Assembly (NCBI GenBank): GCA_039796295.1
Contig: JBDKJY010000011.1
Span: 93,157-157,156, forward strand
Length of the DNA: 64,000 nt
Source: Verrucomicrobiota bacterium
GTDB taxonomy: Bacteria; Verrucomicrobiota; Verrucomicrobiia; Limisphaerales; SXTU01
Direction: 5' to 3'
The position numbers and the translations under genes are program-made. This document shows positions 1-64,000 of the stretch, one piece after another (the stretch's first letter is position 1; every line of letters starts with the position of its first letter). The notes below the pieces were generated by a model. The model was given only the letters and a program-made list of their open reading frames with translations. It did no database searches and was not told where the DNA came from.

Positions 1-1
1 C

Positions 2-589
2 CATGTCATCGGCCTCGACCAGTCCGCCGAGATGATTGAGCGCGCCCAGCGCAAGCGCAGCACGCTCAACGGCCACACCGACTACGTGCGCTTCCAAGTC
101 GGCGACGCCTGCCGCACCGACCTGGCCACCAACTTCGACCTCGTCACCTGCATGTTCGCCGTCCTCAGCTACCAGACCACGGATGCGGACGCGCTTGCGC
201 TCTTCAAAAACGCCCGCCGCCATCTGGACTCCGGCGGCCTCTTCATCTGCGATTACTGGCACGGCCCCGGCGTCCTCACGCAACGCCCGATCACGCGCAC
301 GAAGACCGCCGAGTTCGCTGGCGACGTCATCTCCCGCACCTCCACCCCCACGCTCGACGAGACCAAGCACACGGTCAGCCTCGACATCGTCACCAGCCAC
401 GCCCACGACGGATTGCGCTTCGACGAGTCCCGCGAGCAACACCGCGTCCGCTACTTCTTCGCCTCAGAAATCACCCGCCTCCTCACCGCCGCTGGCCTGC
501 GTCCGCTGCACTTCTGCGCTTTCCCCAACCTCGATCAACCACCCACTGCTAACGACTGGAACGCCGCCGTCATCGCCCGCGCCAACTAA
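2..589 (+). CDS. Class I SAM-dependent methyltransferase (5' end cut by window edge)
   Basis: Frame is open from base 2 (..VIGLDQSAEMIERAQ..) and continues as ORF-track 32..589. Rossmann MTase-like blocks are present (VIGLD.S..M, FDLVTCMFAVLSY, LDSGGLFI). TAA at 587-589. Confidence 0.7.
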   Translation, partial: HVIGLDQSAEMIERAQRKRSTLNGHTDYVRFQVGDACRTDLATNFDLVTCMFAVLSYQTTDADALALFKNARRHLDSGGLFICDYWHGPGVLTQRPITRTKTAEFAGDVISRTSTPTLDETKHTVSLDIVTSHAHDGLRFDESREQHRVRYFFASEITRLLTAAGLRPLHFCAFPNLDQPPTANDWNAAVIARAN

Positions 590-599
590 GTCCCCTTCT

Positions 600-1544
600 A
601 TGACTCAAAGCCAAACTCACTCCTCGTTTCCCGTCACCCGCCAGGAATTTGCCTGCCTCGCTCAGGGCATCACGATCACCGGCCAGATGTTGCAGGCACA
701 CATCGCCGCCGGCACCGAGGTCGGCGAGCAGAACGCGCGGGTGCGACAAGATTCGCTGCACAATCCGGCAGAGCAGCGTCTGCTTTACCTGCAATACCAG
801 GCCCTCGCCCGGCAGGGGGTGCCGCTGCCATCGTTTGCGGAGGCTGGCTTCCGCGTTTACTCGCAGTCCGATGAGGACGGGTTACTGCTGCTCCTCTTCT
901 CACAGATTGGCTTCACCAATCGCCGTTGTGTGGAAATGGCGTTTGGCACGCCATACGGCGCGAACGTGACCAACCTCATTCTGAACTGGGGCTTCATGGG
1001 CTTGATGGTCGAGTGCAAGGCGGTTGAGGAGTCTCAGCGGTTCTTCGCCACGCATCGCGACACCTGGGTGTATCCGCCGCCGGTGGTGAAATCGTGGATC
1101 ACTCCGGAGAATGTGAACTTCCTCTGCCAGTCGCACGGCTACACCGGCTCGCTCGATTTTTTCTCGCTGGACATGGACAGCACTGACTACTGGGTTTGGG
1201 AGCGGCTCGATGCCATCCAGCCGCGGGTGGTGGTGGTGGAGTTCAACCCAGCGCTCGGGGCCGAGCGCAGCTTGACCATCCCCAACATCGCTGGCAGCCG
1301 CGAGCGGCACACGGCCTACTACGGTGCCTCGCTTACGGCACTGGTGAAGCTGGGCCGACGCAAGGGCTACCGCTACGTCGGTGCCAACCGCTACGGCTAC
1401 AACGCTTTCTTCGTTCGCGAGGATTCGGCTCCGGCCACCCTGCCGGCCGCATCCCTGGAGGATGCCTTCCAGCACCACCGCGCCCAGGAGTTGGTCGCGA
1501 AACAAGGTCCGGAGCTGGCCGCTTTCGAGTGGGTTGAAGTCTGA
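600..1544 (+). CDS. Hypothetical protein, glycan-cluster associated (possible FkbM-like fold)
   Basis: ATG at 600 follows a 10-nt gap after the upstream stop. The 36..599 part of ORF-track 36..1544 is an out-of-frame shadow of the methyltransferase. FRVYSQSDEDGLLLLLF resembles an N-terminal block I associate with FkbM-type proteins. No firm family call. Confidence 0.5.
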   Translation: MTQSQTHSSFPVTRQEFACLAQGITITGQMLQAHIAAGTEVGEQNARVRQDSLHNPAEQRLLYLQYQALARQGVPLPSFAEAGFRVYSQSDEDGLLLLLFSQIGFTNRRCVEMAFGTPYGANVTNLILNWGFMGLMVECKAVEESQRFFATHRDTWVYPPPVVKSWITPENVNFLCQSHGYTGSLDFFSLDMDSTDYWVWERLDAIQPRVVVVEFNPALGAERSLTIPNIAGSRERHTAYYGASLTALVKLGRRKGYRYVGANRYGYNAFFVREDSAPATLPAASLEDAFQHHRAQELVAKQGPELAAFEWVEV

Positions 1545-1557
1545 TCACACCGCCTTT

Positions 1558-4500
1558 ATGAAAATACACATTGTCTGCTACGAAGATGTCCACGGCTGGA
1601 TCCTCGGCAAGTTCGCCTTGAAGCTCCAGGAGCACCTCCGCCCGCTCGGCATCGCCGCCACCATTTCCAAGCAGCCCGACCCGCAAGCGGACATCAACCA
1701 CCACATCATTTACTACGACTACGATGGCCGGAAGACCACCACCGAGACCGTCATGGTCACGCACATTGACACCGACTGGAAACGCGAGCGTCTCCGCCAG
1801 CAGCTCGTCAACGCCGCGATGGGCATCTGCTGCTCGGCCGAAAGCGTGGACGCCCTCGCCGCCGCCGGTCTGCCGCGCGAAAAGCTCTGCTTCGTCAACC
1901 CCGGCCACGACGGCGAGATGCGCGCCCGCCGCACCGTCATCGGCATCACGAGCAAAGTTCAGCCCAGTGGCTGCAAACGCGAAGGCATCCTCCTCGACCT
2001 CGCTCAACGCCTCTCCCCCGATGAATTCCAGTTCCGCATCATGGGCACGGGCTGGGACGAGCACGTGAAGAACTTGCGCCTCGCCGGCTTCACCGTGGAC
2101 CACTGGAAAGCCTTCGACCGCCCGGAGTATCTCAAGCTGATGCCGAGCCTTGACTACTACCTCTACCTCGGCCTCGACGAAGGCTCGATGGGCTACATGG
2201 ACGCGCTCGCCGCTGGCGTGCAAACCATCGTCACCACGCAAGGTTTTCACCTCGACGCGCCCGGCGGCATCACGCACGGCTGGAGCGAACCCGCCGAGCT
2301 GTTCCGCATCTTCGAGAGCATCGCCCGCGAGAAACGCCTGCGTCAGCAAGCCGTCGCCAACTGGACTTGGCCCGAATACGCCAAGCGCCACTTGGCCCTC
2401 TGGCACTACCTGCTCGCCCGGCAGTCCGGCCAGTTGTTGAGCGCGTCCCTCCGCGCGCCGCTGGCCAAGATGGCCGTGCTCGTGGACAAAGGTGCCTTCG
2501 CCGAAGTGAAGTTGACCGAGGAAAGCAAGCCGGCGAAGCCATCCGATGACTCGCCGCAACGGCGTGAACTTCCCCCTGAAGTCATCCGCTCACTTCGCGC
2601 CCAGCACTCGCACTTGATGGCCGCCAATCCGGCCGCCGCTGCGACTTTCCGCAAGCAGTTCGCCAAGCAACCGCTCGACGCGGTCGTCGCGGACTTCGAC
2701 GGCGACCTAAAGTTCCGTTGCAGCCTGCACCACCACATCGGCAGCCAGATTTTCTGGCATGGCGGCTACTCGCAGGCACAGCTTCGCCTCCTGAGCCGGC
2801 TGCTCACGAGGCCGGACATGGTTTATCTCGACGCCGGCGCGAATGTTGGCGAGCAGACGGTCTTCGCCGCCAAGCGTCTTCCGCGCGGCCAGGTTTTTGC
2901 CTTCGAGCCGACCACGGAAGTTTTCCAGGTCCTCTCCGAAAACGTCCGGGCGAACGGCTTCACGCACGTCCGCGCCGAGAAGCTCGGTCTCGGCGAGCAG
3001 TCCGGCGAGCTGCCCATTTATTCGTCGCATGCCGAGGTTGCCAGCGATGGGACGGTGAACGAGGGCGTTCCGACGCTGTTCAGCTCCACCGACCGCGGCA
3101 CGGTCATCGAGCGGGTGAGGATTGTGCGCCTGGATGACTTCCTTGCGCCGCTCAACCTTCCGCGTCTGGACGTGATGAAGGTGGATGTCGAGGGCGCCGA
3201 GATGATTGTGCTCAAGGGCGCGGTGGAGACCATCAAGCGCCATCGGCCCGTGTTCATCGTCGAAGTCCACGAGGGCACCAGCCAGAGCGCCGGCCACTCC
3301 GTGCGCGAGCTGCTCCAGTTCATTCAGCGCCTGGGCTATCGCATCGAGGGCCTGCAACCTGACGGCGGAACGCGCCCCTTCACGGACAATCAACTGGCTG
3401 AGATTCGGGATGTGGTGTGCTTTCCGCTGCCGGTCGCGGCTGCGGCACTGGAGACGGATCAAACTCCCGCCATCGAAGCCGAAATCACCGCCGCGCTCGC
3501 CGTCGACCCGAACGACCGCGAAGCGCTCACCGCGCTGCTCTCCCTGCGGCTCGACCAATCACGCTGGGCCGAAGCCGCGAAGGCCGCGTTCCAACTGCTC
3601 CAGCAAACGCCGAACGAAGCGCCCATTCTCCAAGCTCTCGCCCACTGCCTTGACCAAACCGGCGAGCACGAAACCGCCGCCGCCGTGCGCGGGCGCATTG
3701 GAGCGCGGACGCCCACGTCCGCAGCACCTCCGAGTGATGAGTCGGCCAGCCACAACCCAACGCGGCCTGCGTCCCTCCCTCTCCCAGCGGGAGAGGGCCG
3801 GGGTGAGGGAGAACGCGTCCCTTCTTGCACCGTCGCCGCTCCGTCCACCGCAACGACTGCGGACGTAGGCGTCCGCGCTCCACGAGTCCTCCTCCTCGCC
3901 GATGTGCCCAACTGGATTTTCCACCGCCACTGCCAAGAGCTCACCGCCCGTCTCGGCGACGAGTTCACCTTCACCACGAAGTTCGCTGGCGAGCCGTTTA
4001 ACGAAGCCGACTACGACCTCATCTACCCGCTTGAGTTCAACCTCGTGAACCCCGCGTGCATCACCGACCCGCGCAAATACCTCACCGGCATCCGCTCCCA
4101 CTGCACCTGGCAGCGCCTCGGCTTTGAGCAAAGCATCGCCACGCTCAAGACCAACTTCGCCCACGTCCACGCCGTCTCCACGCGGTTGCAACGCATCTTC
4201 GCCCCGCACGTCCCGAGCCTCACGCTCCTCAGCCACGGCGTGGACACGAACTTCTTCACGCCCCGCGCCACGGCCACTTCACCCGCTGGCAAACTTCGCC
4301 TCGGCTGGGCCGGCAACCGCCTCTCGCCGAACAAAGGTTTCGCCGAACTCATCGCGCCGCTCGGCCAGCTTCCCGGCGTCGAACTCGTCTTCTGCGGCTA
4401 CGCCGACCGCAACCTAAACCGCGAACAGATGCGCGAGTTCTACGCCTCCGTGGACGCCGTGGTCTGCGCCTCCGACTTCGAGGGCAACAATAACTCGCTC

Positions 4501-7500
4501 CTCGAAGCCGCCGCGATGGCCCGCGCCCTCGTCACCACCGACACCGGCACGGTGCCCGAGTATCTCACCCACGGCGCGAGCGCTCTTATCGTCGAGCGCA
4601 CGCTGCCTGCTCTCACCGCCGCCGTGCTCACGTTGCGCGACCAACCGGAGCTGCGCGCAAAACTTGGCACCGCCGCTCGCGCCTCAGTCGTGGAGAAATT
4701 CTCTTGGGCGAAACTCGCCGAAGCCCACCGCGCATGGTTCCGCACCGCCCTTGCCAGCGCTGCGCCCGGCCAGCCTGACTACAACGAGATCGAGCAGCTC
4801 GCGCGGCAGGCCTTGGTCGAAAACCCGGATGGCGTGGAAGCCCTTTCGCTGCTGGCCCAAGCGCTCTTGCACCATCGCAACTTCAACGAAGCGGCGCGCG
4901 TATGCCTCCGCTTGCTCGAACTCCAACCAACCCACATCAACGCCCTCGCGATGCTGGCCAAGTGCCTATTCCAGGCCAACGAGCTCGCCGCCGCCCGCTC
5001 CACGCTGGAGCAAATCCTCGAACTCGAACCGAACAACGCAATGGCCCGGGAGAACCTCCAAGCCCTCGCGCAGCTCCAAGCCAATGGAGCGCGGACGCCC
5101 ACGTCCGCAGCCCCTGCCGACACAACGAAACCTGCTGCGGACGTAGGCGCCCGCGCTTCGCTCCCGCCGCACCTCCAGCCCGAACTCGACGCCGTCAGCG
5201 CCGCCTACGCAGCCGGCGACCTCCCTGCCGCACACGCCATCCTCCACCGAGCCTTCAAGGCGAATCCCGACTGCGACGCCCTCCGTGAGCTGGCCGCCGA
5301 GTCCACCGGCCTTGTCCGCGCTGCCTGCCCCGTGCCCGACTTCGGCGACGCCGTGAAGCCCGCGCGCTTGAACATCGCGCTGATGACCTTCAACGCGCTG
5401 GCTTACACCAAGCTCTGCCTCGCCAGCCTCCGGCAGCACAGCACCGAGGCTTACAACGTCTTCATCGTGGACAACGGCTCCACGGACGGCACGCGCGAGT
5501 GGCTCGCCGAGCAAACGGATGAAAACCTCTTCGTCGAGTTCAGCCCCGCGAACCTCGGCGTGCCCGGTGGCCGCAACCGCCTGCTCCAGCTCATCCAGCC
5601 GCACCTGCGCACCTCGGACTTCGTCATCTTCATGGACAACGACATCGAGGTGATGCCCGGTTGGGTGGAGCATTTCTCGAACTTCTTCGTCGCCAACCCG
5701 CACGTCGGAATCGCCACGGCAGTCGGCCACTACTTCAACGTGCGCGGCGACCTGCGTGAACTCGGCGCGGTGCCCGTCGGTGCGCCCACGCCAGTGGATG
5801 TGGCGTGCGGCGGTTTCGTGTGCTGGGTCCGCGCGGCTACGGCGGCGGCCGTGGGCGAGTATGATGAAAAGCTCGGCCTGTTCTGGCACGAAGATGACGA
5901 CTACACCGTCCGTGCGCTCGCGTCCGGCTGGGAAGTTTTCATCGTCCCCGGTGCTCCCGTGCTCCATCACGAGCACAAGTCCGGCGAAGCCAAACCCGGC
6001 ATCAAGGTCGGCGGCTCCCCGGCGAACCAGCGCTACCTCGCGAACAAGTGGCGCGCCCTCGGCCTGCTGGACGCGAACGGCAAACCGAAGCGGCCCAAGT
6101 CCCAAGTAGGTCAGCGCGTCTCGCCTGACCTTCAAACTAAAGTTCCCCCTCAAGCGGAGTCAGGAAGTCAGACGGACAGGCAGGATGCGCTGTCCTACTT
6201 CAAGGCGAAGCGCCCTCGCGTCACCCTCCCCATCCGCTGGGCCGCGCCGTTCTTCAATCCCACCGGTTACGCCAGCGAGGCCATCAACTTCGTCCTCCCG
6301 CTCTCGCACCAGCTCAACCTCGGCCTCTTCCACGACACCAACATCACCTCCGAGCAATTCACCGCCGAGCTGCCCGCTGCGGACCGCGACCGTTTGCTAG
6401 CTCTCCGCGACAAGTTCTTCCTCATGCGCGGCGGCGTGCTCGTCTCGCACAATCCGGCCTTCGCCTTCAAGCGCACGCCCGACGCGCTCTATCACGTCGG
6501 CCGCTCCATGTATGAGACCGACCGCATCCCCGCCGACTGGGTGACGTGCTGCAACGGCATGGACGAAGTCTGGGTGCCGAGCCAGTTCAACGTGGAGACG
6601 TTCGCCAACAGCGGCGTGCTGCGCGAGAAGCTCGTGGTCATCCCCGGCGCGGTGGATGAAAACCTCTTCGACCCCGCCAAGCACACGCCGCTGCCGCTGC
6701 CCAACGCGGCGAAGTTCAACTTTGTTTCCGTCTTCGAGTGGTCCGGGCGCAAGGCCTGGGACGTGTTGCTTGCCGCGTATCTGCGCGAGTTCTCCGCTGC
6801 CGATGACGTGTGCCTGCACCTCCGCACTTACCTCTTCGGCCACCCCGACGCCGACCCGCGCGACACGTTGGAACCGCTCATCCGCGACTTCGCGGCGAGC
6901 CTCGGGCTGGGCAACAAGGCGCTCCCGCGCATCCAGTTGCTCACTGAGCAAATCGCGACCGCCGACCTCCCGCGTCTCTACCTCGCGGCGGATTGCATCG
7001 TCGTGCCGAGTCGCGGTGAAGGCTGGGGTCGTCCGATGCATGAGGCGATGGCGATGGGCCGCCCGGTCATCGCGACCGGCTGGAGCGCGAACACGGAGTT
7101 CATGAACGCGGACAACTCCTACTTACTCGACTACGAGCTGGTGGAGGTGACCGGCGTGGAGCCGTATCTGAAACACTACCTCGGCCACCGCTGGGCGCAG
7201 CCCTCCGAGAAGCACCTCCGCGAGCTAATGCGCCGCGTGAAGGAGAACCCTTCCGAAGCCGCCGCGAAAGGCGCAAAGGCCCGCGCACACGTGACGAAAC
7301 ACTTCTCCCGCGCCGCCGTGGAGGAGAAGGTCATGCAGCGGCTGGAAGCCATTGAGCGGAAGTTCACCAAGGCGAGCTGTGAGCCGGTGTCGGCGAAAGT
7401 GCGTGTCCTTGAGCACGCGGCTGCTCTCCCTCAGCCAAGCGCGTCCTCCATCGCACTGGCCTGGTCCGGCTCCTTCCTCGACTTCGGTAGCCTCTCGCAC

Positions 7501-10500
7501 GTCAACCGCGAGCTGACGAGCGCCTTGGAAAAGCTCCCCGGCGTCCGGCTCACGCGCCTTGGCCAAAGCACGCTGAACGCTCCCAACGCGCTCGCCGGCC
7601 TCGCGCGCACGCTCAAGTCCACTGCGCCCACCGGCACCCAGGTCACCGTCCGGCATGCGTGGCCGCCGGATTGGCAACGGCCCGCGACTGGCAAGCTTGT
7701 CGTGATGCAACCGTGGGAGTTCGGCGCTTTGCCGCTCGATTGGGCGAAGCAAGCCGGCAGCGTGGACGAGTTCTGGGCTTACTCGAACTACGTCCGTCGC
7801 CTCTACCTTGCGGCCGGCGTCGCGCCCGAGAAGGTGAAAGTCATCCCGCTGGGCATTGACCCGGCGACGTTCCGACCTGACGCCAAGCCACTGCCGCTCG
7901 CGACGCGCAAGGCGTTCAAGTTCCTCTTCGTCGGCGGCACCATCTACCGCAAAGGCCCGGACGTGCTGCTGCGCGCTTACCTCGACACCTTCACCGCTGC
8001 CGACGACGTGTGTCTCGTCATCAAAGACTTCGGTGGCAACAGCGTTTACCAAGGCCAGACGCTCGGCACGCAAATCAAGGCCGCCCAAGCCCAGCCGAAC
8101 GCGCCGGAGATCCTCCACCTCACCGACGACCTGCCGCCCGAGTCGCTCCCGAGCCTCTACACCGCGTGCGATTGCCTCGTGCATCCGTATCGCGGCGAGG
8201 GCTTCGGCCTGCCTGTGCTCGAAGCAATGGCCTGCGCGCTCCCGGTTATCTGCACCGGCGGCGGCTCCACGGATGATTTCGCGACCGATGAGTTCGCGTA
8301 TCGCCTGCCCGCCGTGCGGAAGCCGATCGGCAACCGGGTCGGCAACATCGAGTTGGTCAGCGGCGGCTGGCTGTTTGAACCCGATGCGTCCGCGCTCGCT
8401 GCTCGTCTCCGGCACGTTCTTGGCAACCGCGACGAAGCCCGCGCCAAGGGCCGCGCGGCGAGCGAGTTCGCCCGCACGCAGTTCACCTGGCAACGCAGCG
8501 CGGAGGCGGTGGCCGCTTGTCTCACCGTGGAGGCCGTCCCAGCGGCAGCGGTGCCGGCCAAGCCGGAGCCGAGCCACGATCGGTCAGCGTTGCTGGTTCC
8601 CCTCGCCCCGCTCGGCCCGTCCGGTGACAGCGCGAGTGCGATGCAGAAGCCGAAGCTGAACTTCAAGCTCCCCACGGTCGCGCTCCTCGGCGACTTGTGC
8701 GCGGCGCGGGCCGCCTTGCAACGGAAGCAGTTCGTCCCGGCCTGGAGCGCCGTGCTGGACAGCTTGAAGGCGCGCCCTTTCAACCCGGACGCGTGGCTGC
8801 TGCTCGCCGAGATTGCCCGCGAAGCCGGTGACCTCCCGATGGCCACGCGGTGCGCCGAGCGCTGCCGCACGCTCGCCCCGCAGTGGCGCAGCGCGAAGAA
8901 GTTCCAGAAGACGCTGCCGACGCACGGACGCGACCCGAAGATTGCCTGGCCCGCGTTGCCCGCCGCGAGCGCCGCACCGCGCCTGTCGGTCTTCATCATC
9001 GCGAAGAACGAGGAGCGGTTCCTCGGCCAGTGCCTCGCTTCGATCAAAGGCTTGGCCGACCAACTCGTCGTCCTGGACACCGGCTCGACCGACCGCACCG
9101 TCGCTATCGCCCAGGAGCACGGCGCGGAAGTTCACCACGCTGTGTGGGAAGATGATTTCAGTGCCGCCCGGAATGCCGCGCTCGCGCACTGCACGGGCGA
9201 TTGGGTGATGTTCCTCGATGCCGATGAGGAGCTGCCGCCCGCCGAGCACGCGAAGCTGCGCGCCGACCTGCAAGCGCCCGGCGTGCTGGCCTTGCGCGTG
9301 CGGTTGCAGAACGCCGGGCTGGAGGACGACGGCTGCTGCCACGTTCCGCGCGTCTGGCGGAACGCGCCCGGCCTGTTCTTCTACGGGCGCGTCCACGAGC
9401 AGGTGTTCCCGAGCGTCCTCGTGAAGTGCGAAGCCTGGCATCTGGAAACGCGCCTCGGCACGACGACCTTGCGCCACCACGGCTACGATCCCGAGGTGGT
9501 GAAGGACCGGAACAAGATCGCGCGCAACCTCGCCTTGCTCCGCCGCGCCGTGCAGGAGCTGCCGGGCGAACTGAACTTGACCATGAACCTCGGTCTCGAG
9601 CTGGTGCGCTCCGGGCAGTTGCAGGAAGGGTTGGAACACTACCGGTTGGCCTTCAGTCAGCTCGCGGAACTGCCGAAGAAAGACATTGTGCCCGAGCTGC
9701 GCGAGTCACTCCTCACTCAATTCGTCTGCCACCTGCACACGGCGAAGCAAGTCGCCGAGCTGTTGCGCGTGCTGGAGTCGCGGACGGCGCGCGAGGGCGG
9801 GCTGACTGCCTCGATGCACTTCATGGCGGCGCTCGCCTGCCTCGAACTCAAGCGCTTCACCGACGGCGCGGAGCACGCCTGCCTCTGCCTCGCCAAGCGC
9901 CACCAACCCGTCCTCTCCCCCATCAACCGCGATATCCTGAAGGCCGGCCCGCACCATGTGCTGGCGCTGTGTCAGTGGGGCGCGCAGCAGCACGAGGAGG
10001 TGGAGCAAGCCTTCTTGAAAGCACTGGCCGAAGACGCTGGAGCGCGGGCGGCGCGTTTGGATTTCGCGCGTTGGTTGGCCGAACGCGGGCGCAAGGTGGA
10101 CGCGCTGCACTTGCTGCACAAGCTGGTGCCCGGCAGTGAGACCGAGCCGCGCGTGTGGCAGCTCGGCGCACAGATTGCGTTGAGTGAACCGGAGTTCATC
10201 GAGTTCGCCGGGGATTGGACCAGCGAGGCGGTGAGTCATCACCCGGAGAACACGGGGCTCGTGTCCTTGCGGGCCGAGGCGTTGTTGCTCGCGGGCGATG
10301 CGGAAGGAGCCATCGCGGTGATGGCACCGCTCCAGGCGGATTCGCCCACGCTCCACGCCGCGCGGCTGCTGGCCACGCTCGCCAGCGACGGCGGGTTGCC
10401 CGCCGGAGTCGCCCGGAACGAAGGGGCGGTGAGCGGTGAATTCCTGCGGTGGTATCGGCGGTTGGTGGAGTTCCGCACGAACAGCTTGCTCCTGAAGGTC

Positions 10501-10596
10501 AATGCGCGGCTGGCGGAGCTGGATAGCTTGCTGCCCACGGCGGCGCGGATATTGACCGCAGCGGTGGAGGAAGCCACGGCGGCGGAAACTCATTGA
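1558..10596 (+). CDS. Giant multidomain glycosyltransferase/methyltransferase/TPR protein (3,012 codons)
   Basis: Uninterrupted frame (ORF-track 1381..10596). First ATG at 1558 (MKIHIVCYEDVHGW), 13 nt after the upstream stop. Approximate in-frame modules:
- GT-B-like 1558-2450
- FkbM MTase 2700-3370 (YLDAGANVGE, VFAFEP, MKVDVEGAE)
- TPR 3470-3700
- GT4 3885-4745 (FEGNNNSLLEAAAMARALVTTD)
- TPR 4780-5085
- GT2 5365-6070 (FIVDNGSTDGT, DNDIEV)
- GT4 6210-7365 (PSRGEGWGRPMHEAMAMGRPVIAT)
- GT4 7445-8525 (PYRGEGFGLPVLEAMACALPVICT)
- TPR 8650-8910
- GT2 8975-9560 (SVFIIAKNEE, VLDTGSTDRT, LDADEE)
- TPR-like tail to 10593. Confidence 0.75.
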   Translation: MKIHIVCYEDVHGWILGKFALKLQEHLRPLGIAATISKQPDPQADINHHIIYYDYDGRKTTTETVMVTHIDTDWKRERLRQQLVNAAMGICCSAESVDALAAAGLPREKLCFVNPGHDGEMRARRTVIGITSKVQPSGCKREGILLDLAQRLSPDEFQFRIMGTGWDEHVKNLRLAGFTVDHWKAFDRPEYLKLMPSLDYYLYLGLDEGSMGYMDALAAGVQTIVTTQGFHLDAPGGITHGWSEPAELFRIFESIAREKRLRQQAVANWTWPEYAKRHLALWHYLLARQSGQLLSASLRAPLAKMAVLVDKGAFAEVKLTEESKPAKPSDDSPQRRELPPEVIRSLRAQHSHLMAANPAAAATFRKQFAKQPLDAVVADFDGDLKFRCSLHHHIGSQIFWHGGYSQAQLRLLSRLLTRPDMVYLDAGANVGEQTVFAAKRLPRGQVFAFEPTTEVFQVLSENVRANGFTHVRAEKLGLGEQSGELPIYSSHAEVASDGTVNEGVPTLFSSTDRGTVIERVRIVRLDDFLAPLNLPRLDVMKVDVEGAEMIVLKGAVETIKRHRPVFIVEVHEGTSQSAGHSVRELLQFIQRLGYRIEGLQPDGGTRPFTDNQLAEIRDVVCFPLPVAAAALETDQTPAIEAEITAALAVDPNDREALTALLSLRLDQSRWAEAAKAAFQLLQQTPNEAPILQALAHCLDQTGEHETAAAVRGRIGARTPTSAAPPSDESASHNPTRPASLPLPAGEGRGEGERVPSCTVAAPSTATTADVGVRAPRVLLLADVPNWIFHRHCQELTARLGDEFTFTTKFAGEPFNEADYDLIYPLEFNLVNPACITDPRKYLTGIRSHCTWQRLGFEQSIATLKTNFAHVHAVSTRLQRIFAPHVPSLTLLSHGVDTNFFTPRATATSPAGKLRLGWAGNRLSPNKGFAELIAPLGQLPGVELVFCGYADRNLNREQMREFYASVDAVVCASDFEGNNNSLLEAAAMARALVTTDTGTVPEYLTHGASALIVERTLPALTAAVLTLRDQPELRAKLGTAARASVVEKFSWAKLAEAHRAWFRTALASAAPGQPDYNEIEQLARQALVENPDGVEALSLLAQALLHHRNFNEAARVCLRLLELQPTHINALAMLAKCLFQANELAAARSTLEQILELEPNNAMARENLQALAQLQANGARTPTSAAPADTTKPAADVGARASLPPHLQPELDAVSAAYAAGDLPAAHAILHRAFKANPDCDALRELAAESTGLVRAACPVPDFGDAVKPARLNIALMTFNALAYTKLCLASLRQHSTEAYNVFIVDNGSTDGTREWLAEQTDENLFVEFSPANLGVPGGRNRLLQLIQPHLRTSDFVIFMDNDIEVMPGWVEHFSNFFVANPHVGIATAVGHYFNVRGDLRELGAVPVGAPTPVDVACGGFVCWVRAATAAAVGEYDEKLGLFWHEDDDYTVRALASGWEVFIVPGAPVLHHEHKSGEAKPGIKVGGSPANQRYLANKWRALGLLDANGKPKRPKSQVGQRVSPDLQTKVPPQAESGSQTDRQDALSYFKAKRPRVTLPIRWAAPFFNPTGYASEAINFVLPLSHQLNLGLFHDTNITSEQFTAELPAADRDRLLALRDKFFLMRGGVLVSHNPAFAFKRTPDALYHVGRSMYETDRIPADWVTCCNGMDEVWVPSQFNVETFANSGVLREKLVVIPGAVDENLFDPAKHTPLPLPNAAKFNFVSVFEWSGRKAWDVLLAAYLREFSAADDVCLHLRTYLFGHPDADPRDTLEPLIRDFAASLGLGNKALPRIQLLTEQIATADLPRLYLAADCIVVPSRGEGWGRPMHEAMAMGRPVIATGWSANTEFMNADNSYLLDYELVEVTGVEPYLKHYLGHRWAQPSEKHLRELMRRVKENPSEAAAKGAKARAHVTKHFSRAAVEEKVMQRLEAIERKFTKASCEPVSAKVRVLEHAAALPQPSASSIALAWSGSFLDFGSLSHVNRELTSALEKLPGVRLTRLGQSTLNAPNALAGLARTLKSTAPTGTQVTVRHAWPPDWQRPATGKLVVMQPWEFGALPLDWAKQAGSVDEFWAYSNYVRRLYLAAGVAPEKVKVIPLGIDPATFRPDAKPLPLATRKAFKFLFVGGTIYRKGPDVLLRAYLDTFTAADDVCLVIKDFGGNSVYQGQTLGTQIKAAQAQPNAPEILHLTDDLPPESLPSLYTACDCLVHPYRGEGFGLPVLEAMACALPVICTGGGSTDDFATDEFAYRLPAVRKPIGNRVGNIELVSGGWLFEPDASALAARLRHVLGNRDEARAKGRAASEFARTQFTWQRSAEAVAACLTVEAVPAAAVPAKPEPSHDRSALLVPLAPLGPSGDSASAMQKPKLNFKLPTVALLGDLCAARAALQRKQFVPAWSAVLDSLKARPFNPDAWLLLAEIAREAGDLPMATRCAERCRTLAPQWRSAKKFQKTLPTHGRDPKIAWPALPAASAAPRLSVFIIAKNEERFLGQCLASIKGLADQLVVLDTGSTDRTVAIAQEHGAEVHHAVWEDDFSAARNAALAHCTGDWVMFLDADEELPPAEHAKLRADLQAPGVLALRVRLQNAGLEDDGCCHVPRVWRNAPGLFFYGRVHEQVFPSVLVKCEAWHLETRLGTTTLRHHGYDPEVVKDRNKIARNLALLRRAVQELPGELNLTMNLGLELVRSGQLQEGLEHYRLAFSQLAELPKKDIVPELRESLLTQFVCHLHTAKQVAELLRVLESRTAREGGLTASMHFMAALACLELKRFTDGAEHACLCLAKRHQPVLSPINRDILKAGPHHVLALCQWGAQQHEEVEQAFLKALAEDAGARAARLDFARWLAERGRKVDALHLLHKLVPGSETEPRVWQLGAQIALSEPEFIEFAGDWTSEAVSHHPENTGLVSLRAEALLLAGDAEGAIAVMAPLQADSPTLHAARLLATLASDGGLPAGVARNEGAVSGEFLRWYRRLVEFRTNSLLLKVNARLAELDSLLPTAARILTAAVEEATAAETH
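3700..3881. repeat. MITE-like palindromic element with 25-bp terminal inverted repeats, in frame inside the giant ORF
   Basis: GGAGCGCGGACGCCCACGTCCGCAG (3700-3724) versus reverse complement of 3857-3881, 24/25 match. Interior carries a 9-bp-stem hairpin CCCTCTCCC-AGC-GGGAGAGGG (3777-3797). A 20-nt core (3789-3808) is identical, in inverted orientation, to 42609-42628. Confidence 0.8.
5086..5159. repeat. Short copy of the same TIR hairpin element, in frame inside the giant ORF
   Basis: Left arm 5086-5110 is identical to 3700-3724. Right arm 5135-5159 pairs 22/25. 24-nt loop. Encodes GARTPTSAAP...ADVGARA, mirroring the peptide at the first copy. Confidence 0.8.
6104..6200. repeat. Candidate third palindrome-bounded element in a giant-ORF linker
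   Basis: AAGTAGGTCAGCGC (6104-6117) versus reverse complement of GCGCTGTCCTACTT (6187-6200), 13/14. Inner stems AGGTCAG/CTGACCT and GGACAG/CTGTCC. Locally AT-richer. Sits between the GT2 and GT4 modules. Confidence 0.45.
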
Positions 10597-10612
10597 GGCA
10601 ACTCAACTCCCC

Positions 10613-13177
10613 ATGAACGGCCCTACAAAGGAGCAAAACCGGCGCGTGCTGGTGGTGGACGATGATCCGCTGGTCCACGTCATCATGCGGCGCGTGCTCA
10701 CGCAGCCGCCGCCCGTCTCCAAGAAGGCCGAGGATAACTTCCCGCCGTTTGTCGTCACCGACGCGATGTGTGGCGAGGAGGCGGAGCAGCTCACGCGGAA
10801 GGCGGAGGATGCGGGCCTGCCCTTCGCCTTGGCCTTCGTGGACATGTATATGCCGGGGATGGACGGCCAGCAGACCTTGAGCCGGCTCTGGCACATCTCG
10901 CCGGAGCTGCAGGCGGTGGTGTGCACGGGCGCGGCGGACCAGGCGCTGACGCAACTGCTCGCGCGGTTCGGCAACACGGACCAGCTCATCATTCTCAAAA
11001 AGCCGTTCGAGATCCTCGAAGTGCTCCAGCTCGCCAATGCGATGACCTCGAAGTGGCGGAACTTTGTCGCGCTGCAAGGGCACCTGGCGGGGTTGGAGAA
11101 CTGCGTCTTCGAGCGCACGGAGGACGCGCGGCGGGCGCTCGAAAAGGTGAAGTGGGAACTGGAGGAGCGGCGCAAATCCGAGACGCAGTTGCGGCGCAGT
11201 GAGGAGTTGCTCCGGCTCATCACGGACAACGCCGCCGACCTCATTGCCGTGGTGGATGCGCACGGCCAGCGCCTCTACAACAGCCCTTCCTATCGCACTG
11301 TCCTCGGCTACTCGCAGGCGGATCTCAACAGCTCAGACTCGCTCGCCCAGGTGCATCCTGAGGACCGCGAGCGCGTGACGGCGGCGGCCCGCGAGGCCAT
11401 CGAGTCGGGCGGCTCCAACCGGGTGGAGTATCGGATGCGGCATAAGGACGGGACGTGGCGCATCCTGGAGTCCACCGGCTCGGCCATCCGCAACGAACGC
11501 AGCGAGGTGGAAAAGCTCGTGCTCGTGGCGCGCGATGTCACGGAGCGCAAGCAGGTCGAAGCCATCGCGCGGGAGAACGAGGAGCGGCTCGGCTCGCTCA
11601 TCGCGAACATTCCCGGTGCGGTCTATCGCTGCACGCCGTTGCCGGAGCGGCGGATGGAGTTCGTGAGCGAGTTGATTTGGGAGCTGTCCGGTTTTCCCAG
11701 CACGGACTTTCTGGAGGATCGCACCCAGACGTTTGCTTCCATCACGCACCCGGAGGACTTGCCGCAGGTGCTGGCGGCGCTTCAGGAAGGGGTGAGCCGC
11801 CGCCAGCCTTACGTGGCTGATTACCGCGTGGTGCGCTTCGACGGCACGTTGCGTTGGGTGCATGAGAAAGGGCAGGCGGTCTTCGACCCGGCGGGCAACG
11901 TGCGCTGGCTGGACGGCGTCATCTTCGACATCACTGAGCGCAAGCAGCAGGAGGAGGAGATGCGCCGGATGCACACGGAGACGGAGAAGCTCTTCGCCTC
12001 CATTTCTGCCGTGTTGATCGGCGTGGATGTGGCGGGGCGCGTCGCGCGGTGGAACGCGGCGGCGGAGCAGACCTTCAGCTTCACAGCGGAGGAAGTGCTG
12101 GGGCGGCCGTTTCACGCGCTGCCGCTCGGGTGGGATTGGGAGAAGCTGTTGACCGTCGTGAGCGAGGCGGTGCACACGGACCGGCATCTGGAGCTGGATA
12201 ACTTCCAGTGCCAGCCCGCCACGGGGCGGCACATTTCCCTGAACTTGAGCGTCACGCCGAGCAAGCCGGACCTGGAGAACCGGCTGAAATACATCCTCCT
12301 CGCCGTGGACACGACGCAGCGGCGCGAGTTGGAGACGCAGCTCCGGCAGGCGCAGAAGCTGGAGTCCATCGGCCAGCTTGCCGCCGGCATCGCGCACGAA
12401 ATCAACACGCCGACGCAATACATCGGCGACAACTTGCGCTTCCTCCAAGACGCCTTCCGCGACCTCGGGAAGCTGCTGAACGCGCACGGGGCGTTGCTCG
12501 CTGCCACGAAGAGCGGCGGGGTGACGGCGGAGGTGATCGCGGACGCCGAGGCGGCGGCGGAGACGGCGGACGTGGAGGATTTGCAGGGCGAAATTCCACG
12601 GGCGATTGGCGAATCCCTGTCCGGTGTGGAGCGCGTCGCGACGATTGTGCGGGCGATGAAGGACTTCTCGCATCCCGGCTCGGAGGACAAGACGCCGGTG
12701 GATTTGAACCGTGCCATCGAGAGCACCATCACCGTGGCGCGCAATGAGTGGAAGTATCTGGCCGACTTGGAGACGGACTTTGACACAACTTTGCCGCCGG
12801 TGCCGTGTCTGCCCGGAGAGTTTAACCAGGCGGTGCTCAACCTCATCGTCAACGCCGCGCACGCCATTGCGGCCAAGGTCGGGGACGGCGCGGGCGGCAA
12901 GGGCGTCATCACCGTGCGGACGCGCAAGGACGGCGACTGGGCAGACGTGCGCATCCGCGACTCCGGCACGGGCATTCCGGAGGCGGCGCGGGCGCGCATC
13001 TTCGAGCCATTCTTCACGACGAAGGAAGTGGGCAAGGGCACGGGGCAGGGCTTGGCCATCGCGCGGTCGGTGGTGGTGGACAAGCATGGCGGGACCATCA
13101 CGTTTGAGACCGAGACCGGGCAGGGCACCACGTTCATCGTGCGGCTGCCGCTGACGGTGGGGAAGGGGAACAACTAG
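10613..13177 (+). CDS. Cytoplasmic sensor histidine kinase with N-terminal receiver (REC, coiled coil, 3x PAS, HisKA, HATPase_c)
   Basis: REC: [26 protein letters not shown]. Three PAS blocks, each ending ..D(V/I)TERKQ. H-box [13 protein letters not shown] boxes [25 protein letters not shown]. Confidence 0.85.
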
Positions 13178-13184
13178 GACTCGC

Positions 13185-14399
13185 ATGAAGAAACGGGTGC
13201 TGTTCGTGGATGACGAGACGATGGTGCTGCAAGGCTTGCAGCGCATGTTGCGCCCGATGCGCAACGACTGGGACATGGAGTTTGTCGAGTCGGGGACCGT
13301 GGCGCTGGAGCGGATGGCGGCGGCGCCGGCGGACGTGGTGGTTTCGGATATGCGCATGCCGGGGATGAACGGCGCGCAGCTCCTCTCCGAGGTGATGCGG
13401 CGTTTTCCGAAGACAGTGCGTATCATTCTGTCCGGCCACGCGGACCATGACCTGGTGCTCAAGGCGGTTGGCTCGACGCACCAGTATTTGCACAAGCCCT
13501 GTGAGCCCGAGATCCTCAAGGCGACGGTGCAGCGCGCGGTGGCGTTGGGCGACTCGCTGGACAACGAGCAGGTGAAAGCGCTCGTGTCGCAGATGAGCCG
13601 GCTGCCGAGCTTGCCGACGGTTTACCTGCGGGTGGTGGAGGAGCTGCAATCCGCTGATGCCTCGCTGGCGCGGGTGGGCGAGGTCATTGCGCAGGACGTG
13701 GGCATGAGTGCGCAGGTATTGAAGCTGGTGAACTCGGCATTCTTCGGGTTGCGGCGGCGAGTGGCGAACGCGTCCGACGCCGTGAACTACCTCGGCCTCG
13801 ACACCATCAAGGCGCTGGTGCTCTCGCTGCACACGTTCTCCCAATACGAATGCGCGGACCTGGGTGGCATCTCGATGGTCGCGCTGCGGAACCACAGTTT
13901 GCTGACCGCCGCGTGCGCCCGGCACATTGCGCGGATGGAGGGTGCGGAGGCGAAGATCCTGGATGAGGCGTTCATCGGCGGGTTGCTCCACGACGCGGGG
14001 AAGCTGGTGCTCGCCGCGAACTTCAGCGGGCCTTACGCGCGCGCGATGAAGCTCACCCGGGATGGGGGCCTGACCTTCACGGCGGCGGAGCGCGGCGTCT
14101 TTGGCTGCACGCACGCGGACGTGGGCGGTTACTTGTTGGGCTTGTGGGGCTTGCCGGTGCCGGTGGTCGAGTGCGTCTCGTATCACCATCACCCGAGCCG
14201 CACGCTGGAGAATGCGTTCAGCCCGCTCACGGCGGTCCATGCGGCGAACGTGCTGGCTTACGAGTTGGACAAGGAGGCGGTCGCAGGCAAACGCGCGGGG
14301 TTCGATCACGACTATCTGCTGCGCGTGGGCAAGGCCGGTCGGGTCGCGGCCTGGCAGGAGGATTGCCGCCTGAACGTGCAGCCGGGAGGTGGCGTGTGA
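13185..14399 (+). CDS. Response regulator, REC + HDOD domain
   Basis: VLFVDDE..VVVSDMRMPGMNG..YLHKPC, then HDOD-like LPSLPTVYLRVVEEL...LKLVNSAFFGL...GGLLHDAGKLVL. Confidence 0.8.
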   Translation: MKKRVLFVDDETMVLQGLQRMLRPMRNDWDMEFVESGTVALERMAAAPADVVVSDMRMPGMNGAQLLSEVMRRFPKTVRIILSGHADHDLVLKAVGSTHQYLHKPCEPEILKATVQRAVALGDSLDNEQVKALVSQMSRLPSLPTVYLRVVEELQSADASLARVGEVIAQDVGMSAQVLKLVNSAFFGLRRRVANASDAVNYLGLDTIKALVLSLHTFSQYECADLGGISMVALRNHSLLTAACARHIARMEGAEAKILDEAFIGGLLHDAGKLVLAANFSGPYARAMKLTRDGGLTFTAAERGVFGCTHADVGGYLLGLWGLPVPVVECVSYHHHPSRTLENAFSPLTAVHAANVLAYELDKEAVAGKRAGFDHDYLLRVGKAGRVAAWQEDCRLNVQPGGGV

Positions 14400-15529
14400 C
14401 GGAGAAGATTCTCTGCGTGGACGACGAGGCCAATGTGCTCGCCGGCTTCCAGCGGAACTTGCGCCGGCGTTTTCAACTGGAGACTGCTCAGGGCGGTGAA
14501 GCGGCGCTGGCGATGCTGGAGCAGAGCGGGCCGTTCGCCGTGGTCGTGTCCGACATGCGGATGCCCAATGTGTCCGGCTTGCAACTGCTGCGGCAGGTGA
14601 AGGCGCGCTGGCCGGAGACTGTGCGCCTGATGCTCACCGGCAACGCCGATCAGCAAACCGCGATGGACGCGGTGAACGAGGGCAGCATCTTCCGCTTCCT
14701 CACCAAGCCGTGTCCCCCGGAGACGCTCGGGGCCGCGCTCACCGCTGCGCTGGAGCAACACCGGCTCATCACCGCCGAGCGCGAGTTGCTGGAGAACACG
14801 CTCAACGGCAGCGTGCGCGCGCTCACGGAAATCCTTTCCCTACTCGCTCCGGAGACGTTTGGGCGCGGTCAGGTGGTGCGCGAACAGATGCGCGCCGTGG
14901 CGGTGACGCTGGGGTTGCCCAATGTCTGGGAGCTGGAGATGGCGGCGATGCTGCACGGCTTGGGCCAGGTCATGCTGCCGACGGAGGTGGCCGGTCGCGC
15001 GCGGCGCGGCGCGGCGCTCTCAGCGGCGGAGGAGACGATGGTGCGGAGCGTGCCGGAGGCGGGTAGCAACTTGCTGGCGCACATTCCACGGCTGCAACAG
15101 GTCGCGCGCATGGTGCTGTTTCAGAACAAGCACTTTGACGGCACCGGCTATCCCATGGACACGCCCGGCGGCGAGGAGATTCCCCCCGGCGCGCGGTTGC
15201 TCAAGGTGCTGCTGGACCTGGGGCAGCTTGAGGTGCGCGGCAGCTCGCGGCGCGAGGCGCTGGCGCAGATGCGCGAGCGGGCCGGGCATTACGACCCGCA
15301 GCTGTTGGATGCCGTCGCCGTCGTGGTCGGCGCGGGCGGGCAGAAGCCCACGACGGGCATTGCCTTCAAGGACTTGAAGCCCGGGCATGTGCTGGTCTCG
15401 GATGTCCTCACCTCGCAGAACTTGCTCATCATCGCCGCTGGCAATCGCGTCTCGCCCAGCCTGCTGGAACGACTGCGCAACTTCGCCGCGTTGTCCGGCG
15501 TGAAGGAACCCATCTATGTCGAAGCCTGA
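14396..15529 (+). CDS. Response regulator, REC + degenerate HD-GYP domain
   Basis: GTG at 14396 overlaps the upstream TGA (GTGTGA). REC: ILCVDDE..VVVSDMRMPNVSG..FLTKPC. Output domain keeps FDGTGYP and EEIPPGARL but has LHGLGQ in place of LHDIGK. Other His/Asp ligands are not visible. Confidence 0.75.
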   Translation: MTEKILCVDDEANVLAGFQRNLRRRFQLETAQGGEAALAMLEQSGPFAVVVSDMRMPNVSGLQLLRQVKARWPETVRLMLTGNADQQTAMDAVNEGSIFRFLTKPCPPETLGAALTAALEQHRLITAERELLENTLNGSVRALTEILSLLAPETFGRGQVVREQMRAVAVTLGLPNVWELEMAAMLHGLGQVMLPTEVAGRARRGAALSAAEETMVRSVPEAGSNLLAHIPRLQQVARMVLFQNKHFDGTGYPMDTPGGEEIPPGARLLKVLLDLGQLEVRGSSRREALAQMRERAGHYDPQLLDAVAVVVGAGGQKPTTGIAFKDLKPGHVLVSDVLTSQNLLIIAAGNRVSPSLLERLRNFAALSGVKEPIYVEA

Positions 15530-16457
15530 GAAGCCGAGTCACCGCGCCCTTTTGCATTATCTGGAACTCGCCGATCCCGCCAAGCGCTGGCCGCGCGATC
15601 GCATGTTGGAAGTATTCGAAGCGGGCGACAGCTTCCCCTCCTTCTCCGCCGCCGTGCTGAAGCTGACGCGACTGGCGAAAGACGAAGCGGTGGGCATGGA
15701 TGAACTGGCCGACCTCATCAGCAAAGAGCCAGGCCTCGCCACCAACTGCATCCGTGCGGCCTCGACCTCGCGGTTTGGCCGGGGCGTGGTCCGCAGCGTG
15801 CGGGGCGCGGCCTTGCGGCTGGGCACGCAGGAGATCTCGCGCGTGGCCTGCTCACTCGGCGTGATGGACCGCTTCAACCACCTCCGGGTGACGGTGGACT
15901 GGCAGCGGTTCTGGCTGCACAGCCTGCTGGTGGCGCGGATCTCGGACCAGATCGCCGCCGCGTTCCGGCAGTCCACAGGGATGGAGTATCTGGCGGGCCT
16001 ACTGCACGACGCGGGCAAGCTGCTCATCGAGCATTACCTGTCCCGCGAATATGAAACCGTGCTGGAGCGGGCTTGGAGTCACAAACGAGGGCACTTCATC
16101 GCCGAGCGCGAAGTGCTGGCCATTGACCACGCGCAGATTGGCGCAGCGCTCTGCCACTGTCTCCAGGTCCATCCTCAAGTGCGCGCCGCCGTGTGGTTTC
16201 ACCACGACCCGACGAACCCGCGCCTGCTCCAGATGGCGGGCGGCGATAAGGGTTTCCTCGCGGCGGTCGTGGGCTTCGCGGACGTGCTCGCGCATAAGGC
16301 GAGTGAAACCCTCGGCCACGAGCGCAGGACGGACACGCCCTACGACGAGCTGCCGGAGTGGCGACAGTTGATCGAGTTCGATCCGATCCACGGTCTGGAA
16401 CTCGACACGGAGAACGACCTGGCGGCGGCGGAAGCGGACTTGAAGGCGTTCACCTAA
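15516..16457 (+). CDS. Stand-alone HDOD domain protein
   Basis: ATG 15516 overlaps the upstream gene by 14 nt. FPSFSAAVLKLTRLAKDE...LISKEPGLATNCIRAAST...GLLHDAGKLLIEHY. Confidence 0.75.
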   Translation: MSKPEKPSHRALLHYLELADPAKRWPRDRMLEVFEAGDSFPSFSAAVLKLTRLAKDEAVGMDELADLISKEPGLATNCIRAASTSRFGRGVVRSVRGAALRLGTQEISRVACSLGVMDRFNHLRVTVDWQRFWLHSLLVARISDQIAAAFRQSTGMEYLAGLLHDAGKLLIEHYLSREYETVLERAWSHKRGHFIAEREVLAIDHAQIGAALCHCLQVHPQVRAAVWFHHDPTNPRLLQMAGGDKGFLAAVVGFADVLAHKASETLGHERRTDTPYDELPEWRQLIEFDPIHGLELDTENDLAAAEADLKAFT

Positions 16458-16497
16458 GCGGGCACGCCTTCACTCAACAGGCTGACAGCTCTCCCCC

Positions 16498-16790
16498 TCA
16501 CGGCACCACCATTTGCCCCACCTCACTCGCCGCGCTCTCCCTCGCGTGGTTCACCGCCGTGATGAACACCTTCACCGCCGCCCCACTCGGCAAGCCCTCC
16601 AGCGTGAAGTCACTATCCACCGGCGAGCCCACCGCCACCGGCACCGCGTCCACGCCCACGACCGTCACTGCCGTGGTCAGCGTCACCTACGCCGCCTTGG
16701 CCGTGGCGAAGTTGTGGACGGGCGATTGGTTAAAGAAGTCCGCGGGCGGCGTCAGCGGCTTTGATGTAAATGTTTCGGAAATGCCGCTGC
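16498..16790 (-). pseudogene. Possible decayed fibronectin-III-like fragment with in-frame TAG
   Basis: Minus-strand reading ..PLTPPADFFNQSPVHNFATAKAA*VTLTTAVTVVGVD..FTLEGLPSGAAVKVFITAVNHARESAASEV. The tail resembles an FN3 C-terminal strand pattern. Stop at 16687-16689 splits it. No convincing start. Confidence 0.25.
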
Positions 16791-16829
16791 GGTAGGGGCG
16801 CAGGTGGTCTTGGCACGGCCGATCCGGGG

Positions 16830-18794
16830 CTAACTTCGGAGCAGTGCTTGGTGAACGGCCTTGAGTAGTTCGTCGGCGGTGTAGGGCTTGTAGAGGGGCT
16901 GGGTGATGCCGAGCTGGTGCAGGGCTTCGATGCGTTGGTCGGTGCTCAGGCCGGTCGAGGCGAGGATCTGGAGGCTCGGGGACATTTTGCGCAGCACGCG
17001 CACCAGGGCCAGTCCGTCCATCACCGGCATGTCCACGTCGGTGAGGACCAGTTTGATTTCGGCAATCCGGGTGGAAAACAGCGCGAGAGCTTGGGCACCT
17101 TCGCCCGCGACGATCACGCGATAGCCGTGGCGCTCCAGCATCTTGCGGGTCGCCGTGCGCACGCTCTCTTCGTCGTCCACGACCAGGATGGCCTCGCCGG
17201 CACCATGGGGTGACGGGGCCGGGGCGGTCAGCGCGTCCGCCGGGCGGGCGTCGGGCAGCGCGGGCAGGTAGATGCTGAAGGCGGTGCCGCGGCCCGGTTC
17301 GGTGTCGAGTTCGATGAAGCCACCGTGCGACTTCACGATGCCGACGACGGTGGAGAGGCCCAGCCCGGTGCCTTTGCCGACTTCTTTGGTGGTGAAGAAG
17401 GGGTCGAAAATCTTGTCGCGAATCTCGCGCGGGATGCCGGTGCCGGTGTCCTGCACGCGGAGGAGGATGTGGGGGAGCGGCTTGGCCTTGATGTTCATCG
17501 CGGCGTATTGCTCGTCGAGCACGAGGTTTTGCGCGGAGAAACAGAGCTCCCCGCCGTTGGGCATCGCGTCGCGCGCGTTCACCGCCAAGTTGAGGAGCAC
17601 TTGATGTATTTGGGTCGGGTCGCCTAGGACGGACCACAAGTCATCGGGCACGATCGTCCGCAAGCGAATGCTGCGTGGGAACGTTTCCCGGGCGATCTTG
17701 AGCGTGTCTTGAATGAGGTAACGCACCGTGACGGGGATGCGCTCACCTTCGACACCGCGGCCAAAGGTGAGGAGTTGCCGGATGATGCTCGCGCCGCGCT
17801 GGGCGCTGTTCTCGATGGTGGCGACGATCTCGTTGACCTCGCCCTCGGTGAGTTTGCACCGCAGCAGCGGCACGGAAATGATGATGGGGGCGAGGATGTT
17901 GTTGAGGTCGTGGGCCAAGCCGCTGGCCAGGGTGCCCACGCCCTCCATGCGCTGGGCGCGGAGGAACTGGGCTTCGAGGCGTTTGCGCTCGGTGAGGTCG
18001 GTGTTGATGATGAGGGCGGCCTTGGGCAGGCCGTGGGCATCGCGCACGAGCGTCCAACGGCTCATGACGGTGATGTCCGTGCCGGTGCGGGATTTCTGCC
18101 GGAGTTCCCCGCTCCACTCGCTGCGCGTCTGGAGACTCAGTTCGATCTCCATGAGCTTGTCCGCGTCGTCGTGCGTGAGGTTGGCGGTGGGTTGGCCCTT
18201 GGCTTCGCTAGCGGTCCAGCCGTAGAGGCGTTCCGCGCCACGGTTCCAGAACGCGGTGCGGCCGTTGGGCGCGCGCACCATGATGGCGTCGCCGGCGAGG
18301 TTCAGCAGTTCGGCCTGCTCGCGAATGGATTCCTCGGCCAGCTTCTGTTCGGTGACATCCCAGAACACGCCTTCCACGCCGACCACGCGGCCGTAGGGGT
18401 CGAAGAGCGGCACCTTGACGGTTTGGATGAAGCGCCGGGAGCCGTCCGACCGGCAGTAATCCTCGGTGGCTTCGAGCTTCTGGCCGGAGCGCATGACCTG
18501 CTGGTCGCCGACCTGATAGGCCTGAGCCAAGGCGGCGGGGAAGAGGTCGAAGTCCGTCTTGCCGAGGAGTTCCTCCACATCGCGCCCTAGGTTTTCGCAC
18601 AATAGTTGGTTGGCGTAGGTGAAACGGCCCTGCGGATCCTTGCGGAAGACGAAGTGCGGCAGGTTGTCCACCATCGCATGGTAGAACGCTTCGGCGGAGC
18701 GGGAATGGCCGTTGGGCGGCGGTGGCCCGGCGGTCGCCACGGGGGCACTGCCGTCCGACAGGCGGGGGAGAAAGGTTGTGGGTTCGTGGCTCAT
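16830..18794 (-). CDS. Hybrid histidine kinase (2x PAS, HisKA, HATPase_c, C-terminal REC)
   Basis: H-box ASGLAHDLNNILAPI. DTGTGIP, GKGTGLGLS. C-terminal REC ILVVDDEESV..LTDVDMPVMDG. No TM segment. Confidence 0.85.
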   Translation of the reverse strand: MSHEPTTFLPRLSDGSAPVATAGPPPPNGHSRSAEAFYHAMVDNLPHFVFRKDPQGRFTYANQLLCENLGRDVEELLGKTDFDLFPAALAQAYQVGDQQVMRSGQKLEATEDYCRSDGSRRFIQTVKVPLFDPYGRVVGVEGVFWDVTEQKLAEESIREQAELLNLAGDAIMVRAPNGRTAFWNRGAERLYGWTASEAKGQPTANLTHDDADKLMEIELSLQTRSEWSGELRQKSRTGTDITVMSRWTLVRDAHGLPKAALIINTDLTERKRLEAQFLRAQRMEGVGTLASGLAHDLNNILAPIIISVPLLRCKLTEGEVNEIVATIENSAQRGASIIRQLLTFGRGVEGERIPVTVRYLIQDTLKIARETFPRSIRLRTIVPDDLWSVLGDPTQIHQVLLNLAVNARDAMPNGGELCFSAQNLVLDEQYAAMNIKAKPLPHILLRVQDTGTGIPREIRDKIFDPFFTTKEVGKGTGLGLSTVVGIVKSHGGFIELDTEPGRGTAFSIYLPALPDARPADALTAPAPSPHGAGEAILVVDDEESVRTATRKMLERHGYRVIVAGEGAQALALFSTRIAEIKLVLTDVDMPVMDGLALVRVLRKMSPSLQILASTGLSTDQRIEALHQLGITQPLYKPYTADELLKAVHQALLRS

Positions 18795-18954
18795 TTCGGC
18801 GGCAACGCTGAAGGAACATCGGCAGAAGTGCGGCCGGGCTTGAGTGATGCTTGTGCCGGAGCTGAGCAGGCGAAGCCCGGAAGAAATTGGGACTTAAGTG
18901 TGCGCCCTCGCGCGCCGATAGACTGCCAGCGGGTTGGATGCCCGCACGAACGCG

Positions 18955-19344
18955 ATGGCAAAAATTTTAATCGTGGATGACGAGGAGGAGTTCCGGTTCC
19001 TGCTCCAGCGGATGCTCGGCATCTTCGGGCACGAGGTCATGGAAGTGATGGACGGGGACGCCGCCATCGCCTGTCTCCGCACCTTTCCGGCGCAGGTGGT
19101 GATTGTGGATCTGTTCATGCCGGGGAAAGAGGGCATCGAAACCATCATCGAGCTGCGGCGGCGGCATCCGGACCTCAAGGTCATCGCCATCTCCGGCGGG
19201 GTGCCGAACTCGGGCACTACCTTCCTCACTTTGGCGCAAAAGCTGGGGGCCCACCGGACCTTGAACAAACCCTTCTCCGCCGACGAACTGCTGGCCGTGT
19301 TGAGCCATCTCGTCGAGCCGGCCCCGCCCTTGGCCCCGCCGTGA
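18955..19344 (+). CDS. Single-domain CheY-like response regulator
   Basis: ATG 18955 (MAKILIVDDEEE); ORF-track start 18934 is TTG. VIVDLFMPGKEG..LNKPF. Divergent from the hybrid HK. Confidence 0.8.
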   Translation: MAKILIVDDEEEFRFLLQRMLGIFGHEVMEVMDGDAAIACLRTFPAQVVIVDLFMPGKEGIETIIELRRRHPDLKVIAISGGVPNSGTTFLTLAQKLGAHRTLNKPFSADELLAVLSHLVEPAPPLAPP

Positions 19345-19374
19345 CCCGCAGAATGGGGCTGGGTGCGGGAAAGG

Positions 19375-19842
19375 CTAACGGTCCGTGTCCGGCCGCCGTT
19401 CACTTTCGGAGCCAGATAAAGTGAGCTGCGGCGGCGCACTCGTGGCCAGCGGGTTGGCTTGGAAGGCCGCGCGTTCCAATAGGCCGAGCCAGTCGGTGAT
19501 GAGAACTTGAACGAACGCTAGGTCGAGCTGTGCGTGCCGTGCGGGGTAGGGCTGGAAGTTGGCCCGCGCCAGTTTGAACAGCGCGGCGGCGGGGCGCAGG
19601 CGCGGATATTTCGGGCAGTCCTTCTGCAGGTGAACGAACGCACCGGCGAGTTGGATGAGCCCTTTGTAAAAGTTGCCGTTCGGCCCGCGGCGGTCGGCGA
19701 GCCAGAGTTCCTCCAACACGTCGTGGGCTTCGTAGAACTGGCCGCGATTGAAGCACGCGAAGTAGCCGAGGTAGTGCGCCGGGAGGTCGCGGCCCTGTAG
19801 GTCGGCGATGAGATCGGCGATCTTGGGGGACTTGTGGCTCAC
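19375..19842 (-). CDS. DUF309 domain protein
   Basis: GYFACFNRGQFYEAHDVLEELW matches the DUF309 signature as I recall it. GTG start. Confidence 0.6.
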   Translation of the reverse strand: MSHKSPKIADLIADLQGRDLPAHYLGYFACFNRGQFYEAHDVLEELWLADRRGPNGNFYKGLIQLAGAFVHLQKDCPKYPRLRPAAALFKLARANFQPYPARHAQLDLAFVQVLITDWLGLLERAAFQANPLATSAPPQLTLSGSESERRPDTDR

Positions 19843-19920
19843 GACGGAGGTAGCCGCCGAGGTCAGGAGGCGGAGTCGCGATGTCCAGCCGTCCGCCTCC
19901 TCACCCTGGCGGTTATGGGT

Positions 19921-20217
19921 TCAGCTTTCTAGCACGCCAATTTCCACCGGCTCGACCTTGATGCCGAGGCTCTCCAGCCAGTGGATGGCGTTCTTGATTT
20001 CCGAGCGTGCGCCGTCGAGTTCGAGGCAGACGATGCCGATGTCCTTGCCCACGCTGACCTGCCGCAGGTTGAAGACCACCTTGAACTTTTGGCCCAACTC
20101 CCAAATCACCGGGCGCGTGATGAGCGGGGCCGGGTAGGTGAGCCACAGCCGCGACATGGACTGGCGCGGGTCGGGCGGGAGCTTGGGCTCGGCTTTGGCC
20201 TTTTTCGTGGCAGGCAT
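19921..20217 (-). CDS. Stand-alone NIL (MetN C-terminal-like) domain protein
   Basis: 98 aa. RLWLTYPAPLITRPVIWELGQKFKVVFNLRQVSV..GIVCLELDG resembles the NIL ferredoxin-like fold pattern. Begins 16 nt downstream of the carrier-protein stop. Confidence 0.6.
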   Translation of the reverse strand: MPATKKAKAEPKLPPDPRQSMSRLWLTYPAPLITRPVIWELGQKFKVVFNLRQVSVGKDIGIVCLELDGARSEIKNAIHWLESLGIKVEPVEIGVLES

Positions 20218-20233
20218 ACGGCGCTACTTAAGT

Positions 20234-20509
20234 TTAGCCCCCCGCGATCGCCGGGATGATGCTGATTTCGTCGCCGTCCTTGAGGGGCGTGGCTTGGTTC
20301 TCGAGGAAGCGGATGTCCTCCTCGTTCACATATACGTTCACGAAGCGGCGGACTTCGCCCTTGTCGTCGAGCAGGCGGTCCTTGATGCCGGGAAACTTGC
20401 CCTGCAACTCGGCGATGGCCGCGCCGACGCTGGCGGCGGTGACGGTGACGACTTCCTCGCCGCCGGTGAGCTGGCGGAGCGGGGTGGGGATGCGGACTTT
20501 GGTGGGCAT
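20234..20509 (-). CDS. ThiS/MoaD-family sulfur-carrier protein ending in Gly-Gly (MetO-like)
   Basis: 91 aa from ATG 20509 (MPTKVRIPTPLRQLTGG...). C-terminus ..ISIIPAIAGG followed directly by TAA. The TTG at 20548 would extend into the repeat hairpin. Confidence 0.75.
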   Translation of the reverse strand: MPTKVRIPTPLRQLTGGEEVVTVTAASVGAAIAELQGKFPGIKDRLLDDKGEVRRFVNVYVNEEDIRFLENQATPLKDGDEISIIPAIAGG

Positions 20510-20525
20510 AGGTTGGATGTTGTTT

Positions 20526-20613
20526 AACGCAAAGACGCAAAGGCGCAAAGCCGTAAAGAAGGCCAGAGAAGCAAATCACTCTCTGCGTCTCTGCGCCTTT
20601 GCGTCTCTGCGTT
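20526..20613. repeat. Long hairpin with arms built from tandem 8-mers (CGCAAAGN)
   Basis: Arms 20526-20550 (AACGCAAAGACGCAAAGGCGCAAAG) and 20589-20613 pair 23/25. 38-nt loop. Lies in the 112-nt gap between the ThrC-like gene and the carrier gene. Confidence 0.85.
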
Positions 20614-20621
20614 GAAAAGAA

Positions 20622-21884
20622 TCATGCGGCTACCGGAGCCTTCTCCTCGTCCTTCAGCATCGCCTCGAACTCACGCAGGCTGGGCCGAATCTCGCGGGTT
20701 TGGCCCACATGGCCGGTCATCGCTTCGAGCGTCTTGAGGCCGTTGCCGGTGATGCAGAGGACGGCGGAGTCGGTCGCGGGAATCTTGCCAGAGGCGATGA
20801 GCTTCTTCGCCACGCCCACGGTCACGCCGCCAGCGGTTTCGGCGAAGATGCCTTCGCACTCGGCCAGCAGGCGGATGCCCTCGCGCACCTCGTCGTCGGT
20901 TACATCGTCGGCGTGGCCGCCGGTTTCTTTCATCACCTTGAGCGCGTAGAAGCCGTCGGCGGGCGTGCCGATGGCGAGGCTCTTGGCAATGGTGTTGGGC
21001 TTCACGGGCTTGAAGAAGTCCATGCCCGCCTTTTCGGCGGAGCTGATGGGGTTGCAGCCGGTGGCTTGCGCGCCGTGGATGTGCCACGCGCTGTCGGAGA
21101 TGAGGCCGAGCTTGGCGAACTCTTGGTAGCTTTTGTGAATCTTCGTGAGCAACGAGCCGCTGGCCATCGGCACCACGGTGTGCTGCGGCGTGCGCCAGCC
21201 AAGCTGCTCGCAAATCTCGAAGCCCATGCTCTTGCTGCCCTCGGCGTAGTAGGGGCGCATGTTCACGTTTACAAAGGCCCAGCCGAACTTGCCGGCAATC
21301 TCCGCGCACAGGCGGTTCACCTCGTCGTAGTGGCCCTTGATGCTGATGACGTTCGCGCCATAGACGAGCGAGTTGACGACCTTGCCGAGTTCGAGGTCGG
21401 ACGGGATGAAGACGTAGGACTTGAGGCCGGCGGCGGCGGCGTTCGCGGCGACGGAGTTGGCGAGGTTGCCGGTGGAGGCGCAGGCGACGGTCTTGAAGCC
21501 GAGCTCCTGCGAACGGCTGAGGGCCACGCTCACGACTCGGTCCTTGAAGGAAAGGGTCGGGTAGTTTACTGCGTCGTTCTTAATCCACAGCTCGCGGATA
21601 CCGAGGCACTTCGCCAGCCGGTCCGCCTTCACGAGCGGTGTGTAGCCGACCTGGCAACCGACGGTCGGCTCGCCCGCGATGGGCAGCAGCTCGCGGTAGC
21701 GCCACATGGTGCGGGGGCGCGACTCAATGGCGGCGCGGGTGAGGGATTGCTGGATGCGTTCGTAATCGTAAGCGACTTCGAGGGGGCCGAAATCAAACTC
21801 GCAGACGTGGGTGGCGCCCAGGGGGTATTCGCGACCGCACTCGCGGCACTTGAGTGCCTTCATGAAACCTTTGTGCTTGTCCAT
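20622..21884 (-). CDS. Threonine-synthase-family PLP enzyme (ThrC-like; candidate MetM-type homocysteine synthase)
   Basis: 420 aa. N-terminal zinc-ribbon-like CRECGREY..HVCE. PLP-lysine region NYPTLSFKDR. Family blocks ACASTGNLANS and CITGNGLK. Confidence 0.8.
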   Translation of the reverse strand: MDKHKGFMKALKCRECGREYPLGATHVCEFDFGPLEVAYDYERIQQSLTRAAIESRPRTMWRYRELLPIAGEPTVGCQVGYTPLVKADRLAKCLGIRELWIKNDAVNYPTLSFKDRVVSVALSRSQELGFKTVACASTGNLANSVAANAAAAGLKSYVFIPSDLELGKVVNSLVYGANVISIKGHYDEVNRLCAEIAGKFGWAFVNVNMRPYYAEGSKSMGFEICEQLGWRTPQHTVVPMASGSLLTKIHKSYQEFAKLGLISDSAWHIHGAQATGCNPISSAEKAGMDFFKPVKPNTIAKSLAIGTPADGFYALKVMKETGGHADDVTDDEVREGIRLLAECEGIFAETAGGVTVGVAKKLIASGKIPATDSAVLCITGNGLKTLEAMTGHVGQTREIRPSLREFEAMLKDEEKAPVAA

Positions 21885-21911
21885 AATTGCTTTCCCGCGT
21901 CCCGTTTTGGG

Positions 21912-21949
21912 GCAAACAAAAGCCCCGTCTCATCTGGATGAGAAGGGGC
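21912..21949 (-). terminator. Intrinsic terminator forming the riboswitch expression platform
   Basis: Minus-strand RNA GCCCCUUCUCAUC-CA-GAUGAGACGGGGC followed by UUUUGUUUG. Its 5' arm CUUCUCAUC is also complementary to the aptamer P1 3' strand GAUGAGAAG, giving the alternative antiterminator pairing. Confidence 0.75.
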
Positions 21950-21965
21950 CGGACAGGCTGACGCA

Positions 21966-22088
21966 CTTCTCATCTTTCCCCCGGCCTCGCGGTCGGAGCT
22001 GGAATTAGCACCTGGTCACTGCGGGACGCGCCGCAATCGGTTGCCGTGACGTCATCGGGCCAGTCCCTCAGTCACTCTGGATGAGTGT
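21966..22088 (-). promoter_or_regulatory. SAM-I (S-box) riboswitch aptamer
   Basis: Minus strand reads CUCAUCCAGAG..GAGGGACUGGCCCGAUGA..CGGCAACC..GGUGCUAAUUCCAGC..AGAUGAG. This matches the conserved S-box core segment by segment. Confidence 0.85.
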
Positions 22089-22262
22089 TCGCCTCGCGAC
22101 GAACGGGCGTGAAATTGGCAGGCCAGTGGGAGCGGTGTCAACGGGTTTTCCGGGCGAGCGAAAAGGGAAGCAGTGATTAGTAACTAGCGTTTAGTGCCGC
22201 TGTTCGGTTGGTAATCGTCCGTCCTCGAACTCACCACGAATTGCAGATCGCTCCCCACTCCC

Positions 22263-23726
22263 TCATGCCACCAGTTTCAGCGACTTCACCGCTTCGACGG
22301 CCATCTCCAGCGCGCCGTCGGGGTTCAGGCCGAGCCAGAGCATCCCGGCGATGCACACGCCGAGAGCGAACTTGGTCGGGAGCGAGACGGGAATGGGCGT
22401 GAGGTCGGTCGTGCCCTTGCTCCAGTAAATCGCCCGCACCACGTTGAAATAGTAATAGAGCGAGATGAGGACGCCCACGACGGCGACGGCGAACAGCCAG
22501 TAGTAAGCGTGCCAGCGGACGCCTTCGGCGATGACGGCTTTGAGCAGGAGAAACTTGCCGAAGAAGCCCGCGAGCGGCGGGATGCCGGCGAGGGAGACCA
22601 TCGCCAGCGTTAGCGAGGTGGCGAGGAGGGGCGAGCGTTGCGCGAGGCCGGCGAGCGCGGAGATGTCTTCCGCACCGGCCTTTTCCACAACGACGGCGAT
22701 GACGGTGAACGCGGCGAGCACGGTGAAGAGGTAGCCGGCGAGGTAGTAGAGAATCGCCGACGAGCCGGCGCGGTTCATCACGGCGAAGCCGAGCAGCAGG
22801 TAGCCCGCACTGGCGATGCTGCTGTAGCCGAGCAGGCGCTTGAGGTTGCGCTGCGGGATGGCGCAGAGGCTGCCGTAGAGAATCGTCGCGGCGGCCATCG
22901 CCATGAGAAGCTTCTCCAAGTGGAACGCGAGGTCGGGAATCGCCGTGCCGAGCAGGCGCATCAGGAGCACGACGCCAGCGGCCTTCGAGCCCACGGCGAG
23001 GAAAGCGGTCGTGGGGGTGGGCGAGCCTTGATACACGTCGGGGGCCCAGATTTGGAACGGCACGGCGGCCATCTTGAAGCCAAGGCCCACGAGCACGAGC
23101 AAGATGCCGGTGAAGAGCAGCTTGCTCGAAGCCCCGGTGGTGTTGCCCGCCACGCGTTCGGCCAGCTCGTTGAAGTTCATCGTGCCGCTCGCGCCGAAGA
23201 TGAGCGCGATGCCATAGACAAGGAAGCCGGACGAGAGCGCGCCGAGGATGAGATATTTCACGCCGGCTTCGAGCGATTCCACCCGGCGGCGGAGGAAGCT
23301 AACGAGGACGTAGAACGTGACGGTTATCAGCTCCAGCGAAACGAAGAGCAGTATGAAGTCGTTGGCCGACGCGGCGAACATCATGCCGGCCAGCGCAAAG
23401 AGGGTGAGCGCGAAAAACTCGGACTGCCCCGACTCGAAGCGGTCGCTGAACTCGGTGGCCATGATGAGCACCAGCAGCGCGGCGAGGAGGAAGAAGCGCT
23501 TGAACCACAGCGCAAGGCCGTCGAGGACGTAGGCGTTGCCGAAGGCGTAGAGCGTCTCGGTGCCGTCGAAGGCGAAGAAGCTGTAGAGGAGCACGACCGC
23601 CACGCCTAGCACCGCTCCGTAGCCGAGCGTGCGCCGGTCCTTCGCGGGCGTGAACCAGTCCTGCACGAGCACGACCAAGCCGAGGAGTCCCACGGCGAGT
23701 TCGAGGACAATGAGAGAGGCGTTCAT
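22263..23726 (-). CDS. nuoN: NADH-quinone oxidoreductase subunit N
   Basis: 487-aa polytopic antiporter-like protein. Last gene of the nuo series. Confidence 0.85.
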   Translation of the reverse strand: MNASLIVLELAVGLLGLVVLVQDWFTPAKDRRTLGYGAVLGVAVVLLYSFFAFDGTETLYAFGNAYVLDGLALWFKRFFLLAALLVLIMATEFSDRFESGQSEFFALTLFALAGMMFAASANDFILLFVSLELITVTFYVLVSFLRRRVESLEAGVKYLILGALSSGFLVYGIALIFGASGTMNFNELAERVAGNTTGASSKLLFTGILLVLVGLGFKMAAVPFQIWAPDVYQGSPTPTTAFLAVGSKAAGVVLLMRLLGTAIPDLAFHLEKLLMAMAAATILYGSLCAIPQRNLKRLLGYSSIASAGYLLLGFAVMNRAGSSAILYYLAGYLFTVLAAFTVIAVVVEKAGAEDISALAGLAQRSPLLATSLTLAMVSLAGIPPLAGFFGKFLLLKAVIAEGVRWHAYYWLFAVAVVGVLISLYYYFNVVRAIYWSKGTTDLTPIPVSLPTKFALGVCIAGMLWLGLNPDGALEMAVEAVKSLKLVA

Positions 23727-23739
23727 TCAGCGGTCAAAG

Positions 23740-25314
23740 TTATCGCGGCTGCACGGCGCGCTGCTTGGCTTCGTCGGCGGCTTTCTTCACGTCGCCGGGG
23801 CGCGCGGCCTTGTCGGCGGTCTTCGTGTTGGCCATCGTGAGGATGGCGGCGACACTGGGTTGAATCTTGTCGGTCAGCAGGCGCGGCCAGACGCCGAGCA
23901 ACAGCAGCGCGGCGAGCAGGAGGACGAAGGGCACCTTGGCCCAAGCGCTGGCGTCCTTGAGCGCGGCCCACTCGGACTTCTCCGGGCCATGCAGGATGTT
24001 GCGCACCGCGCGGAGCATATAGACGGCACCGATGATGAGCGCGCCCCAAGTGGCGAGCGTTGTCACGAGCGGGAAGGCGCGCCACGAGCCGAAGAGCACC
24101 ATTGCCTCGCCCACGAAGTTCGCGAAGCCCGGCAAGCCGCAGCCGGCGAGCATTGCCATCACGAGCGCCGCGCCGAGGAAGGGGATTTGCCGCAGCAAAC
24201 CGCCGAGCTTCTCCATCTCCAGCGTGCCGGTCTTCTCGCGGAGTGCGCCGCTCAGGCCGAAGGTCAGTGCGGCGAGGAAGCCGTGCGCGACCATCACCAC
24301 AACCGCGCCGGTCACGCCGACGATGCTCAGGCTGGCGATGCCGAGGAAGATGAAGCCCATGTGCGCGACGCTGGAGTTGCCGATGAGCAGGTTCAAATCC
24401 TTCTGCCGCATCGCGACGAGGCCGCAGTAAACGATGTTGCCGAGACAGAGGAAGGCGAGGATTTCGAGCCAGGCCGTTGCGCCGTCGGGCATGAGCGGGA
24501 TGCCGACGCGCAGCAGGCCGTAGAGACCGAACTTCTTCAGCACACCGGCGTGGAGCATCGCGGTGGCGGTCGGCGCGGCCCCGTAGCCGAGCGGCGCCCA
24601 GGTGTGGAACGGCCAGAGCGAGACGAGGATGCCGAAGCCGAACAGCAACAACGGGAAGATGAGTGACTGCGCGGCGAGCGGGAGCGGGCGGGCCTTCACG
24701 GCCTTGGTCAGCTCGACGATGTCGAAGGTGTTCGCGCCGGACTGGATGTAGAGCGCGATGAGGCCGGCCAGCGCGATGAGCGCGCCGAGGCTGAGGTAGA
24801 TGGTGATTTTGAAGGTGGCGTAGTTGCGGTTCTCGCCGTGGCCCCAGACGCCAATCATGATGAAGGTCGGCACCAGCGCCAGTTCGTGGAAGAAGTAGAA
24901 GAAGAAGAGGTTCAGCGACGCGAACGCGCCGAGGATGCCGCCGGTCATGACCAGCAACAGGGTGTAATACTCCTTCTCCAGCCGCGTGATTTCGCGCGAC
25001 ACGCACGCAGCGGCGAACGCCACGATGGCCCCCATGACGATGAGGCCGAGGTTAATGCCGTCCACGCCGAGGTGCCAGCCGATGTCGAGCTTCAGGGCGG
25101 AGACGTTCACCCACGCGTGCTTCTCGACGAACTTGAAGCCGTTCTCGACCGGGGCGGCGTTGTATTTGGCGAACAGCGCGAGCGCGAGCAGCATCGAGGC
25201 GAGCGTCGCGCCGAGCGTGACGAGGCGGATGACGAACTTGTAGTTGCGCGGGATGCACAGGACCACAAGCGCGGCCACCAGCGGCAGGAGGAAGATGGAG
25301 GAAAGCAGCGACAT
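23740..25314 (-). CDS. nuoM: NADH-quinone oxidoreductase subunit M
   Basis: 524-aa antiporter-like subunit in the position after nuoL. Confidence 0.85.
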   Translation of the reverse strand: MSLLSSIFLLPLVAALVVLCIPRNYKFVIRLVTLGATLASMLLALALFAKYNAAPVENGFKFVEKHAWVNVSALKLDIGWHLGVDGINLGLIVMGAIVAFAAACVSREITRLEKEYYTLLLVMTGGILGAFASLNLFFFYFFHELALVPTFIMIGVWGHGENRNYATFKITIYLSLGALIALAGLIALYIQSGANTFDIVELTKAVKARPLPLAAQSLIFPLLLFGFGILVSLWPFHTWAPLGYGAAPTATAMLHAGVLKKFGLYGLLRVGIPLMPDGATAWLEILAFLCLGNIVYCGLVAMRQKDLNLLIGNSSVAHMGFIFLGIASLSIVGVTGAVVVMVAHGFLAALTFGLSGALREKTGTLEMEKLGGLLRQIPFLGAALVMAMLAGCGLPGFANFVGEAMVLFGSWRAFPLVTTLATWGALIIGAVYMLRAVRNILHGPEKSEWAALKDASAWAKVPFVLLLAALLLLGVWPRLLTDKIQPSVAAILTMANTKTADKAARPGDVKKAADEAKQRAVQPR

Positions 25315-25317
25315 GGC

Positions 25318-27312
25318 TTAGTGAGCGGGCGATTGAAGGAGTAGCTGCCACGCCAGCACGAGCACCACGCCGGCGGCGAAGAGGAAGGCGTAGGTTTGCA
25401 GGCTGCCGGTCTGCACGAGGCGCAGGGCGCGGCCAAACAGCTCGGTGGTGCCGTGTGTGCCACGCACGAGGAGGCCGGCGATAATCCAGCGGTCGAACCA
25501 GTCGGCGACCTTCGCGAGCGTCTCCTGCGTGACGGAGATGAACCACTCGTAAAGCTCGTCGAAGTAGAAGCGGTCGCGGGCCATCTTCGCGAGCACGCCG
25601 AGCTTGTCGGGCAGCGGGTCACGCCCGGCGTTGGTGTAGAGCGCGCGGGCAAGCTTGTAGCCGGCCACCACTGCCAGCAGGCCGAAGCCGGCGGCGAGGA
25701 TGTTGTGGTTGAACGGGGCGAAGAGGTTGTTCAGGAAGCCTTCGTTGTGCGGCGCGTGCTCGCTGGGCAGCGCCTTCGCAAGGTAGGCGTCAATACCCAC
25801 GGCTCCGGCCAGCAGCGTCGGCACGGCGAGCACGACGAGCGGCCAAGTCATCACGCCGGGCGATTCGTGCGCGTGGCTGGCTTCCTCGCTGCGGGCGTTG
25901 CCGCAGAAGGCGACCAGCACGAGGCGGCTCATGTAGAAGGTCGTCAGGCCCGCGACGAACACGCCGAGGACGAAGAGTGGAATGTTCCGGTGCGCCGGGT
26001 CCAGCGCGGCGGCGAGGATGGCGTCCTTGCTGAAGAAGCCGGCGAACGGCCACACGCCGCAGAGTGCGAGCGTGCCCCAGCGGAACGTCCACCAGGTGCG
26101 CGGCATCGCGTCGCGCAGGCCGCCCATCTTCCAGATGTTCTGCTCGTGGTGGCAGGCCAGAATCACCGAGCCAGCCCCGAGGAAGAGCAGCGCCTTGAAG
26201 GCCGCGTGCGTGGTGAGGTGGAACATTGCGGACTGCGGCGAGTGAAGTCCGACGGCCATCACCATGTAGCCGAGCTGCGAGAGCGTGGAGTAGGCGAGGA
26301 TGCGCTTGATGTCGTTTTGCTGGAGCGCCATGAGCGCGGCGAGCAGCGCGGTGAAGCCGCCAATCCACGCGATGAACTCCAGCGCGTGCGAGCCGGGAAT
26401 ATCGAGCAGGAAGAAGATGCGGCAAAGCATGAACACGCCAGCGGCGACCATCGTGGCGGCGTGAATCAGCGCGCTGACCGGCGTGGGGCCTTCCATTGCG
26501 TCCGGCAGCCAGACGTGCAGCGGGAACTGCGCGGACTTGCCCATCGCGCCCATGAAGAGCAGCAGGCCGACGAGCGTGACGAGGACGTTTGGGTGAACCA
26601 GCCACCAGTTCGTGGACTGGAAGATTTTCCCCAGCGGTTCAGCGAGCACGGAGAACCCGGCGGCTTTGTCGGCGAGCCGGCCGCCCAATTCAACAGCACT
26701 GGCCAGTTCGGTGAAGTTCACCGAGCCGAGCGCGGCCCACGTGAGAATGATGCCGAGGATGAAGCCGAAGTCGCCGACGCGGTTGGTGAGGAAGGCCTTC
26801 TTCGCGGCGTCCGCGGCGGAGTTCTTCTCGAACCAGAAGCCGATGAGCAGGTAGCTGCTCACGCCGACCAGCTCCCAAAACACGAACATCATGAAGAGGT
26901 TGTTCGCGAGCACGATGCCGAGCATCGAGAAGGTGAAGAGGCTCAGGCTGGCGAAGTAGCGGCTGTAGCTGCGGTCGCCGTGCAGGTAGCCGCGCGAGTA
27001 GATGTGAATCATCAGCCCGACGCCGGTGACGACGAGGAGCATGAGCTTTGAGAGTGGGTCGAGCAGCAGGCCGAAGGAGACTTTCAAGTCGCCAACGGAG
27101 AGCCAGTTGAAGTTCGTTTCAATGGCTTTGTCGCCAGCGAAGAAGAAGAGGCCGAGGCTCAGGATGAAGCCGAGGGCAATCGCGCCGATGGAGCGGTTTG
27201 CGGTGCGCTCCGGGTCGCGACAGGGGCAAGCCAGTGCGACCACCGCCGCCGCGAGCGGCAGGAGCAGAATCGTCAGCGCGGCGTAGCCGGCGGGGCTGAG
27301 AGTGGGTTCCAT
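25318..27312 (-). CDS. nuoL: NADH-quinone oxidoreductase subunit L
   Basis: 664-aa antiporter-like subunit with a long C-terminal extension. Confidence 0.85.
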   Translation of the reverse strand: MEPTLSPAGYAALTILLLPLAAAVVALACPCRDPERTANRSIGAIALGFILSLGLFFFAGDKAIETNFNWLSVGDLKVSFGLLLDPLSKLMLLVVTGVGLMIHIYSRGYLHGDRSYSRYFASLSLFTFSMLGIVLANNLFMMFVFWELVGVSSYLLIGFWFEKNSAADAAKKAFLTNRVGDFGFILGIILTWAALGSVNFTELASAVELGGRLADKAAGFSVLAEPLGKIFQSTNWWLVHPNVLVTLVGLLLFMGAMGKSAQFPLHVWLPDAMEGPTPVSALIHAATMVAAGVFMLCRIFFLLDIPGSHALEFIAWIGGFTALLAALMALQQNDIKRILAYSTLSQLGYMVMAVGLHSPQSAMFHLTTHAAFKALLFLGAGSVILACHHEQNIWKMGGLRDAMPRTWWTFRWGTLALCGVWPFAGFFSKDAILAAALDPAHRNIPLFVLGVFVAGLTTFYMSRLVLVAFCGNARSEEASHAHESPGVMTWPLVVLAVPTLLAGAVGIDAYLAKALPSEHAPHNEGFLNNLFAPFNHNILAAGFGLLAVVAGYKLARALYTNAGRDPLPDKLGVLAKMARDRFYFDELYEWFISVTQETLAKVADWFDRWIIAGLLVRGTHGTTELFGRALRLVQTGSLQTYAFLFAAGVVLVLAWQLLLQSPAH

Positions 27313-27313
27313 G

Positions 27314-27619
27314 TCAGAGTTTCAGCGAGGTCAGGTCTTCCACGTGCGCGGACTGGCGCTTGCGGTAGAGCGCGACGATGAGCGCCAGGCCGACGGCAAC
27401 CTCCGCCGCCGCGACGGTGATGATGAAGAAGACCATCATCTGGCCGGTGAGGTTTTCGTTGAACCGCGAGAAGGCGACGAGCGCGAGGTTGGCGGCGTTG
27501 AGCATCAGCTCCAGCGACATGTAGATGACGAGGACGTTGCGCCGCAGGATGACGCCCAGCAGCCCGAGGCAGAAGAGCATCGCGCTGACGGTGAGGTAGT
27601 GTTCGAGGCCGACGTTCAT
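27314..27619 (-). CDS. nuoK: NADH-quinone oxidoreductase subunit K
   Basis: 101 aa, three TM helices. Motifs LMLNAANL and [10 protein letters not shown]. Confidence 0.85.
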
Positions 27620-28128
27620 TTCAGCTCCTTCTTGCTCAGGAGAATCACGCCCACCATCGCCACGAGCAGGAGGACGGAGACGATTTCAAAGGGGAGGAGA
27701 AACTGGCCCTTGGTGAACAGTTCGAGGCCGAGCGCCTTGGTGTCGCCGATGACGCGCGGGTTGGCGGATTGGTTGAGGTCGCCGCCCCAGATGGTCTTGG
27801 TGAGGAGGAAGCCCAGGCCCATCACCGCGCCTGTGCCGGTGACGATGCCGAAGAGGTTTATCTTCCGGCGCTGCTCTTCTTTGAGGTCGAGCAGCATGAT
27901 TACGAAGAGGAAGAGCACCATCACCGCGCCCGCATAAACGAGGATTTGCACCGCCGCGAGGAAGAAGGCGTTGAGCAGCACGAAGAGGCCGGCCATCGCG
28001 CAGATGGTCAGCACTAGGAACATCGCGCTCGTGACCGGATTGCGGCTGAACGGATTGGCCACCACTAGCGCGCCGAAGAGGAGCGTCAGGAAGGCGAAGA
28101 GGTAGAAAAGAATGTCAGGCAAAACCAT
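27616..28128 (-). CDS. nuoJ: NADH-quinone oxidoreductase subunit J
   Basis: 170-aa hydrophobic protein. Stop overlaps the nuoK start. Confidence 0.8.
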
Positions 28129-28132
28129 GCGC

Positions 28133-28702
28133 TTAATTCACTGGAACGTTCTTAAACAGAAACACTTTATCCACACCCTTCCATTTGATTTTGAACCGAA
28201 TGTCAACAGGTCCGGTCGGTATGCTCTCACCTTCGCTGTAGCATTCCGCGCAAATACCAGCTCGACCCTCTGGCGCACTCATCTGCCTCAGTTCATTGTG
28301 ATGTGGAAGATCTTCGAAGCCCATAGTTCCACCGCTTGTCCCCGAACCATCGAGGATTGATTTTCCGTCCACCAAAATATCCAGCTGATCCTGAGTTGAC
28401 ATGGAAACCTGTCCGAATGCGCCCTCTCTTGGGACTTCAAGCCAGAATGTAACCTTGAAAAAAGGTAGAGCAGATAACCTCTTGTGGTCCTCTGCCATCA
28501 CCCGATTGCGCCACGGGTCGTGTGGATCCGTGTAAATCGTGTGCCGTTCTAAACGAAGCAACACGACGCGCACTTCGCCCTGAGTTTGCTCTGGATTGAA
28601 TGCTGGGATGCTCTTTTGCTTTGCTGCCTGCGCAATCACAATTCCGGCGATGACAGCGACTGCAGCCATCAAGACGACGGTTGGTTTGAAGCGGATTTTC
28701 AT
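28133..28702 (-). CDS. Orphan single-pass membrane protein inserted between nuoI and nuoJ
   Basis: 189 aa. N-terminal hydrophobic anchor KPTVVLMAAVAVIAGIVIAQA. Visibly AT-richer than its flanks. 9-nt gap to the nuoI stop and 4-nt gap to the nuoJ start. No recognisable family. Confidence 0.7.
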   Translation of the reverse strand: MKIRFKPTVVLMAAVAVIAGIVIAQAAKQKSIPAFNPEQTQGEVRVVLLRLERHTIYTDPHDPWRNRVMAEDHKRLSALPFFKVTFWLEVPREGAFGQVSMSTQDQLDILVDGKSILDGSGTSGGTMGFEDLPHHNELRQMSAPEGRAGICAECYSEGESIPTGPVDIRFKIKWKGVDKVFLFKNVPVN

Positions 28703-28711
28703 GGTTGCGGG

Positions 28712-29269
28712 TTAAACCTTCACCGGGAAAGTTTCCTGCTCCTTCGCCTCGTTCTGCTTGTGCTTCCACTTCTGGATGCCGGGGTGCGTGCCGCCAAGGG
28801 CGAGGAGTTTCTCCTTGTCGTAAATCATCTCGCCGCGCGCGAGGCCGGTGAGCGAGAAGTCGCTCTTCAGGAAGATGGCTTCTTCCGGGCAGACTTCCTG
28901 GCACAGGCCGCAGAAGATGCAGCGGAGCATGTTGATTTCGAACTCCTCCGGCATCTTCTCCGCGTTGGTGCGGTCGGCGGGCTTGCCGTTCGGGCCGGGC
29001 GGCGTGATGCGGATGGCCTTGGGCGGACAGACGAATTCGCAGAGCTGGCAGGAGACGCACTTGGTCGCGCCGTCCTGGTCGCGCACGAGATACGGCGCGC
29101 CACGGTAGCCCGGCAGCACACGCGTCGGCTCCTCGGGATACTGCTGCGTGACGGGCGTCTTGGTGGTGAGGGTGTTGAGGAAATGGCGCGTGGTCACCTT
29201 CAGCCCGCCAATGATGGCCGGCAGATAGAGCCGCTCAAACCAAGTCAGTGCGTTGCGTTTGACAATCAT
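28712..29269 (-). CDS. nuoI: NADH-quinone oxidoreductase subunit I (2x 4Fe-4S)
   Basis: CVSCQLCEFVCP and CIFCGLCQEVCP ferredoxin motifs. Confidence 0.9.
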   Translation of the reverse strand: MIVKRNALTWFERLYLPAIIGGLKVTTRHFLNTLTTKTPVTQQYPEEPTRVLPGYRGAPYLVRDQDGATKCVSCQLCEFVCPPKAIRITPPGPNGKPADRTNAEKMPEEFEINMLRCIFCGLCQEVCPEEAIFLKSDFSLTGLARGEMIYDKEKLLALGGTHPGIQKWKHKQNEAKEQETFPVKV

Positions 29270-29282
29270 GGTCGCGCGTCGG

Positions 29283-30425
29283 TCAACGGTTCGTCAGGGC
29301 CAGCACGGCGGCGGTTAAGATGATGTTTGCCAGCGCCAGCGGAATCATCCGCCGCCAGCCGAGGTCCATCAACTGGTCGTAGCGGAAGCGTGGGAGCATC
29401 CAGCGAATCCACATGAAGATGAACATGAACGTAAGCATCTTCCCCATGAAGATGCCGATGTGCAGCAGGCCCTTGAACCACTCGCCCGCCTCGGGCGCGA
29501 CGTCGAGGCCGAGGATCGGCAGCGTCCACCCACCGAAGAACAGCGTCGTCATCATCGCCGCGCCAGCGAACATGTTCGCGTATTCGCCGATGAAGAACAT
29601 GCCGAACTTCATCGAGCTGTATTCCGTGTGATAGCCGCTGACGAGTTCGGACTCGGACTCCGCCATGTCGAAGGGCAGGCGGTTCGTTTCCGCGAGGGCT
29701 GAGATGAAGAAAATCACGAAGGACACCACGCCGCACGGGACGAGCAACCATTGTTGCAAGCCAAAGCCGCCACCAACGACCGGGAAGACGTTCCAGCCGT
29801 TCTGCGCCTGGTGTTCGATGATTTTGCCGAGGTTCAGGTCGCCGACGACGAGGAACACCGGGATGACGCTCATGCCCATTGCGATTTCGTAGGAAATCAT
29901 CTGCGCGCTGGCGCGGATGCCGCCGAGGAAGGGGAACTTCGAGTTCGCCGCATAGCCCGCCAGCACGATGCCATACACGCCGAGCGACACGATGCCGAAC
30001 GTGTAGAGGATGCCGACGTTCAGGTCCGCGATGACCATCTTCTGCGCGCCGAGCGTGGAGCCGAACGGAATCACCGCGATGACGAGGAACGCCGGCACGA
30101 GCGAGATGGCGGGCGCGAGCCAGAAGTAAATCTTCCGCACGTGCGCCGGGGTGAAGTCTTCCTTGATGAAGCTCTTCACGCCGTCCACGAGCGGATGCCA
30201 GAAGCCGAGCTTGGTGAGGAACGGCCCGAGCACCGGAATGCTGCCGATGAACGGGAGGTTCACGCGGTTCGGCCCGACGCGGTCCTGGATGAGTGCGGAG
30301 ACCTTGCGCTCCGCCAGCACCGCGTAGGCGACGAGCGTCAGCAGCGGCCCCAGCACGCACGCGATCTTCAGCAGCGTGAAGAACACGAACTGCGTTTGCG
30401 GACTTAATGAATCAAGCCAGGCCAT
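29283..30425 (-). CDS. nuoH: NADH-quinone oxidoreductase subunit H
   Basis: 380-aa polytopic protein. AESESELVSGYHTEYSSMKFGMFFIGEY. Confidence 0.9.
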   Translation of the reverse strand: MAWLDSLSPQTQFVFFTLLKIACVLGPLLTLVAYAVLAERKVSALIQDRVGPNRVNLPFIGSIPVLGPFLTKLGFWHPLVDGVKSFIKEDFTPAHVRKIYFWLAPAISLVPAFLVIAVIPFGSTLGAQKMVIADLNVGILYTFGIVSLGVYGIVLAGYAANSKFPFLGGIRASAQMISYEIAMGMSVIPVFLVVGDLNLGKIIEHQAQNGWNVFPVVGGGFGLQQWLLVPCGVVSFVIFFISALAETNRLPFDMAESESELVSGYHTEYSSMKFGMFFIGEYANMFAGAAMMTTLFFGGWTLPILGLDVAPEAGEWFKGLLHIGIFMGKMLTFMFIFMWIRWMLPRFRYDQLMDLGWRRMIPLALANIILTAAVLALTNR

Positions 30426-30432
30426 GGAAAAA

Positions 30433-32181
30433 CTAGATTTGCACCGTCACACCCGTGTCGCCGAGCTTCGCCCACTCCAGCCCCGCGAAGCCGGGGACTT
30501 CGCGCGCCATCTGGTTGAACAGCCCTTCGATGGTCGAGAAGCCGTTCTGGCCGGTGACGTTGTGGACCAGCTCGTGCAGGAATTCCCACTCGGGCCGGGC
30601 GTAGCCGGGGGCCTCGACGGCCTTCATGAACTTTTGCACGCGGCCCTTCACGCTCACAAACGTGCCGCGCTTCTCGACGTGCGCGCAGCCGGGCAGAACG
30701 AAGTGCGCGGCGGCGGTCGTCGCGTTCGGGAGGATGTCGCTGACGATGAGCGTGTCGAGCTTCGCGAGCAGGTCCGCGCCGATGCCGTGCTTGGTCACGT
30801 CCTCGCCGAAGACGATGAGCGTGCGGATGCTGCCGTTGCGGATGCCGTCGGCAATCTTCGCGAGGTTCGCGCCGAGCTGCGGGCCGGCGATGCCGGTGAG
30901 CCGCGCGCCGTTGGAGTTCGGGTTCTTGTCCGCGTTGACGAGGAGTTTGTCGCCCTCGCCGGTGCGGGCGACGGAGTCGGTCAGCGCGTTGAACTTCTTC
31001 GCTAGCTTGGCCAGGAGCCAGAGTTCTTCCGTCGTCTGCCGTGCGCTGGCGATGACGGCCACGCTGCCGTTCGGAGCAGAGCCGAGTTTGGCGGAAATGG
31101 CTTTGAGAGCAGTCGGCCAGGCGACTTCCAACATCCCGCGTTCCGCAATCCGCATTCCACATTTCTGGAGCCGGTCCGCGCGGCCAATCCACTTGTAGTT
31201 TAAGCGGCCCGAATCGCACATCCACGTCGAGTTCACCGCGTCGTTCTGGCGCGGCTCATAGCGATAGACCTGCTCCTCGCGCGACCCGACGACAATGTTG
31301 CAGCCGGTGCCACAGCTCGTGCAGATGGACTTCGTCTCCTTCATGAACCACACGCGCATCTGGAAGCGGAAGTCCTTCGACGTGAGCGCGCCCACCGGAC
31401 AGATGTCCACGGTGTTGAGCGTGTAGTTGTTGTCGAACTTTCCCTCGGCCCACGCGGCAATGGTGTTGTAGCTGCCGCGATTGACGATGCCGAGCGCGTC
31501 GTCGCCGGCGATGTCCTTCGTGAAGCGGATGCAGCGGGTGCAGAGCACGCAGCGCTCGTCATCGAGCACGATGCGCGGCCCGAGGTCCACGGCCTTGGGC
31601 TTGTGAACCTTCGCCTCGACGAAGCGGCTCTGCGCCTGGCCGTGCTCGACGGAGTATTCCTGCAACTTGCATTCGCCGGCTTGGTCGCAGATGGGGCAGT
31701 CGAGCGGGTGGTTGATGAGCAGCGATTCCAGCACCGCTTCGCGCATCTGCTTGGTCGCGGGCGAATTCGGGTAAATCTCCATGCCCGGCGAAATGGGCGT
31801 GGCGCACGCGATGGCTCCGCGCGGCGTGGTCGGCTCGTAGGGCAGCACGGACTTCGCAATCTTCGGGGTGCCGTCCTCGTTCAGCACCGGCTTGCGGTCC
31901 GGTCCCATCTGCGGCGTGCCGAACTCGACGAGGCACATGCGGCAGTTACCGGCGATGGGGAGCTTCGGGTGGTAGCAGTAATGCGGCACCTCGTGCGCTG
32001 CGAGCTGGCAGGCCTGGAGCATCGTGGTCGGCTGCGGCTTGCCCTGCCAGTCGGGCATCATCTTCGGCACCTCGATTTCGCGCCCGTCCACCTTAATTTT
32101 GATTTTGTCGGAGGGCGGCGGCGGAGCCGGCGCTGCGGCGGGCGCGGCGGGCTTGGCTTCAGTTGTCGCGGGGGCGGACAT
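30433..32181 (-). CDS. nuoG: NADH-quinone oxidoreductase subunit G (short form)
   Basis: Cys clusters CYHPKLPIAGNCRMCLVE, HPLDCPICDQAGECKLQ, CVLCTRCIRF. Confidence 0.85.
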   Translation of the reverse strand: MSAPATTEAKPAAPAAAPAPPPPSDKIKIKVDGREIEVPKMMPDWQGKPQPTTMLQACQLAAHEVPHYCYHPKLPIAGNCRMCLVEFGTPQMGPDRKPVLNEDGTPKIAKSVLPYEPTTPRGAIACATPISPGMEIYPNSPATKQMREAVLESLLINHPLDCPICDQAGECKLQEYSVEHGQAQSRFVEAKVHKPKAVDLGPRIVLDDERCVLCTRCIRFTKDIAGDDALGIVNRGSYNTIAAWAEGKFDNNYTLNTVDICPVGALTSKDFRFQMRVWFMKETKSICTSCGTGCNIVVGSREEQVYRYEPRQNDAVNSTWMCDSGRLNYKWIGRADRLQKCGMRIAERGMLEVAWPTALKAISAKLGSAPNGSVAVIASARQTTEELWLLAKLAKKFNALTDSVARTGEGDKLLVNADKNPNSNGARLTGIAGPQLGANLAKIADGIRNGSIRTLIVFGEDVTKHGIGADLLAKLDTLIVSDILPNATTAAAHFVLPGCAHVEKRGTFVSVKGRVQKFMKAVEAPGYARPEWEFLHELVHNVTGQNGFSTIEGLFNQMAREVPGFAGLEWAKLGDTGVTVQI

Positions 32182-32186
32182 GGAAA

Positions 32187-33581
32187 TCAGTGTTTGGCGG
32201 CGGCGGCGTTTCTCGCTTCATCTGCCGCGCCCTTTGCCTCGAAATCGTCTTTGAACTTCTTCACGTAGCTCAAGACCGGCCAGGCGCAGGCCTCGCCGAA
32301 GGCGCAGATGGTGCGGCCCTGGATGTTCTGCGCGATGTGCAGCAGGTAGTCAGCGTCAGCCTTGCGGCCGTGGCCGTGGGTGAGGCGGTGGAGGGCTTTG
32401 CTCATCCAGAGCGAGCCTTCGCGGCAGGGCGTGCATTGTCCGCAACTCTCGTGGGCGTAGAACTCGGCGAGGTTCGCGAGCGCCGCGACGATGTCGCGCG
32501 TGTCGTCGAGCACGATGATGGCGCCGGACCCGGACATGGTGCCGGCGGCCATGAGGGAATCGAAGTCGTAGGGCAGGTGGAGGAGCGGCACGTCCACTTT
32601 GGTCATCTGACCGTCCGCGCCCTTACGGTTGAGTTTGAAGGTCTCGCCGGCTTTGAGGATTTTCGAGGACGAGCCGCCGGGGATGATGGCCTTGAGCTTG
32701 CGGCCGTCGCGCAGACCGCCGCCGAACGCGGGGTCGTTGATGAGTTCGCCGATGGTGACTTTGCCGACCTCGATTTCAAAGTAACCGGGGCGCTTCACGT
32801 CGCCGCTGAGGCTGACGATGCGGGTGCCGGTGTTGTTGGGCGTGCCGAGCTTCGCGTATTCGCCGGGACCCATGTTCACGATGTGCTTCACGTGGCATAG
32901 GGTCTCCACGTTGTTTACGATGGTCGGGCACATGTAGAGGCCCAGCACGGCGGGGAAGTAGGGCGGCTTGATGCGCGGGTAGGCGCGCTTGCCTTCGAGC
33001 GACTCGATGAGTCCGGTCTCCTCGCCGCAGATGTAGGCACCCGCGCCGCGATGGACGTAAATCTCCAGGTCGTAGCCTGAGCCAAGGATGTTCTTGCCGA
33101 GGAAGTTCTTCGCGCGCGCCTCATCGAGGGCCTTGTTCAGTAGCTTCGCGCCCTGCGGCATCTCGCCGCGGATGTAGAGGTAGGCGAGCTTCACGTCGTT
33201 CGCCCAGCAGGAGAGAATCATCCCCTCGATGAGCTGGTGCGGGTCTTTGTGGATGATTTGGCGGTCCTTGAACGTGCCCGGCTCGGACTCGTCGGCGTTG
33301 CAGATAAGGTAGATGGGCTTGCCACTCCGGCGGTCCACAAGCGACCACTTGATGCCCGCACTGAAGCCCGCGCCGCCGCGACCACGCAGCCCGGAGGCCT
33401 TCACGTCCTCGCGCACCTGCTCTTGCGGGGACATTTTCTTGCCGTCAGGCAAGTCCTTTGGCGCGAGGGCGAGCACCTTCTTGAGCGCGTCGTAGCCGCC
33501 GTGGCGGAGGTAGCACTCGAGGTCCGGCGTGTAACCGGGCTGGTCGGCGTGCTTGAGAATTAGGCGGTGTTCCTGGGGCAT
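32187..33581 (-). CDS. nuoF: NADH-quinone oxidoreductase subunit F
   Basis: GLRGRGGAGF, CNADESEPGTFKDR, ESCGQCTPCREG. Confidence 0.9.
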   Translation of the reverse strand: MPQEHRLILKHADQPGYTPDLECYLRHGGYDALKKVLALAPKDLPDGKKMSPQEQVREDVKASGLRGRGGAGFSAGIKWSLVDRRSGKPIYLICNADESEPGTFKDRQIIHKDPHQLIEGMILSCWANDVKLAYLYIRGEMPQGAKLLNKALDEARAKNFLGKNILGSGYDLEIYVHRGAGAYICGEETGLIESLEGKRAYPRIKPPYFPAVLGLYMCPTIVNNVETLCHVKHIVNMGPGEYAKLGTPNNTGTRIVSLSGDVKRPGYFEIEVGKVTIGELINDPAFGGGLRDGRKLKAIIPGGSSSKILKAGETFKLNRKGADGQMTKVDVPLLHLPYDFDSLMAAGTMSGSGAIIVLDDTRDIVAALANLAEFYAHESCGQCTPCREGSLWMSKALHRLTHGHGRKADADYLLHIAQNIQGRTICAFGEACAWPVLSYVKKFKDDFEAKGAADEARNAAAAKH

Positions 33582-33587
33582 GGCGGC

Positions 33588-33615
33588 TTGACTCTCAGTT
33601 TGAATTCCCTACCGT
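33588..33615 (+). promoter_or_regulatory. Candidate sigma70-type promoter for the tRNA-Gln gene
   Basis: TTGACT (33588-33593), N16, TACCGT (33610-33615), about 17 nt upstream of the tRNA 5' end. The -10 is weak (T1, A2, T6 only). It overlaps the nuoF translation-start region on the other strand. Confidence 0.25.
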
Positions 33616-33631
33616 CACGCCCGCTACGGCC

Positions 33632-33705
33632 TGCCCGATGGTGTAATGGTAGCACAACAGTCTCTGAATCTGTTTGTCATGGTTCAAATCCATGTCGGGC
33701 AACCA
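33632..33705 (+). tRNA. tRNA-Gln (anticodon CUG), CCA encoded
   Basis: Cloverleaf read by hand:
- acceptor TGCCCGA/TCGGGCA
- D arm GTGT-AATGGTA-GCAC
- anticodon arm ACAGT-CTCTGAA-TCTGT (one U-U at 31:39)
- variable TTGT
- T arm CATGG-TTCAAAT-CCATG
- discriminator A, CCA; U1:A72 as typical for tRNA-Gln. Confidence 0.85.
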
Positions 33706-33710
33706 AGGCT

Positions 33711-34202
33711 TCATTTCGACTTCCCCTTCGCAAGGATTTCGTCCGCCTGCGCGGGCGTCACCTTCGGTAGCAAGTCCTCGTTCAGCAGCACCACCGGCGC
33801 GTTGCCGCAGTCGGCGAGGCACTCGACGAACTCGACGGTGAACTTCCCGTCCGGCGTGGTCTGGGGCGCGTGCTTGTGGGCGTCGAGGCCGAGCTTCGAG
33901 CAGAAGTGGGTGCGCAGTTCGCCGCTGCCGGCCAGCGCGCAGCTCAAGGTGCGGCAGACCTTGATGTGCGTCTTGCCCAGCGGCTCCTGCCGGAACATCG
34001 GGTAGAACGTGACCAGCTCGTAAACGTTGATGGGCTGGAGGCCGAGCTTCCGCGCGGTCCACTCCACGGCGTCGCGCGAGATGTAGCCGAAGTGCTCCTG
34101 CAACGCGTGCAGGAACATGAGCGACGCGCTCCGCTTCTGCGGGTAGCGCGTGACCAGCTCGTCGAGCTGGGCTTCCAAGTTGGCGGGGACGGCGAAAGTC
34201 AT
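33711..34202 (-). CDS. nuoE: NADH-quinone oxidoreductase subunit E
   Basis: 2Fe-2S Cys pattern VCRTLSCALAG ... VECLADCGNAP. Confidence 0.9.
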   Translation of the reverse strand: MTFAVPANLEAQLDELVTRYPQKRSASLMFLHALQEHFGYISRDAVEWTARKLGLQPINVYELVTFYPMFRQEPLGKTHIKVCRTLSCALAGSGELRTHFCSKLGLDAHKHAPQTTPDGKFTVEFVECLADCGNAPVVLLNEDLLPKVTPAQADEILAKGKSK

Positions 34203-35518
34203 CGGTCACATTCTCCCATCACAAAATCAATCGAGCCGAGGATGCTCACCGCATCGCTCATCATGTGGCCAGGCAACACGTGCGGCAGGATGCTCAGGTT
34301 GCAGAAGGATGGCGCGCGAATCTTCAGCCGATACGGCGTGCCGCCGCCGCGCGAGTTGATGTAGAAGCCCAGCTCCCCCTTCGGGTTTTCGGCACCGAAA
34401 TAGATTTCGCCGGGCGGTGCGTTCACGCCCTGCGTCACCAGCATGAACTGATGAATCAGCTCCTCCATGCTCGTAAGCACCTTGTCCTTCGCGGGCAAAA
34501 CGATTTTGCCGTCGGGGACGTTGATGGGTTCCTTCGCGTCGTTGTCGTCGCCGCCGGGCAACTTGGCGAGGCACTGGCGGATGAGGCGCACGCTCTGGCG
34601 CATCTCTTCCATGCGGACGAGGTAGCGGTCGTAACTGTCGCCGACAGAGCCAACGGGCACCTCGAAATCCAGCTCGCCATAGACGAGATACGGATGCGCC
34701 TTGCGCACGTCGTAATCCACGCCGCTGCCGCGCAGGTTCGGACCGGTGAGGCCGTAATCAATCGCGTCCGCGCGCGAGATGATGCCGACGTTCCGCGTGC
34801 GGTCCACGAAGATGCGGTTGCGCGTGAGGAGCGTCTCGGACTCGGCGAAGTTCACTTCCACTTCGTCACAGAACTTGCGGAGCGACTCCGCCCAGCCCGG
34901 TGGCAAGTCCCGCGAAAGTCCGCCGATGCGCGTGTAGCTCGTCGTGAACCGCGCGCCGGTCAGCCTTTCGATGAGTGAGTAAATCTTCTCGCGCTCCGTG
35001 AACGTGTGCAGGAAGACCGTGAGCGCGCCGATATCCATCGCGAACGCGCCGAGGCCGAGCAAGTGCGCCGAGATGCGCGCCATCTCGCAGCAGATGACGC
35101 GGATGTATTGGCAGCGCGGGGGGAGCTGCTTCTCGATGCCGAGGAGCTTTTCGACCGCCAGTGCGTAGGCGACGTTGTTCGCCAGCGGCGCGAGGTAATC
35201 CAGCCGGTCCGTGTAAGGGATGAACTGGGTGTAGGTCATGTTCTCGGCGATTTTCTCGTCGCCCCGATGCAGATAACCCACGTCTGGCGTGGCCTTCGTG
35301 ATGATTTCGCCGTCCAGCTCCAGGATGATGCGCAAAACGCCGTGCGTGGAGGGATGCGACGGCCCCATGTTGAGAATCATCTTCTCGCCTTGCAGCTCGC
35401 CGTCGTCGCCGTCGGTGGACGGAACGGACGCGGGCACGACCTCCGGCATGAGCGACTTGGCTCCTGCCGCCACGCGGGAGGCGGGGTCGCGGAATTCGAT
35501 GGTTTGGGCGGTGGCCAT
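34199..35518 (-). CDS. nuoD: NADH-quinone oxidoreductase subunit D
   Basis: NMGPSHPSTHGVLR. C-terminal DFVMGECDR. Confidence 0.9.
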   Translation of the reverse strand: MATAQTIEFRDPASRVAAGAKSLMPEVVPASVPSTDGDDGELQGEKMILNMGPSHPSTHGVLRIILELDGEIITKATPDVGYLHRGDEKIAENMTYTQFIPYTDRLDYLAPLANNVAYALAVEKLLGIEKQLPPRCQYIRVICCEMARISAHLLGLGAFAMDIGALTVFLHTFTEREKIYSLIERLTGARFTTSYTRIGGLSRDLPPGWAESLRKFCDEVEVNFAESETLLTRNRIFVDRTRNVGIISRADAIDYGLTGPNLRGSGVDYDVRKAHPYLVYGELDFEVPVGSVGDSYDRYLVRMEEMRQSVRLIRQCLAKLPGGDDNDAKEPINVPDGKIVLPAKDKVLTSMEELIHQFMLVTQGVNAPPGEIYFGAENPKGELGFYINSRGGGTPYRLKIRAPSFCNLSILPHVLPGHMMSDAVSILGSIDFVMGECDR

Positions 35519-35522
35519 GAAA

Positions 35523-36101
35523 TCAGTTCTCCGGCACGCGCACGCGTGGCTCGCGAGCGATACTGTCCTTGCCGCCGGCGACCGTGACGAACGGCCCTCC
35601 TTCCAGCGGCGCGGACTTGGTGAACGCCACGTCCGGCAAGTCCGTCGGCTTGCCCGCGAGCGGGAAATCCTTCCGCAGTGGAAAATACGGATAGCCGTCC
35701 CACATCAGGATGCGGCGCAGGTCGGGATGGCCACGGAAACGGACGCCCATCATGTCGTAAATCTCCCGCTCGTGCCAATCAGCTCCACGCCAGACACCGG
35801 TGACCGTGGGTAGCTCGGACTTCTCCTCGCTGACCTCGGTTTTGATGCGCAGGTGGCAGCCGTGGCCGGTGCCGTAAAGCTCGTAAACCAACGTCCAGCG
35901 CGGGTCTTCGCCGTAGTTATCAATGCTCGTGAGGTCCAGCAGCATGTCGTAGCTCAGAGACTTCTTCGCAAACTCGCAGACCTCCGCGATGCGCTCGGCG
36001 TTGGCCAGCTTCAGCGTGACTTCACCGCGAAACTCGGCGGGCGCGGACAGCACGTCGCCGAACTTGGCTTGCAACTGGTTGGCGAGTTCGGCGGAGGCCA
36101 C
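35523..36101 (-). CDS. nuoC: NADH-quinone oxidoreductase subunit C
   Basis: GADWHEREIYDMMGVRFRGHPD. GTG start at 36101. Confidence 0.85.
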   Translation of the reverse strand: MASAELANQLQAKFGDVLSAPAEFRGEVTLKLANAERIAEVCEFAKKSLSYDMLLDLTSIDNYGEDPRWTLVYELYGTGHGCHLRIKTEVSEEKSELPTVTGVWRGADWHEREIYDMMGVRFRGHPDLRRILMWDGYPYFPLRKDFPLAGKPTDLPDVAFTKSAPLEGGPFVTVAGGKDSIAREPRVRVPEN

Positions 36102-36134
36102 GGGGAAGTTGAGAGTTTGAAGTTGAGAGGCGGT

Positions 36135-36629
36135 TCAGGCGGCGAGCACCGGCTCCTTCTGAATCTTATTTTGCAGCTTGATGAGCGCGTCGAGGAGCGC
36201 CTCGGGCCGCGGCGGGCAACCGGCCACATACACGTCCACCGGGATGATCTGGTCCACGCCCTGGAGCACCGCGTAGCTGCGATACATGCCGCCGGTCGAG
36301 GCGCACGCGCCCATCGCGATGACCCATTTCGGCTCGGGCATCTGGTCGTAAATACGGCGGACGGCCAGCGCCATTTTGTAAGTCACTGTGCCCGCGACGA
36401 TCATCACGTCCGACTGCCGGGGCGAGAAGCGCATAACCTCCGAACCGAACCGCGAGATGTCGAACTTGCTCGCCCCCGCCGCCATCAGCTCGATGGCGCA
36501 GCAGGCCAGCCCCATCGGCATCGGCCACAGCGACTGCTTGCGGCACCAGTTTATCGCCGCATCCACGCGTGTGACCACGACATCACCTTCAATCTTCGAG
36601 TTGTAGCCTAGTTCAGTGCTGGTCGGCAT
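36135..36629 (-). CDS. nuoB: NADH-quinone oxidoreductase subunit B
   Basis: ATG 36629 (MPTSTELGY). [24 protein letters not shown]. Confidence 0.85.
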
Positions 36630-36698
36630 GGTGGAAGCGTGCGGAAATTGTCCGCCCACGCGGCAAGTAAAGCACCGCAAAAGAGAGCGGCAAGCGTT

Positions 36699-36716
36699 TT
36701 GTGATTTATTTCACAA
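36699..36716. promoter_or_regulatory. CRP/FNR-family operator-like palindrome upstream of the nuo operon
   Basis: TTGTGA-TTTATT-TCACAA, a perfect TGTGA-N6-TCACA inverted repeat centred about 78 nt upstream of the nuoB ATG, in an AT-rich patch. Confidence 0.5.
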
Positions 36717-36910
36717 GCGCAGCAAGCAGAGCACCGCTTCTTGATGGTGCCCCGGGTCTGCGACCCGGCTGCGCACTGAACCGGCCCGGGGCGTGCGAGC
36801 TGGCTGGCGCTCCTCGACCGGACCGGGGAGCCAAGCCCCCCAACGGGCACCCGCCGCATCGAGACCGGGCGATCACTGAGCTTCAACCCCCGCCCGAACC
36901 TCCCGCAGCG

Positions 36911-39550
36911 CTATTCGAGGCTCGGAAGCTTCGCCGTCGCCTTGCCGGCGGAGATTTGCCCCTTCGAGTCCGAGAGCACGTCCAGCTCGTGGATGCTCCA
37001 GAAGGTGCTCGGGGTCTTGCCGGTCTGCGTGATGCGGATGAACTGCGTCTTCGTGGTCGGGAACTTGATTTCAGTCACCCCGGCCTTGCCCTCGCCGGTC
37101 GCGACGGGCTTGCTCCACTCGATGGCGTCGGCGGACAGCTCGACCTTGTAGCCGCGCGGGTAGTCACCGGCGGAAACGCTGTTGTCGAGGCGCAGGCCGG
37201 TGATGGGGGTCGCGGCGGGGAGCTCGATTTGCACCCACATGCCGGCCTCCTGCGGTTTGCGCGTGTCGTAGCGCGTGTCGGCCTTGCCGTCCACGGCGTT
37301 GGCGAGGGCGATGGGGTTGTGGCTGGCGGTGAGCTTCCAAGCTGCGCGGTTGGCGAGCGGCGCGTTCGGCAACGCGGCGGTGAGTTCCTCGACGGTCCAA
37401 GGCTGCGTGCGAATCTTCGACTCGGCGCGGAGGGCGGCGACTTCCTTCACGCTCACCATGCCAGCTTTGTTGCCGAAACTGTTGCGCACGTAGCTGGCGA
37501 CGCTGGCAATCCACTCGTCGTTGTTGCTCTCCATGGGAACCATGAGCGCCTCGTAGGTTTTGCCGTTGATGGGACCGGCGAGGCCCTTGAGCAGGACGTG
37601 GATGATGGCCTCGCGCTGGCCGGCGACGCGCGGTGAGCCGGAGAGCGGCGGGGCGAGCGTGGTGCCGGGCTTCGCGCCCTCGAGCGTCATGCCGCGACCG
37701 TCGAAGCCGTGGCAGGCGAAGCACAGCTCTTGGTAGATGGCCTCGCCCTTGGTGAGCAGATTCTTGTCGGCGCCGGAGAATTCCTTTGGCCAAGAGGTCG
37801 GCGGCGCGAGCAAGCCCTTGCCCAGCGTCTTGATGACCGCAGGGGCGTTCGTGTTGAGGACGGCGGAGGTGAAGGTCTGGCGCGCGTTCGGGATGTTCAG
37901 CGCGCGCGCGGTGAGCAGGGCCTGCCAGGCGAGGTCGCCATCGGCGCTCTTGCCGAGCGTGGCGAAGTCCGCTTCCCAGGTTTTGTCGCCGGCTTTGTAA
38001 AGCGTCTCGGCGGTGCGCAACGCGGCGACGCGGACCTGCGGGTGCGTGTCCTTCAACTTCTCGCGAGCGAGCGTGGCATCCACTGCGCCAAGGCCATCGA
38101 GCGTCCAGAGCGCGTGCATGCGGGCGAGTGGGTTCGTGTGGGAGCGGGCCATGCTTTGCAGCGCGGGCACGACCGACTTGTCGGCGCGGACGATGAGCGT
38201 GCGTTGCGCGGTGTCGCGCCACCAACCGTTCGGATGCGCGAGGTGCGCGACGAGGTCGGCGGATTTCTCGGCGTCCATCTTGGGCTGCGGGCCGGGCTTG
38301 AAGTTGTCGTGGACCAAGCGCCAGATGCGGCCGCGGGCGATGTTCTTATCGAGGCCGTATTGCTGGATGACCTTGCGGAGATAGCTGCCTTCGCGGGTCC
38401 AGTTGCCCTCCTGAATAATGCCGCGATACATATCCACGAGATACAGCGTGCCGTCGGGGGCGGTGTTCATGTTCACCACGCGGAAGTTCGGGTCGGTGCT
38501 GCGGATGAACTCACCCTTCACGGACTCGTAGGGGTTGCTGAGGAGCGTGACGCCGTCTTTCACCTCGATCTTCGTGCGACGGATAAGCCGGCCCACGGGC
38601 TCGGAGAAGAAGAGGTCGCCGCGCATGTCAGCCGGCAGGCGGTCGCCGCGGAAGACTTCCGCGCCGCAGGTGGCGGTGAAGTGATTGAGCGTCTTCTCGA
38701 CCGGGCGGAAGCGGTTCGGACCTCCCTGCACGTCGGGAATCGGCACGTCGGGCCAGACGATGGCGTAGTCGTTGACGAACTGGTCCTTGGTGTTCAGGGC
38801 GGCGTAGTAGATGTGCGTCTGGAAGTTCAGCGGGCCGCGCTCGCCGCCGGCGTTTACATACCAAGGCTTGCCCCAGTCGTCCTGCGTGAGGCCCCACTGG
38901 CCGCCGTTGCCGGGAGTGGACTCCTTCAACGGTTCTTTGTCGTAGCCCTGCCAGCGGAGGCGCCACGAGTTGTAGGTCATGTAAAGCCAGTTGTCCGTGG
39001 CCCAGATGAGGCCGGACTGCTGGTGCTCCATGTTGCCGCCGCGCGGGCCGCCGGCATACCAGAGCTTCTTCTCGTCGGCCACGCCGTCGCCGTCCTTGTC
39101 GCGCCACAGATAGATGTCCTGCGTGTCGGTCTCGTTGATGAGCAGCTCGCCGGGGCCGAGCGGGAGAATCATGCGGGGGAGCAGGAGCTTGTCGGCGAAG
39201 ACGGTGTGCTTGTCGAACTTGCCATCGCCCTTGCTGGACCAGTGGAGCGAGACGCGGCTCTTGTTCACGATCTCGCCGCTGCCGTTGATGTCCTGCATGT
39301 AGGTGCGCATCTCGGCGACGAACATGCGGCCATTACCATCGAAGACGGCGACGACGGGTTCTTTGATGTCCGGCTCGGCGAGGACCAGCTCGAGCTTGTA
39401 GCCGGGCGGGAGCTGGAACTTCTTCAGTTGGTCGGCGGGCGAGAGCGCGGGCACATCGGGCTGCTTGGGGAATTCCTCGGGCTTGGCCTGCGCGAGGGTA
39501 GCGACGGCACCGGCGAGGAGGAACAGGGAGGACAGGCGGAGTCGGTTCAT
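36911..39550 (-). CDS. PVC-type heme-binding protein (membrane-bound-dehydrogenase-like domain, HEAT repeats, cytochrome c CxxCH, C-terminal discoidin/F5-8 type C)
   Basis: ATG 39550 with signal peptide MNRLRLSSLFLLAGAVATLAQA. FQLPPGYKLELVLAEPDI, CFACHG. C-terminal NAVDGKADTRYDT...FWSIHELDV. Confidence 0.8.
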   Translation of the reverse strand: MNRLRLSSLFLLAGAVATLAQAKPEEFPKQPDVPALSPADQLKKFQLPPGYKLELVLAEPDIKEPVVAVFDGNGRMFVAEMRTYMQDINGSGEIVNKSRVSLHWSSKGDGKFDKHTVFADKLLLPRMILPLGPGELLINETDTQDIYLWRDKDGDGVADEKKLWYAGGPRGGNMEHQQSGLIWATDNWLYMTYNSWRLRWQGYDKEPLKESTPGNGGQWGLTQDDWGKPWYVNAGGERGPLNFQTHIYYAALNTKDQFVNDYAIVWPDVPIPDVQGGPNRFRPVEKTLNHFTATCGAEVFRGDRLPADMRGDLFFSEPVGRLIRRTKIEVKDGVTLLSNPYESVKGEFIRSTDPNFRVVNMNTAPDGTLYLVDMYRGIIQEGNWTREGSYLRKVIQQYGLDKNIARGRIWRLVHDNFKPGPQPKMDAEKSADLVAHLAHPNGWWRDTAQRTLIVRADKSVVPALQSMARSHTNPLARMHALWTLDGLGAVDATLAREKLKDTHPQVRVAALRTAETLYKAGDKTWEADFATLGKSADGDLAWQALLTARALNIPNARQTFTSAVLNTNAPAVIKTLGKGLLAPPTSWPKEFSGADKNLLTKGEAIYQELCFACHGFDGRGMTLEGAKPGTTLAPPLSGSPRVAGQREAIIHVLLKGLAGPINGKTYEALMVPMESNNDEWIASVASYVRNSFGNKAGMVSVKEVAALRAESKIRTQPWTVEELTAALPNAPLANRAAWKLTASHNPIALANAVDGKADTRYDTRKPQEAGMWVQIELPAATPITGLRLDNSVSAGDYPRGYKVELSADAIEWSKPVATGEGKAGVTEIKFPTTKTQFIRITQTGKTPSTFWSIHELDVLSDSKGQISAGKATAKLPSLE

Positions 39551-39610
39551 AAATTCAGGCAAGCGTTGACGTGACGGGGGAAGCGGTATTCGGAGGCGAG
39601 CCTGCGCGCA

Positions 39611-39787
39611 TCAGTCTTGCAGCTTTCGCAGAATGCTGCGGGCGAGGAACTCCTTGATTTCGCGGTGGCGCGGCACGGGCTGACAGACTTTTGTCGTGGG
39701 GTTTTGATACCAGTCGTGTTTCCCGCCGTGCCGGATGAACACGGCGCCCTGTTCCTCAATCTTGCGGATGAGATCGAGCCGCTTCAT
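39611..39787 (-). CDS. hicA: HicA-family mRNA-interferase toxin (58 aa, absent from the ORF track)
   Basis: Hand translation: MKRLDLIRKIEEQGAVFIRHGGKHDWYQNPTTKVCQPVPRHREIKEFLARSILRKLQD. Its ATG overlaps the hicB TGA (ATGA). Confidence 0.75.
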   Translation of the reverse strand: MKRLDLIRKIEEQGAVFIRHGGKHDWYQNPTTKVCQPVPRHREIKEFLARSILRKLQD

Positions 39788-39993
39788 GCCACGGCCAGCT
39801 CTGCCCGTCGCCGCGCTTGGGGAATCTTACCGCCGGTCACGTCCTCGTAAATGTCCCGCAGATGAGCCTCCAAGTCGGCCAGCGATTCGCCCTGGGTCAC
39901 GTAGTCGGGTAGCTCCTCCAGATAGCCGAGCCACATTTCGCCGTCCTGCCAGTAGACGTATCCGGTTTGCTTCATGGCGTTAGTTAAGCCCAT
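39784..39993 (-). CDS. hicB: HicB-like (UPF0150) antitoxin, short form
   Basis: YVYWQDGEMWLGYLEELPDYVTQGESLADLEAHLRDIYE fits the HicB N-terminal fold pattern. Alternative ATG at 39975. No obvious C-terminal DNA-binding domain. Confidence 0.65.
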   Translation of the reverse strand: MGLTNAMKQTGYVYWQDGEMWLGYLEELPDYVTQGESLADLEAHLRDIYEDVTGGKIPQARRRAELAVA

Positions 39994-40028
39994 CGCTGCG
40001 CCGCCAGCAAGACGGGCGAAGCGGCTCG

Positions 40029-40889
40029 TTAAAACTTCACCTGCCCCAAAAACTTCAGCGTCTGCGGCACCTGCTCCACCACGGTCGGGGACTCGTCCTC
40101 GATGAAGTAGTATTTCACGCCGCTTTCCTTCGCGGCCTTGAGGATGGCGGGCCAGTTCATCTGGCCGGTGCCCAGCGGCACGTCGTTGGCCACGTCGGTC
40201 TTGCCGGTGAGTTCGCCGGTGGCCACGCCTTTCTTGAGGTCTTTGAGGTGCATCAACTCCCAGCGGCCCGGATATTTCTTAAGCCACTGCACCGGGTCCT
40301 GGCCGGGGAAAACCACCCAAAGCACGTCCATCTCGAAGCTCACGTGCTTCGGGTTGGTCTCCTTCATCAGCAAGTCCATGAGCGTGCCGTCGCCATGCGG
40401 GTGAAACTCGAAGCCGTGCGCGTGGTAGAAGACCTTGATGCCCAGCTTCGCGCCCAGTTCGCCCGCCTTGTTGAAGACGGCGATGGCGTCGCGCGCGGCG
40501 ACTTCGCTGAATGGGGCCTTGTGCGTAATCCACGCGCAACCCGCGTATTGCAGGCCGATGGCTTGGGCCTCAGCGAGGACTTTCTCCGGTTCGCTCTTCC
40601 AGCGGTCGTAGGGGAAATGGCCGCTGATCGGCTTCAAGCCGTGCTCGGCCAGGAGCGCCTTGAACTTCTCCGGCGGCAAATTGTAAGTGCCGGCGGTCTC
40701 GACCAGCGTGAGCCCGAAGTCCTTGGTCTGGGCGAGGGCCTTGGGCGGGTTCTGCGTGGCGATGCCGCGCAAGCTGTAGAGCTGGAGACCCACGGGGCCT
40801 TTGAAGCTCGCGCCCGTGCCGGTGTCCGCGGCGGTGGCGGTGAGGCTGAGGAGCGCGACGAGGGCGAGGGCACGAAGGACGTATTGCAT
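40029..40889 (-). CDS. Secreted sugar-phosphate isomerase/epimerase (xylose-isomerase-like TIM barrel)
   Basis: ATG 40889 with signal peptide MQYVLRALALVALLSLTATA. FYHAHGFEFHP, LKDLKKG, VKYYFIEDE. Confidence 0.7.
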   Translation of the reverse strand: MQYVLRALALVALLSLTATAADTGTGASFKGPVGLQLYSLRGIATQNPPKALAQTKDFGLTLVETAGTYNLPPEKFKALLAEHGLKPISGHFPYDRWKSEPEKVLAEAQAIGLQYAGCAWITHKAPFSEVAARDAIAVFNKAGELGAKLGIKVFYHAHGFEFHPHGDGTLMDLLMKETNPKHVSFEMDVLWVVFPGQDPVQWLKKYPGRWELMHLKDLKKGVATGELTGKTDVANDVPLGTGQMNWPAILKAAKESGVKYYFIEDESPTVVEQVPQTLKFLGQVKF

Positions 40890-41010
40890 GCGCCTCGTAT
40901 AGCGGGCGGCGCGGCGGAGGGGAAGGCGGTTTCTATCCGCAACCTCCCGAGGTCTCACGCGAAGGGCGCGAAGGGCGCAACGCCGAATTGATTTCCGGGC
41001 GGGCTAAGGA

Positions 41011-41106
<96 letters not shown>

Positions 41107-41191
41107 CCCTTAACTGCGGTTTCCAAGTTCACACCGAACGCCGCCGACAGCATCGGTATCACCCAGGGCGCTGACCTCCGGAACGACCGAA

Positions 41192-41401
41192 CCGTGCTCG
41201 GGACCGGCGCGACCGCTCCCGGGTCTGGTGCCGCCGGACCTTTGCCTGACGCCGCCGGACCTGTGTCTGGCCCGGCTAGACCCGGGTCTGACGCCGTCAG
41301 ACCTGAGTCTGACGCGGCCAGACAAGAGTCTGGCGCGGCCAGACCCGGGTCCAGCCCGGCCAGACAAGAGTCTGGCGGCTCCAAACCTGGGGTCGCCACC
41401 G
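41192..41401. repeat. Tandem array of about 9-10 units of 21 bp, each a short palindrome (CCAGAC-N4-GTCTGG-like)
   Basis: Units start at 41234, 41255, 41276, 41297, 41318, 41339, 41360 and 41381, with degenerate units from 41192. Examples: CCAGACAAGAGTCTGGCGCGG and TCAGACCTGAGTCTGACGCGG. Long ORFs run through the array in several frames on both strands. Confidence 0.85.
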
Positions 41402-41477
41402 GAAAAACCCTTGCCCTACCATTAGCAGTGTGTTACCCACCCTCCTGCATCTATTTGCAGTGTAGTGGTTCCGTTTT

Positions 41478-41963
41478 ATGCGTTGCACCAAGTGCGGTTG
41501 TCTCGACGATAAAGTCATTGATTCCCGGGGTTCACGGGAAGGCTCCACCATCCGCCGCCGCCGCGAGTGCCTCAAGTGCGCCCACCGCTTCACCACCTAC
41601 GAGGAGATCGAGCACGCTGGCCTCATGGTCGTGAAGCGCGATGACCGCCGCGAGGAGTTCAACAAGGAGAAATTGCTCGCCAGCCTCAAAGCCGCCTGTG
41701 CCAAACGTCCCGTCCCCGCCGCCGAGATGGAGGCGTTGGCCGAACACATTACCGACCGCGTCACCGACGAGTTCGACGCCGAAGTGCCCAGCAAGGTGCT
41801 CGGCGAGCTGGTCATGGCCCGCCTGCGCGAGCTCGACAAGGTCGCCTACGTTCGTTACGCGAGCATCTACCGGCGCTTCGAGGAGGCGGAGGACTTCCTC
41901 GATGCGCTCAAACGACTGGAGGCCAAAAGTGATACAGCTACATTCCCACTGCCTGGTATTTGA
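41478..41963 (+). CDS. nrdR: Transcriptional repressor NrdR
   Basis: MRCTKCGCLDDKVIDSR...RRRECLKCAHRFTTYE zinc ribbon plus ATP-cone. Confidence 0.9.
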   Translation: MRCTKCGCLDDKVIDSRGSREGSTIRRRRECLKCAHRFTTYEEIEHAGLMVVKRDDRREEFNKEKLLASLKAACAKRPVPAAEMEALAEHITDRVTDEFDAEVPSKVLGELVMARLRELDKVAYVRYASIYRRFEEAEDFLDALKRLEAKSDTATFPLPGI

Positions 41964-42492
41964 GACCGCCAACGGCGAGCACATCCCCTGTGCCGTCGAG
42001 GACGTGAGCGTCGAGATCATCGGCGCGGCCGTGGACCAGCTCGACCACGAGGTGGTGAAGCAAGCCGCCGCCGCCGTCCTGCACTACTTCAAGGTCGAGC
42101 GGAAACAAACCATCGTCACCATCGCGGAGTTCACCGCCGCGCTCGAGGAAGTCCTGCGCGGCCTCGGCCTCGCCATGACCGAGGCGGACCCCAAGCCCGC
42201 CCCCGAGCTGACCGGCACCGTAGCCGAGACCAGTCTGGACCTGCTCGCGGAGGAAACCGGCGATGGCGGGGAACTGCTCTTCTTCCCGCGCCTGCGGGAG
42301 GAGATGCGCCAGCAACTCAGCCAATCCCCGCGCCTCCTACGCTGTATCGGCCTGCACGACTGCGTGAAGCGCCTCGTCGGCGCGCGCCGCTGGTGCGACC
42401 GCTGCCGCGCGATGAGCGACCAGATCGTGGCCTACCTCCGCCAGTGCCTGGACGAGAACCACCGCGCCGATTGCTCGCTGGTGGTGAGTTAG
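41929..42492 (+). CDS. Hypothetical protein overlapping the nrdR 3' end
   Basis: Open frame with GTG 41929 (alternative ATG 41902). Acidic middle and Cys-rich tail (CIGLHDC..WCDRC). No family recognised. Confidence 0.45.
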   Translation: MIQLHSHCLVFETANGEHIPCAVEDVSVEIIGAAVDQLDHEVVKQAAAAVLHYFKVERKQTIVTIAEFTAALEEVLRGLGLAMTEADPKPAPELTGTVAETSLDLLAEETGDGGELLFFPRLREEMRQQLSQSPRLLRCIGLHDCVKRLVGARRWCDRCRAMSDQIVAYLRQCLDENHRADCSLVVS

Positions 42493-42512
42493 GCGCGATG
42501 CGGGTGGGCGGG

Positions 42513-42721
42513 TGCTGGATGCTGGATGAGTCAGTCGCAGTATGTCACCGCTTCTAATACCAATTCCCAAAGCCAATCGGTGCCGTGCCGTCCTTTGGGC
42601 GCTTTCCACCTCACCCCGGCCCTCTCCCCCAGCGGAGAGGGACAAAGTCAGCCAGCGCTCGAAGTCACGACCGCGTTCAGCAGCTCGAACGCGGATCTCG
42701 TCGCTCATCCAGCATCCAGCA
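42513..42721. mobile_element. MITE-like intergenic element with 18-bp perfect terminal inverted repeats
   Basis: TGCTGGATGCTGGATGAG (42513-42530) versus 42704-42721. The arms are themselves (GCTGGAT)2. Internal hairpin CCCTCTCC-N6-GGAGAGGG (42620-42641). A 20-nt core 42609-42628 is shared with 3789-3808. Confidence 0.7.
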
Positions 42722-42787
42722 TCGCGGCGCGGCCTGCGGGAAGTGGGTTGCGCGTGAGCGCTTCGCCCCCATGATTCGCCGAGTTGC

Positions 42788-43483
42788 ATGATTCACAAAT
42801 TACCAGGTTGGGTTTGGTTCGGCGCGGCGGTCCTCTCGTTCATCGCGGGCATCGTCAACGCCGTGGGGTTTCTGGGCTTTCAACACCAAGGCATCACGCA
42901 TTTGACCGGGACCACCAGCCTCGCTGGCATCGCGGTGGCCCAGCACGACTTTGGCGGAGCCGTGCACTTGCTGGCGATTGCCGTGGCGTTCGTGCTGGGA
43001 GCCACGGTCAGCGGCTTCGTCATCCAAGGCAGCACGCTAAAGCTGGGTCGCCGTTACGGAGTGGCACTGGTGATTGAATCCAGCCTGCTCGTGGCGGCGG
43101 TGCCCTTGCTCCAGCACGGCAATGTGCTCGGGGATTATCTGGCCTCCAGTGCCTGCGGTCTGCAAAACGCGATGGCCAGCACCTACAGCGGGGCCGTGCT
43201 CCGCACCACGCACGTCTCCGGGGTGTTCACGGATCTGGGTATCTTCTTCGGCCATCTGCTGCGCGGAATGGACGAGGACTGGCGGCGGTTTCGCCTGTGG
43301 GTGGTGCTGCTCAGTTCTTTCCTGTTCGGGGGCATTGTCGGGGCGGCAATTTTTTCCAAGTGCAGCTACGCCACTCTCTATCTCCCGGCTGCCCTCACGG
43401 GCTTGGTGGGGCTGGCCTACAGCGTCTATCGCCACCACGAACTTAGCCGAGCCGAGCCGCCGCCAATGGCAACCGATCTATGA
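42788..43483 (+). CDS. DUF1275/YoaK-family membrane protein
   Basis: FIAGIVNAVGFLGF...THLTGT...ACGLQNAMAS...THVSGVFTDLG. Confidence 0.7.
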   Translation: MIHKLPGWVWFGAAVLSFIAGIVNAVGFLGFQHQGITHLTGTTSLAGIAVAQHDFGGAVHLLAIAVAFVLGATVSGFVIQGSTLKLGRRYGVALVIESSLLVAAVPLLQHGNVLGDYLASSACGLQNAMASTYSGAVLRTTHVSGVFTDLGIFFGHLLRGMDEDWRRFRLWVVLLSSFLFGGIVGAAIFSKCSYATLYLPAALTGLVGLAYSVYRHHELSRAEPPPMATDL

Positions 43484-43824
43484 GCAAAACCCTGTTTGAA
43501 CGCATCGCCGCGAAGGAGATTCCGGCGAACCTAGTTTACGAAGACGAGCACGTCATCGCCTTCCGCGACCTCCACCCGCAAGCGCCCACGCACATCCTCA
43601 TCGTGCCGCGCAAACCCATCCCCCGCATCGCCGAGGCCACGCCCGAGGACCACGCCGTGCTCGGCCACCTGTTACTGAAGGCGGCGGAAGTCGCCAAACA
43701 GGCCGGCCTCGCAGCGAACGGCTACCGCCTCGTCGTCAACAACGGTCGCGACGGCGGCGAGTCTGTCCCGCACCTCCACTGCCACATCCTCGGTGGCCGC
43801 GCGCTGGGCTGGCCGCCCGGTTGA
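43480..43824 (+). CDS. HIT-family (histidine triad) nucleotide hydrolase
   Basis: FERIAAKEIPA..YEDEHVIAFRD..PQAPTHILIVPRK..VPHLHCHILGG. ATGA overlap with the upstream gene. Confidence 0.85.
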   Translation: MSKTLFERIAAKEIPANLVYEDEHVIAFRDLHPQAPTHILIVPRKPIPRIAEATPEDHAVLGHLLLKAAEVAKQAGLAANGYRLVVNNGRDGGESVPHLHCHILGGRALGWPPG

Positions 43825-43849
43825 GCGCGTGGCTGGCGAAGGAGCACGG

Positions 43850-43871
43850 GGGCCGACCAGCAGGTCGGCCC
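43850..43871 (+). terminator. GC-rich hairpin downstream of the HIT gene (no U-tract)
   Basis: GGGCCGACC-AGCA-GGTCGGCCC, 9-bp perfect stem, 26 nt after the stop. The lack of a T-run makes terminator function uncertain. Confidence 0.3.
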
Positions 43872-43959
43872 TACCAGGTTCATCGGCAGTCGGGAATCGC
43901 ACCCCCCGCTCCCCAGATTCCATTTGTCCGCGCGCACCGCTGTCAGCACTATCGCAACC

Positions 43960-45717
43960 ATGTTCAGCCGTTTGTTTCGACGCCCGTTACTCCGCGCTCT
44001 GCCGTTCGCCCTTTCATTGGCGGCGGTGGTCGCGCTCCCCGCCGCCGAGCCCGCCGACTTCATCCTGCGCAACGCCAAGGTCGCCACGGTGGACGCGCAG
44101 TTCAGTCTTGCCCAAGCCATCGCCGTGCGCGGCGACAAAATCCTCGCCGTCGGCAGCAACGCGGACATCGCCAAGCTCGCCGGGCCGAACACGCGCGTCG
44201 TGGACGCGAAGGGCCGCCTCGTCATACCCGGCCTCATGGATTCCCACACGCATCCGAGCGGCGCGAGCATGTATGAGTTCGACCACGCGATGCCGGAGAT
44301 GGAGTCCATCGCCGACGTGCTGGCTTACATCAAGTCCCGTGCTGTCATCGCGCCGGAGGGCCAGTGGATCACGACGTCGCAAATCTTCATCACCCGGCTG
44401 AAGGAGCAGCGTTACCCCACGCGCGCCGAGTTGGACTCCGTCGCGCCGAAGCACCCGGTCGCCTTCCAGACCGGCCCGGACGCTTCGGTTAACTCGCTCG
44501 CGCTCCAGCTCAACAAGATTGACCGCCACTTCCAGATTCCCGCTGGCGTGCCGGGCAAGGTCGAGAAGGACGCGAACGGCGAACCCACCGGCATCCTGCG
44601 CACTTCGGGCAACTACTTCAAAACCGGCAACACCGGCGCGCGTAGTGCGACCGAGGCCCAGCGCACCGAGCGTCTGGTCGCGCTCTTCAAGGACTACAAC
44701 TCCGTCGGCATCACGACCATCTGTGACCGGAACGCGGGCCTCGGAGCCATCGAGAGCTACGCGAAGCTGCGCGACGCGGGCGCGCTCACCGTGCGCGTGA
44801 GCGCGTCGCAAGGCGTCGGTTCACTCGGCGAGTTGGCGAAGATTCAGGAGAGCATCCGCGCCGTGGCGAAGCACAAGTTACACACGGAAAACGACGACTG
44901 GGTGCGCATCGTCGGCATCAAGATGTTCCTCGACGGCGGGATGCTCACCGGCAGCGCCTACATGCGGGAGCCGTGGGGCTTGAGCGAGATTTACTCCATC
45001 ACCGACCCGCAGTATCGCGGCGTGCTGTTCATTCCCAAGGACCGTCTCAAGCCGATGGTCCGCACCGCCGTGGAGAGCGGTCTGCAATTCACCGCGCACT
45101 CCGTCGGCGACGGCGCGGTGCACACGCTGCTGGAAGTCTATGACGAATTGGCGAAGGAGGGTTTGCCCATTCGCCAGACCCGCGCGTGCGTGACGCACAG
45201 CAACTTCATGAGCAAGGAAGCCGTCGAGACGGCCGCGCGCCTCGGCGTGGTGCTCGACATCCAACCCGCGTGGCTCTACCTCGACACGCGCACGCTCACG
45301 AAGCAGTTCGGCTACGACCGGCTGCGCTACTTCCAGCCGCTCAAGAGCATTTTCGCGGCGGGCGGCATCGTGGGCGGCGGCTCGGACCACATGCAGAAAA
45401 TCGGCTCGTTCCGCAGCGTGAATCCCTACAACCCGTTCCTCGGCATGGCGACCGCCATCACGCGCCGCGCGAAGTGGCACGAAGGTCAGTTGCATCCCGA
45501 GGAGGCTCTGAGCCGCGAGCAGGCCCTGCGTTTCTACACCATCAACAACGCGCAACTCCTCTTCAAAGAAACCCGCACCGGCTCGCTCGAACCCGGCAAG
45601 CTCGCCGACCTCGCGCTCCTCGACACCGACCTGCTCATCTGTGCGGAGGACAAGATCGCGCAGACCAAGGCGCTGCTCACGATGGTGGGCGGGAAAGTGG
45701 TTTGGGAAGTCAAGTAG
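43960..45717 (+). CDS. Secreted amidohydrolase-family metallohydrolase
   Basis: ATG 43960 with signal peptide. GLMDSHTHP metal-binding motif. FTAHSVGD, GGSDH. Confidence 0.75.
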   Translation: MFSRLFRRPLLRALPFALSLAAVVALPAAEPADFILRNAKVATVDAQFSLAQAIAVRGDKILAVGSNADIAKLAGPNTRVVDAKGRLVIPGLMDSHTHPSGASMYEFDHAMPEMESIADVLAYIKSRAVIAPEGQWITTSQIFITRLKEQRYPTRAELDSVAPKHPVAFQTGPDASVNSLALQLNKIDRHFQIPAGVPGKVEKDANGEPTGILRTSGNYFKTGNTGARSATEAQRTERLVALFKDYNSVGITTICDRNAGLGAIESYAKLRDAGALTVRVSASQGVGSLGELAKIQESIRAVAKHKLHTENDDWVRIVGIKMFLDGGMLTGSAYMREPWGLSEIYSITDPQYRGVLFIPKDRLKPMVRTAVESGLQFTAHSVGDGAVHTLLEVYDELAKEGLPIRQTRACVTHSNFMSKEAVETAARLGVVLDIQPAWLYLDTRTLTKQFGYDRLRYFQPLKSIFAAGGIVGGGSDHMQKIGSFRSVNPYNPFLGMATAITRRAKWHEGQLHPEEALSREQALRFYTINNAQLLFKETRTGSLEPGKLADLALLDTDLLICAEDKIAQTKALLTMVGGKVVWEVK

Positions 45718-45789
45718 GCCAGCGCGCCCGCCTGCCGTTCAGCACATGGCGGACTTGGCTTTTCTCCACCACTTGACCAGCCTCCGCGC

Positions 45790-46938
45790 ATGAGCTGGTG
45801 CTACCGTTCACTCATCCGCCCCGCGCTGTTCACACAGGACTCGGAGACGATTCACAACCGCACGCTTGCCGCGCTGGGCTTTGCCGCGCGGCAGCCGTTG
45901 CTCTGCGATGCGCTTGCGGCGCTCTACGACGCACCCGCGCTGCCCGTGGAGCTGTTCGGCCTGCGCTTCCCGAACCCCGTGGGCCTCGCGGCGGGCATGG
46001 ACAAGCAGGCCATCGCCGTCCCGGTTTGGCGCTCGCTGGGCTTCGGCTTCAGCGAGCTGGGCGGCGTGACCTGGCACGCGCAGCCGGGCAATCCGCAGCC
46101 GCGCATGTTCCGCGCCGTGGCTGACGAAGCGCTCGTCAACCGCATGGGCTTCAACAACAGCGGCGCGCGCGCGCTGGCCGAACGCCTCGCCGCCTGGCGC
46201 ACGCAAGGCCGTTGGCCGGACCACCCCGTTGGCATCAACCTCGGCAAATCCAAAGTCACGCCGCTGAACGAGGCCGCCGCGGACTACGCCGATTCCCTCC
46301 GCGTCCTCTGGCCGCACGCCGACTTCTTCGTCGTGAACGTCAGCTCCCCGAACACGCCCAACCTCCGCCAGCTCCAGGACAAAGCCGCACTCGACGAAAT
46401 CCTCGCCGCCCTCCAGCAGGTGAACAACGCACAGGCACGCAAGCCCGTCCCAACTCAAAACTCAAAACTCAAAACTCAAAACCTTCCCAAACCGCTCTTG
46501 GTGAAGGTTGCCCCCGACCTCACCTTCGAGGCGCTCGACGAAATCCTCGCCCTCGTCGGCCCGCGTCAGCTCGCCGGCTTGGTCGCGACAAACACCACCA
46601 TCGCGCGACCCGCGACGACTGACGCGCGGCTGAAGCAGACTTACGCCGAGACCGGCGGTCTCAGCGGGCGGCCGCTCCGCGCGCGCAGCACCGAAGTCAT
46701 TCGCCATCTCTTCCGCCAGAGCAAAGGCGCGGTGCCCCTCATCGGCGTAGGCGGCATCGCCAGCGCGGCGGACGCGTGGGAGAAGATCACGGCGGGCGCG
46801 GCCCTCGTGCAGGTCTATTCCGGCCTCGTCTATGAAGGCCCAGGCCTGACAAGCGAGATTGTGCAAGGCCTGCGCTGGCGGCTGGAAGTCGAGGGGCTGA
46901 AGGAACTCAAGCAAGCCGTCGGGCTGCGGGCGGGGTGA
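45790..46938 (+). CDS. pyrD: Dihydroorotate dehydrogenase (quinone), class 2
   Basis: GLAAGMDK, NRMGFNNSG, GINLGKSK, VVNVSSPNTPNLR, GVGGI. Confidence 0.9.
   Translation: MSWCYRSLIRPALFTQDSETIHNRTLAALGFAARQPLLCDALAALYDAPALPVELFGLRFPNPVGLAAGMDKQAIAVPVWRSLGFGFSELGGVTWHAQPGNPQPRMFRAVADEALVNRMGFNNSGARALAERLAAWRTQGRWPDHPVGINLGKSKVTPLNEAAADYADSLRVLWPHADFFVVNVSSPNTPNLRQLQDKAALDEILAALQQVNNAQARKPVPTQNSKLKTQNLPKPLLVKVAPDLTFEALDEILALVGPRQLAGLVATNTTIARPATTDARLKQTYAETGGLSGRPLRARSTEVIRHLFRQSKGAVPLIGVGGIASAADAWEKITAGAALVQVYSGLVYEGPGLTSEIVQGLRWRLEVEGLKELKQAVGLRAG
46454..46481. repeat. (CTCAAAA)x4 perfect heptanucleotide tandem repeat inside pyrD
   Basis: Read directly at 46454-46481. Translated in frame as ..NSKLKTQN.. 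in a surface-loop position. Confidence 0.95.
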
Positions 46939-47155
46939 GCTGACGGCGTTCGAAGCGCGAGCAGGCCCTTGGCGATTTCCTGGGTGACAGTGCCGTGGCC
47001 TCAACTTTGGGAATCCCCACCTTCGCAGCCGGCTTCCGCCCGGTTTCAGGCCGGTTGAGGTGCGAATGAACAATTCGCCGACGATCCTCCGCGCGCAATC
47101 CATCTGCCGGGCTTGTCGGCTGGAAGTTGGCCGCGTAAAACCTGCCGCACCAACC

Positions 47156-47761
47156 ATGAACTGGCCCTCGTCACTTCCCCGCGTGGTTGCCGTCGGTCTG
47201 TTCGTCGCCCTGCTCACCGGCGCGCTCGCGCAGACCGCCCGGACAGTCCTGAAGCCTCATCCCGCCGCCGTGCCGAACACCCACGCGCCCAGCGAGGTGG
47301 ACCGCCCCGAGCTGGTGCCCTTCATCGTCGCGGACCCCGCGAAACTACCCGGCATCGTCGTGGACGAGACAGCGGCGACGCTCGTGGGCCAGTGGCAATA
47401 CTCCACGCACACGCCGCCCTACGTCGGCCTCGGTTACCTGCACGACCAGAACGCCGGGAAGGGCGCGAAGTCCGTGACCTTCACGCCGGACCTGCCGCGC
47501 GCGGGCCACTACGAAGTCCGCCTCGCCCACTGCTACAACGTCCGCCGCGCGACCAACACCCCCGTCACCATCCACCACGCCGACGGCAAGACGAAACTCC
47601 GCCTCAACCAGCAGGCGGAGCCGGCGCACGGACGACTCTTCCGCACGCTGGGAACCTTCCGCTTCGCCGCCGGCACGAACGGCTGGGTCCGCCTCTCGAA
47701 CGAAGGCACCGAGGGCAAATATGTCATCGCAGACGCGGTGCAGTTCCTCCCAGTGCCGTAG
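47156..47761 (+). CDS. Secreted hypothetical protein (golvesin-C-terminal-like beta-sandwich suspected)
   Basis: ATG 47156 with signal peptide MNWPSSLPRVVAVGLFVALLTGALA. Tail ..GKYVIADAVQFLPV resembles a motif I associate with that domain. Confidence 0.6.
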   Translation: MNWPSSLPRVVAVGLFVALLTGALAQTARTVLKPHPAAVPNTHAPSEVDRPELVPFIVADPAKLPGIVVDETAATLVGQWQYSTHTPPYVGLGYLHDQNAGKGAKSVTFTPDLPRAGHYEVRLAHCYNVRRATNTPVTIHHADGKTKLRLNQQAEPAHGRLFRTLGTFRFAAGTNGWVRLSNEGTEGKYVIADAVQFLPVP

Positions 47762-47902
47762 CGTCAGTCGTCCTCGCCTGACGGAGACAGCGCCGTTGCG
47801 CACGGAACCACTGGAACTTCCCAGCCCACTCCGGGCGGTGGCCCGCCCGCCACGCGCGCTTTCTGAATGGCCTTTTTACCCGGCCAGTCGAAAACTCCGC
47901 TT

Positions 47903-50900
47903 ATGACTCTTAGACCTTTGACTGGCGCCAGCTTTGCCGTCGCGCTCTGGCTCGCCGCGTTCGAGCCCGCCGCCGCCGCGACCCGCAAGATTGATTTCAA
48001 CCGGGACATCCGCCCCATCCTCTCAGACAACTGCTACGCCTGCCACGGGCCGGACGAGAAGGCCCGCAAGGGGAAGCTCCGGCTCGACGTCGCCGAGAGC
48101 GCGCTCGCCAAGCACGCGGTGGTGCCGAGGGACTTGAAGAAGTCCGAGCTGTGGTCGCGCGTTACGACGAAGGACAAGGACGAGGTGATGCCGCCGGCGG
48201 AGTCGAACAAGAAGCCACTGAAGCCAGAGCAAATCGCGTTGCTGAAGCAGTGGATCGAGGAGGGCGCGAACTACCAGGGGCACTGGTCGTTCGTCGCGCC
48301 GGTGAAGGCGACGGCTCCTGCAATCGGCAATCGGGAATCGGCAATCGCCAATCCCATCGACCGCTTCATCGCCGCCAAGCTCGCCGAGCGCAAACTCACC
48401 CCCAACCCCGAAGCCCCGCGCGAGGTCCTCATCCGCCGCGTGACCTTCGACCTCACCGGCCTGCCGCCCACCGTCACCGAGGTGGACGCCTTCCTCGCGG
48501 ACACTTCGCCCAGCGCCTACGAGAAGGTCGTGGACCGCCTGCTGAAGTCCCCGCACTACGGCGAGCACATGGGCCGCCACTGGCTTGACGCCGCGCGCTA
48601 CGGCGACACGCATGGGATGCACCTCGACAACGAGCGCTCCATGTGGCCTTACCGCGACTGGGTCGTGCGCGCCTTCAACCGCAACCTGCCCTTCGACCAG
48701 TTCACCATCGAGCAGCTCGCGGGCGACCTTCTGCCCAGCCCGACGCAGGACCAGCTCATCGCCACGGGCTTCAATCGCTGCAACGTCACCACCGGCGAGG
48801 GCGGCAGCATCAATGAGGAATGGATTTTCCGCTATGCCGTGGACCGCACCGAGACCGCCGCATCCGTGTGGATGGGCCTGACCGCCGGCTGCGCGGTCTG
48901 CCACGACCACAAATACGACCCCATCACTGCGAAGGATTTTTACTCGATGTATGCCTTCTTCCACAGCAACGCCGACCCGGCGATGGACGGCAATCAGCTC
49001 CTCACCGCACCCACGCTCAAGCTCACCACGCCGGAGCAACAGAAGAAGCTCGACGGCTTCAACGCCCAAGTCGCCGAGGTGGACAAGCGCATCAAGGCCG
49101 AGCTGGCCAAGGTGGTTTACACCGACCCCTCCACGCTCAACCCGCCGCCGCCGCTCAAGAAGTTCGACACGACGTGGGTGGACGACGAGTTCCCGTCCGG
49201 CGCGAAGGTGGAGGCTAGCGGAGCATCGACTTCGGCGACGTGGGTCACAGAAAAGGACGGCAAGGTCCTCGCTGGCAAGCGCTCTCTCAAGCGCAGCGAC
49301 AAGGCCGTTGGGCAGGACTTTTTCTCGGACCTCAAGACGCCGCTGACCATCCCGCCGAACGGGAAGGTCTTCCTCAACGTCTTCCTCGACCCGCAGGACC
49401 CGCCGAAGTCCGTGATGCTACAGTTCAACACCGGCGAGTGGTCGCATCGCGCCGTGTGGGGTGACATCTACGCCATCGACTTCGGCAAGAAAGACACCAA
49501 CGAGCGCAAGCGCCTCGGCGACCTGCCGAAGCTCGGCGAGTGGGTGAAGCTGGAGTTCGCCGCGTCGCAGCTTGGCTTCAAAGCCGGCGACAAAATCAAG
49601 GGCCTCGCCTTCACGCTCTTCGGCGGCACGGTGACGTGGGACAAGGTCGGTGTGACGGGCGAAAGCAACCCCTCAAAAGACCCGACCGAGTCGCTCGCCG
49701 TCTGGCTCAAGGAAAACCAAGGCAAGGCGCTCGCCAACGTGCCCGACGAGGTGAAGCGGCTCTTCCGCTCCGTGAAGCCCGAGGACCGCAAGCCCGCCGA
49801 AACCAAGAGCCTCCAGGACTACTATTTCGAGTTCGTCTGCAACACGACGCGCCCCGCCTTCGACAAGGTCCACGCGGAGAAAGACCCCATTGCCAAGGCC
49901 CGCGACGACTTCGACAAAGGCATCCCGTCCACCTTCATCTGGAAGGACCTCGAGAAGCCGCGCGACAGCTTCGTCATGGTGCGCGGCCAATACAACAAGC
50001 CCGGCCAGCAGGTCTGGCCGAACGTCCCCGCCGTGCTCCCGCCGCTGCCAAAGACCGAGACGACCAACCGCCTCGACTTCGCCAAGTGGCTCGTCAGCCC
50101 GCAGCATCCGCTGACATCACGCGTGGCGGTGAACCGCTTCTGGCAGCAGTTCTTTGGCACCGGCCTCGTGAAGACTTCCTCGGACTTCGGTGCGCAGGGC
50201 GAGGCGCCGTCGCACCCCGAGCTGCTCGACTGGCTCGCCGTGACGTTCCGCGAGCAGGGCTGGGACATGAAGCAGTTCGTGAAGCTGCTCGTGACCTCCG
50301 CGACCTACCGGCAGGACTCGAAGGCCACGCCGCAGAAGATTGCCGCCGACCCCGAGAATCGTTTCTACTCGCGCGGCCCGCGCTTCCGCCTCGATGCCGA
50401 GCAGGTCCGCGACAACGCGCTCGCCGTCAGCGGCCTGCTCGTGCCCACCCTCGGCGGCAAGGGCGTGCGCACCTACCAGCCCGACAACATCTGGGAGCCG
50501 GTGGCCTACTCCGGCAGCAACACCAAGACCTACAAGCGCGACGACGGCGACGCGCTCTGGCGGCGCAGCCTCTACACCTTCATCAAGCGCACCGCGCCCG
50601 CGCCGAGCATGACGACCTTCGACGCGCCGAGCCGCGAGCAATCCTGCGCGCGCCGCGAGCGCAGCAACACGCCGCTCCAGGCACTCGTGCTGATGAACGA
50701 CGTGCAGCACTTCGAGGCCGCGCGCGCGTTCGCGCAGCGGATGTTGAAGGAGGGTGGCAGCCACGTCGAAGCCCGCCTCGCCTACGGCTTCCGCCTCGCC
50801 ACCGCGCGCCCGCCCACGAAGGCCGAGACCGCCGTCCTCTCCGACACGCTCTTCACGCAATGGGCCAAGTATCAAGGCCGCACCGACGCCGCGAAGAAAG

Positions 50901-51016
50901 CCATCACCTTCGGCGAGTCGAAGCCCGACGCGTCCCTCGACCCCAGCGAACTCGCCGCCTACACGATGGTGGCGAACTTGATTCTGAACTTGGATGAAGT
51001 GGTGACGAAGAACTGA
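47903..51016 (+). CDS. PSCyt1/DUF1549/DUF1553 (PSD1) family protein
   Basis: ATG 47903 with signal peptide. FNRDIRPILSDNCYACHG (planctomycete cytochrome c). HWSF, NPIDRFI. CAVCHDHKYDP, NRFWQQFFG, RERSNTPLQAL. Confidence 0.85.
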   Translation: MTLRPLTGASFAVALWLAAFEPAAAATRKIDFNRDIRPILSDNCYACHGPDEKARKGKLRLDVAESALAKHAVVPRDLKKSELWSRVTTKDKDEVMPPAESNKKPLKPEQIALLKQWIEEGANYQGHWSFVAPVKATAPAIGNRESAIANPIDRFIAAKLAERKLTPNPEAPREVLIRRVTFDLTGLPPTVTEVDAFLADTSPSAYEKVVDRLLKSPHYGEHMGRHWLDAARYGDTHGMHLDNERSMWPYRDWVVRAFNRNLPFDQFTIEQLAGDLLPSPTQDQLIATGFNRCNVTTGEGGSINEEWIFRYAVDRTETAASVWMGLTAGCAVCHDHKYDPITAKDFYSMYAFFHSNADPAMDGNQLLTAPTLKLTTPEQQKKLDGFNAQVAEVDKRIKAELAKVVYTDPSTLNPPPPLKKFDTTWVDDEFPSGAKVEASGASTSATWVTEKDGKVLAGKRSLKRSDKAVGQDFFSDLKTPLTIPPNGKVFLNVFLDPQDPPKSVMLQFNTGEWSHRAVWGDIYAIDFGKKDTNERKRLGDLPKLGEWVKLEFAASQLGFKAGDKIKGLAFTLFGGTVTWDKVGVTGESNPSKDPTESLAVWLKENQGKALANVPDEVKRLFRSVKPEDRKPAETKSLQDYYFEFVCNTTRPAFDKVHAEKDPIAKARDDFDKGIPSTFIWKDLEKPRDSFVMVRGQYNKPGQQVWPNVPAVLPPLPKTETTNRLDFAKWLVSPQHPLTSRVAVNRFWQQFFGTGLVKTSSDFGAQGEAPSHPELLDWLAVTFREQGWDMKQFVKLLVTSATYRQDSKATPQKIAADPENRFYSRGPRFRLDAEQVRDNALAVSGLLVPTLGGKGVRTYQPDNIWEPVAYSGSNTKTYKRDDGDALWRRSLYTFIKRTAPAPSMTTFDAPSREQSCARRERSNTPLQALVLMNDVQHFEAARAFAQRMLKEGGSHVEARLAYGFRLATARPPTKAETAVLSDTLFTQWAKYQGRTDAAKKAITFGESKPDASLDPSELAAYTMVANLILNLDEVVTKN
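48321..48355. repeat. (CAATCGG)-type heptamer array, 5 units (2 perfect), inside the DUF1553 gene
   Basis: CAATCGG CAATCGG GAATCGG CAATCGC CAATCCC, translated as AIGNRESAIANP. Confidence 0.9.
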
Positions 51017-51020
51017 CCCT

Positions 51021-51515
51021 GTGACCGCGCAACAAACAACGCAGCCAGCGACAACGGACCCAAAGTGGCTCCTTGTCTCTATGCGTTTAGTCGCTGCGGT
51101 GGGGCTACTGGGGCTGCCACTCTTGGTGGCTTGGAGTGCTGTTGGGGAGCACCGCATTGCTCCGGTGGCCTTCGATTCGTGGGCGCTGATTTTTGCGCAG
51201 AGCGTCGCCATCGGCCTTGCCACCTTGCTCCTGCCACTGTGGTTCGCGCGCCGGTTCAGTTTCCTCAATCACCTCCCTCTGTTCCTGTTCCTGACCGTCT
51301 GTCTCATAACACAAGGTCGGTTGGGTTCTTCTCTGACGGAGCGCTCTGTTCCCAATTTGAGGACCGGCTACGACAGAGACTACCGTCTGGCCGTCGTGCG
51401 CCAAGCTGAGGCGATTCCGAGGACGGGCTTTGTTGTGGCTGTAATGACAGCCTATCTTGGTCTACGAATCCTCCAGCGCCGCAAAACGTCCGCTCCCCAA
51501 TCCCAAGCCGCTTGA
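51021..51515 (+). CDS. Small polytopic membrane protein, paralog 1
   Basis: GTG 51021, 4 nt after the DUF1553 stop. N-terminus QQTTQPATTDPKW, then hydrophobic helices. Confidence 0.55.
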   Translation: MTAQQTTQPATTDPKWLLVSMRLVAAVGLLGLPLLVAWSAVGEHRIAPVAFDSWALIFAQSVAIGLATLLLPLWFARRFSFLNHLPLFLFLTVCLITQGRLGSSLTERSVPNLRTGYDRDYRLAVVRQAEAIPRTGFVVAVMTAYLGLRILQRRKTSAPQSQAA

Positions 51516-51519
51516 CGCA

Positions 51520-52035
51520 GTGAACACCCAGCCGACAACTGAACCGCCGTGCAGAGTGCTTCGGTTCGACAGCCCTTGGCTGGTATGGCCGCTGTTCGCG
51601 GCGGTCATGGCGTTCTTCGGCTCCTTGATGTTCGTTGATTACCAGGTCTTCGCAGTCAGCACGGGTTTCATCCTGCTCGCCGCCGGGACCGGTGCCGGAC
51701 TTGCGCTACTGGTGTGGCTTTTAGGTGCGAGACAGCGACACAGACCGAACGCTGGTCAGTTGCGCTTCGGCCTGCTTGGGGTTTTGGTTTTCGTATCGGT
51801 GATTCTGCTCCAACGCATCGTTCCATTGGTGGATTCAGCAGTCTTCTATTCCGACGTTCTTGGCCGAATCAGCCAAGCAGAGCGTCGTGCCATGGATTCC
51901 CAAGCCAGCTCGATTGCTGGTTGCACCTATGTGCTTTGCTCCTGGGTCGCACTTTTGATTTACCACCGGAGCGAGAAGAGAGCCGAGCACACCTCGGCTG
52001 CTTCAGCCGAAACGGCAACCACCGAAACACTATGA
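51520..52035 (+). CDS. Small polytopic membrane protein, paralog 2
   Basis: GTG 51520, 4 nt after the paralog 1 stop. N-terminus [12 protein letters not shown] resembles paralog 1. Its stop overlaps the DUF1501 ATG (ATGA). Confidence 0.55.
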
Positions 52036-53504
52036 ACCCCCTCCACGACTACCTCCTCCACCAGACCCGCCGCCAGTTCTTCCGCGCCGCCGGCTTGAGC
52101 GCTGGCTCGCTCGCGATGGCCACGATGATGCGCGACGCCGCCGGTGCGCCGACCAAGTCCAGCGGCCCCCGTGTCCATCCCGCAGTCCCCGGCCTGCCGC
52201 ACTTCGCGCCGAAGGCGAAGCGGCTGATTTACCTGCACTTGAACGGTGGGCCGTCGCAGATAGACACGTTGGATTACAAGCCGCAGCTCGAGGCGCACTT
52301 CGACAAGGATTTGCCCGAGTCCGTCCGCAAGGGCCAGCGCATCACCACGATGACCAGCGGTCAGGCGCGGCTGCCGGTCGCGCCCTCGATGTTCAAGTTC
52401 GCCCAGCACGGCAAGGCGGGGACGTGGTTCAGCGAGTTGCTGCCGCACACCGCCAAGATGGCCGACGACATGACCGTCATCCGCAGCATCCACACCGAGG
52501 CCATCAACCACGACCCGGCCTGCACGTTCGTCATGACCGGCAGCGAGGTCGCCGGCCGCGCGAGCCTCGGCTCGTGGTTGAGCTACGGCCTGGGCAGCGA
52601 GAACAATGATTTGCCCAGCTTCGTCGTCCTCACGCCGAGTTGGTCCAGCGGCGCGGCGGCGCAGGCGCTCTTCACGCGCATGTGGCAGAGCGCGTTCCTG
52701 CCGACGCGGCACAACGGCGTCGCGCTCCGCAGCGGCGCGGACCCGGTGCTCTACATCCAGAACCCGCCCGGCGTCGCCGCCGACAACCGCCGCTCCATGC
52801 TCGACGGCCTCGGCAAGCTCAACGCGATGAACCACGCGCGCTTCGGCGACCCCGAGACGGTCACGCGCATCGCGCAGTATGAGATGGCCTTCCGCATGCA
52901 GACCAGCGTGCCGGAGTTGGTGGACTTGAAGAGCGAGCCCAAGCACATCATCGAGCGCTACGGCCCGGACGTGACCAAGCCCGGCACCTTCGCCCACAGC
53001 GCTTTGCTCGCGCGCCGCCTCGCCGAGCGTGACGTGCGCGTGGTGCAGATTCTCCATCGCGGCTGGGACCAGCACGGCAACCTGCCCAAGGACATCAAGG
53101 CCCAGTGCAACGACGTGGACCAGCCGACTTACGCCTTGCTCACCGACCTCAAGGAGCGCGGTCTGCTGAAGGACACGCTCGTCGTCTGTGGCGGCGAGTT
53201 CGGGCGCACGGTCTATTCGCAGGGCACGCTCAAGAAGGACCAGTATGGCCGCGACCATCACCCGCGGAACTTCTGCATGTGGATGGCCGGCGGCGGCGTG
53301 AAGGGCGGCGCGGTCTACGGCGAGACCGACGACTTCAGCTACAACGTGGTGAAAGACCCCGTCCACCTGAACGACCTCAACGCCACGCTCCTGCACCTGA
53401 TGGGCGTGGACCACCTGAAGCTCACCTTCAAGCACCTCGGCGTGGACATGCGCCTCAGCGGCCTGGAGCGCGAGGCGGAGATTGTGAAGGGTGTGTTGGC
53501 GTGA
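52032..53504 (+). CDS. DUF1501 (sulfatase-like) protein with twin-arginine signal
   Basis: ATG 52032. [45 protein letters not shown]. Confidence 0.85.
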
Positions 53505-53562
53505 AGGCTGTTCAGCCGACCGCCAGCTTGCCAAAGCAGCGACGCTGGCAAACCTTGGCTGC

Positions 53563-54756
53563 ATGAAGAAAGTATTCTGGCTGCTGGCGGTCGTGGTGCT
53601 CTGCCTGACCTTGGTAGTGGCACACGCGGCGCAACCGGCCGCCGCCGCGAAACCCGCGCCCAAACCCACGCCGGGCATGGACGTCGCGCACAGCATCACC
53701 ACCATCACAGGCGTCGCCATCTCGCCGCTGCTGGGCGCGAGCGCTTACGGCGCGTTCAAGTGGTTCAAGACCGACGCCAGCCAGCGCGACAAGTTGCCGT
53801 GGTTCGCCCAAGTCTGGTTCTGGCTCCCGGCCCTCGCGCTCGTCTGCGTGGTCGCGCTCAAGGACGCCAGCGGCGTCGTGGTGCCCACTGCGCTCAAGAA
53901 GCCGCTCGATGTCGCCGAGGCGTTGGAGAACAAGGTCAGCGGCCTCGTCGCCGCTGGCGCCTTCGTGCCCATCATCGCCAGCGTGTTCGGCTCCGATGTG
54001 GTGAAGGAGGCGGTCGCCGGCAATCAGATGTTCGCTTCGCTCGGTCTTTCCGGCGTCCTCAACGTGCTCATGGTTCCCTTCGCCATCATCGCCTTCGCCG
54101 TGGTCTGGCTCGCCGCCCACGCCATCAACATGCTCATCCTTATCAGCCCCTTCGCCACGGTGGACGCAGGGCTGAAGGCGTTCCGCACCTTCCTGCTCTC
54201 CACCGTCGCGGTCACCGGGTTCGCGAGTCCGATGGTCGGCTTGGTCTGGTCGGTCATCATTATTATCGCGAGCTACTTCCTCGCGGGCTGGTCGTTCCGG
54301 ATTGCGGTCTGTGGCACGCAATTCATCTGGGACCACCTCACGTTTGGGCGCACGCGCTTCCAGCCGGATGCGAAGGGCAACGCCATGTTCCTCGCGCGGG
54401 AGATGGAGAAAGTTCCCATCCGCACCTACGGCACGCTCGCCCGCACGGACGCCGGTGAACTGGTCTTCACCTACCGCCCCTGGCTCGTCCTCGCGCCGCG
54501 CACTCTCACGCTGCCGAAGGCGACCTACGCCGTGGGTAAGGGCATTCTCCACAGCCAAATCGTCACGGTGAACGGGGAGGAACACACCGCCACCTTCACG
54601 CTCCCACCGCGCTACAGCACACACGAGGAAGCGCTCTCGCAAGTCTATGGCTGGGGCGCGACCACGGACGTGGGCATTGTCGCCGGGCTGAAGGCCATCG
54701 GGCGGTTCATCAGCGAACTTTGCGGCTTCGGGGCGAAGCCGGCGGTGGCGGGGTAA
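53563..54756 (+). CDS. Multi-pass membrane protein of unknown function with soluble C-terminal domain
   Basis: ATG 53563 with signal-like MKKVFWLLAVVVLCLTLVVAHA. Several hydrophobic spans, then a ~130-aa soluble tail. Confidence 0.6.
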   Translation: MKKVFWLLAVVVLCLTLVVAHAAQPAAAAKPAPKPTPGMDVAHSITTITGVAISPLLGASAYGAFKWFKTDASQRDKLPWFAQVWFWLPALALVCVVALKDASGVVVPTALKKPLDVAEALENKVSGLVAAGAFVPIIASVFGSDVVKEAVAGNQMFASLGLSGVLNVLMVPFAIIAFAVVWLAAHAINMLILISPFATVDAGLKAFRTFLLSTVAVTGFASPMVGLVWSVIIIIASYFLAGWSFRIAVCGTQFIWDHLTFGRTRFQPDAKGNAMFLAREMEKVPIRTYGTLARTDAGELVFTYRPWLVLAPRTLTLPKATYAVGKGILHSQIVTVNGEEHTATFTLPPRYSTHEEALSQVYGWGATTDVGIVAGLKAIGRFISELCGFGAKPAVAG

Positions 54757-54768
54757 CTCCTTTTCTTC

Positions 54769-56277
54769 ATGCGCTTCTCTTCGCTTCGACTCTCACTGCT
54801 GCTCGCCTCGCTCGCCCTCGCCCTCACTGGCTGCCAGCGCAGCGAGAAGGAGGAACTGCTCTTTAAGTCCGATGAGCGCTATCTGCCGATGGTCGGCAAG
54901 CCCACCCCACCCCTGAAGTTCAAGGCCCTCGACGGCCGCGAGGTGGACTTGGAGAAGCTGCGTGGCAAGGTCGTCCTCCTCGACTTCTGGGCGACCTGGT
55001 GTCCGCCGTGCATCGAGGAAATCCCCCGCGTCCGCGCCGCCTACGAGCGCTTCAACAAGGAGGGTTTCGAAATTGTCGGCGTCAGCTTCGATGCCGACCG
55101 GCAGCGGCTGGAGGACGTGGTGAAACGCGAGAACATCCAGTGGCCGCAATACTTCGACGGCGGTGGGAAGGACTCCGCGCCGGGCAAGGATTTCGGCATC
55201 CGCCACTGGCCGAGCATGTGGTTGTTGGACCGCAACGGCGTCATCCGCTACATCAGCGCTGGCGCGGGCTTGGAGCGGAAAATTGCCGAACTGCTCAAGA
55301 CCAGCGCCAACCCCGTCACCGCCGCGCGCGGCGTCTTCGAAAACAAAGCCGCGCTCGACCGCAGCGGAGACGAACCCGCGAAGCCAGCCGTCGCGACGCA
55401 CCCGCCCGGCGGCCCCATCTCGCCGCCCGGGGCACCGCAGGACGCGGTCTACTTGCAGTGGCTGGGCAAGCCCTTCCCCGCGCTCAAGTTCACCGCCATT
55501 GATGGCCGGCAGGTGGACACCGACAAGCTGCGTGGACGTGTGCTGCTGATTGATTTCTGGGCGACGTGGTGCCCGCCGTGCATGGCGGAGATTCCGAACG
55601 TGAAGGCGGCCTACGAGCGTTACCATCGGCTCGGCTTCGACATCATTGGGGTCAGTGCGGACGAGTCGAAGGCGGACTTGGAACGCGTCGTGAAGGCGCA
55701 GGGTATGGCGTGGCCGCAGCACTTCGAAGGGCGCAGCGGTGAGGTGCCGAACCTGCGCCGCTACGGCGTGCAGCACTTCCCGACGATGTGGCTCGTGGAC
55801 CAGCAGGGCATCATCCGCGACGTGACCGGAGGGGTGGCGCTCCACGAGAAAGTGGCGCGCCTGCTCGGCGAAAGCGGGGCCACGCCGCTGGCCGCTGCAG
55901 AAGCGACCAAGGCGAACCCGCCCGCCGGTGCGGAACTGCTCCCGCGCACGAACGCGCCCGCCAGCGCAAAGCCCGCCGCCGCAACTACCGTCGCGCCCAC
56001 CGCCAATGTCCCGGCCCCAACGGCTTCTGCTGCGCGTGGCCCCGAGAGCAAGCTCGGCGACCATCCCATCAGCGTGAAGAACATCACCATCACCTCGAAG
56101 CGCAACACGGCCTTGCTGCAAATTGGGCCGACGACTTACACCGTTTCGCCCGGCACGGAACTCGTCTTCCCGTCCGGCGGCGTGCAGCGGAAGGCCAGTT
56201 GCACCGCCGTGGAGCGCAGCGCCGTGGTGCTGGCCATTGAGGGGCAAGCGGAGCCGCTGCGGTTGCTGCTGCCGTAG
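54769..56277 (+). CDS. Lipoprotein with two tandem TlpA/ResA-like thioredoxin domains
   Basis: Lipobox LALTGC. Duplicated blocks VVLLDFWATWCPPCIEEIP and VLLIDFWATWCPPCMAEIP. Confidence 0.8.
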   Translation: MRFSSLRLSLLLASLALALTGCQRSEKEELLFKSDERYLPMVGKPTPPLKFKALDGREVDLEKLRGKVVLLDFWATWCPPCIEEIPRVRAAYERFNKEGFEIVGVSFDADRQRLEDVVKRENIQWPQYFDGGGKDSAPGKDFGIRHWPSMWLLDRNGVIRYISAGAGLERKIAELLKTSANPVTAARGVFENKAALDRSGDEPAKPAVATHPPGGPISPPGAPQDAVYLQWLGKPFPALKFTAIDGRQVDTDKLRGRVLLIDFWATWCPPCMAEIPNVKAAYERYHRLGFDIIGVSADESKADLERVVKAQGMAWPQHFEGRSGEVPNLRRYGVQHFPTMWLVDQQGIIRDVTGGVALHEKVARLLGESGATPLAAAEATKANPPAGAELLPRTNAPASAKPAAATTVAPTANVPAPTASAARGPESKLGDHPISVKNITITSKRNTALLQIGPTTYTVSPGTELVFPSGGVQRKASCTAVERSAVVLAIEGQAEPLRLLLP

Positions 56278-56289
56278 CTGCGCGCCGGG

Positions 56290-59370
<3,081 letters not shown>

Positions 59371-59533
59371 AGGGCGGGGAGTATTGGTGAAGCGCGGAAG
59401 GGTGGGCAATGGCGGAGTTGGTGCGGAGAAACGCCGTGGGGCGGGGAAAAATCAGTTGAGACGGACCCCGGCGCGTGGCTACCTTCGTGCCGAATCACGA
59501 GCGGTTGCAGTGGCCCGCCCGGATTCGGCAATC

Positions 59534-59905
59534 ATGCAGACGCGCATGTCAACGCACCCGAATGGAGTTCAACGAGCCGCACGGGCCTATACGCTCATGG
59601 AGATCATGATCGTCGCCGCAGCCGTCGGCATCATGGTCCTGATTACGATGCCGAGTTTTCTCAAGGAACGCGCCACCACCCACCAACGGGCTTGCCGGAA
59701 GCAATTGCGCCACCTCTCGGCGATCAAGCAGCAGTGGGGCAACGAGCACAAGCGGCCGGCCGCCGCCACGCCGACGCCAGCACAGCTCCAGATTTATTTC
59801 GACAAGCACCGGATGCCCGTCTGTCCCAGTCGGGGCACCTACACCCTGCGCCAGTTGAATCTGGAGCCGACCTGCACCCGCGCCGCGCTGGGTCACACGT
59901 TCTGA
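59534..59905 (+). CDS. Prepilin-type N-terminal cleavage/methylation-like protein (pseudopilin-like)
   Basis: ATG 59534. RAYTLMEIMIVAAAVGIMVLI resembles the (G)FTLIEL.VV hydrophobic pilin N-terminus, with Ala instead of Gly at the cleavage position. Confidence 0.6.
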   Translation: MQTRMSTHPNGVQRAARAYTLMEIMIVAAAVGIMVLITMPSFLKERATTHQRACRKQLRHLSAIKQQWGNEHKRPAAATPTPAQLQIYFDKHRMPVCPSRGTYTLRQLNLEPTCTRAALGHTF

Positions 59906-59992
59906 ACCCGCGCCCCACTGCGCCCGGCGCTGCCCGCTCCCGGTGAATTTCTCCGTTTCCACTTCCCGTCCACTCTGCTCGAATTGAAACCT

Positions 59993-60904
59993 ATGAATCG
60001 CCTTCTCGCCTCCGCTTGCGTCCTTGCGACGCTGGTCACCACCGTCTCCGCCGCCGCCCCCAAGCCGCTGCGCGCCCTCATCATTGCGGGCGGCTGCTGT
60101 CACGACTACGCGTTGCAGCCGATGATCCTCAAGGAAGGCCTCGAAGCCCGCGCCCACATCGAAGTGGATTACGTCGTCGCCGTGGACGCGGCCCAGAAGC
60201 CTGACCGTTCCACCAAGGCGAAGTTCGAGAAGTATGAAAAGCCCGATTGGGCCAAGGGCTACGACGTCATCATCCACGACGAATGCAGCGCGGATGTGAA
60301 GGACTTGCCCTACGTGAACAACATCCTCGCCGCGCACAAGGCCGGCGTCGCCGCCGTGAACCTCCACTGCGCCATGCACAGCTACCGCGTCGGCCAGTTC
60401 CGCGACCCCGTCCAGCCTGGCTCGCCCGACGCGCTGTGGTTCGACCTCCTCGGCCTCCAGTCCACCGGTCACGGCCCGCAGGTGCCCATCCAAGTGACCA
60501 TCATTAACAAGGACAACGCCATCACCAAGTCGCTCGCCGACTGGACCACGATCAACGAGGAGCTTTACAACAACGTCAAAATCTTCCCCACGGCCATCCC
60601 GCTGATGAAAGGCAAGCAGGTCATCAAGCAAAAGGACGGCACCGAGAAGGAAGTCGAGTCCGTCGTCACCTGGGGGAACCTCTACGGCAAGACGCGCGTG
60701 TTCAGCAGCACCCTAGGCCACAACAACGCCACCGTCGGCGACCCCCGCTACCTCGACATGGTCACGCGCGGCCTGCTCTGGAGCTGCGACAAGCTGAACG
60801 ACACCTACCTCAAGCCCACGCCCAAAGACCCCGTCCCGCCCACCGCGAAGCCCTTCATCGAGAAGGCTGCTGCGGACGCCAAGAAGTCGGCTGAGAAGAA
60901 GTAA
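59993..60904 (+). CDS. ThuA-domain (trehalose-utilisation-like) secreted protein
   Basis: ATG 59993 with signal peptide. ALIIAGGCCHDY, VNLHCAMHSY, FSSTLGHN. Confidence 0.7.
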   Translation: MNRLLASACVLATLVTTVSAAAPKPLRALIIAGGCCHDYALQPMILKEGLEARAHIEVDYVVAVDAAQKPDRSTKAKFEKYEKPDWAKGYDVIIHDECSADVKDLPYVNNILAAHKAGVAAVNLHCAMHSYRVGQFRDPVQPGSPDALWFDLLGLQSTGHGPQVPIQVTIINKDNAITKSLADWTTINEELYNNVKIFPTAIPLMKGKQVIKQKDGTEKEVESVVTWGNLYGKTRVFSSTLGHNNATVGDPRYLDMVTRGLLWSCDKLNDTYLKPTPKDPVPPTAKPFIEKAAADAKKSAEKK

Positions 60905-61138
60905 TCCGGGCCGTCTGACGCCAGCCAACGACCGCCCAGTAGCGCGGCGCGCAGAGCGGGCTGGAGCGGCAGGTTCATGGTGCGGTGAGCCGTGCTTGCC
61001 AACCGCCTTGTGAATCCGCCCGGTCCAGCAGCAAGCAGACGGAAATGCGGCTTGAGCAGGCGGTTCGTCTGGGCTTAGGGTGGGTTTATCAGTCCTCAGG
61101 CTTGCTGTGATTCAACGGTTTGTCGGCTGCTACTGCTT

Positions 61139-63106
61139 ATGAAACCAAGAAACTTCTTCCCGGGATTCTTCACCTTCGCCGTCTTCGCTGGTTTGCTCGC
61201 CGGGGCCACAGTGCAGGCGGCAGATGTGCGGCAGTATGTTCTGCTCAAGGGCCAGAGCTTCACGCAGACCAGCGCCACGACGACCAGCCCGAGCGGGGTG
61301 GACTACTTTCAGTTCCAGTGCTTCGTGGAGCCGCAGACCAACGGCGCGGTGACGAACATGACACTCACCAAACCCGGCCCGGTGCTGGTGCCAGTGCCTC
61401 CGAACGACGGGAAATTTGCCCTGGAACAGTCGTTCAGCTCTCAAGCCGCCCTCGACGCCGCCTTCCCCAACGGCACTTACACGCTAACACTCCAGACCAT
61501 CAATGACGGCACGCGCAACCCCACGTTGTCACTGACGGGGGACGCCTACCTGGCCACGCCGCACATCAGCAACTTCGCTGAAGCTCAGGCCGTGGTCCCG
61601 CCCAATGACTTCACGCTCACCTGGGATGCCTTGGGCGGCACGGTGAGCGACTACGTCTCGCTGGAGCTGCGCGATGACGCGGACCACACGGTCGTCAGTT
61701 CCCCGGGCTTTGGACAGCCGGGCGCGCTCAATGGCACGTCCACCTCCTTCTTCATCAAGGGCCGCACGCTCCGGCCCGGCAAGGTGTATCAAGGCGAACT
61801 GTTCATCGCACATTCCCTCCAAGCGCCCGACCAAGCCAGCTACCCCGGAGCCACCGGCATCGCGGCCTACACCAAAAGCCTGAAGTTCACGGTGACCACC
61901 ACCGGCACGCCCACGGGACCGGCACTCGGGCAGTTTGACCTCGTCTTCAACTTCAACCAAGGCACCTTCGACGGCACCAACGGCACCATCCCGTTCCCGC
62001 AGCCCTTGGCTTACTACTTCGCCCTCTACAACATCCAGAACGACACGGGCTACCCGACCTCCGTCGTGTTCACCGGGCCGGGCGGCTCGGGACTGACCAA
62101 TGTGCCCAGCCAAGTCAACGGGTCGAGCTTCGGCGACTCGGCTTTTTACTCTTCGCCGCAGGTGAACTTCTCGCCTGCCAACCTGTCCCCGGGAGCCATC
62201 TTCTCGCCCACGCCACCGTCCGGCGGCATCTACACGGTGAACTACAAGGGCAACGCCCAGCAGTTCAACCTGCTCGACCCGCGTTCAGCGGACCAACAGA
62301 TCCTCGTGGTCCCGACCGTCGTGCTGTCCCCGACCGACACCGTCCAGGAAATCCGCTGGACCTACAAAACCACCAACGGCACGCCCGTCGCCCCGCCGGC
62401 GTTCATGGAGCGCATTGAGATTCGTGTGAACGGGGCCAATGGCGGGCGGCTCTACGACGTCGGCCAGAACGACGACCAGCGCATCCTCCCCGCCACCACC
62501 AACCACACCGTGATCGGCTCCGTGGCGTGGACGAATGTGAGTTCCATCCAGATGGTGTTCCGCGACACCCCGGGCAACCAATACGTGAGCTACTGGAATC
62601 GCGCCCCCCAGCCCTTGGAGATCACCACGGCCAATCTGCCCAACGCCCTGCAAGGCTCGCCCTACAACTTCCTCCTCAGCAGCGCGGGCGGCACGCAGCC
62701 GGTCAACTGGAGCCTGACGTCGGGCTTCCTGCCCAGCGGCCTGAACCTGATGCCCGGCACCGGCGAGATCAGCGGCACTCCCGGTGAGAACGGCACTTTC
62801 TCCGTCACCTTCCGGGCGATGGACAGCGCCACCGCCGTCACCAACCGCACGCTGTCCTTGACGGTGCAAGCCGGGAGCTTTCCCGCTCCCACCTTCACCA
62901 ACGCCTTCGTGTCCCCGAGTCGGCAGCTCCAAGCCCAGATCATTACCGTCAGCAACCAAACCTACTCGCTCGAAAGCTCCACCGACCTTGTCCACTGGGT
63001 GCTGCGGCATACTTTCACCGCCACCAGCAACCTAAGCGGAGTGGTTGATCCCGATTCGGTGACGCAATCCCCCCGGCAGTTTTACCGCCTGCGCATCGGG
63101 CGCTGA
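61139..63106 (+). CDS. Secreted beta-rich protein with Ig-like domain and PVC-type C-terminal sandwich
   Basis: Signal peptide. LPNALQGSPYNFLLSSAGGTQPVNWSLTSGFLPSGLNLMPGTGEISGTP (putative Ig pattern). Tail SSTDLVHW...RQFYRLRI. Confidence 0.7.
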   Translation: MKPRNFFPGFFTFAVFAGLLAGATVQAADVRQYVLLKGQSFTQTSATTTSPSGVDYFQFQCFVEPQTNGAVTNMTLTKPGPVLVPVPPNDGKFALEQSFSSQAALDAAFPNGTYTLTLQTINDGTRNPTLSLTGDAYLATPHISNFAEAQAVVPPNDFTLTWDALGGTVSDYVSLELRDDADHTVVSSPGFGQPGALNGTSTSFFIKGRTLRPGKVYQGELFIAHSLQAPDQASYPGATGIAAYTKSLKFTVTTTGTPTGPALGQFDLVFNFNQGTFDGTNGTIPFPQPLAYYFALYNIQNDTGYPTSVVFTGPGGSGLTNVPSQVNGSSFGDSAFYSSPQVNFSPANLSPGAIFSPTPPSGGIYTVNYKGNAQQFNLLDPRSADQQILVVPTVVLSPTDTVQEIRWTYKTTNGTPVAPPAFMERIEIRVNGANGGRLYDVGQNDDQRILPATTNHTVIGSVAWTNVSSIQMVFRDTPGNQYVSYWNRAPQPLEITTANLPNALQGSPYNFLLSSAGGTQPVNWSLTSGFLPSGLNLMPGTGEISGTPGENGTFSVTFRAMDSATAVTNRTLSLTVQAGSFPAPTFTNAFVSPSRQLQAQIITVSNQTYSLESSTDLVHWVLRHTFTATSNLSGVVDPDSVTQSPRQFYRLRIGR

Positions 63107-63250
63107 AAGGTAGCGCGGCCCGACCATCCCTCCGTTCACCATCTGTTTCCCCACCCACCGGTGCGGCCATGAGCGGTGGCGCGAGGGGGTAGCTGGGTTT
63201 CCCGCACAATGCCCGCTTGCTCCGTTTTCCGCGCCGGTTAGGCTGCGTCC

Positions 63251-64000
63251 GTGACTTTCCTTCGACCCCGGTTTCAGCGCGCCTGCGCAAGCCTCGGCTC
63301 CACGCTGTCGCTCGCGACGCTTGCCATCTGCCTGCCCCTCGCTGCCGCTGAGAATGCCCAACCCAAACCCGCCGTGTCCACGAACCCGCCTGCCGCCCAC
63401 GCCCACACTAACCGCCTCGCACAGGAGAAGTCGCCTTACCTGCGCCAGCACATGCACAACCCCGTGGACTGGTATCCGTGGGGCGAAGCGGCGTTCAAGA
63501 AAGCGCGCGACGAGGGCAAGCCCATCCTCCTCTCCATCGGTTACTCCACCTGCCACTGGTGTCACGTCATGGAGCGCGAGTCGTTCGAGGACGAGAAGGT
63601 CGGTGCGTTCATGAGCAAGCACTTCGTCGCCATCAAGCTGGACCGCGAGGAACGTCCAGACGTGGACAAGATTTACATGACCGCCGTCCAGGCGATGGGC
63701 CAGGGCGGCGGCTGGCCGCTGAATGTCTTTCTGACGCCGGACCTGAAGCCCTTCTACGGCGGCACCTACTTCCCACCGGAGCCGAAGTTTGGGCGGCCCA
63801 GCTTCCTCCAGTTGCTCGGGCGCATCTCGGAGTTGTGGGTCGAGAAGCGCAAAGACCTCACGGAGAGCGCCGGGCAAATCGCCGAGCAGCTCAAGAGCCT
63901 CGGCGAACATGAACCGAACAAGGACGCCGTCCTCGCGCCCGTCGTCCTGACCAACGCGCTCAAGCGCATGACGGCGGAATACGACCCACGCCACGGCGGC
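63251..64000 (+). CDS. Thioredoxin-domain protein, DUF255/YyaL family (3' end beyond window)
   Basis: Not in the ORF track because the frame is still open at the window end. GTG 63251 with signal-like N-terminus. [36 protein letters not shown]. Confidence 0.75.

Follow-up and report, generated by a model that had tools for sequence, protein, structure and literature searches.

The nuo gene cluster of a freshwater Verrucomicrobium, part of the 64,000-nucleotide stretch of DNA analysed here (the window), carries an additional gene, ORF189, between nuoI and nuoJ (Table 1). The sequence-only reading had described a 189-codon open reading frame at this junction with gaps of 9 and 4 nt to its neighbours, and direct reading of the sequence confirms both; the 4-nt gap to nuoJ is consistent with translational coupling. 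The tight packing ascribed to the cluster holds in general, except for a 129-nt gap between nuoE and nuoF, which contains an antisense tRNA-Gln gene. Two plus-strand ORFs overlapping the region (28112..28360 and 28586..29323) were rejected as artefacts, antisense to or out of frame with the three coding genes. Since the interval 27300..29500 contains no promoter-like site and its terminator-like sites do not exceed the number expected by chance, ORF189 would have to depend on nuo transcription, in line with the earlier proposal of co-transcription with the complex I genes. ORF189 is thus a URF-type nuo-embedded gene (non-Nuo, co-oriented, located between canonical nuo genes and without a promoter-like site of its own), a class defined by position and not a homology family.

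Table 1. Coordinates of ORF189, its predicted protein segments and the surrounding nuo genes in the window.
Feature	Position	Strand	Description and basis
ORF189	28133..28702	-	189 aa, ATG start, TAA stop; predicted β-sandwich protein with a membrane tether, from an unnamed family (ORF and translation)
N-terminal hydrophobic helix (aa 7-27)	28622..28684	-	AlphaFold2 helix; putative signal anchor or long Sec signal with AQA-A motif
Predicted extracytoplasmic β-sandwich domain (aa 38-188)	28139..28591	-	AlphaFold2 strands; two family alignments
nuoI, upstream of ORF189	28712..29269	-	TIGR01971, 114.6 bits (cut-off 113); two Fer4 motifs
nuoJ, downstream of ORF189	27616..28128	-	PF00499, E = 2.8e-38; NF005164 match
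Spacer, nuoI stop to ORF189 start	28703..28711	-	9 nt; direct reading
Spacer, ORF189 stop to nuoJ start	28129..28132	-	4 nt, GCGC; direct reading
nuoB-to-nuoN cluster around ORF189	22263..36680	-	Pfam matches NuoB, C, D, F, G, H, I, J, K, L, M, N
nuoE	33711..34202		Assigned by position and GC3 only; the single frame scanned there has no Pfam match

The composition of ORF189 differs sharply from that of its surroundings. Its GC content of 0.502, against a window mean of 0.646 (z = -5.2), is the lowest of all 570-bp windows of the stretch (0.016% of windows are as low), while its GC3 of 0.526, compared with 0.85-0.945 in eleven nuo genes, is undercut by no other plausibly coding frame in a set of 41 non-overlapping ORFs (120 aa or longer). 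The AT-richness noticed earlier by eye is therefore borne out by both measures. The GC content by codon position (0.58 / 0.40 / 0.53) follows a coding pattern. Furthermore, dN/dS amounts to 0.18 between the window gene and its orthologue in the sister lineage (locus L001), 0.14 between the homologues of L089 and L090, and 0.07 between those of L062 and L089. Across 32 clusters, family members keep to a length of about 170-200 aa, and their conserved motifs extend to the exact C-terminus. In view of these dN/dS values, the 32 homologous clusters and a confident AlphaFold2 model, ORF189 is a real gene under purifying selection.

The encoded protein starts with MKIRFK, followed by about 20 hydrophobic residues, and reaches its Kyte-Doolittle 15-residue maximum (3.13) at residue 9. 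An alignment-based AlphaFold2 model (pLDDT 90.1, pTM 0.79), which replaced a poor single-sequence model (pLDDT 57), places 8-9 β-strands after the helix (E38-41, 44-58, 77-91, 107-111, 123-127, 147-157, 164-174 and 177-188), in agreement with the N-terminal transmembrane helix and soluble domain predicted in the sequence-only reading. The β-sandwich domain terminates in the conserved C-terminal motif of the family, F-x-F-K-x-V-P-V-N. A hydrophobic N-terminus is present in 23 of 25 full-length family members, and at least five carry a lipobox-like Cys (VGGC, LSGC, ASSC and VVAC by pattern match, as well as LCVGC in P0006 by eye). With these Sec- and lipoprotein-type features, the product is predicted to be exported and membrane-tethered. 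Conserved Cys, His or catalytic-type residues were found neither in the ORF189 protein nor in the family alignment.

Foldseek comparison of the model with PDB and BFVD gave no match at E < 1e-3 (best E = 3e-3 to 4e-2, TM <= 0.44), and a sequence-profile search of PDB returned chance-level matches only (E >= 0.008). The highest TM scores belong to small tethered all-β sandwiches, an architecture which ORF189 shares: PDB 4eae from Listeria (0.42-0.44), 5bxg from C. difficile (0.35-0.42) and a Rhodococcus phage lipoprotein along with DUF4352 and DUF5067 proteins (0.28-0.38). The resemblance to such lipoproteins nevertheless stays above E = 1e-3, at 6-12% identity, and they offer no functional lead, being themselves without an assigned function. 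Membership of DUF4352/DUF5067 was rejected, as none of 36 family members matches these families in Pfam (E <= 0.1) and Foldseek yields no significant match.

The sequence-only reading regarded the gene as an orphan, which does not hold: an exhaustive phmmer search of 1.84 billion proteins recovers a family of about 32 clusters (34 matches were listed, from which P0022 and P0023 were discarded as low-complexity repeat proteins), and most members with a known context lie at nuoI-nuoJ. The exhaustive search was required because a word-indexed search was nearly empty, retrieving a single relative (90% identical) and a few more with a profile; a 7-sequence alignment was used for the metagenome scan. 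Curated libraries are silent on the family. Pfam and NCBIfam give no family match for ORF189 (Sec61_beta on the helix is sub-threshold noise), PHROGs and PADLOC give nothing significant (PF24052/phrog_4281 being noise over 24 residues), and Pfam shows no recurrent match among 36 family members. The family is thus a well-defined, confidently foldable domain which has as yet entered no curated database. A known complex I subunit (Nuo/Nqo, Nqo15/16 or NDUFS4/S6/A12-like) was rejected as an identity for ORF189, given the lack of resemblance in Pfam, NCBIfam, PDB or Foldseek.

The usual home of the family is the nuoI-nuoJ junction of Limisphaerales/Pedosphaera-type Verrucomicrobiota, where the gene lies exactly in 11 of the 18 family lineages with classifiable surroundings, all of them Limisphaerales-type. 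In a crude neighbour-joining tree, nuo-linked members occupy every major branch, including the deepest, and the members outside nuo form derived clusters. The nuo-linked subfamilies are only 22-40% identical to each other, whereas the NuoJ proteins of their hosts are 67-84% identical to that of the window; they are separated from both neighbours by 4-27 nt and invariably share the nuo strand. The gene stands alone in seven lineages (L083, L084, L091, L093, L095/96, L098 and L100), one of them within a mobile-element region and two directly downstream of infA or phoX. The family can therefore function away from nuo. The carriers L085-L099 come from short metagenomic contigs. In the sister lineage, the order at L001 is nuoI-hicB-ORF189-nuoJ, with 4 nt between hicB and the ORF. 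The pairing with hicB occurs only in L001/L002, i.e., in one of the 11 nuo-linked lineages, and no non-nuo locus has a hicB call beside the family gene. Apart from this, the sole hic gene in the vicinity of the family is a hicA of L097, antisense and following nuoK.

Among 80 related species genomes, a family member is carried by L062 alone, and 78 count as lacking the gene. In the closest relatives (NuoI/NuoJ 95-98% identical), nuoI and nuoJ are directly adjacent across an intact 9-nt spacer (nuoI-TAG-gcatcgcac-ATG-nuoJ), equal in length to the nuoI-ORF189 spacer of the window. Similarly, L003-6, L008, L010, L013 and L014 (NuoI/NuoJ 85-98% identical) show a junction of 13 nt, in which the spacer is nearly the same and the gene is missing. 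L003-L014 stem from freshwater samples such as those of Lake Baikal, Erken and Swiss lakes. Four nucleotides, GCAC, separate the ORF from nuoJ in L001, the same as the last four of the empty-site spacer. Since nearly all related species and the nearest relatives lack it, ORF189 is dispensable. With one occurrence in 80 species-representative nuo loci, ORF189 lacks the clade-wide presence of a canonical or known supernumerary subunit and was rejected as such.

The history of the gene also departs from that of its flanks. The flanking sequences of the window lie closer to those of empty-site genomes (p = 0.053-0.057) than to those of the carrier L001 (0.075), and carriers are polyphyletic in a flank tree, which was built from only about 950 nt. 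The homologues of L085 and L089 are merely 31% identical at a NuoI identity of 91%, while those of L062 and L089 are 72% identical at a NuoI identity of 81%. Lateral exchange fits this picture, because the gene tree of the family is at odds with the NuoI/NuoJ tree. In addition, at each of the eight nuo-linked loci with GC3 values for both, the gene scores lower than the nuo genes of its host. When the window is compared with L001, dS of ORF189 (0.34) is similar to that of nuoI (0.31) and nuoJ (0.24), and therefore the gene travelled together with its flanks. Foreign composition, empty sites in the nearest relatives and discordance with the NuoI/NuoJ tree jointly mark ORF189 as a probable horizontally acquired accessory gene, as suggested in the sequence-only reading. 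An ancient subunit would instead have been indicated by homologues of normal composition spread broadly over this junction; those found are rare, with GC3 below the host nuo genes wherever compared.

Cargo of a transposon, IS, integron cassette or prophage was rejected as an explanation for the insert. Terminal repeats and target duplications around it were sought with chance-level matches only, no recombinase lies between nuoH and nuoK, and neither tblastn (phages, plasmids) nor an IMG/VR scan found homologues in mobile elements. On either side, the insert ends in a CGCA(A)C/GC(G/A)C-like motif similar to the original spacer, but this motif is too short for interpretation. A sliding-window comparison of the flanks revealed no clear recombination tract.

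ORF189 is not the only insert of these operons. A nuoI-nuoJ gap of at least 400 nt exists in 10 of 78 unbiased loci, and the cargo comprises HicB with HicA, MIP with an ArsC-like protein, an ACR3-like protein with ArsC, a DNA methylase with HNH, a CDF transporter and unknowns. The H-I, J-K, G-H and L-M junctions harbour an IS200-like Y1 transposase, PDDEXK_3, DUF4160 with DUF2442, and YhcG. Long cargo ORFs are nearly all closely spaced and on the nuo strand. The gene order in L035 and L068 is nuoI-hicB-hicA-nuoJ, and HicB together with a 461-aa cargo protein is kept at I-J about as deeply as the NuoJ of the hosts; position at this junction alone is consequently no proof of function. Like ORF189, the HicAB, restriction-modification, PD-(D/E)XK ‘GxxExxY’, DUF4160/DUF2442 and IS200-like cargo occupies identical or neighbouring nuo junctions of the same clade; its long ORFs run in the nuo direction, are closely spaced and patchily distributed, and have a lower GC3 than the host. 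ORF189 differs in having none of their domains, in its predicted export, and in that its whole family, rather than one sub-lineage, is centred on a single junction.

Non-Nuo ORFs amid nuo/nqo genes have been described in alphaproteobacteria (urf1-urf7 of Rhodobacter capsulatus, urf1 of Rhodovulum and Dinoroseobacter), where they are co-directional and poorly conserved, and some encode small membrane proteins (PMC4758237, PMC9036352, PMC13066640). The product of Rhodovulum urf1, located between nuoE and nuoF, is a membrane protein of the LH1-RC complex and is not reported in complex I (PMC13066640); nuo-embedded ORFs thus need not serve complex I. ORF189 shares with the urf genes the co-directional embedding of a non-Nuo ORF in nuo, without sequence or fold kinship: Urf1 forms U-shaped tandem helices and urf7 encodes a predicted methyltransferase, in contrast to the single helix and β-sandwich of ORF189. 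The latter further differs in its phylum (Verrucomicrobiota), its junction (nuoI-nuoJ), its foreign composition and its presence in about 1-2% of related species.

The best reading, to which we give an even chance, is that ORF189 is a laterally exchanged passenger gene expressed through nuo read-through. The gene would have been gained or exchanged laterally in the lineage of the window, and recombination via the conserved nuoI and nuoJ flanks is the likely route because the hallmarks of transposons are absent. With no promoter of its own, it would be transcribed by read-through from nuo. Starting 9 nt past the nuoI stop, it would take up the spacing that nuoJ has in empty-site relatives, and re-initiation at nuoJ, 4 nt past its own stop, would keep the downstream complex I genes expressed. 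The N-terminal helix, or in some homologues a lipid anchor, would keep the protein at the membrane, with the β-sandwich of about 150 aa outside the cytoplasm. There it would most likely bind or shield something in the cell envelope, in a niche-specific or defence-type role and not as a stoichiometric part of complex I; such a role is a guess based on how the protein is oriented and how the family is distributed. The occurrence of 11 of 18 lineages at nuoI-nuoJ counts against the passenger reading, being by gene-neighbourhood logic the strongest signal for a link to complex I, as does the tight spacing (4-27 nt), which suits stoichiometric co-production. The proposed mobility route has against it the absence of mobile-element homologues, terminal repeats, target duplication and a recombination tract.

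On a possible but rather doubtful alternative reading, ORF189 would serve complex I as a facultative accessory subunit or assembly factor specific to its lineage. [quoted passage not shown] The constancy of the nuoI-nuoJ position across such divergent subfamilies in hosts with conserved NuoJ, the short spacers and unvarying strand, the purifying selection, and dS values near those of nuoI and nuoJ (the gene having moved with its flanks) all speak for it. Cox11/CtaG consists of an N-terminal transmembrane helix and an Ig-like β-sandwich, and many single-pass supernumerary subunits combine one transmembrane helix with a small extracytoplasmic domain. By analogy, ORF189 may resemble Cox11/CtaG-type factors in architecture, predicted topology (N-terminus in, domain out) and location in a respiratory operon. 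It differs from them in lacking a copper-binding or other conserved Cys/His motif and any sequence or structure match, and in being dispensable in its nearest relatives. Moreover, a role in complex I is hard to reconcile with the 78 of 80 related species lacking the gene, including those with 95-98% identical NuoI/NuoJ. Nor does any NuoI or NuoJ residue co-vary with its presence: none sets the window and L001 apart from all relatives with an empty site. Selfish or resistance cargo of unrelated kinds is kept equally deeply in the identical slot, one clade of the family lies outside nuo, lipoprotein-like members could go to the outer membrane, and likeness to known complex I subunits is missing from Pfam, NCBIfam and PDB. 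That the family represents a new facultative complex I component or assembly aid, a periplasm-facing single-pass β-sandwich which arose and is mostly encoded at the Limisphaerales nuoI-nuoJ junction, is accordingly a tentative and somewhat unlikely proposition. It would then be an unusual accessory component for bacteria, as we know of no periplasm-facing or facultative one in bacterial complex I.

It is very improbable that ORF189 belongs to a degenerate HicB module as its toxin-like or effector partner, the window having kept the effector and lost hicB. In L001/L002 the gene does stand directly after hicB, at the place taken by hicA in L035/L068, and the HicB of L001 is 71-75% identical to the HicB proteins of those two loci. 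However, ORF189 has neither a HicA (PF07927) nor another toxin domain, its protein differs from type II toxins in its predicted export, hicB is found beside the family gene in that one lineage only, and the window gene is under purifying selection without an antitoxin. A HicA-type toxin was rejected, with no HicA match and no adjacent hicB in the window. The weakest reading, a non-functional ORF189 (foreign DNA in decay, or an ORF that arose by chance), could appeal to its odd composition and the curated libraries without a match, and is next to negligible against dN/dS of 0.07-0.18 across three independent pairs, length and C-terminal motifs kept across 32 clusters, a confident fold prediction and coding-type GC by codon position.

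Should the ORF189 protein turn out to bind complex I, this facultative accessory facing the periplasm would offer a handle on how supernumerary subunits are recruited, a question usually addressed only via mitochondria. Should it prove to be a passenger, ORF189 would join alphaproteobacterial urf1 as an example of a nuo-embedded ORF that need not serve complex I; the essential and highly conserved nuo operon of these Verrucomicrobiota accepts co-oriented cargo at several junctions, tolerating toxin-antitoxin, restriction-modification, arsenic/metal resistance, nuclease and transposase genes. Annotation through ‘guilt by operon’ would then need caution in Verrucomicrobiota. The nuo junctions of this clade may serve as dedicated docking sites, at which a strong housekeeping promoter becomes available to genes for defence, toxin-antitoxin systems and resistance, and insertion there would provide accessory genes with a possible means to gain expression and to spread via conserved flanks.

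ORF189, the AT-rich 189-codon ORF between the complex I genes nuoI and nuoJ, is a genuine gene belonging to a rare, unnamed family. Its nearest homologue, cluster representative P0002 from the metagenomic contigs L001 and L002, occupies the same junction with 89% identity across the full ORF (90% for the called product of 178 aa). The dN/dS of 0.18 for the window-L001 pair points to purifying selection, as do the values for family-gene pairs from other loci (0.14 for L089 and L090; 0.07 for L062 and L089). Between the window and L001, the dS of ORF189 (0.34) is close to those of nuoI (0.31) and nuoJ (0.24); therefore, the gene and its flanks diverged together. When 1.84 billion representative proteins were searched exhaustively with phmmer (E <= 1e-3), 34 matches were listed, two of them spurious repeat proteins, and the 32 genuine homologues remove the orphan status assigned by the sequence-only reading. 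The 90% clusters hold 1-4 sequences each, and the few members with a named source are annotated as 'hypothetical protein'.

The gene is embedded in a cluster ordered by Pfam as nuoB, C, D, F, G, H, I, (ORF189), J, K, L, M, N, where the ORF, NuoI and NuoJ coordinates bear out the position and the gaps first described (9 nt to nuoI, 4 nt to nuoJ). The AT-richness noticed at that stage can now be quantified: GC is 0.502 vs 0.646 for the window, the minimum among all 570-bp windows (z = -5.2), and GC3 is 0.526 vs 0.85-0.945 in eleven nuo genes, the minimum for the window's plausibly coding ORFs from 120 aa upwards. Thus, of the interpretation as a foreign orphan serving as subunit or hitchhiker, the foreign composition and the tight nuo embedding stand, while the orphan does not. 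After ORF189, the lowest GC within the window is found in an internal segment of leuS (~57700..58450, ~aa 320-570; GC3 0.49-0.67 vs 0.82-0.94 in the remaining gene), which looks like a mosaic or inserted piece within an essential gene. Since no promoter-like site was found in 27300..29500 and terminator-like sites there did not exceed chance, co-transcription of ORF189 with nuo is the simplest reading. Further upstream, a tRNA-Gln(CTG) gene lies antisense in the nuoE-nuoF gap, so that nuo may be transcribed as two units or meet head-on transcription.

Features of the window and of compared contigs (coordinates refer to the sequence named)
Feature	Sequence	Position	Strand	Remarks
PLP-dependent enzyme gene	window	20622..21884		downstream of SAM riboswitch
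SAM riboswitch	window	21967..22087	-	71 bits; directly downstream of nuoN
nuoJ	window	27616..28128	-	PF00499, E = 2.8e-38
ORF189	window	28133..28702	-	ATG start, TAA stop
nuoI	window	28712..29269	-	reaches TIGR01971 cut-off; two 4Fe-4S motifs
nuoF	window	32187..33581	-	borders 129-nt gap to nuoE
tRNA-Gln(CTG)	window	33632..33705	+	within 129-nt nuoE-nuoF gap
nuoE	window	33711..34202	-	assigned by position and GC3 only; no Pfam match in the single frame scanned
leuS	window	56290..59409	-	1039-aa leucyl-tRNA synthetase
hicB-like antitoxin gene	L001	457..663		intact, without hicA
Short filler	L001	1755..1851		repeat family
hicB-like antitoxin gene	L002	529..735		intact, without hicA
Protease-NuoJ fusion	L087	268..1080		trypsin-like protease ORF; in-frame end is NuoJ N-terminal fragment (aa 2-33, 72% identical)
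Family member	L087	1110..1679		starts 30 nt past the fusion

Family members measure ~170-200 aa, with a hydrophobic N-terminus in 23 of 25 full-length sequences and a lipobox-like Cys in at least five. They share the motifs E-x-T-x-G-x-V-R-V-V-L-L-R, F-x-V-T-Y-x-V-E-x-P-x-x-G-A-F and, C-terminally, F-x-F-K-x-V-P-V, and the family has no conserved Cys, His or other catalytic-type residue. The AlphaFold2 model (36-sequence alignment; pLDDT 90.1, pTM 0.79) places a helix at residues 7-27 ahead of an 8-9-strand β-sandwich, in agreement with the N-terminal TM helix and soluble domain originally proposed. The domain had also been said to hold no recognised motif, and the searches concur: Pfam, NCBIfam, PHROGs, PADLOC and PDB sequences gave no significant match, nor did Foldseek against PDB and BFVD (top 4eae_A, TM 0.43, E = 0.026; phage DUF4352/DUF5067-type lipoproteins, nonsignificant at TM 0.28-0.38).

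Genomic context was classified for 18 family lineages, of which 11 lie exactly between nuoI and nuoJ (window, L001/2, L062, L085/6, L088, L089, L090, L092, L094, L097, L099), with spacers of 4-27 nt per side wherever both flanks are readable; representative P0018 probably shares this position. The other seven stand alone elsewhere: L083 in a region that also encodes a recombinase, an IS91-type transposase, HigB and Fic, L093 after phoX, L095/6 after infA, L098 after xseA, and L084, L091 and L100. In a crude NJ tree, nuo-linked members occur on every major branch and non-nuo members form derived clusters. Because of these contexts and this distribution, the nuoI-nuoJ slot looks like the ancestral home of the family. 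In L087, the protease-NuoJ fusion looks like a rearrangement footprint at the nuoJ 5' boundary. L083 and L084, the two most divergent non-nuo members, have a GC3 of 0.83-0.88 that matches their GC-rich loci (GC 0.66-0.67).

Despite this apparent ancestral home, the family gene is patchy and dispensable. A NuoJ scan with one genome per species yielded 80 loci, taken as Verrucomicrobiota of Limisphaerales/Pedosphaera type by record title and Nuo similarity, several titles being obviously mislabelled. Several MAG contigs whose nuo genes are clearly of Verrucomicrobia type bear Klebsiella, Akkermansia muciniphila, Bifidobacterium or Proteobacteria titles (L003, L004, L006, L010, L012, L020, L025 and others), and such labels are unreliable. 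By tblastn and six-frame HMM search, only L062 carries a family member. The horizontal acquisition proposed at first gains support from the nearest relatives, which lack the gene. In eight relatives, whose NuoI/NuoJ are 85-98% identical to those of the window, the junction reads nuoI-TAG-gcatcgcac-ATG-nuoJ. Over ~950 nt, the window flanks differ less from those of empty-site genomes (p = 0.053-0.057) than from those of the carrier L001 (0.075); L001 itself has its nearest flank neighbours in L011 and L010, neither of which carries the gene. Furthermore, L085 and L089 share 91% NuoI identity and 31% family ORF identity, vs 81% and 72% for L062 and L089; on these sequence comparisons, family ORF identity is uncoupled from host identity. 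GC3 of the family gene is below that of host nuo in all eight nuo-linked loci measured (0.43-0.70 vs 0.63-0.92), and no NuoI or NuoJ residue separates the two carriers from all empty-site relatives.

In this clade, the nuoI-nuoJ junction serves as a general slot for cargo. Of the 78 I-J junctions measurable in the unbiased scan of 80 loci, 10 span at least 400 nt and another 10 span 150-400 nt. Cargo comprises HicB with HicA (L035, L068), a 461-aa unknown (L007, L056), a MIP channel with LMW phosphatase (ArsC-like; L022), an ACR3-like protein fused to ArsC (L031), an N6/N4 DNA methylase with HNH nuclease (L048), a CDF transporter (L080), a 231-aa secreted unknown (L017) and, outside the scan and retrieved via the family protein, HicB with the ORF189 homologue (L001/2). 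H-I carries 400 nt or more in 12 of 72 unbiased loci (IS200-like Y1 transposase; DUF4160 with DUF2442), J-K can hold PDDEXK_3, and G-H and L-M hold YhcG/DUF1016. Among the long cargo ORFs, nearly all share the strand of nuo, with tight spacing and GC3 below the host's. Short fillers (80-190 nt) at J-K, H-I and I-J of many loci, including L001, form families of palindromic, tandem-unit repeats (one of 94-100 nt at J-K in 12 loci, another with 19 members over all three junctions); a relationship to the IS200/RAYT-like genes of H-I is possible. Between hosts, HicB is 71-75% and the 461-aa protein 70% identical, vs 69-74% for NuoJ; even obviously unrelated cargo can therefore be 'deeply conserved' at the slot, which weakens the usual inference from synteny to function.

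As regards arrival, the insert showed no terminal repeats, target duplication or recombinase, searches of phages, plasmids and viral contigs gave no homologues, and the flanks show no visible recombination tract. A 9-nt spacer, as long as that of the empty site, precedes the insert, and 4 nt separate its end from the nuoJ ATG; in L001, these 4 nt are GCAC, like the last four of the original spacer. The arrival is most economically explained by allele exchange, in which homologous recombination in the nuoI and nuoJ flanks, both conserved, would swap 'filled' and 'empty' junctions, and only insertions keeping polarity and coupling would survive.

ORFs interspersed with nuo genes are known from alphaproteobacteria, for example, the urf genes of Rhodobacter capsulatus (PMC4758237) and urf7, a predicted methyltransferase (PMC9036352). 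The membrane protein encoded by urf1 of Rhodovulum sulfidophilum, a gene between nuoE and nuoF, contributes its N-terminal part to the LH1-RC photosynthetic complex (PMC13066640). This case is a direct precedent for genes that sit among nuo genes but work for a different membrane system. These genes resemble ORF189 in positional class, but differ in sequence, fold, phylum and junction.

With moderate confidence, ORF189 is read as a passenger, that is, a gene for a dispensable, laterally exchanged, envelope-exposed protein that would borrow nuo transcription and translational coupling and act by binding rather than catalysis. The main rival reading, a facultative accessory or assembly factor of complex I, draws on the family-wide concentration at nuoI-nuoJ and is considered less likely. 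A partnership with HicB is highly improbable, even with the homologue in L001/L002 at the exact place of hicA in L035 and L068, and a non-functional ORF is scarcely credible beside the purifying dN/dS values. The family is uncharacterised yet confidently foldable, its link to complex I is striking yet ambiguous, and cargo-laden nuo operons are a phenomenon worth a proper census.

Follow-up and report, generated by a model that had tools for sequence, protein, structure and literature searches.

A phased 21-bp tandem array upstream of nrdR in a Verrucomicrobiota bacterium: one of many intergenic repeats with a period of two helical turns

In the genome of this Verrucomicrobiota bacterium, a tandem array of 21-bp units lies upstream of the conserved promoter block of nrdR. 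We found that this array fits the class of intergenic repeats with a 21-bp period in the same genome: it is non-genic, phased, has a higher order of 42/63 bp, and its unit is unrelated to the others. Because the period is shared genome-wide, the phasing of the nrdR-upstream array is a property of the genome and not of the site. The array is probably a young, lineage-specific, near-neutral minisatellite, one of many with a two-helical-turn period here; we infer its near-neutrality and the mechanism of its expansion. The whole-genome period spectrum, the chance level of dyads, the bias toward convergent gene gaps, and the absence from the sampled congeners are new here. The consequence for the biology of nrdR is small: its regulatory core is the conserved 80 bp by the gene, and the array is an addition confined to the species. 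Annotators should be wary of taking each of these arrays for a purpose-built operator, iteron or centromere.

Structure of the array and its surroundings

The window, that is, the whole stretch of 64,000 nucleotides that was analysed, contains the following features at the nrdR locus.

40029..40889, minus strand: divergent neighbour gene for a secreted protein with a xylose-isomerase-like TIM barrel (Pfam AP_endonuc_2, 8.4e-14)
41005..41112, no strand: separate multi-copy hairpin element of ~95-108 bp with arms of CACAGAGN octamers (45-nt arms, 91%)
41197..41395, no strand: whole 21-bp tandem array, eight clear units and one or two decayed end units, with a 63-bp higher-order repeat (TRF, repeat search)
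41218..41391, no strand: long quasi-palindrome whose 85-nt arms flank a 4-nt centre, 41303-41306 (inverted-repeat search, RNA folding)
41223..41390, no strand: eight in-register units GTCTGG-N5-CCAGAC-N4, starting at 41223 + 21k (register parse)
41400..41477, plus strand: conserved nrdR promoter/leader block, not part of the array (kept in L002-L018)
41421-41431 and 41453-41463: NrdR-box-like direct repeats ATTAGCAGTGT and ATTTGCAGTGT in the promoter block, 32 bp apart
41478..41963, plus strand: nrdR (Pfam Zn_ribbon_NrdR, 2.7e-18; ATP-cone, 2.4e-21)

The first-pass annotation described about nine units of exactly 21 bp repeated head to tail, and we found eight well-formed units in register from 41223, with one or two decayed ones at either end, so that the estimate of nine is reasonable. 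TRF, which had been proposed as a check, reported period 21 (41230-41323 and 41246-41374, 72-75% matches), period 42 (41246-41389, 77% matches) and period 63 (41218-41351, 80% matches), the last with the best score of 170. The repeat search showed seven overlapping 63-nt copies whose start-to-start spacing is exactly 21, six times. Strict phasing at two helical turns is thus confirmed, as is the dyad symmetry of the units with their GTCTGG and CCAGAC half-sites. Since these half-sites are reverse complements of each other, their orientation alternates, flipping every 10 or 11 bp. As a result, the array has two equally good hairpin registers, and the whole stretch of ~170 bp is quasi-palindromic. 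Watson-Crick pairs were counted at 34/42 in register A and at 39/48 in register B, and all mismatches are transitions. The two arms of the quasi-palindrome (41218-41302 and 41307-41391) are 73% complementary in the inverted-repeat search, and this stretch could form a cruciform or a long hairpin.

Two details of the first-pass annotation held only in part. An example unit was said to occur twice; its 16-nt dyad CCAGACAAGAGTCTGG does occur twice, at 41318 and 41360, whereas the full 21-mer CCAGACAAGAGTCTGGCGCGG is present once only, at 41318. Another unit, TCAGACCTGAGTCTGACGCGG, lies at 41297. The array was also said to end about 77 nt before nrdR. It does end near the gene, but the last unit that can still be recognised runs to ~41390-41395, leaving 83-88 nt to the ATG; the 77 nt is the distance counted from 41401. 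In a contig from another sequencing run (Logan contig L068, SRR35626833) the whole array and its flanks are base-for-base identical, and a contig from a further run (L069, SRR35626827) is identical over the part of the array that it covers. Both contigs encode the identical NrdR. Because the array matches in both, it is no assembly artefact.

The two domains of the gene product confirm that the gene is nrdR, as had been proposed. The array lies within the 590-bp divergent gap between the TIM-barrel gene and nrdR. Its neighbourhood comprises the TIM-barrel enzyme, hicAB, nrdR and DUF1275, and the flanks are chromosomal housekeeping genes. The promoter block of nrdR has a TTGC-type -35 region, and the pair of ATTAGCAGTGT/ATTTGCAGTGT type is the only such pair in the genome. 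The NrdR box is a 16-bp palindrome with a spacing of 31-32 bp. In related families, CACAATATTTGGTG-like palindromes occur at the corresponding positions upstream of nrdR, and, going by the published consensus, we take both these palindromes and the ATTAGCAGTGT and ATTTGCAGTGT repeats to be NrdR boxes. The paired repeats suggest that nrdR may be autoregulated. At G000:C3:203080-203140, the single class I/II ribonucleotide reductase large-subunit gene of the genome carries a TTGTCA -35 region followed by a CACTATCCCTAGTG palindrome, with a further dyad ~31 bp on.

The hairpin element lies 85 nt left of the array and has ~15 related loci in the genome. Its copy at C46:14144-14237 is 78 nt from another 21-bp array, whose unit is unrelated. 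We considered a composite of a hairpin head and an array and rejected it: only 2 of the 15 hairpin loci adjoin a 21-bp array, which gives no firm link.

Period of tandem repeats in the genome

To determine the period spectrum, TRF was run over the whole 6.2-Mb genome (G000). The numbers of loci per period are as follows.

All 921 TRF loci: period 21, 154 loci; period 42, 19; compared with period 19, 3; period 20, 9; period 22, 12; period 23, 6
Loci classed as fully intergenic (a crude classification): period 21, 72; period 42, 17; compared with period 15, 10; period 18, 5; period 24, 5
Non-genic loci with at least 4 copies and a period of at least 9 bp: period 21, 41; period 22, 5; period 42, 10; compared with 26 for all other periods together

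Thus, the unit is 21, 22 or 42 bp long in 56 of the 82 non-genic tandem repeats (at least 4 copies, period at least 9 bp), where the context classes rest on crude gene calls from GC at the third codon position. The 21-bp arrays keep strict phase for as many as 16 units; examples are found at C1:238614-238952, C23:42767-43082, C5:23475-23669 and C38:265-533. Their sequences have little in common. In 58 of 72 arrays the units are unrelated to any other, the nrdR-upstream array being one of these singletons, and the flanks are mostly unrelated as well.

Dyad symmetry is not a feature of this class. A stem of at least 5 bp is present in 5 of 49 consensus units, compared with 5.5 expected from shuffled units, and the distribution of stem length is equal. 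The nrdR-upstream array is one of the approximately five arrays with a dyad of at least 5 bp. One palindromic array among about 49 is therefore what chance predicts, and the palindrome of the nrdR-upstream unit is probably incidental.

The position of the arrays relative to genes was also determined. Convergent gene gaps are favoured (19/56, compared with a background of 17.6%; p=0.0025), and divergent gaps are avoided (7/56; p=0.05). The convergent bias together with the divergent depletion is the pattern of tolerated repeats and not of promoter elements. Among 34 arrays analysed for a period-3 coding signature, only 2 showed it at p<0.05. The only recurrent neighbours of the arrays are large paralogous proteins, and no DNA-binding family recurs among the neighbour genes.

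Heptamer tandem arrays are very common in this genome, with 268 loci at 7 bp and 92 at period 14. About 40% of the 7-bp arrays are inside genes, and the window itself holds (AACTCAA)4, (GCAATCG)5 and (TCGGCAA)4. This richness prompted us to consider the 21-mers as three decayed heptamers. The idea was rejected, as the identity of the units with themselves at lag 7 matches that of shuffled units.

Absence from congeners and same-core arrays in other organisms

NrdR was found in 17 of 19 congeners with an identity of 87-94%. All 17 share a conserved stretch of ~80 nt directly before the nrdR ATG, and the DNA farther upstream differs between species. The 600 nt upstream of nrdR contain no AGAC-N4-GTCT dyad in any of the 17. 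When the 19 congener genomes were searched with the array by BLAST, only chance matches of 16-41 nt inside genes came up, and a search of 400 other genomes of the order with the two-unit pattern, allowing at most one mismatch, gave no array. Elsewhere in the source genome there is no array of this unit either. The first-pass annotation had proposed such a search of the genome and its relatives, and had itself named an absent or variable array with no effect on neighbouring expression as speaking against its reading; of this, the absence from relatives is borne out. Judging from this comparison, the array adjoins the regulatory core of nrdR without belonging to it and sits at a synteny break. 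It is no conserved cis-regulatory part of nrdR, whose regulation would lie in the conserved ~80 bp downstream.

A second array, C5:23475-23669, is likewise in DNA common to no congener, and both of its flanking genes have orthologues there (76-96% identity). In 793 kb sampled from three congeners we found no 21-bp array with at least 4 copies, compared with 5.6 expected at the array density of the source genome (P=0.004).

We searched the GTDB genome collection and metagenome contigs for the exact two-unit pattern CCAGAC-N4-GTCTGG-N5-CCAGAC-N4-GTC. It matched at four GTDB loci and on eight metagenome contigs. In 11 of these 12 the match is part of a longer array with a period of ~21 bp, and L041 has two units only. 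Since the pattern fixed both core and spacing, the matches show spread and varied context, not a favoured core or period. They occur in the following settings.

L036, Spirochaetaceae: array between convergent recR and an outer-membrane-like gene
L044, metagenome contig: array with a convergent OYE-type reductase gene on one side and a gene taken as DUF2277-like on the other
L037 and L064-L066, Thermoanaerobaculia: four loci in one genome, by tRNA genes or gene ends, with only the units shared
L045, metagenome contig: array where skp meets lpxD, apparently translated as an N-terminal extension of LpxD
L040, metagenome contig: array and IS110-family transposase gene ~360 bp apart
L038, L039 and others, Thermoplasmata archaea: array inside a sharply bounded non-coding element of ~650 bp

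On these sequence matches, same-core arrays are widespread and context-free.

Origin of the array and alternative explanations

In the minisatellite reading, a segment of ~21 bp (two helix turns), dyad-symmetric by chance, would have been duplicated in place. Slippage or unequal exchange would then have lengthened the array, 21 and 63 bp at a time. The array belongs to an intergenic population that shares the period of 21 (or 42, 63, 84) bp and mostly not the sequence. An effect on nrdR, if any, would be incidental: the array may act as a spacer that is stiff, phased and prone to form cruciforms, immediately beside the conserved promoter block. A purely neutral process leaves the 21-bp unit length unexplained, and this counts against the minisatellite reading. 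The same-core, same-period arrays in unrelated bacteria and archaea count against it as well. We also consider, more tentatively, that a sequence-independent process in this organism creates or preserves tandem repeats of exactly two helical turns (21, 42, 63, 84 bp). The nrdR-upstream array would be one product of this process, and dyad arrays built on the CCAGAC-N4-GTCTGG core would keep arising, from Verrucomicrobiota to Thermoplasmata, in which a dispersed 650-bp element carries them. The period might be fixed by a length-measuring step of replication or repair, or by selection through a protein surface that reads the helical phase. No described mechanism that gauges a length of two helical turns during bacterial DNA duplication is known to us. 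Accounting for the period lock would shed light on how intergenic DNA is shaped by replication slippage, nucleoid proteins or DNA structure.

The array was compared with known systems of tandem or clustered repeats. Plasmid iterons (R6K, pPS10) and the centromeres of type II partition systems (R1 parC, pSK41 parC) consist of helically phased repeats of 11-22 bp, which bind dimers cooperatively on one face and adjoin their rep or par genes on plasmids. The array has such tandem, helically phased repeats, with eight units at an exact spacing of 21 bp. However, it lies in a chromosomal context with no plasmid or phage match, has no partner rep or par gene, and shares its period but not its sequence with dozens of arrays of the same genome. 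Bacterial VNTRs, such as the mycobacterial MIRU and MLVA loci, are non-coding, arise and change length in place, have higher-order structure, and show no preferred unit length. The array is similar to them as a non-coding tandem repeat with higher-order structure, and differs in that the non-genic arrays of this genome are locked to 21, 42 or 63 bp.

Searching the literature by sequence words, we found nothing relevant beyond the paper on SMAG repeats of Stenotrophomonas maltophilia, which are 23-nt palindromes that occur singly, paired or clustered (PMC2613905). Both the REP/BIME sequences of Enterobacteria and pseudomonads and the SMAG repeats are, like the array, short extragenic hairpin-prone palindromes that form clusters with alternating orientation. 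Their clusters vary in length between strains and are mostly outside promoters. The array unit has the kind of extragenic imperfect palindrome of ~20-40 nt that marks REP/BIME, a 16-nt CCAGAC-N4-GTCTGG dyad in 21 nt. REP and SMAG sequences, however, form one dispersed family of tens to thousands of copies with a GTAG-type tag and RAYT transposases, whereas the array unit is present at one locus, neither genome-wide dispersal nor a GTAG tag with a RAYT gene was found, the units abut at exactly 21 bp, and the other arrays of the same period in the genome have unrelated units. The BrickBuilt minisatellite MITE of Porphyromonas gingivalis is an intergenic spacerless tandem array of 23-nt units close to promoters (PMC4596501), and in its spacerless intergenic units of about two helical turns and its closeness to promoters it resembles our array. 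BrickBuilt, however, forms one family, present 19 times in each genome, whose leader and tail subunits are conserved and whose ends are small inverted repeats (PMC4596501), whereas the array has unique flanks and a unique unit. The array thus lacks a defining feature of each of the REP/BIME-SMAG, BrickBuilt and iteron/parC groups, and it differs from VNTRs by the period lock.

Comparison of the units with each other gives a hint of constraint. The arms show 11/96 differences and the loops and linkers 21/72 (Fisher p=0.005; position permutation p=0.016). All changes in the half-sites are transitions (11:0, compared with 6:15 elsewhere in the units; p=1e-4), and one double compensatory change, TCAGAC...GTCTGA, is present in the arms. 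These tests overstate the significance, because the units are related via the 63-bp higher-order repeat and are not independent. Arm conservation, transition bias and the compensatory change hint that the arms may be constrained, which counts against the minisatellite reading and keeps a role in protein docking or as a DNA hairpin in play, with a rather low probability.

The first-pass annotation noted that same-face phasing of dyads is expected for cooperative binding of a dimeric protein, as at iteron-like sites. A small dimeric DNA-binding protein (for example, ribbon-helix-helix or HU-like) might sit on each half-site or dyad along one helix face and form a cooperative filament that insulates or tunes the divergent promoters. 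We regard this as unlikely, but as the least unlikely of the rivals discussed here. In its favour are the half-site spacing of exactly 10 or 11 bp over ~170 bp, the conserved arms with transitions only, the position directly against the nrdR promoter block, and the same-core arrays in Spirochaetota, Thermoanaerobaculia, Thermoplasmata and other metagenome contigs. However, these same-core arrays stand in every context, including convergent gaps and the inside of an operon, and the array has no DNA-binding partner gene among its neighbours (the TIM-barrel enzyme, hicAB and nrdR). A binding array tied to nrdR is not supported, given its absence upstream of nrdR in 17/17 congeners, and neither plasmids nor phages gave a match. 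The dozens of arrays that share the period in this genome have unrelated, mostly non-palindromic units, which speaks against a phasing brought about by recognition of a specific sequence. A single further CCAGAC-N4-GTCTGG occurs in the genome, compared with ~0.7 expected (an estimate from base composition); a regulon of single dyads was rejected, because the genome counts of the dyad are at chance level. The archaeal SegB centromere motif was discarded too, as TCTAGA-S-TCTAGA differs from the array unit. The candidates MetJ met-boxes, Tn3 inverted repeat and EcoP1I site were set aside as well, since the half-site arrangement does not fit. Less probable still is an orphan REP/BIME-like or MITE-borne cluster, amplified by RAYT or an IS110/IS1111-type recombinase, or a remnant of an inserted cassette. 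IS1111-type elements target REP-like palindromes. This origin would agree with the four intergenic loci of the Thermoanaerobaculia genome, which have only the units in common, with the bounded ~650-bp element present in 5 and 8 copies in two Thermoplasmata genomes, and with the metagenome array near the IS110-family transposase gene. The source genome encodes two proteins with a Y1-transposase domain, and the multi-copy hairpin element is close to the array. However, the Y1-transposase (PF01797) genes are on contigs C47 and C37, and the array is at C11:134 kb; the rarity of hairpin copies next to 21-bp arrays also speaks against this origin. In addition, neither the unit nor either of the immediate flanks has a second copy in the genome (BLAST of the array finds only itself), and the array has no GTAG-type tag, terminal inverted repeats or target duplication.

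The other proposal of the first-pass annotation, a series of small RNA hairpins, is weak, and a structured RNA in a wider sense (a transcribed row of hairpins or one long hairpin serving as a protein sponge, processing substrate or antisense regulator) is very improbable. Both strands do fold far better than shuffled sequence, with an MFE of -136 kcal/mol (z -8.2) on the plus strand and -149 kcal/mol (z -10.5) on the minus strand, and the same-core array of L045 lies inside a bamA-skp-lpxD operon and must be transcribed there. However, the MFE fold of each strand is one long hairpin, and the conserved promoter block of nrdR is downstream of the array, with no sigma-70-type promoter or terminator consensus found in 40800-41600. 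Wobble pairs number 3 on the plus and 5-6 on the minus strand, and this lack of strand preference does not indicate selection at the RNA level. The loops are not conserved, and the array is absent in all relatives. Rfam in E-value mode matched the array only with sub-threshold microRNA-like hairpins, with no CRISPR or other family at threshold; on 11 loci with same-core arrays it matched only a tRNA. BLAST against 72,556 plasmids and 50,697 phages and a dyad pattern search in viral contigs gave no match, and a known RNA, plasmid or phage origin was rejected accordingly. A CRISPR array was also dismissed, as in the first-pass annotation: the units abut without unique spacers. The least probable reading of all is a coding heptad repeat, either as a small repetitive protein or as an extension of a neighbouring gene. 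In its favour, four of the six frames are open, the frame CCA-GAC reads xPDxxLx per unit, and the same-core array of L045 seems to be translated, with no other in-frame start available. However, Pfam gave no family for the four ORFs that cross the array, the longest minus-strand ORF had no homologue in a collection of 5.8 billion proteins, and the unit differences by codon position (12/17/16) show no period-3 pattern. The ORFs also enter the hairpin element or overlap nrdR out of frame, and the unit lengths of 20-22 nt in the archaeal arrays would disrupt any frame. We therefore rejected a coding repeat, in agreement with the first-pass annotation, which had noted the frames open on both strands and took them to argue against selection for coding.

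Several same-core loci have features of their own. The Thermoplasmata element (L038:1340-2030, L039, L042:2070-2700, L046, L047, L054-L063) is 70-86% identical between copies, with unrelated flanks and 21-nt indels between copies. At its core, dyads of the form TTCCAGAC-N4-GTCTGG make up a 20-22-bp array, after which come repeats of seemingly ~63 nt, and the element has no Rfam match. In the Thermoanaerobaculia genome G411 (L064-L067; contigs C212, C255, C173 and C49), 21-bp YCAGACC-NN-GGTCTGR arrays stand at four intergenic sites with 3 to >15 units per site, and two of the sites adjoin tRNA genes. The 1970-bp metagenome contig L040 (453-1331 and 1691-1898) carries an 11-unit GAGCCAGAC-N4-GTCTGGAA array and, ~360 bp downstream of it, the IS110-family transposase gene. 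In the bamA-skp-lpxD-fabZ operon of L045, the junction of skp and lpxD holds four 21-bp units, TATCACCAGACCTGCGTCTGG, that are nearly identical (3435-3555). As the only in-frame start is upstream of the units, they are apparently translated as an (SGDTRRR)x4 N-terminal extension of LpxD.
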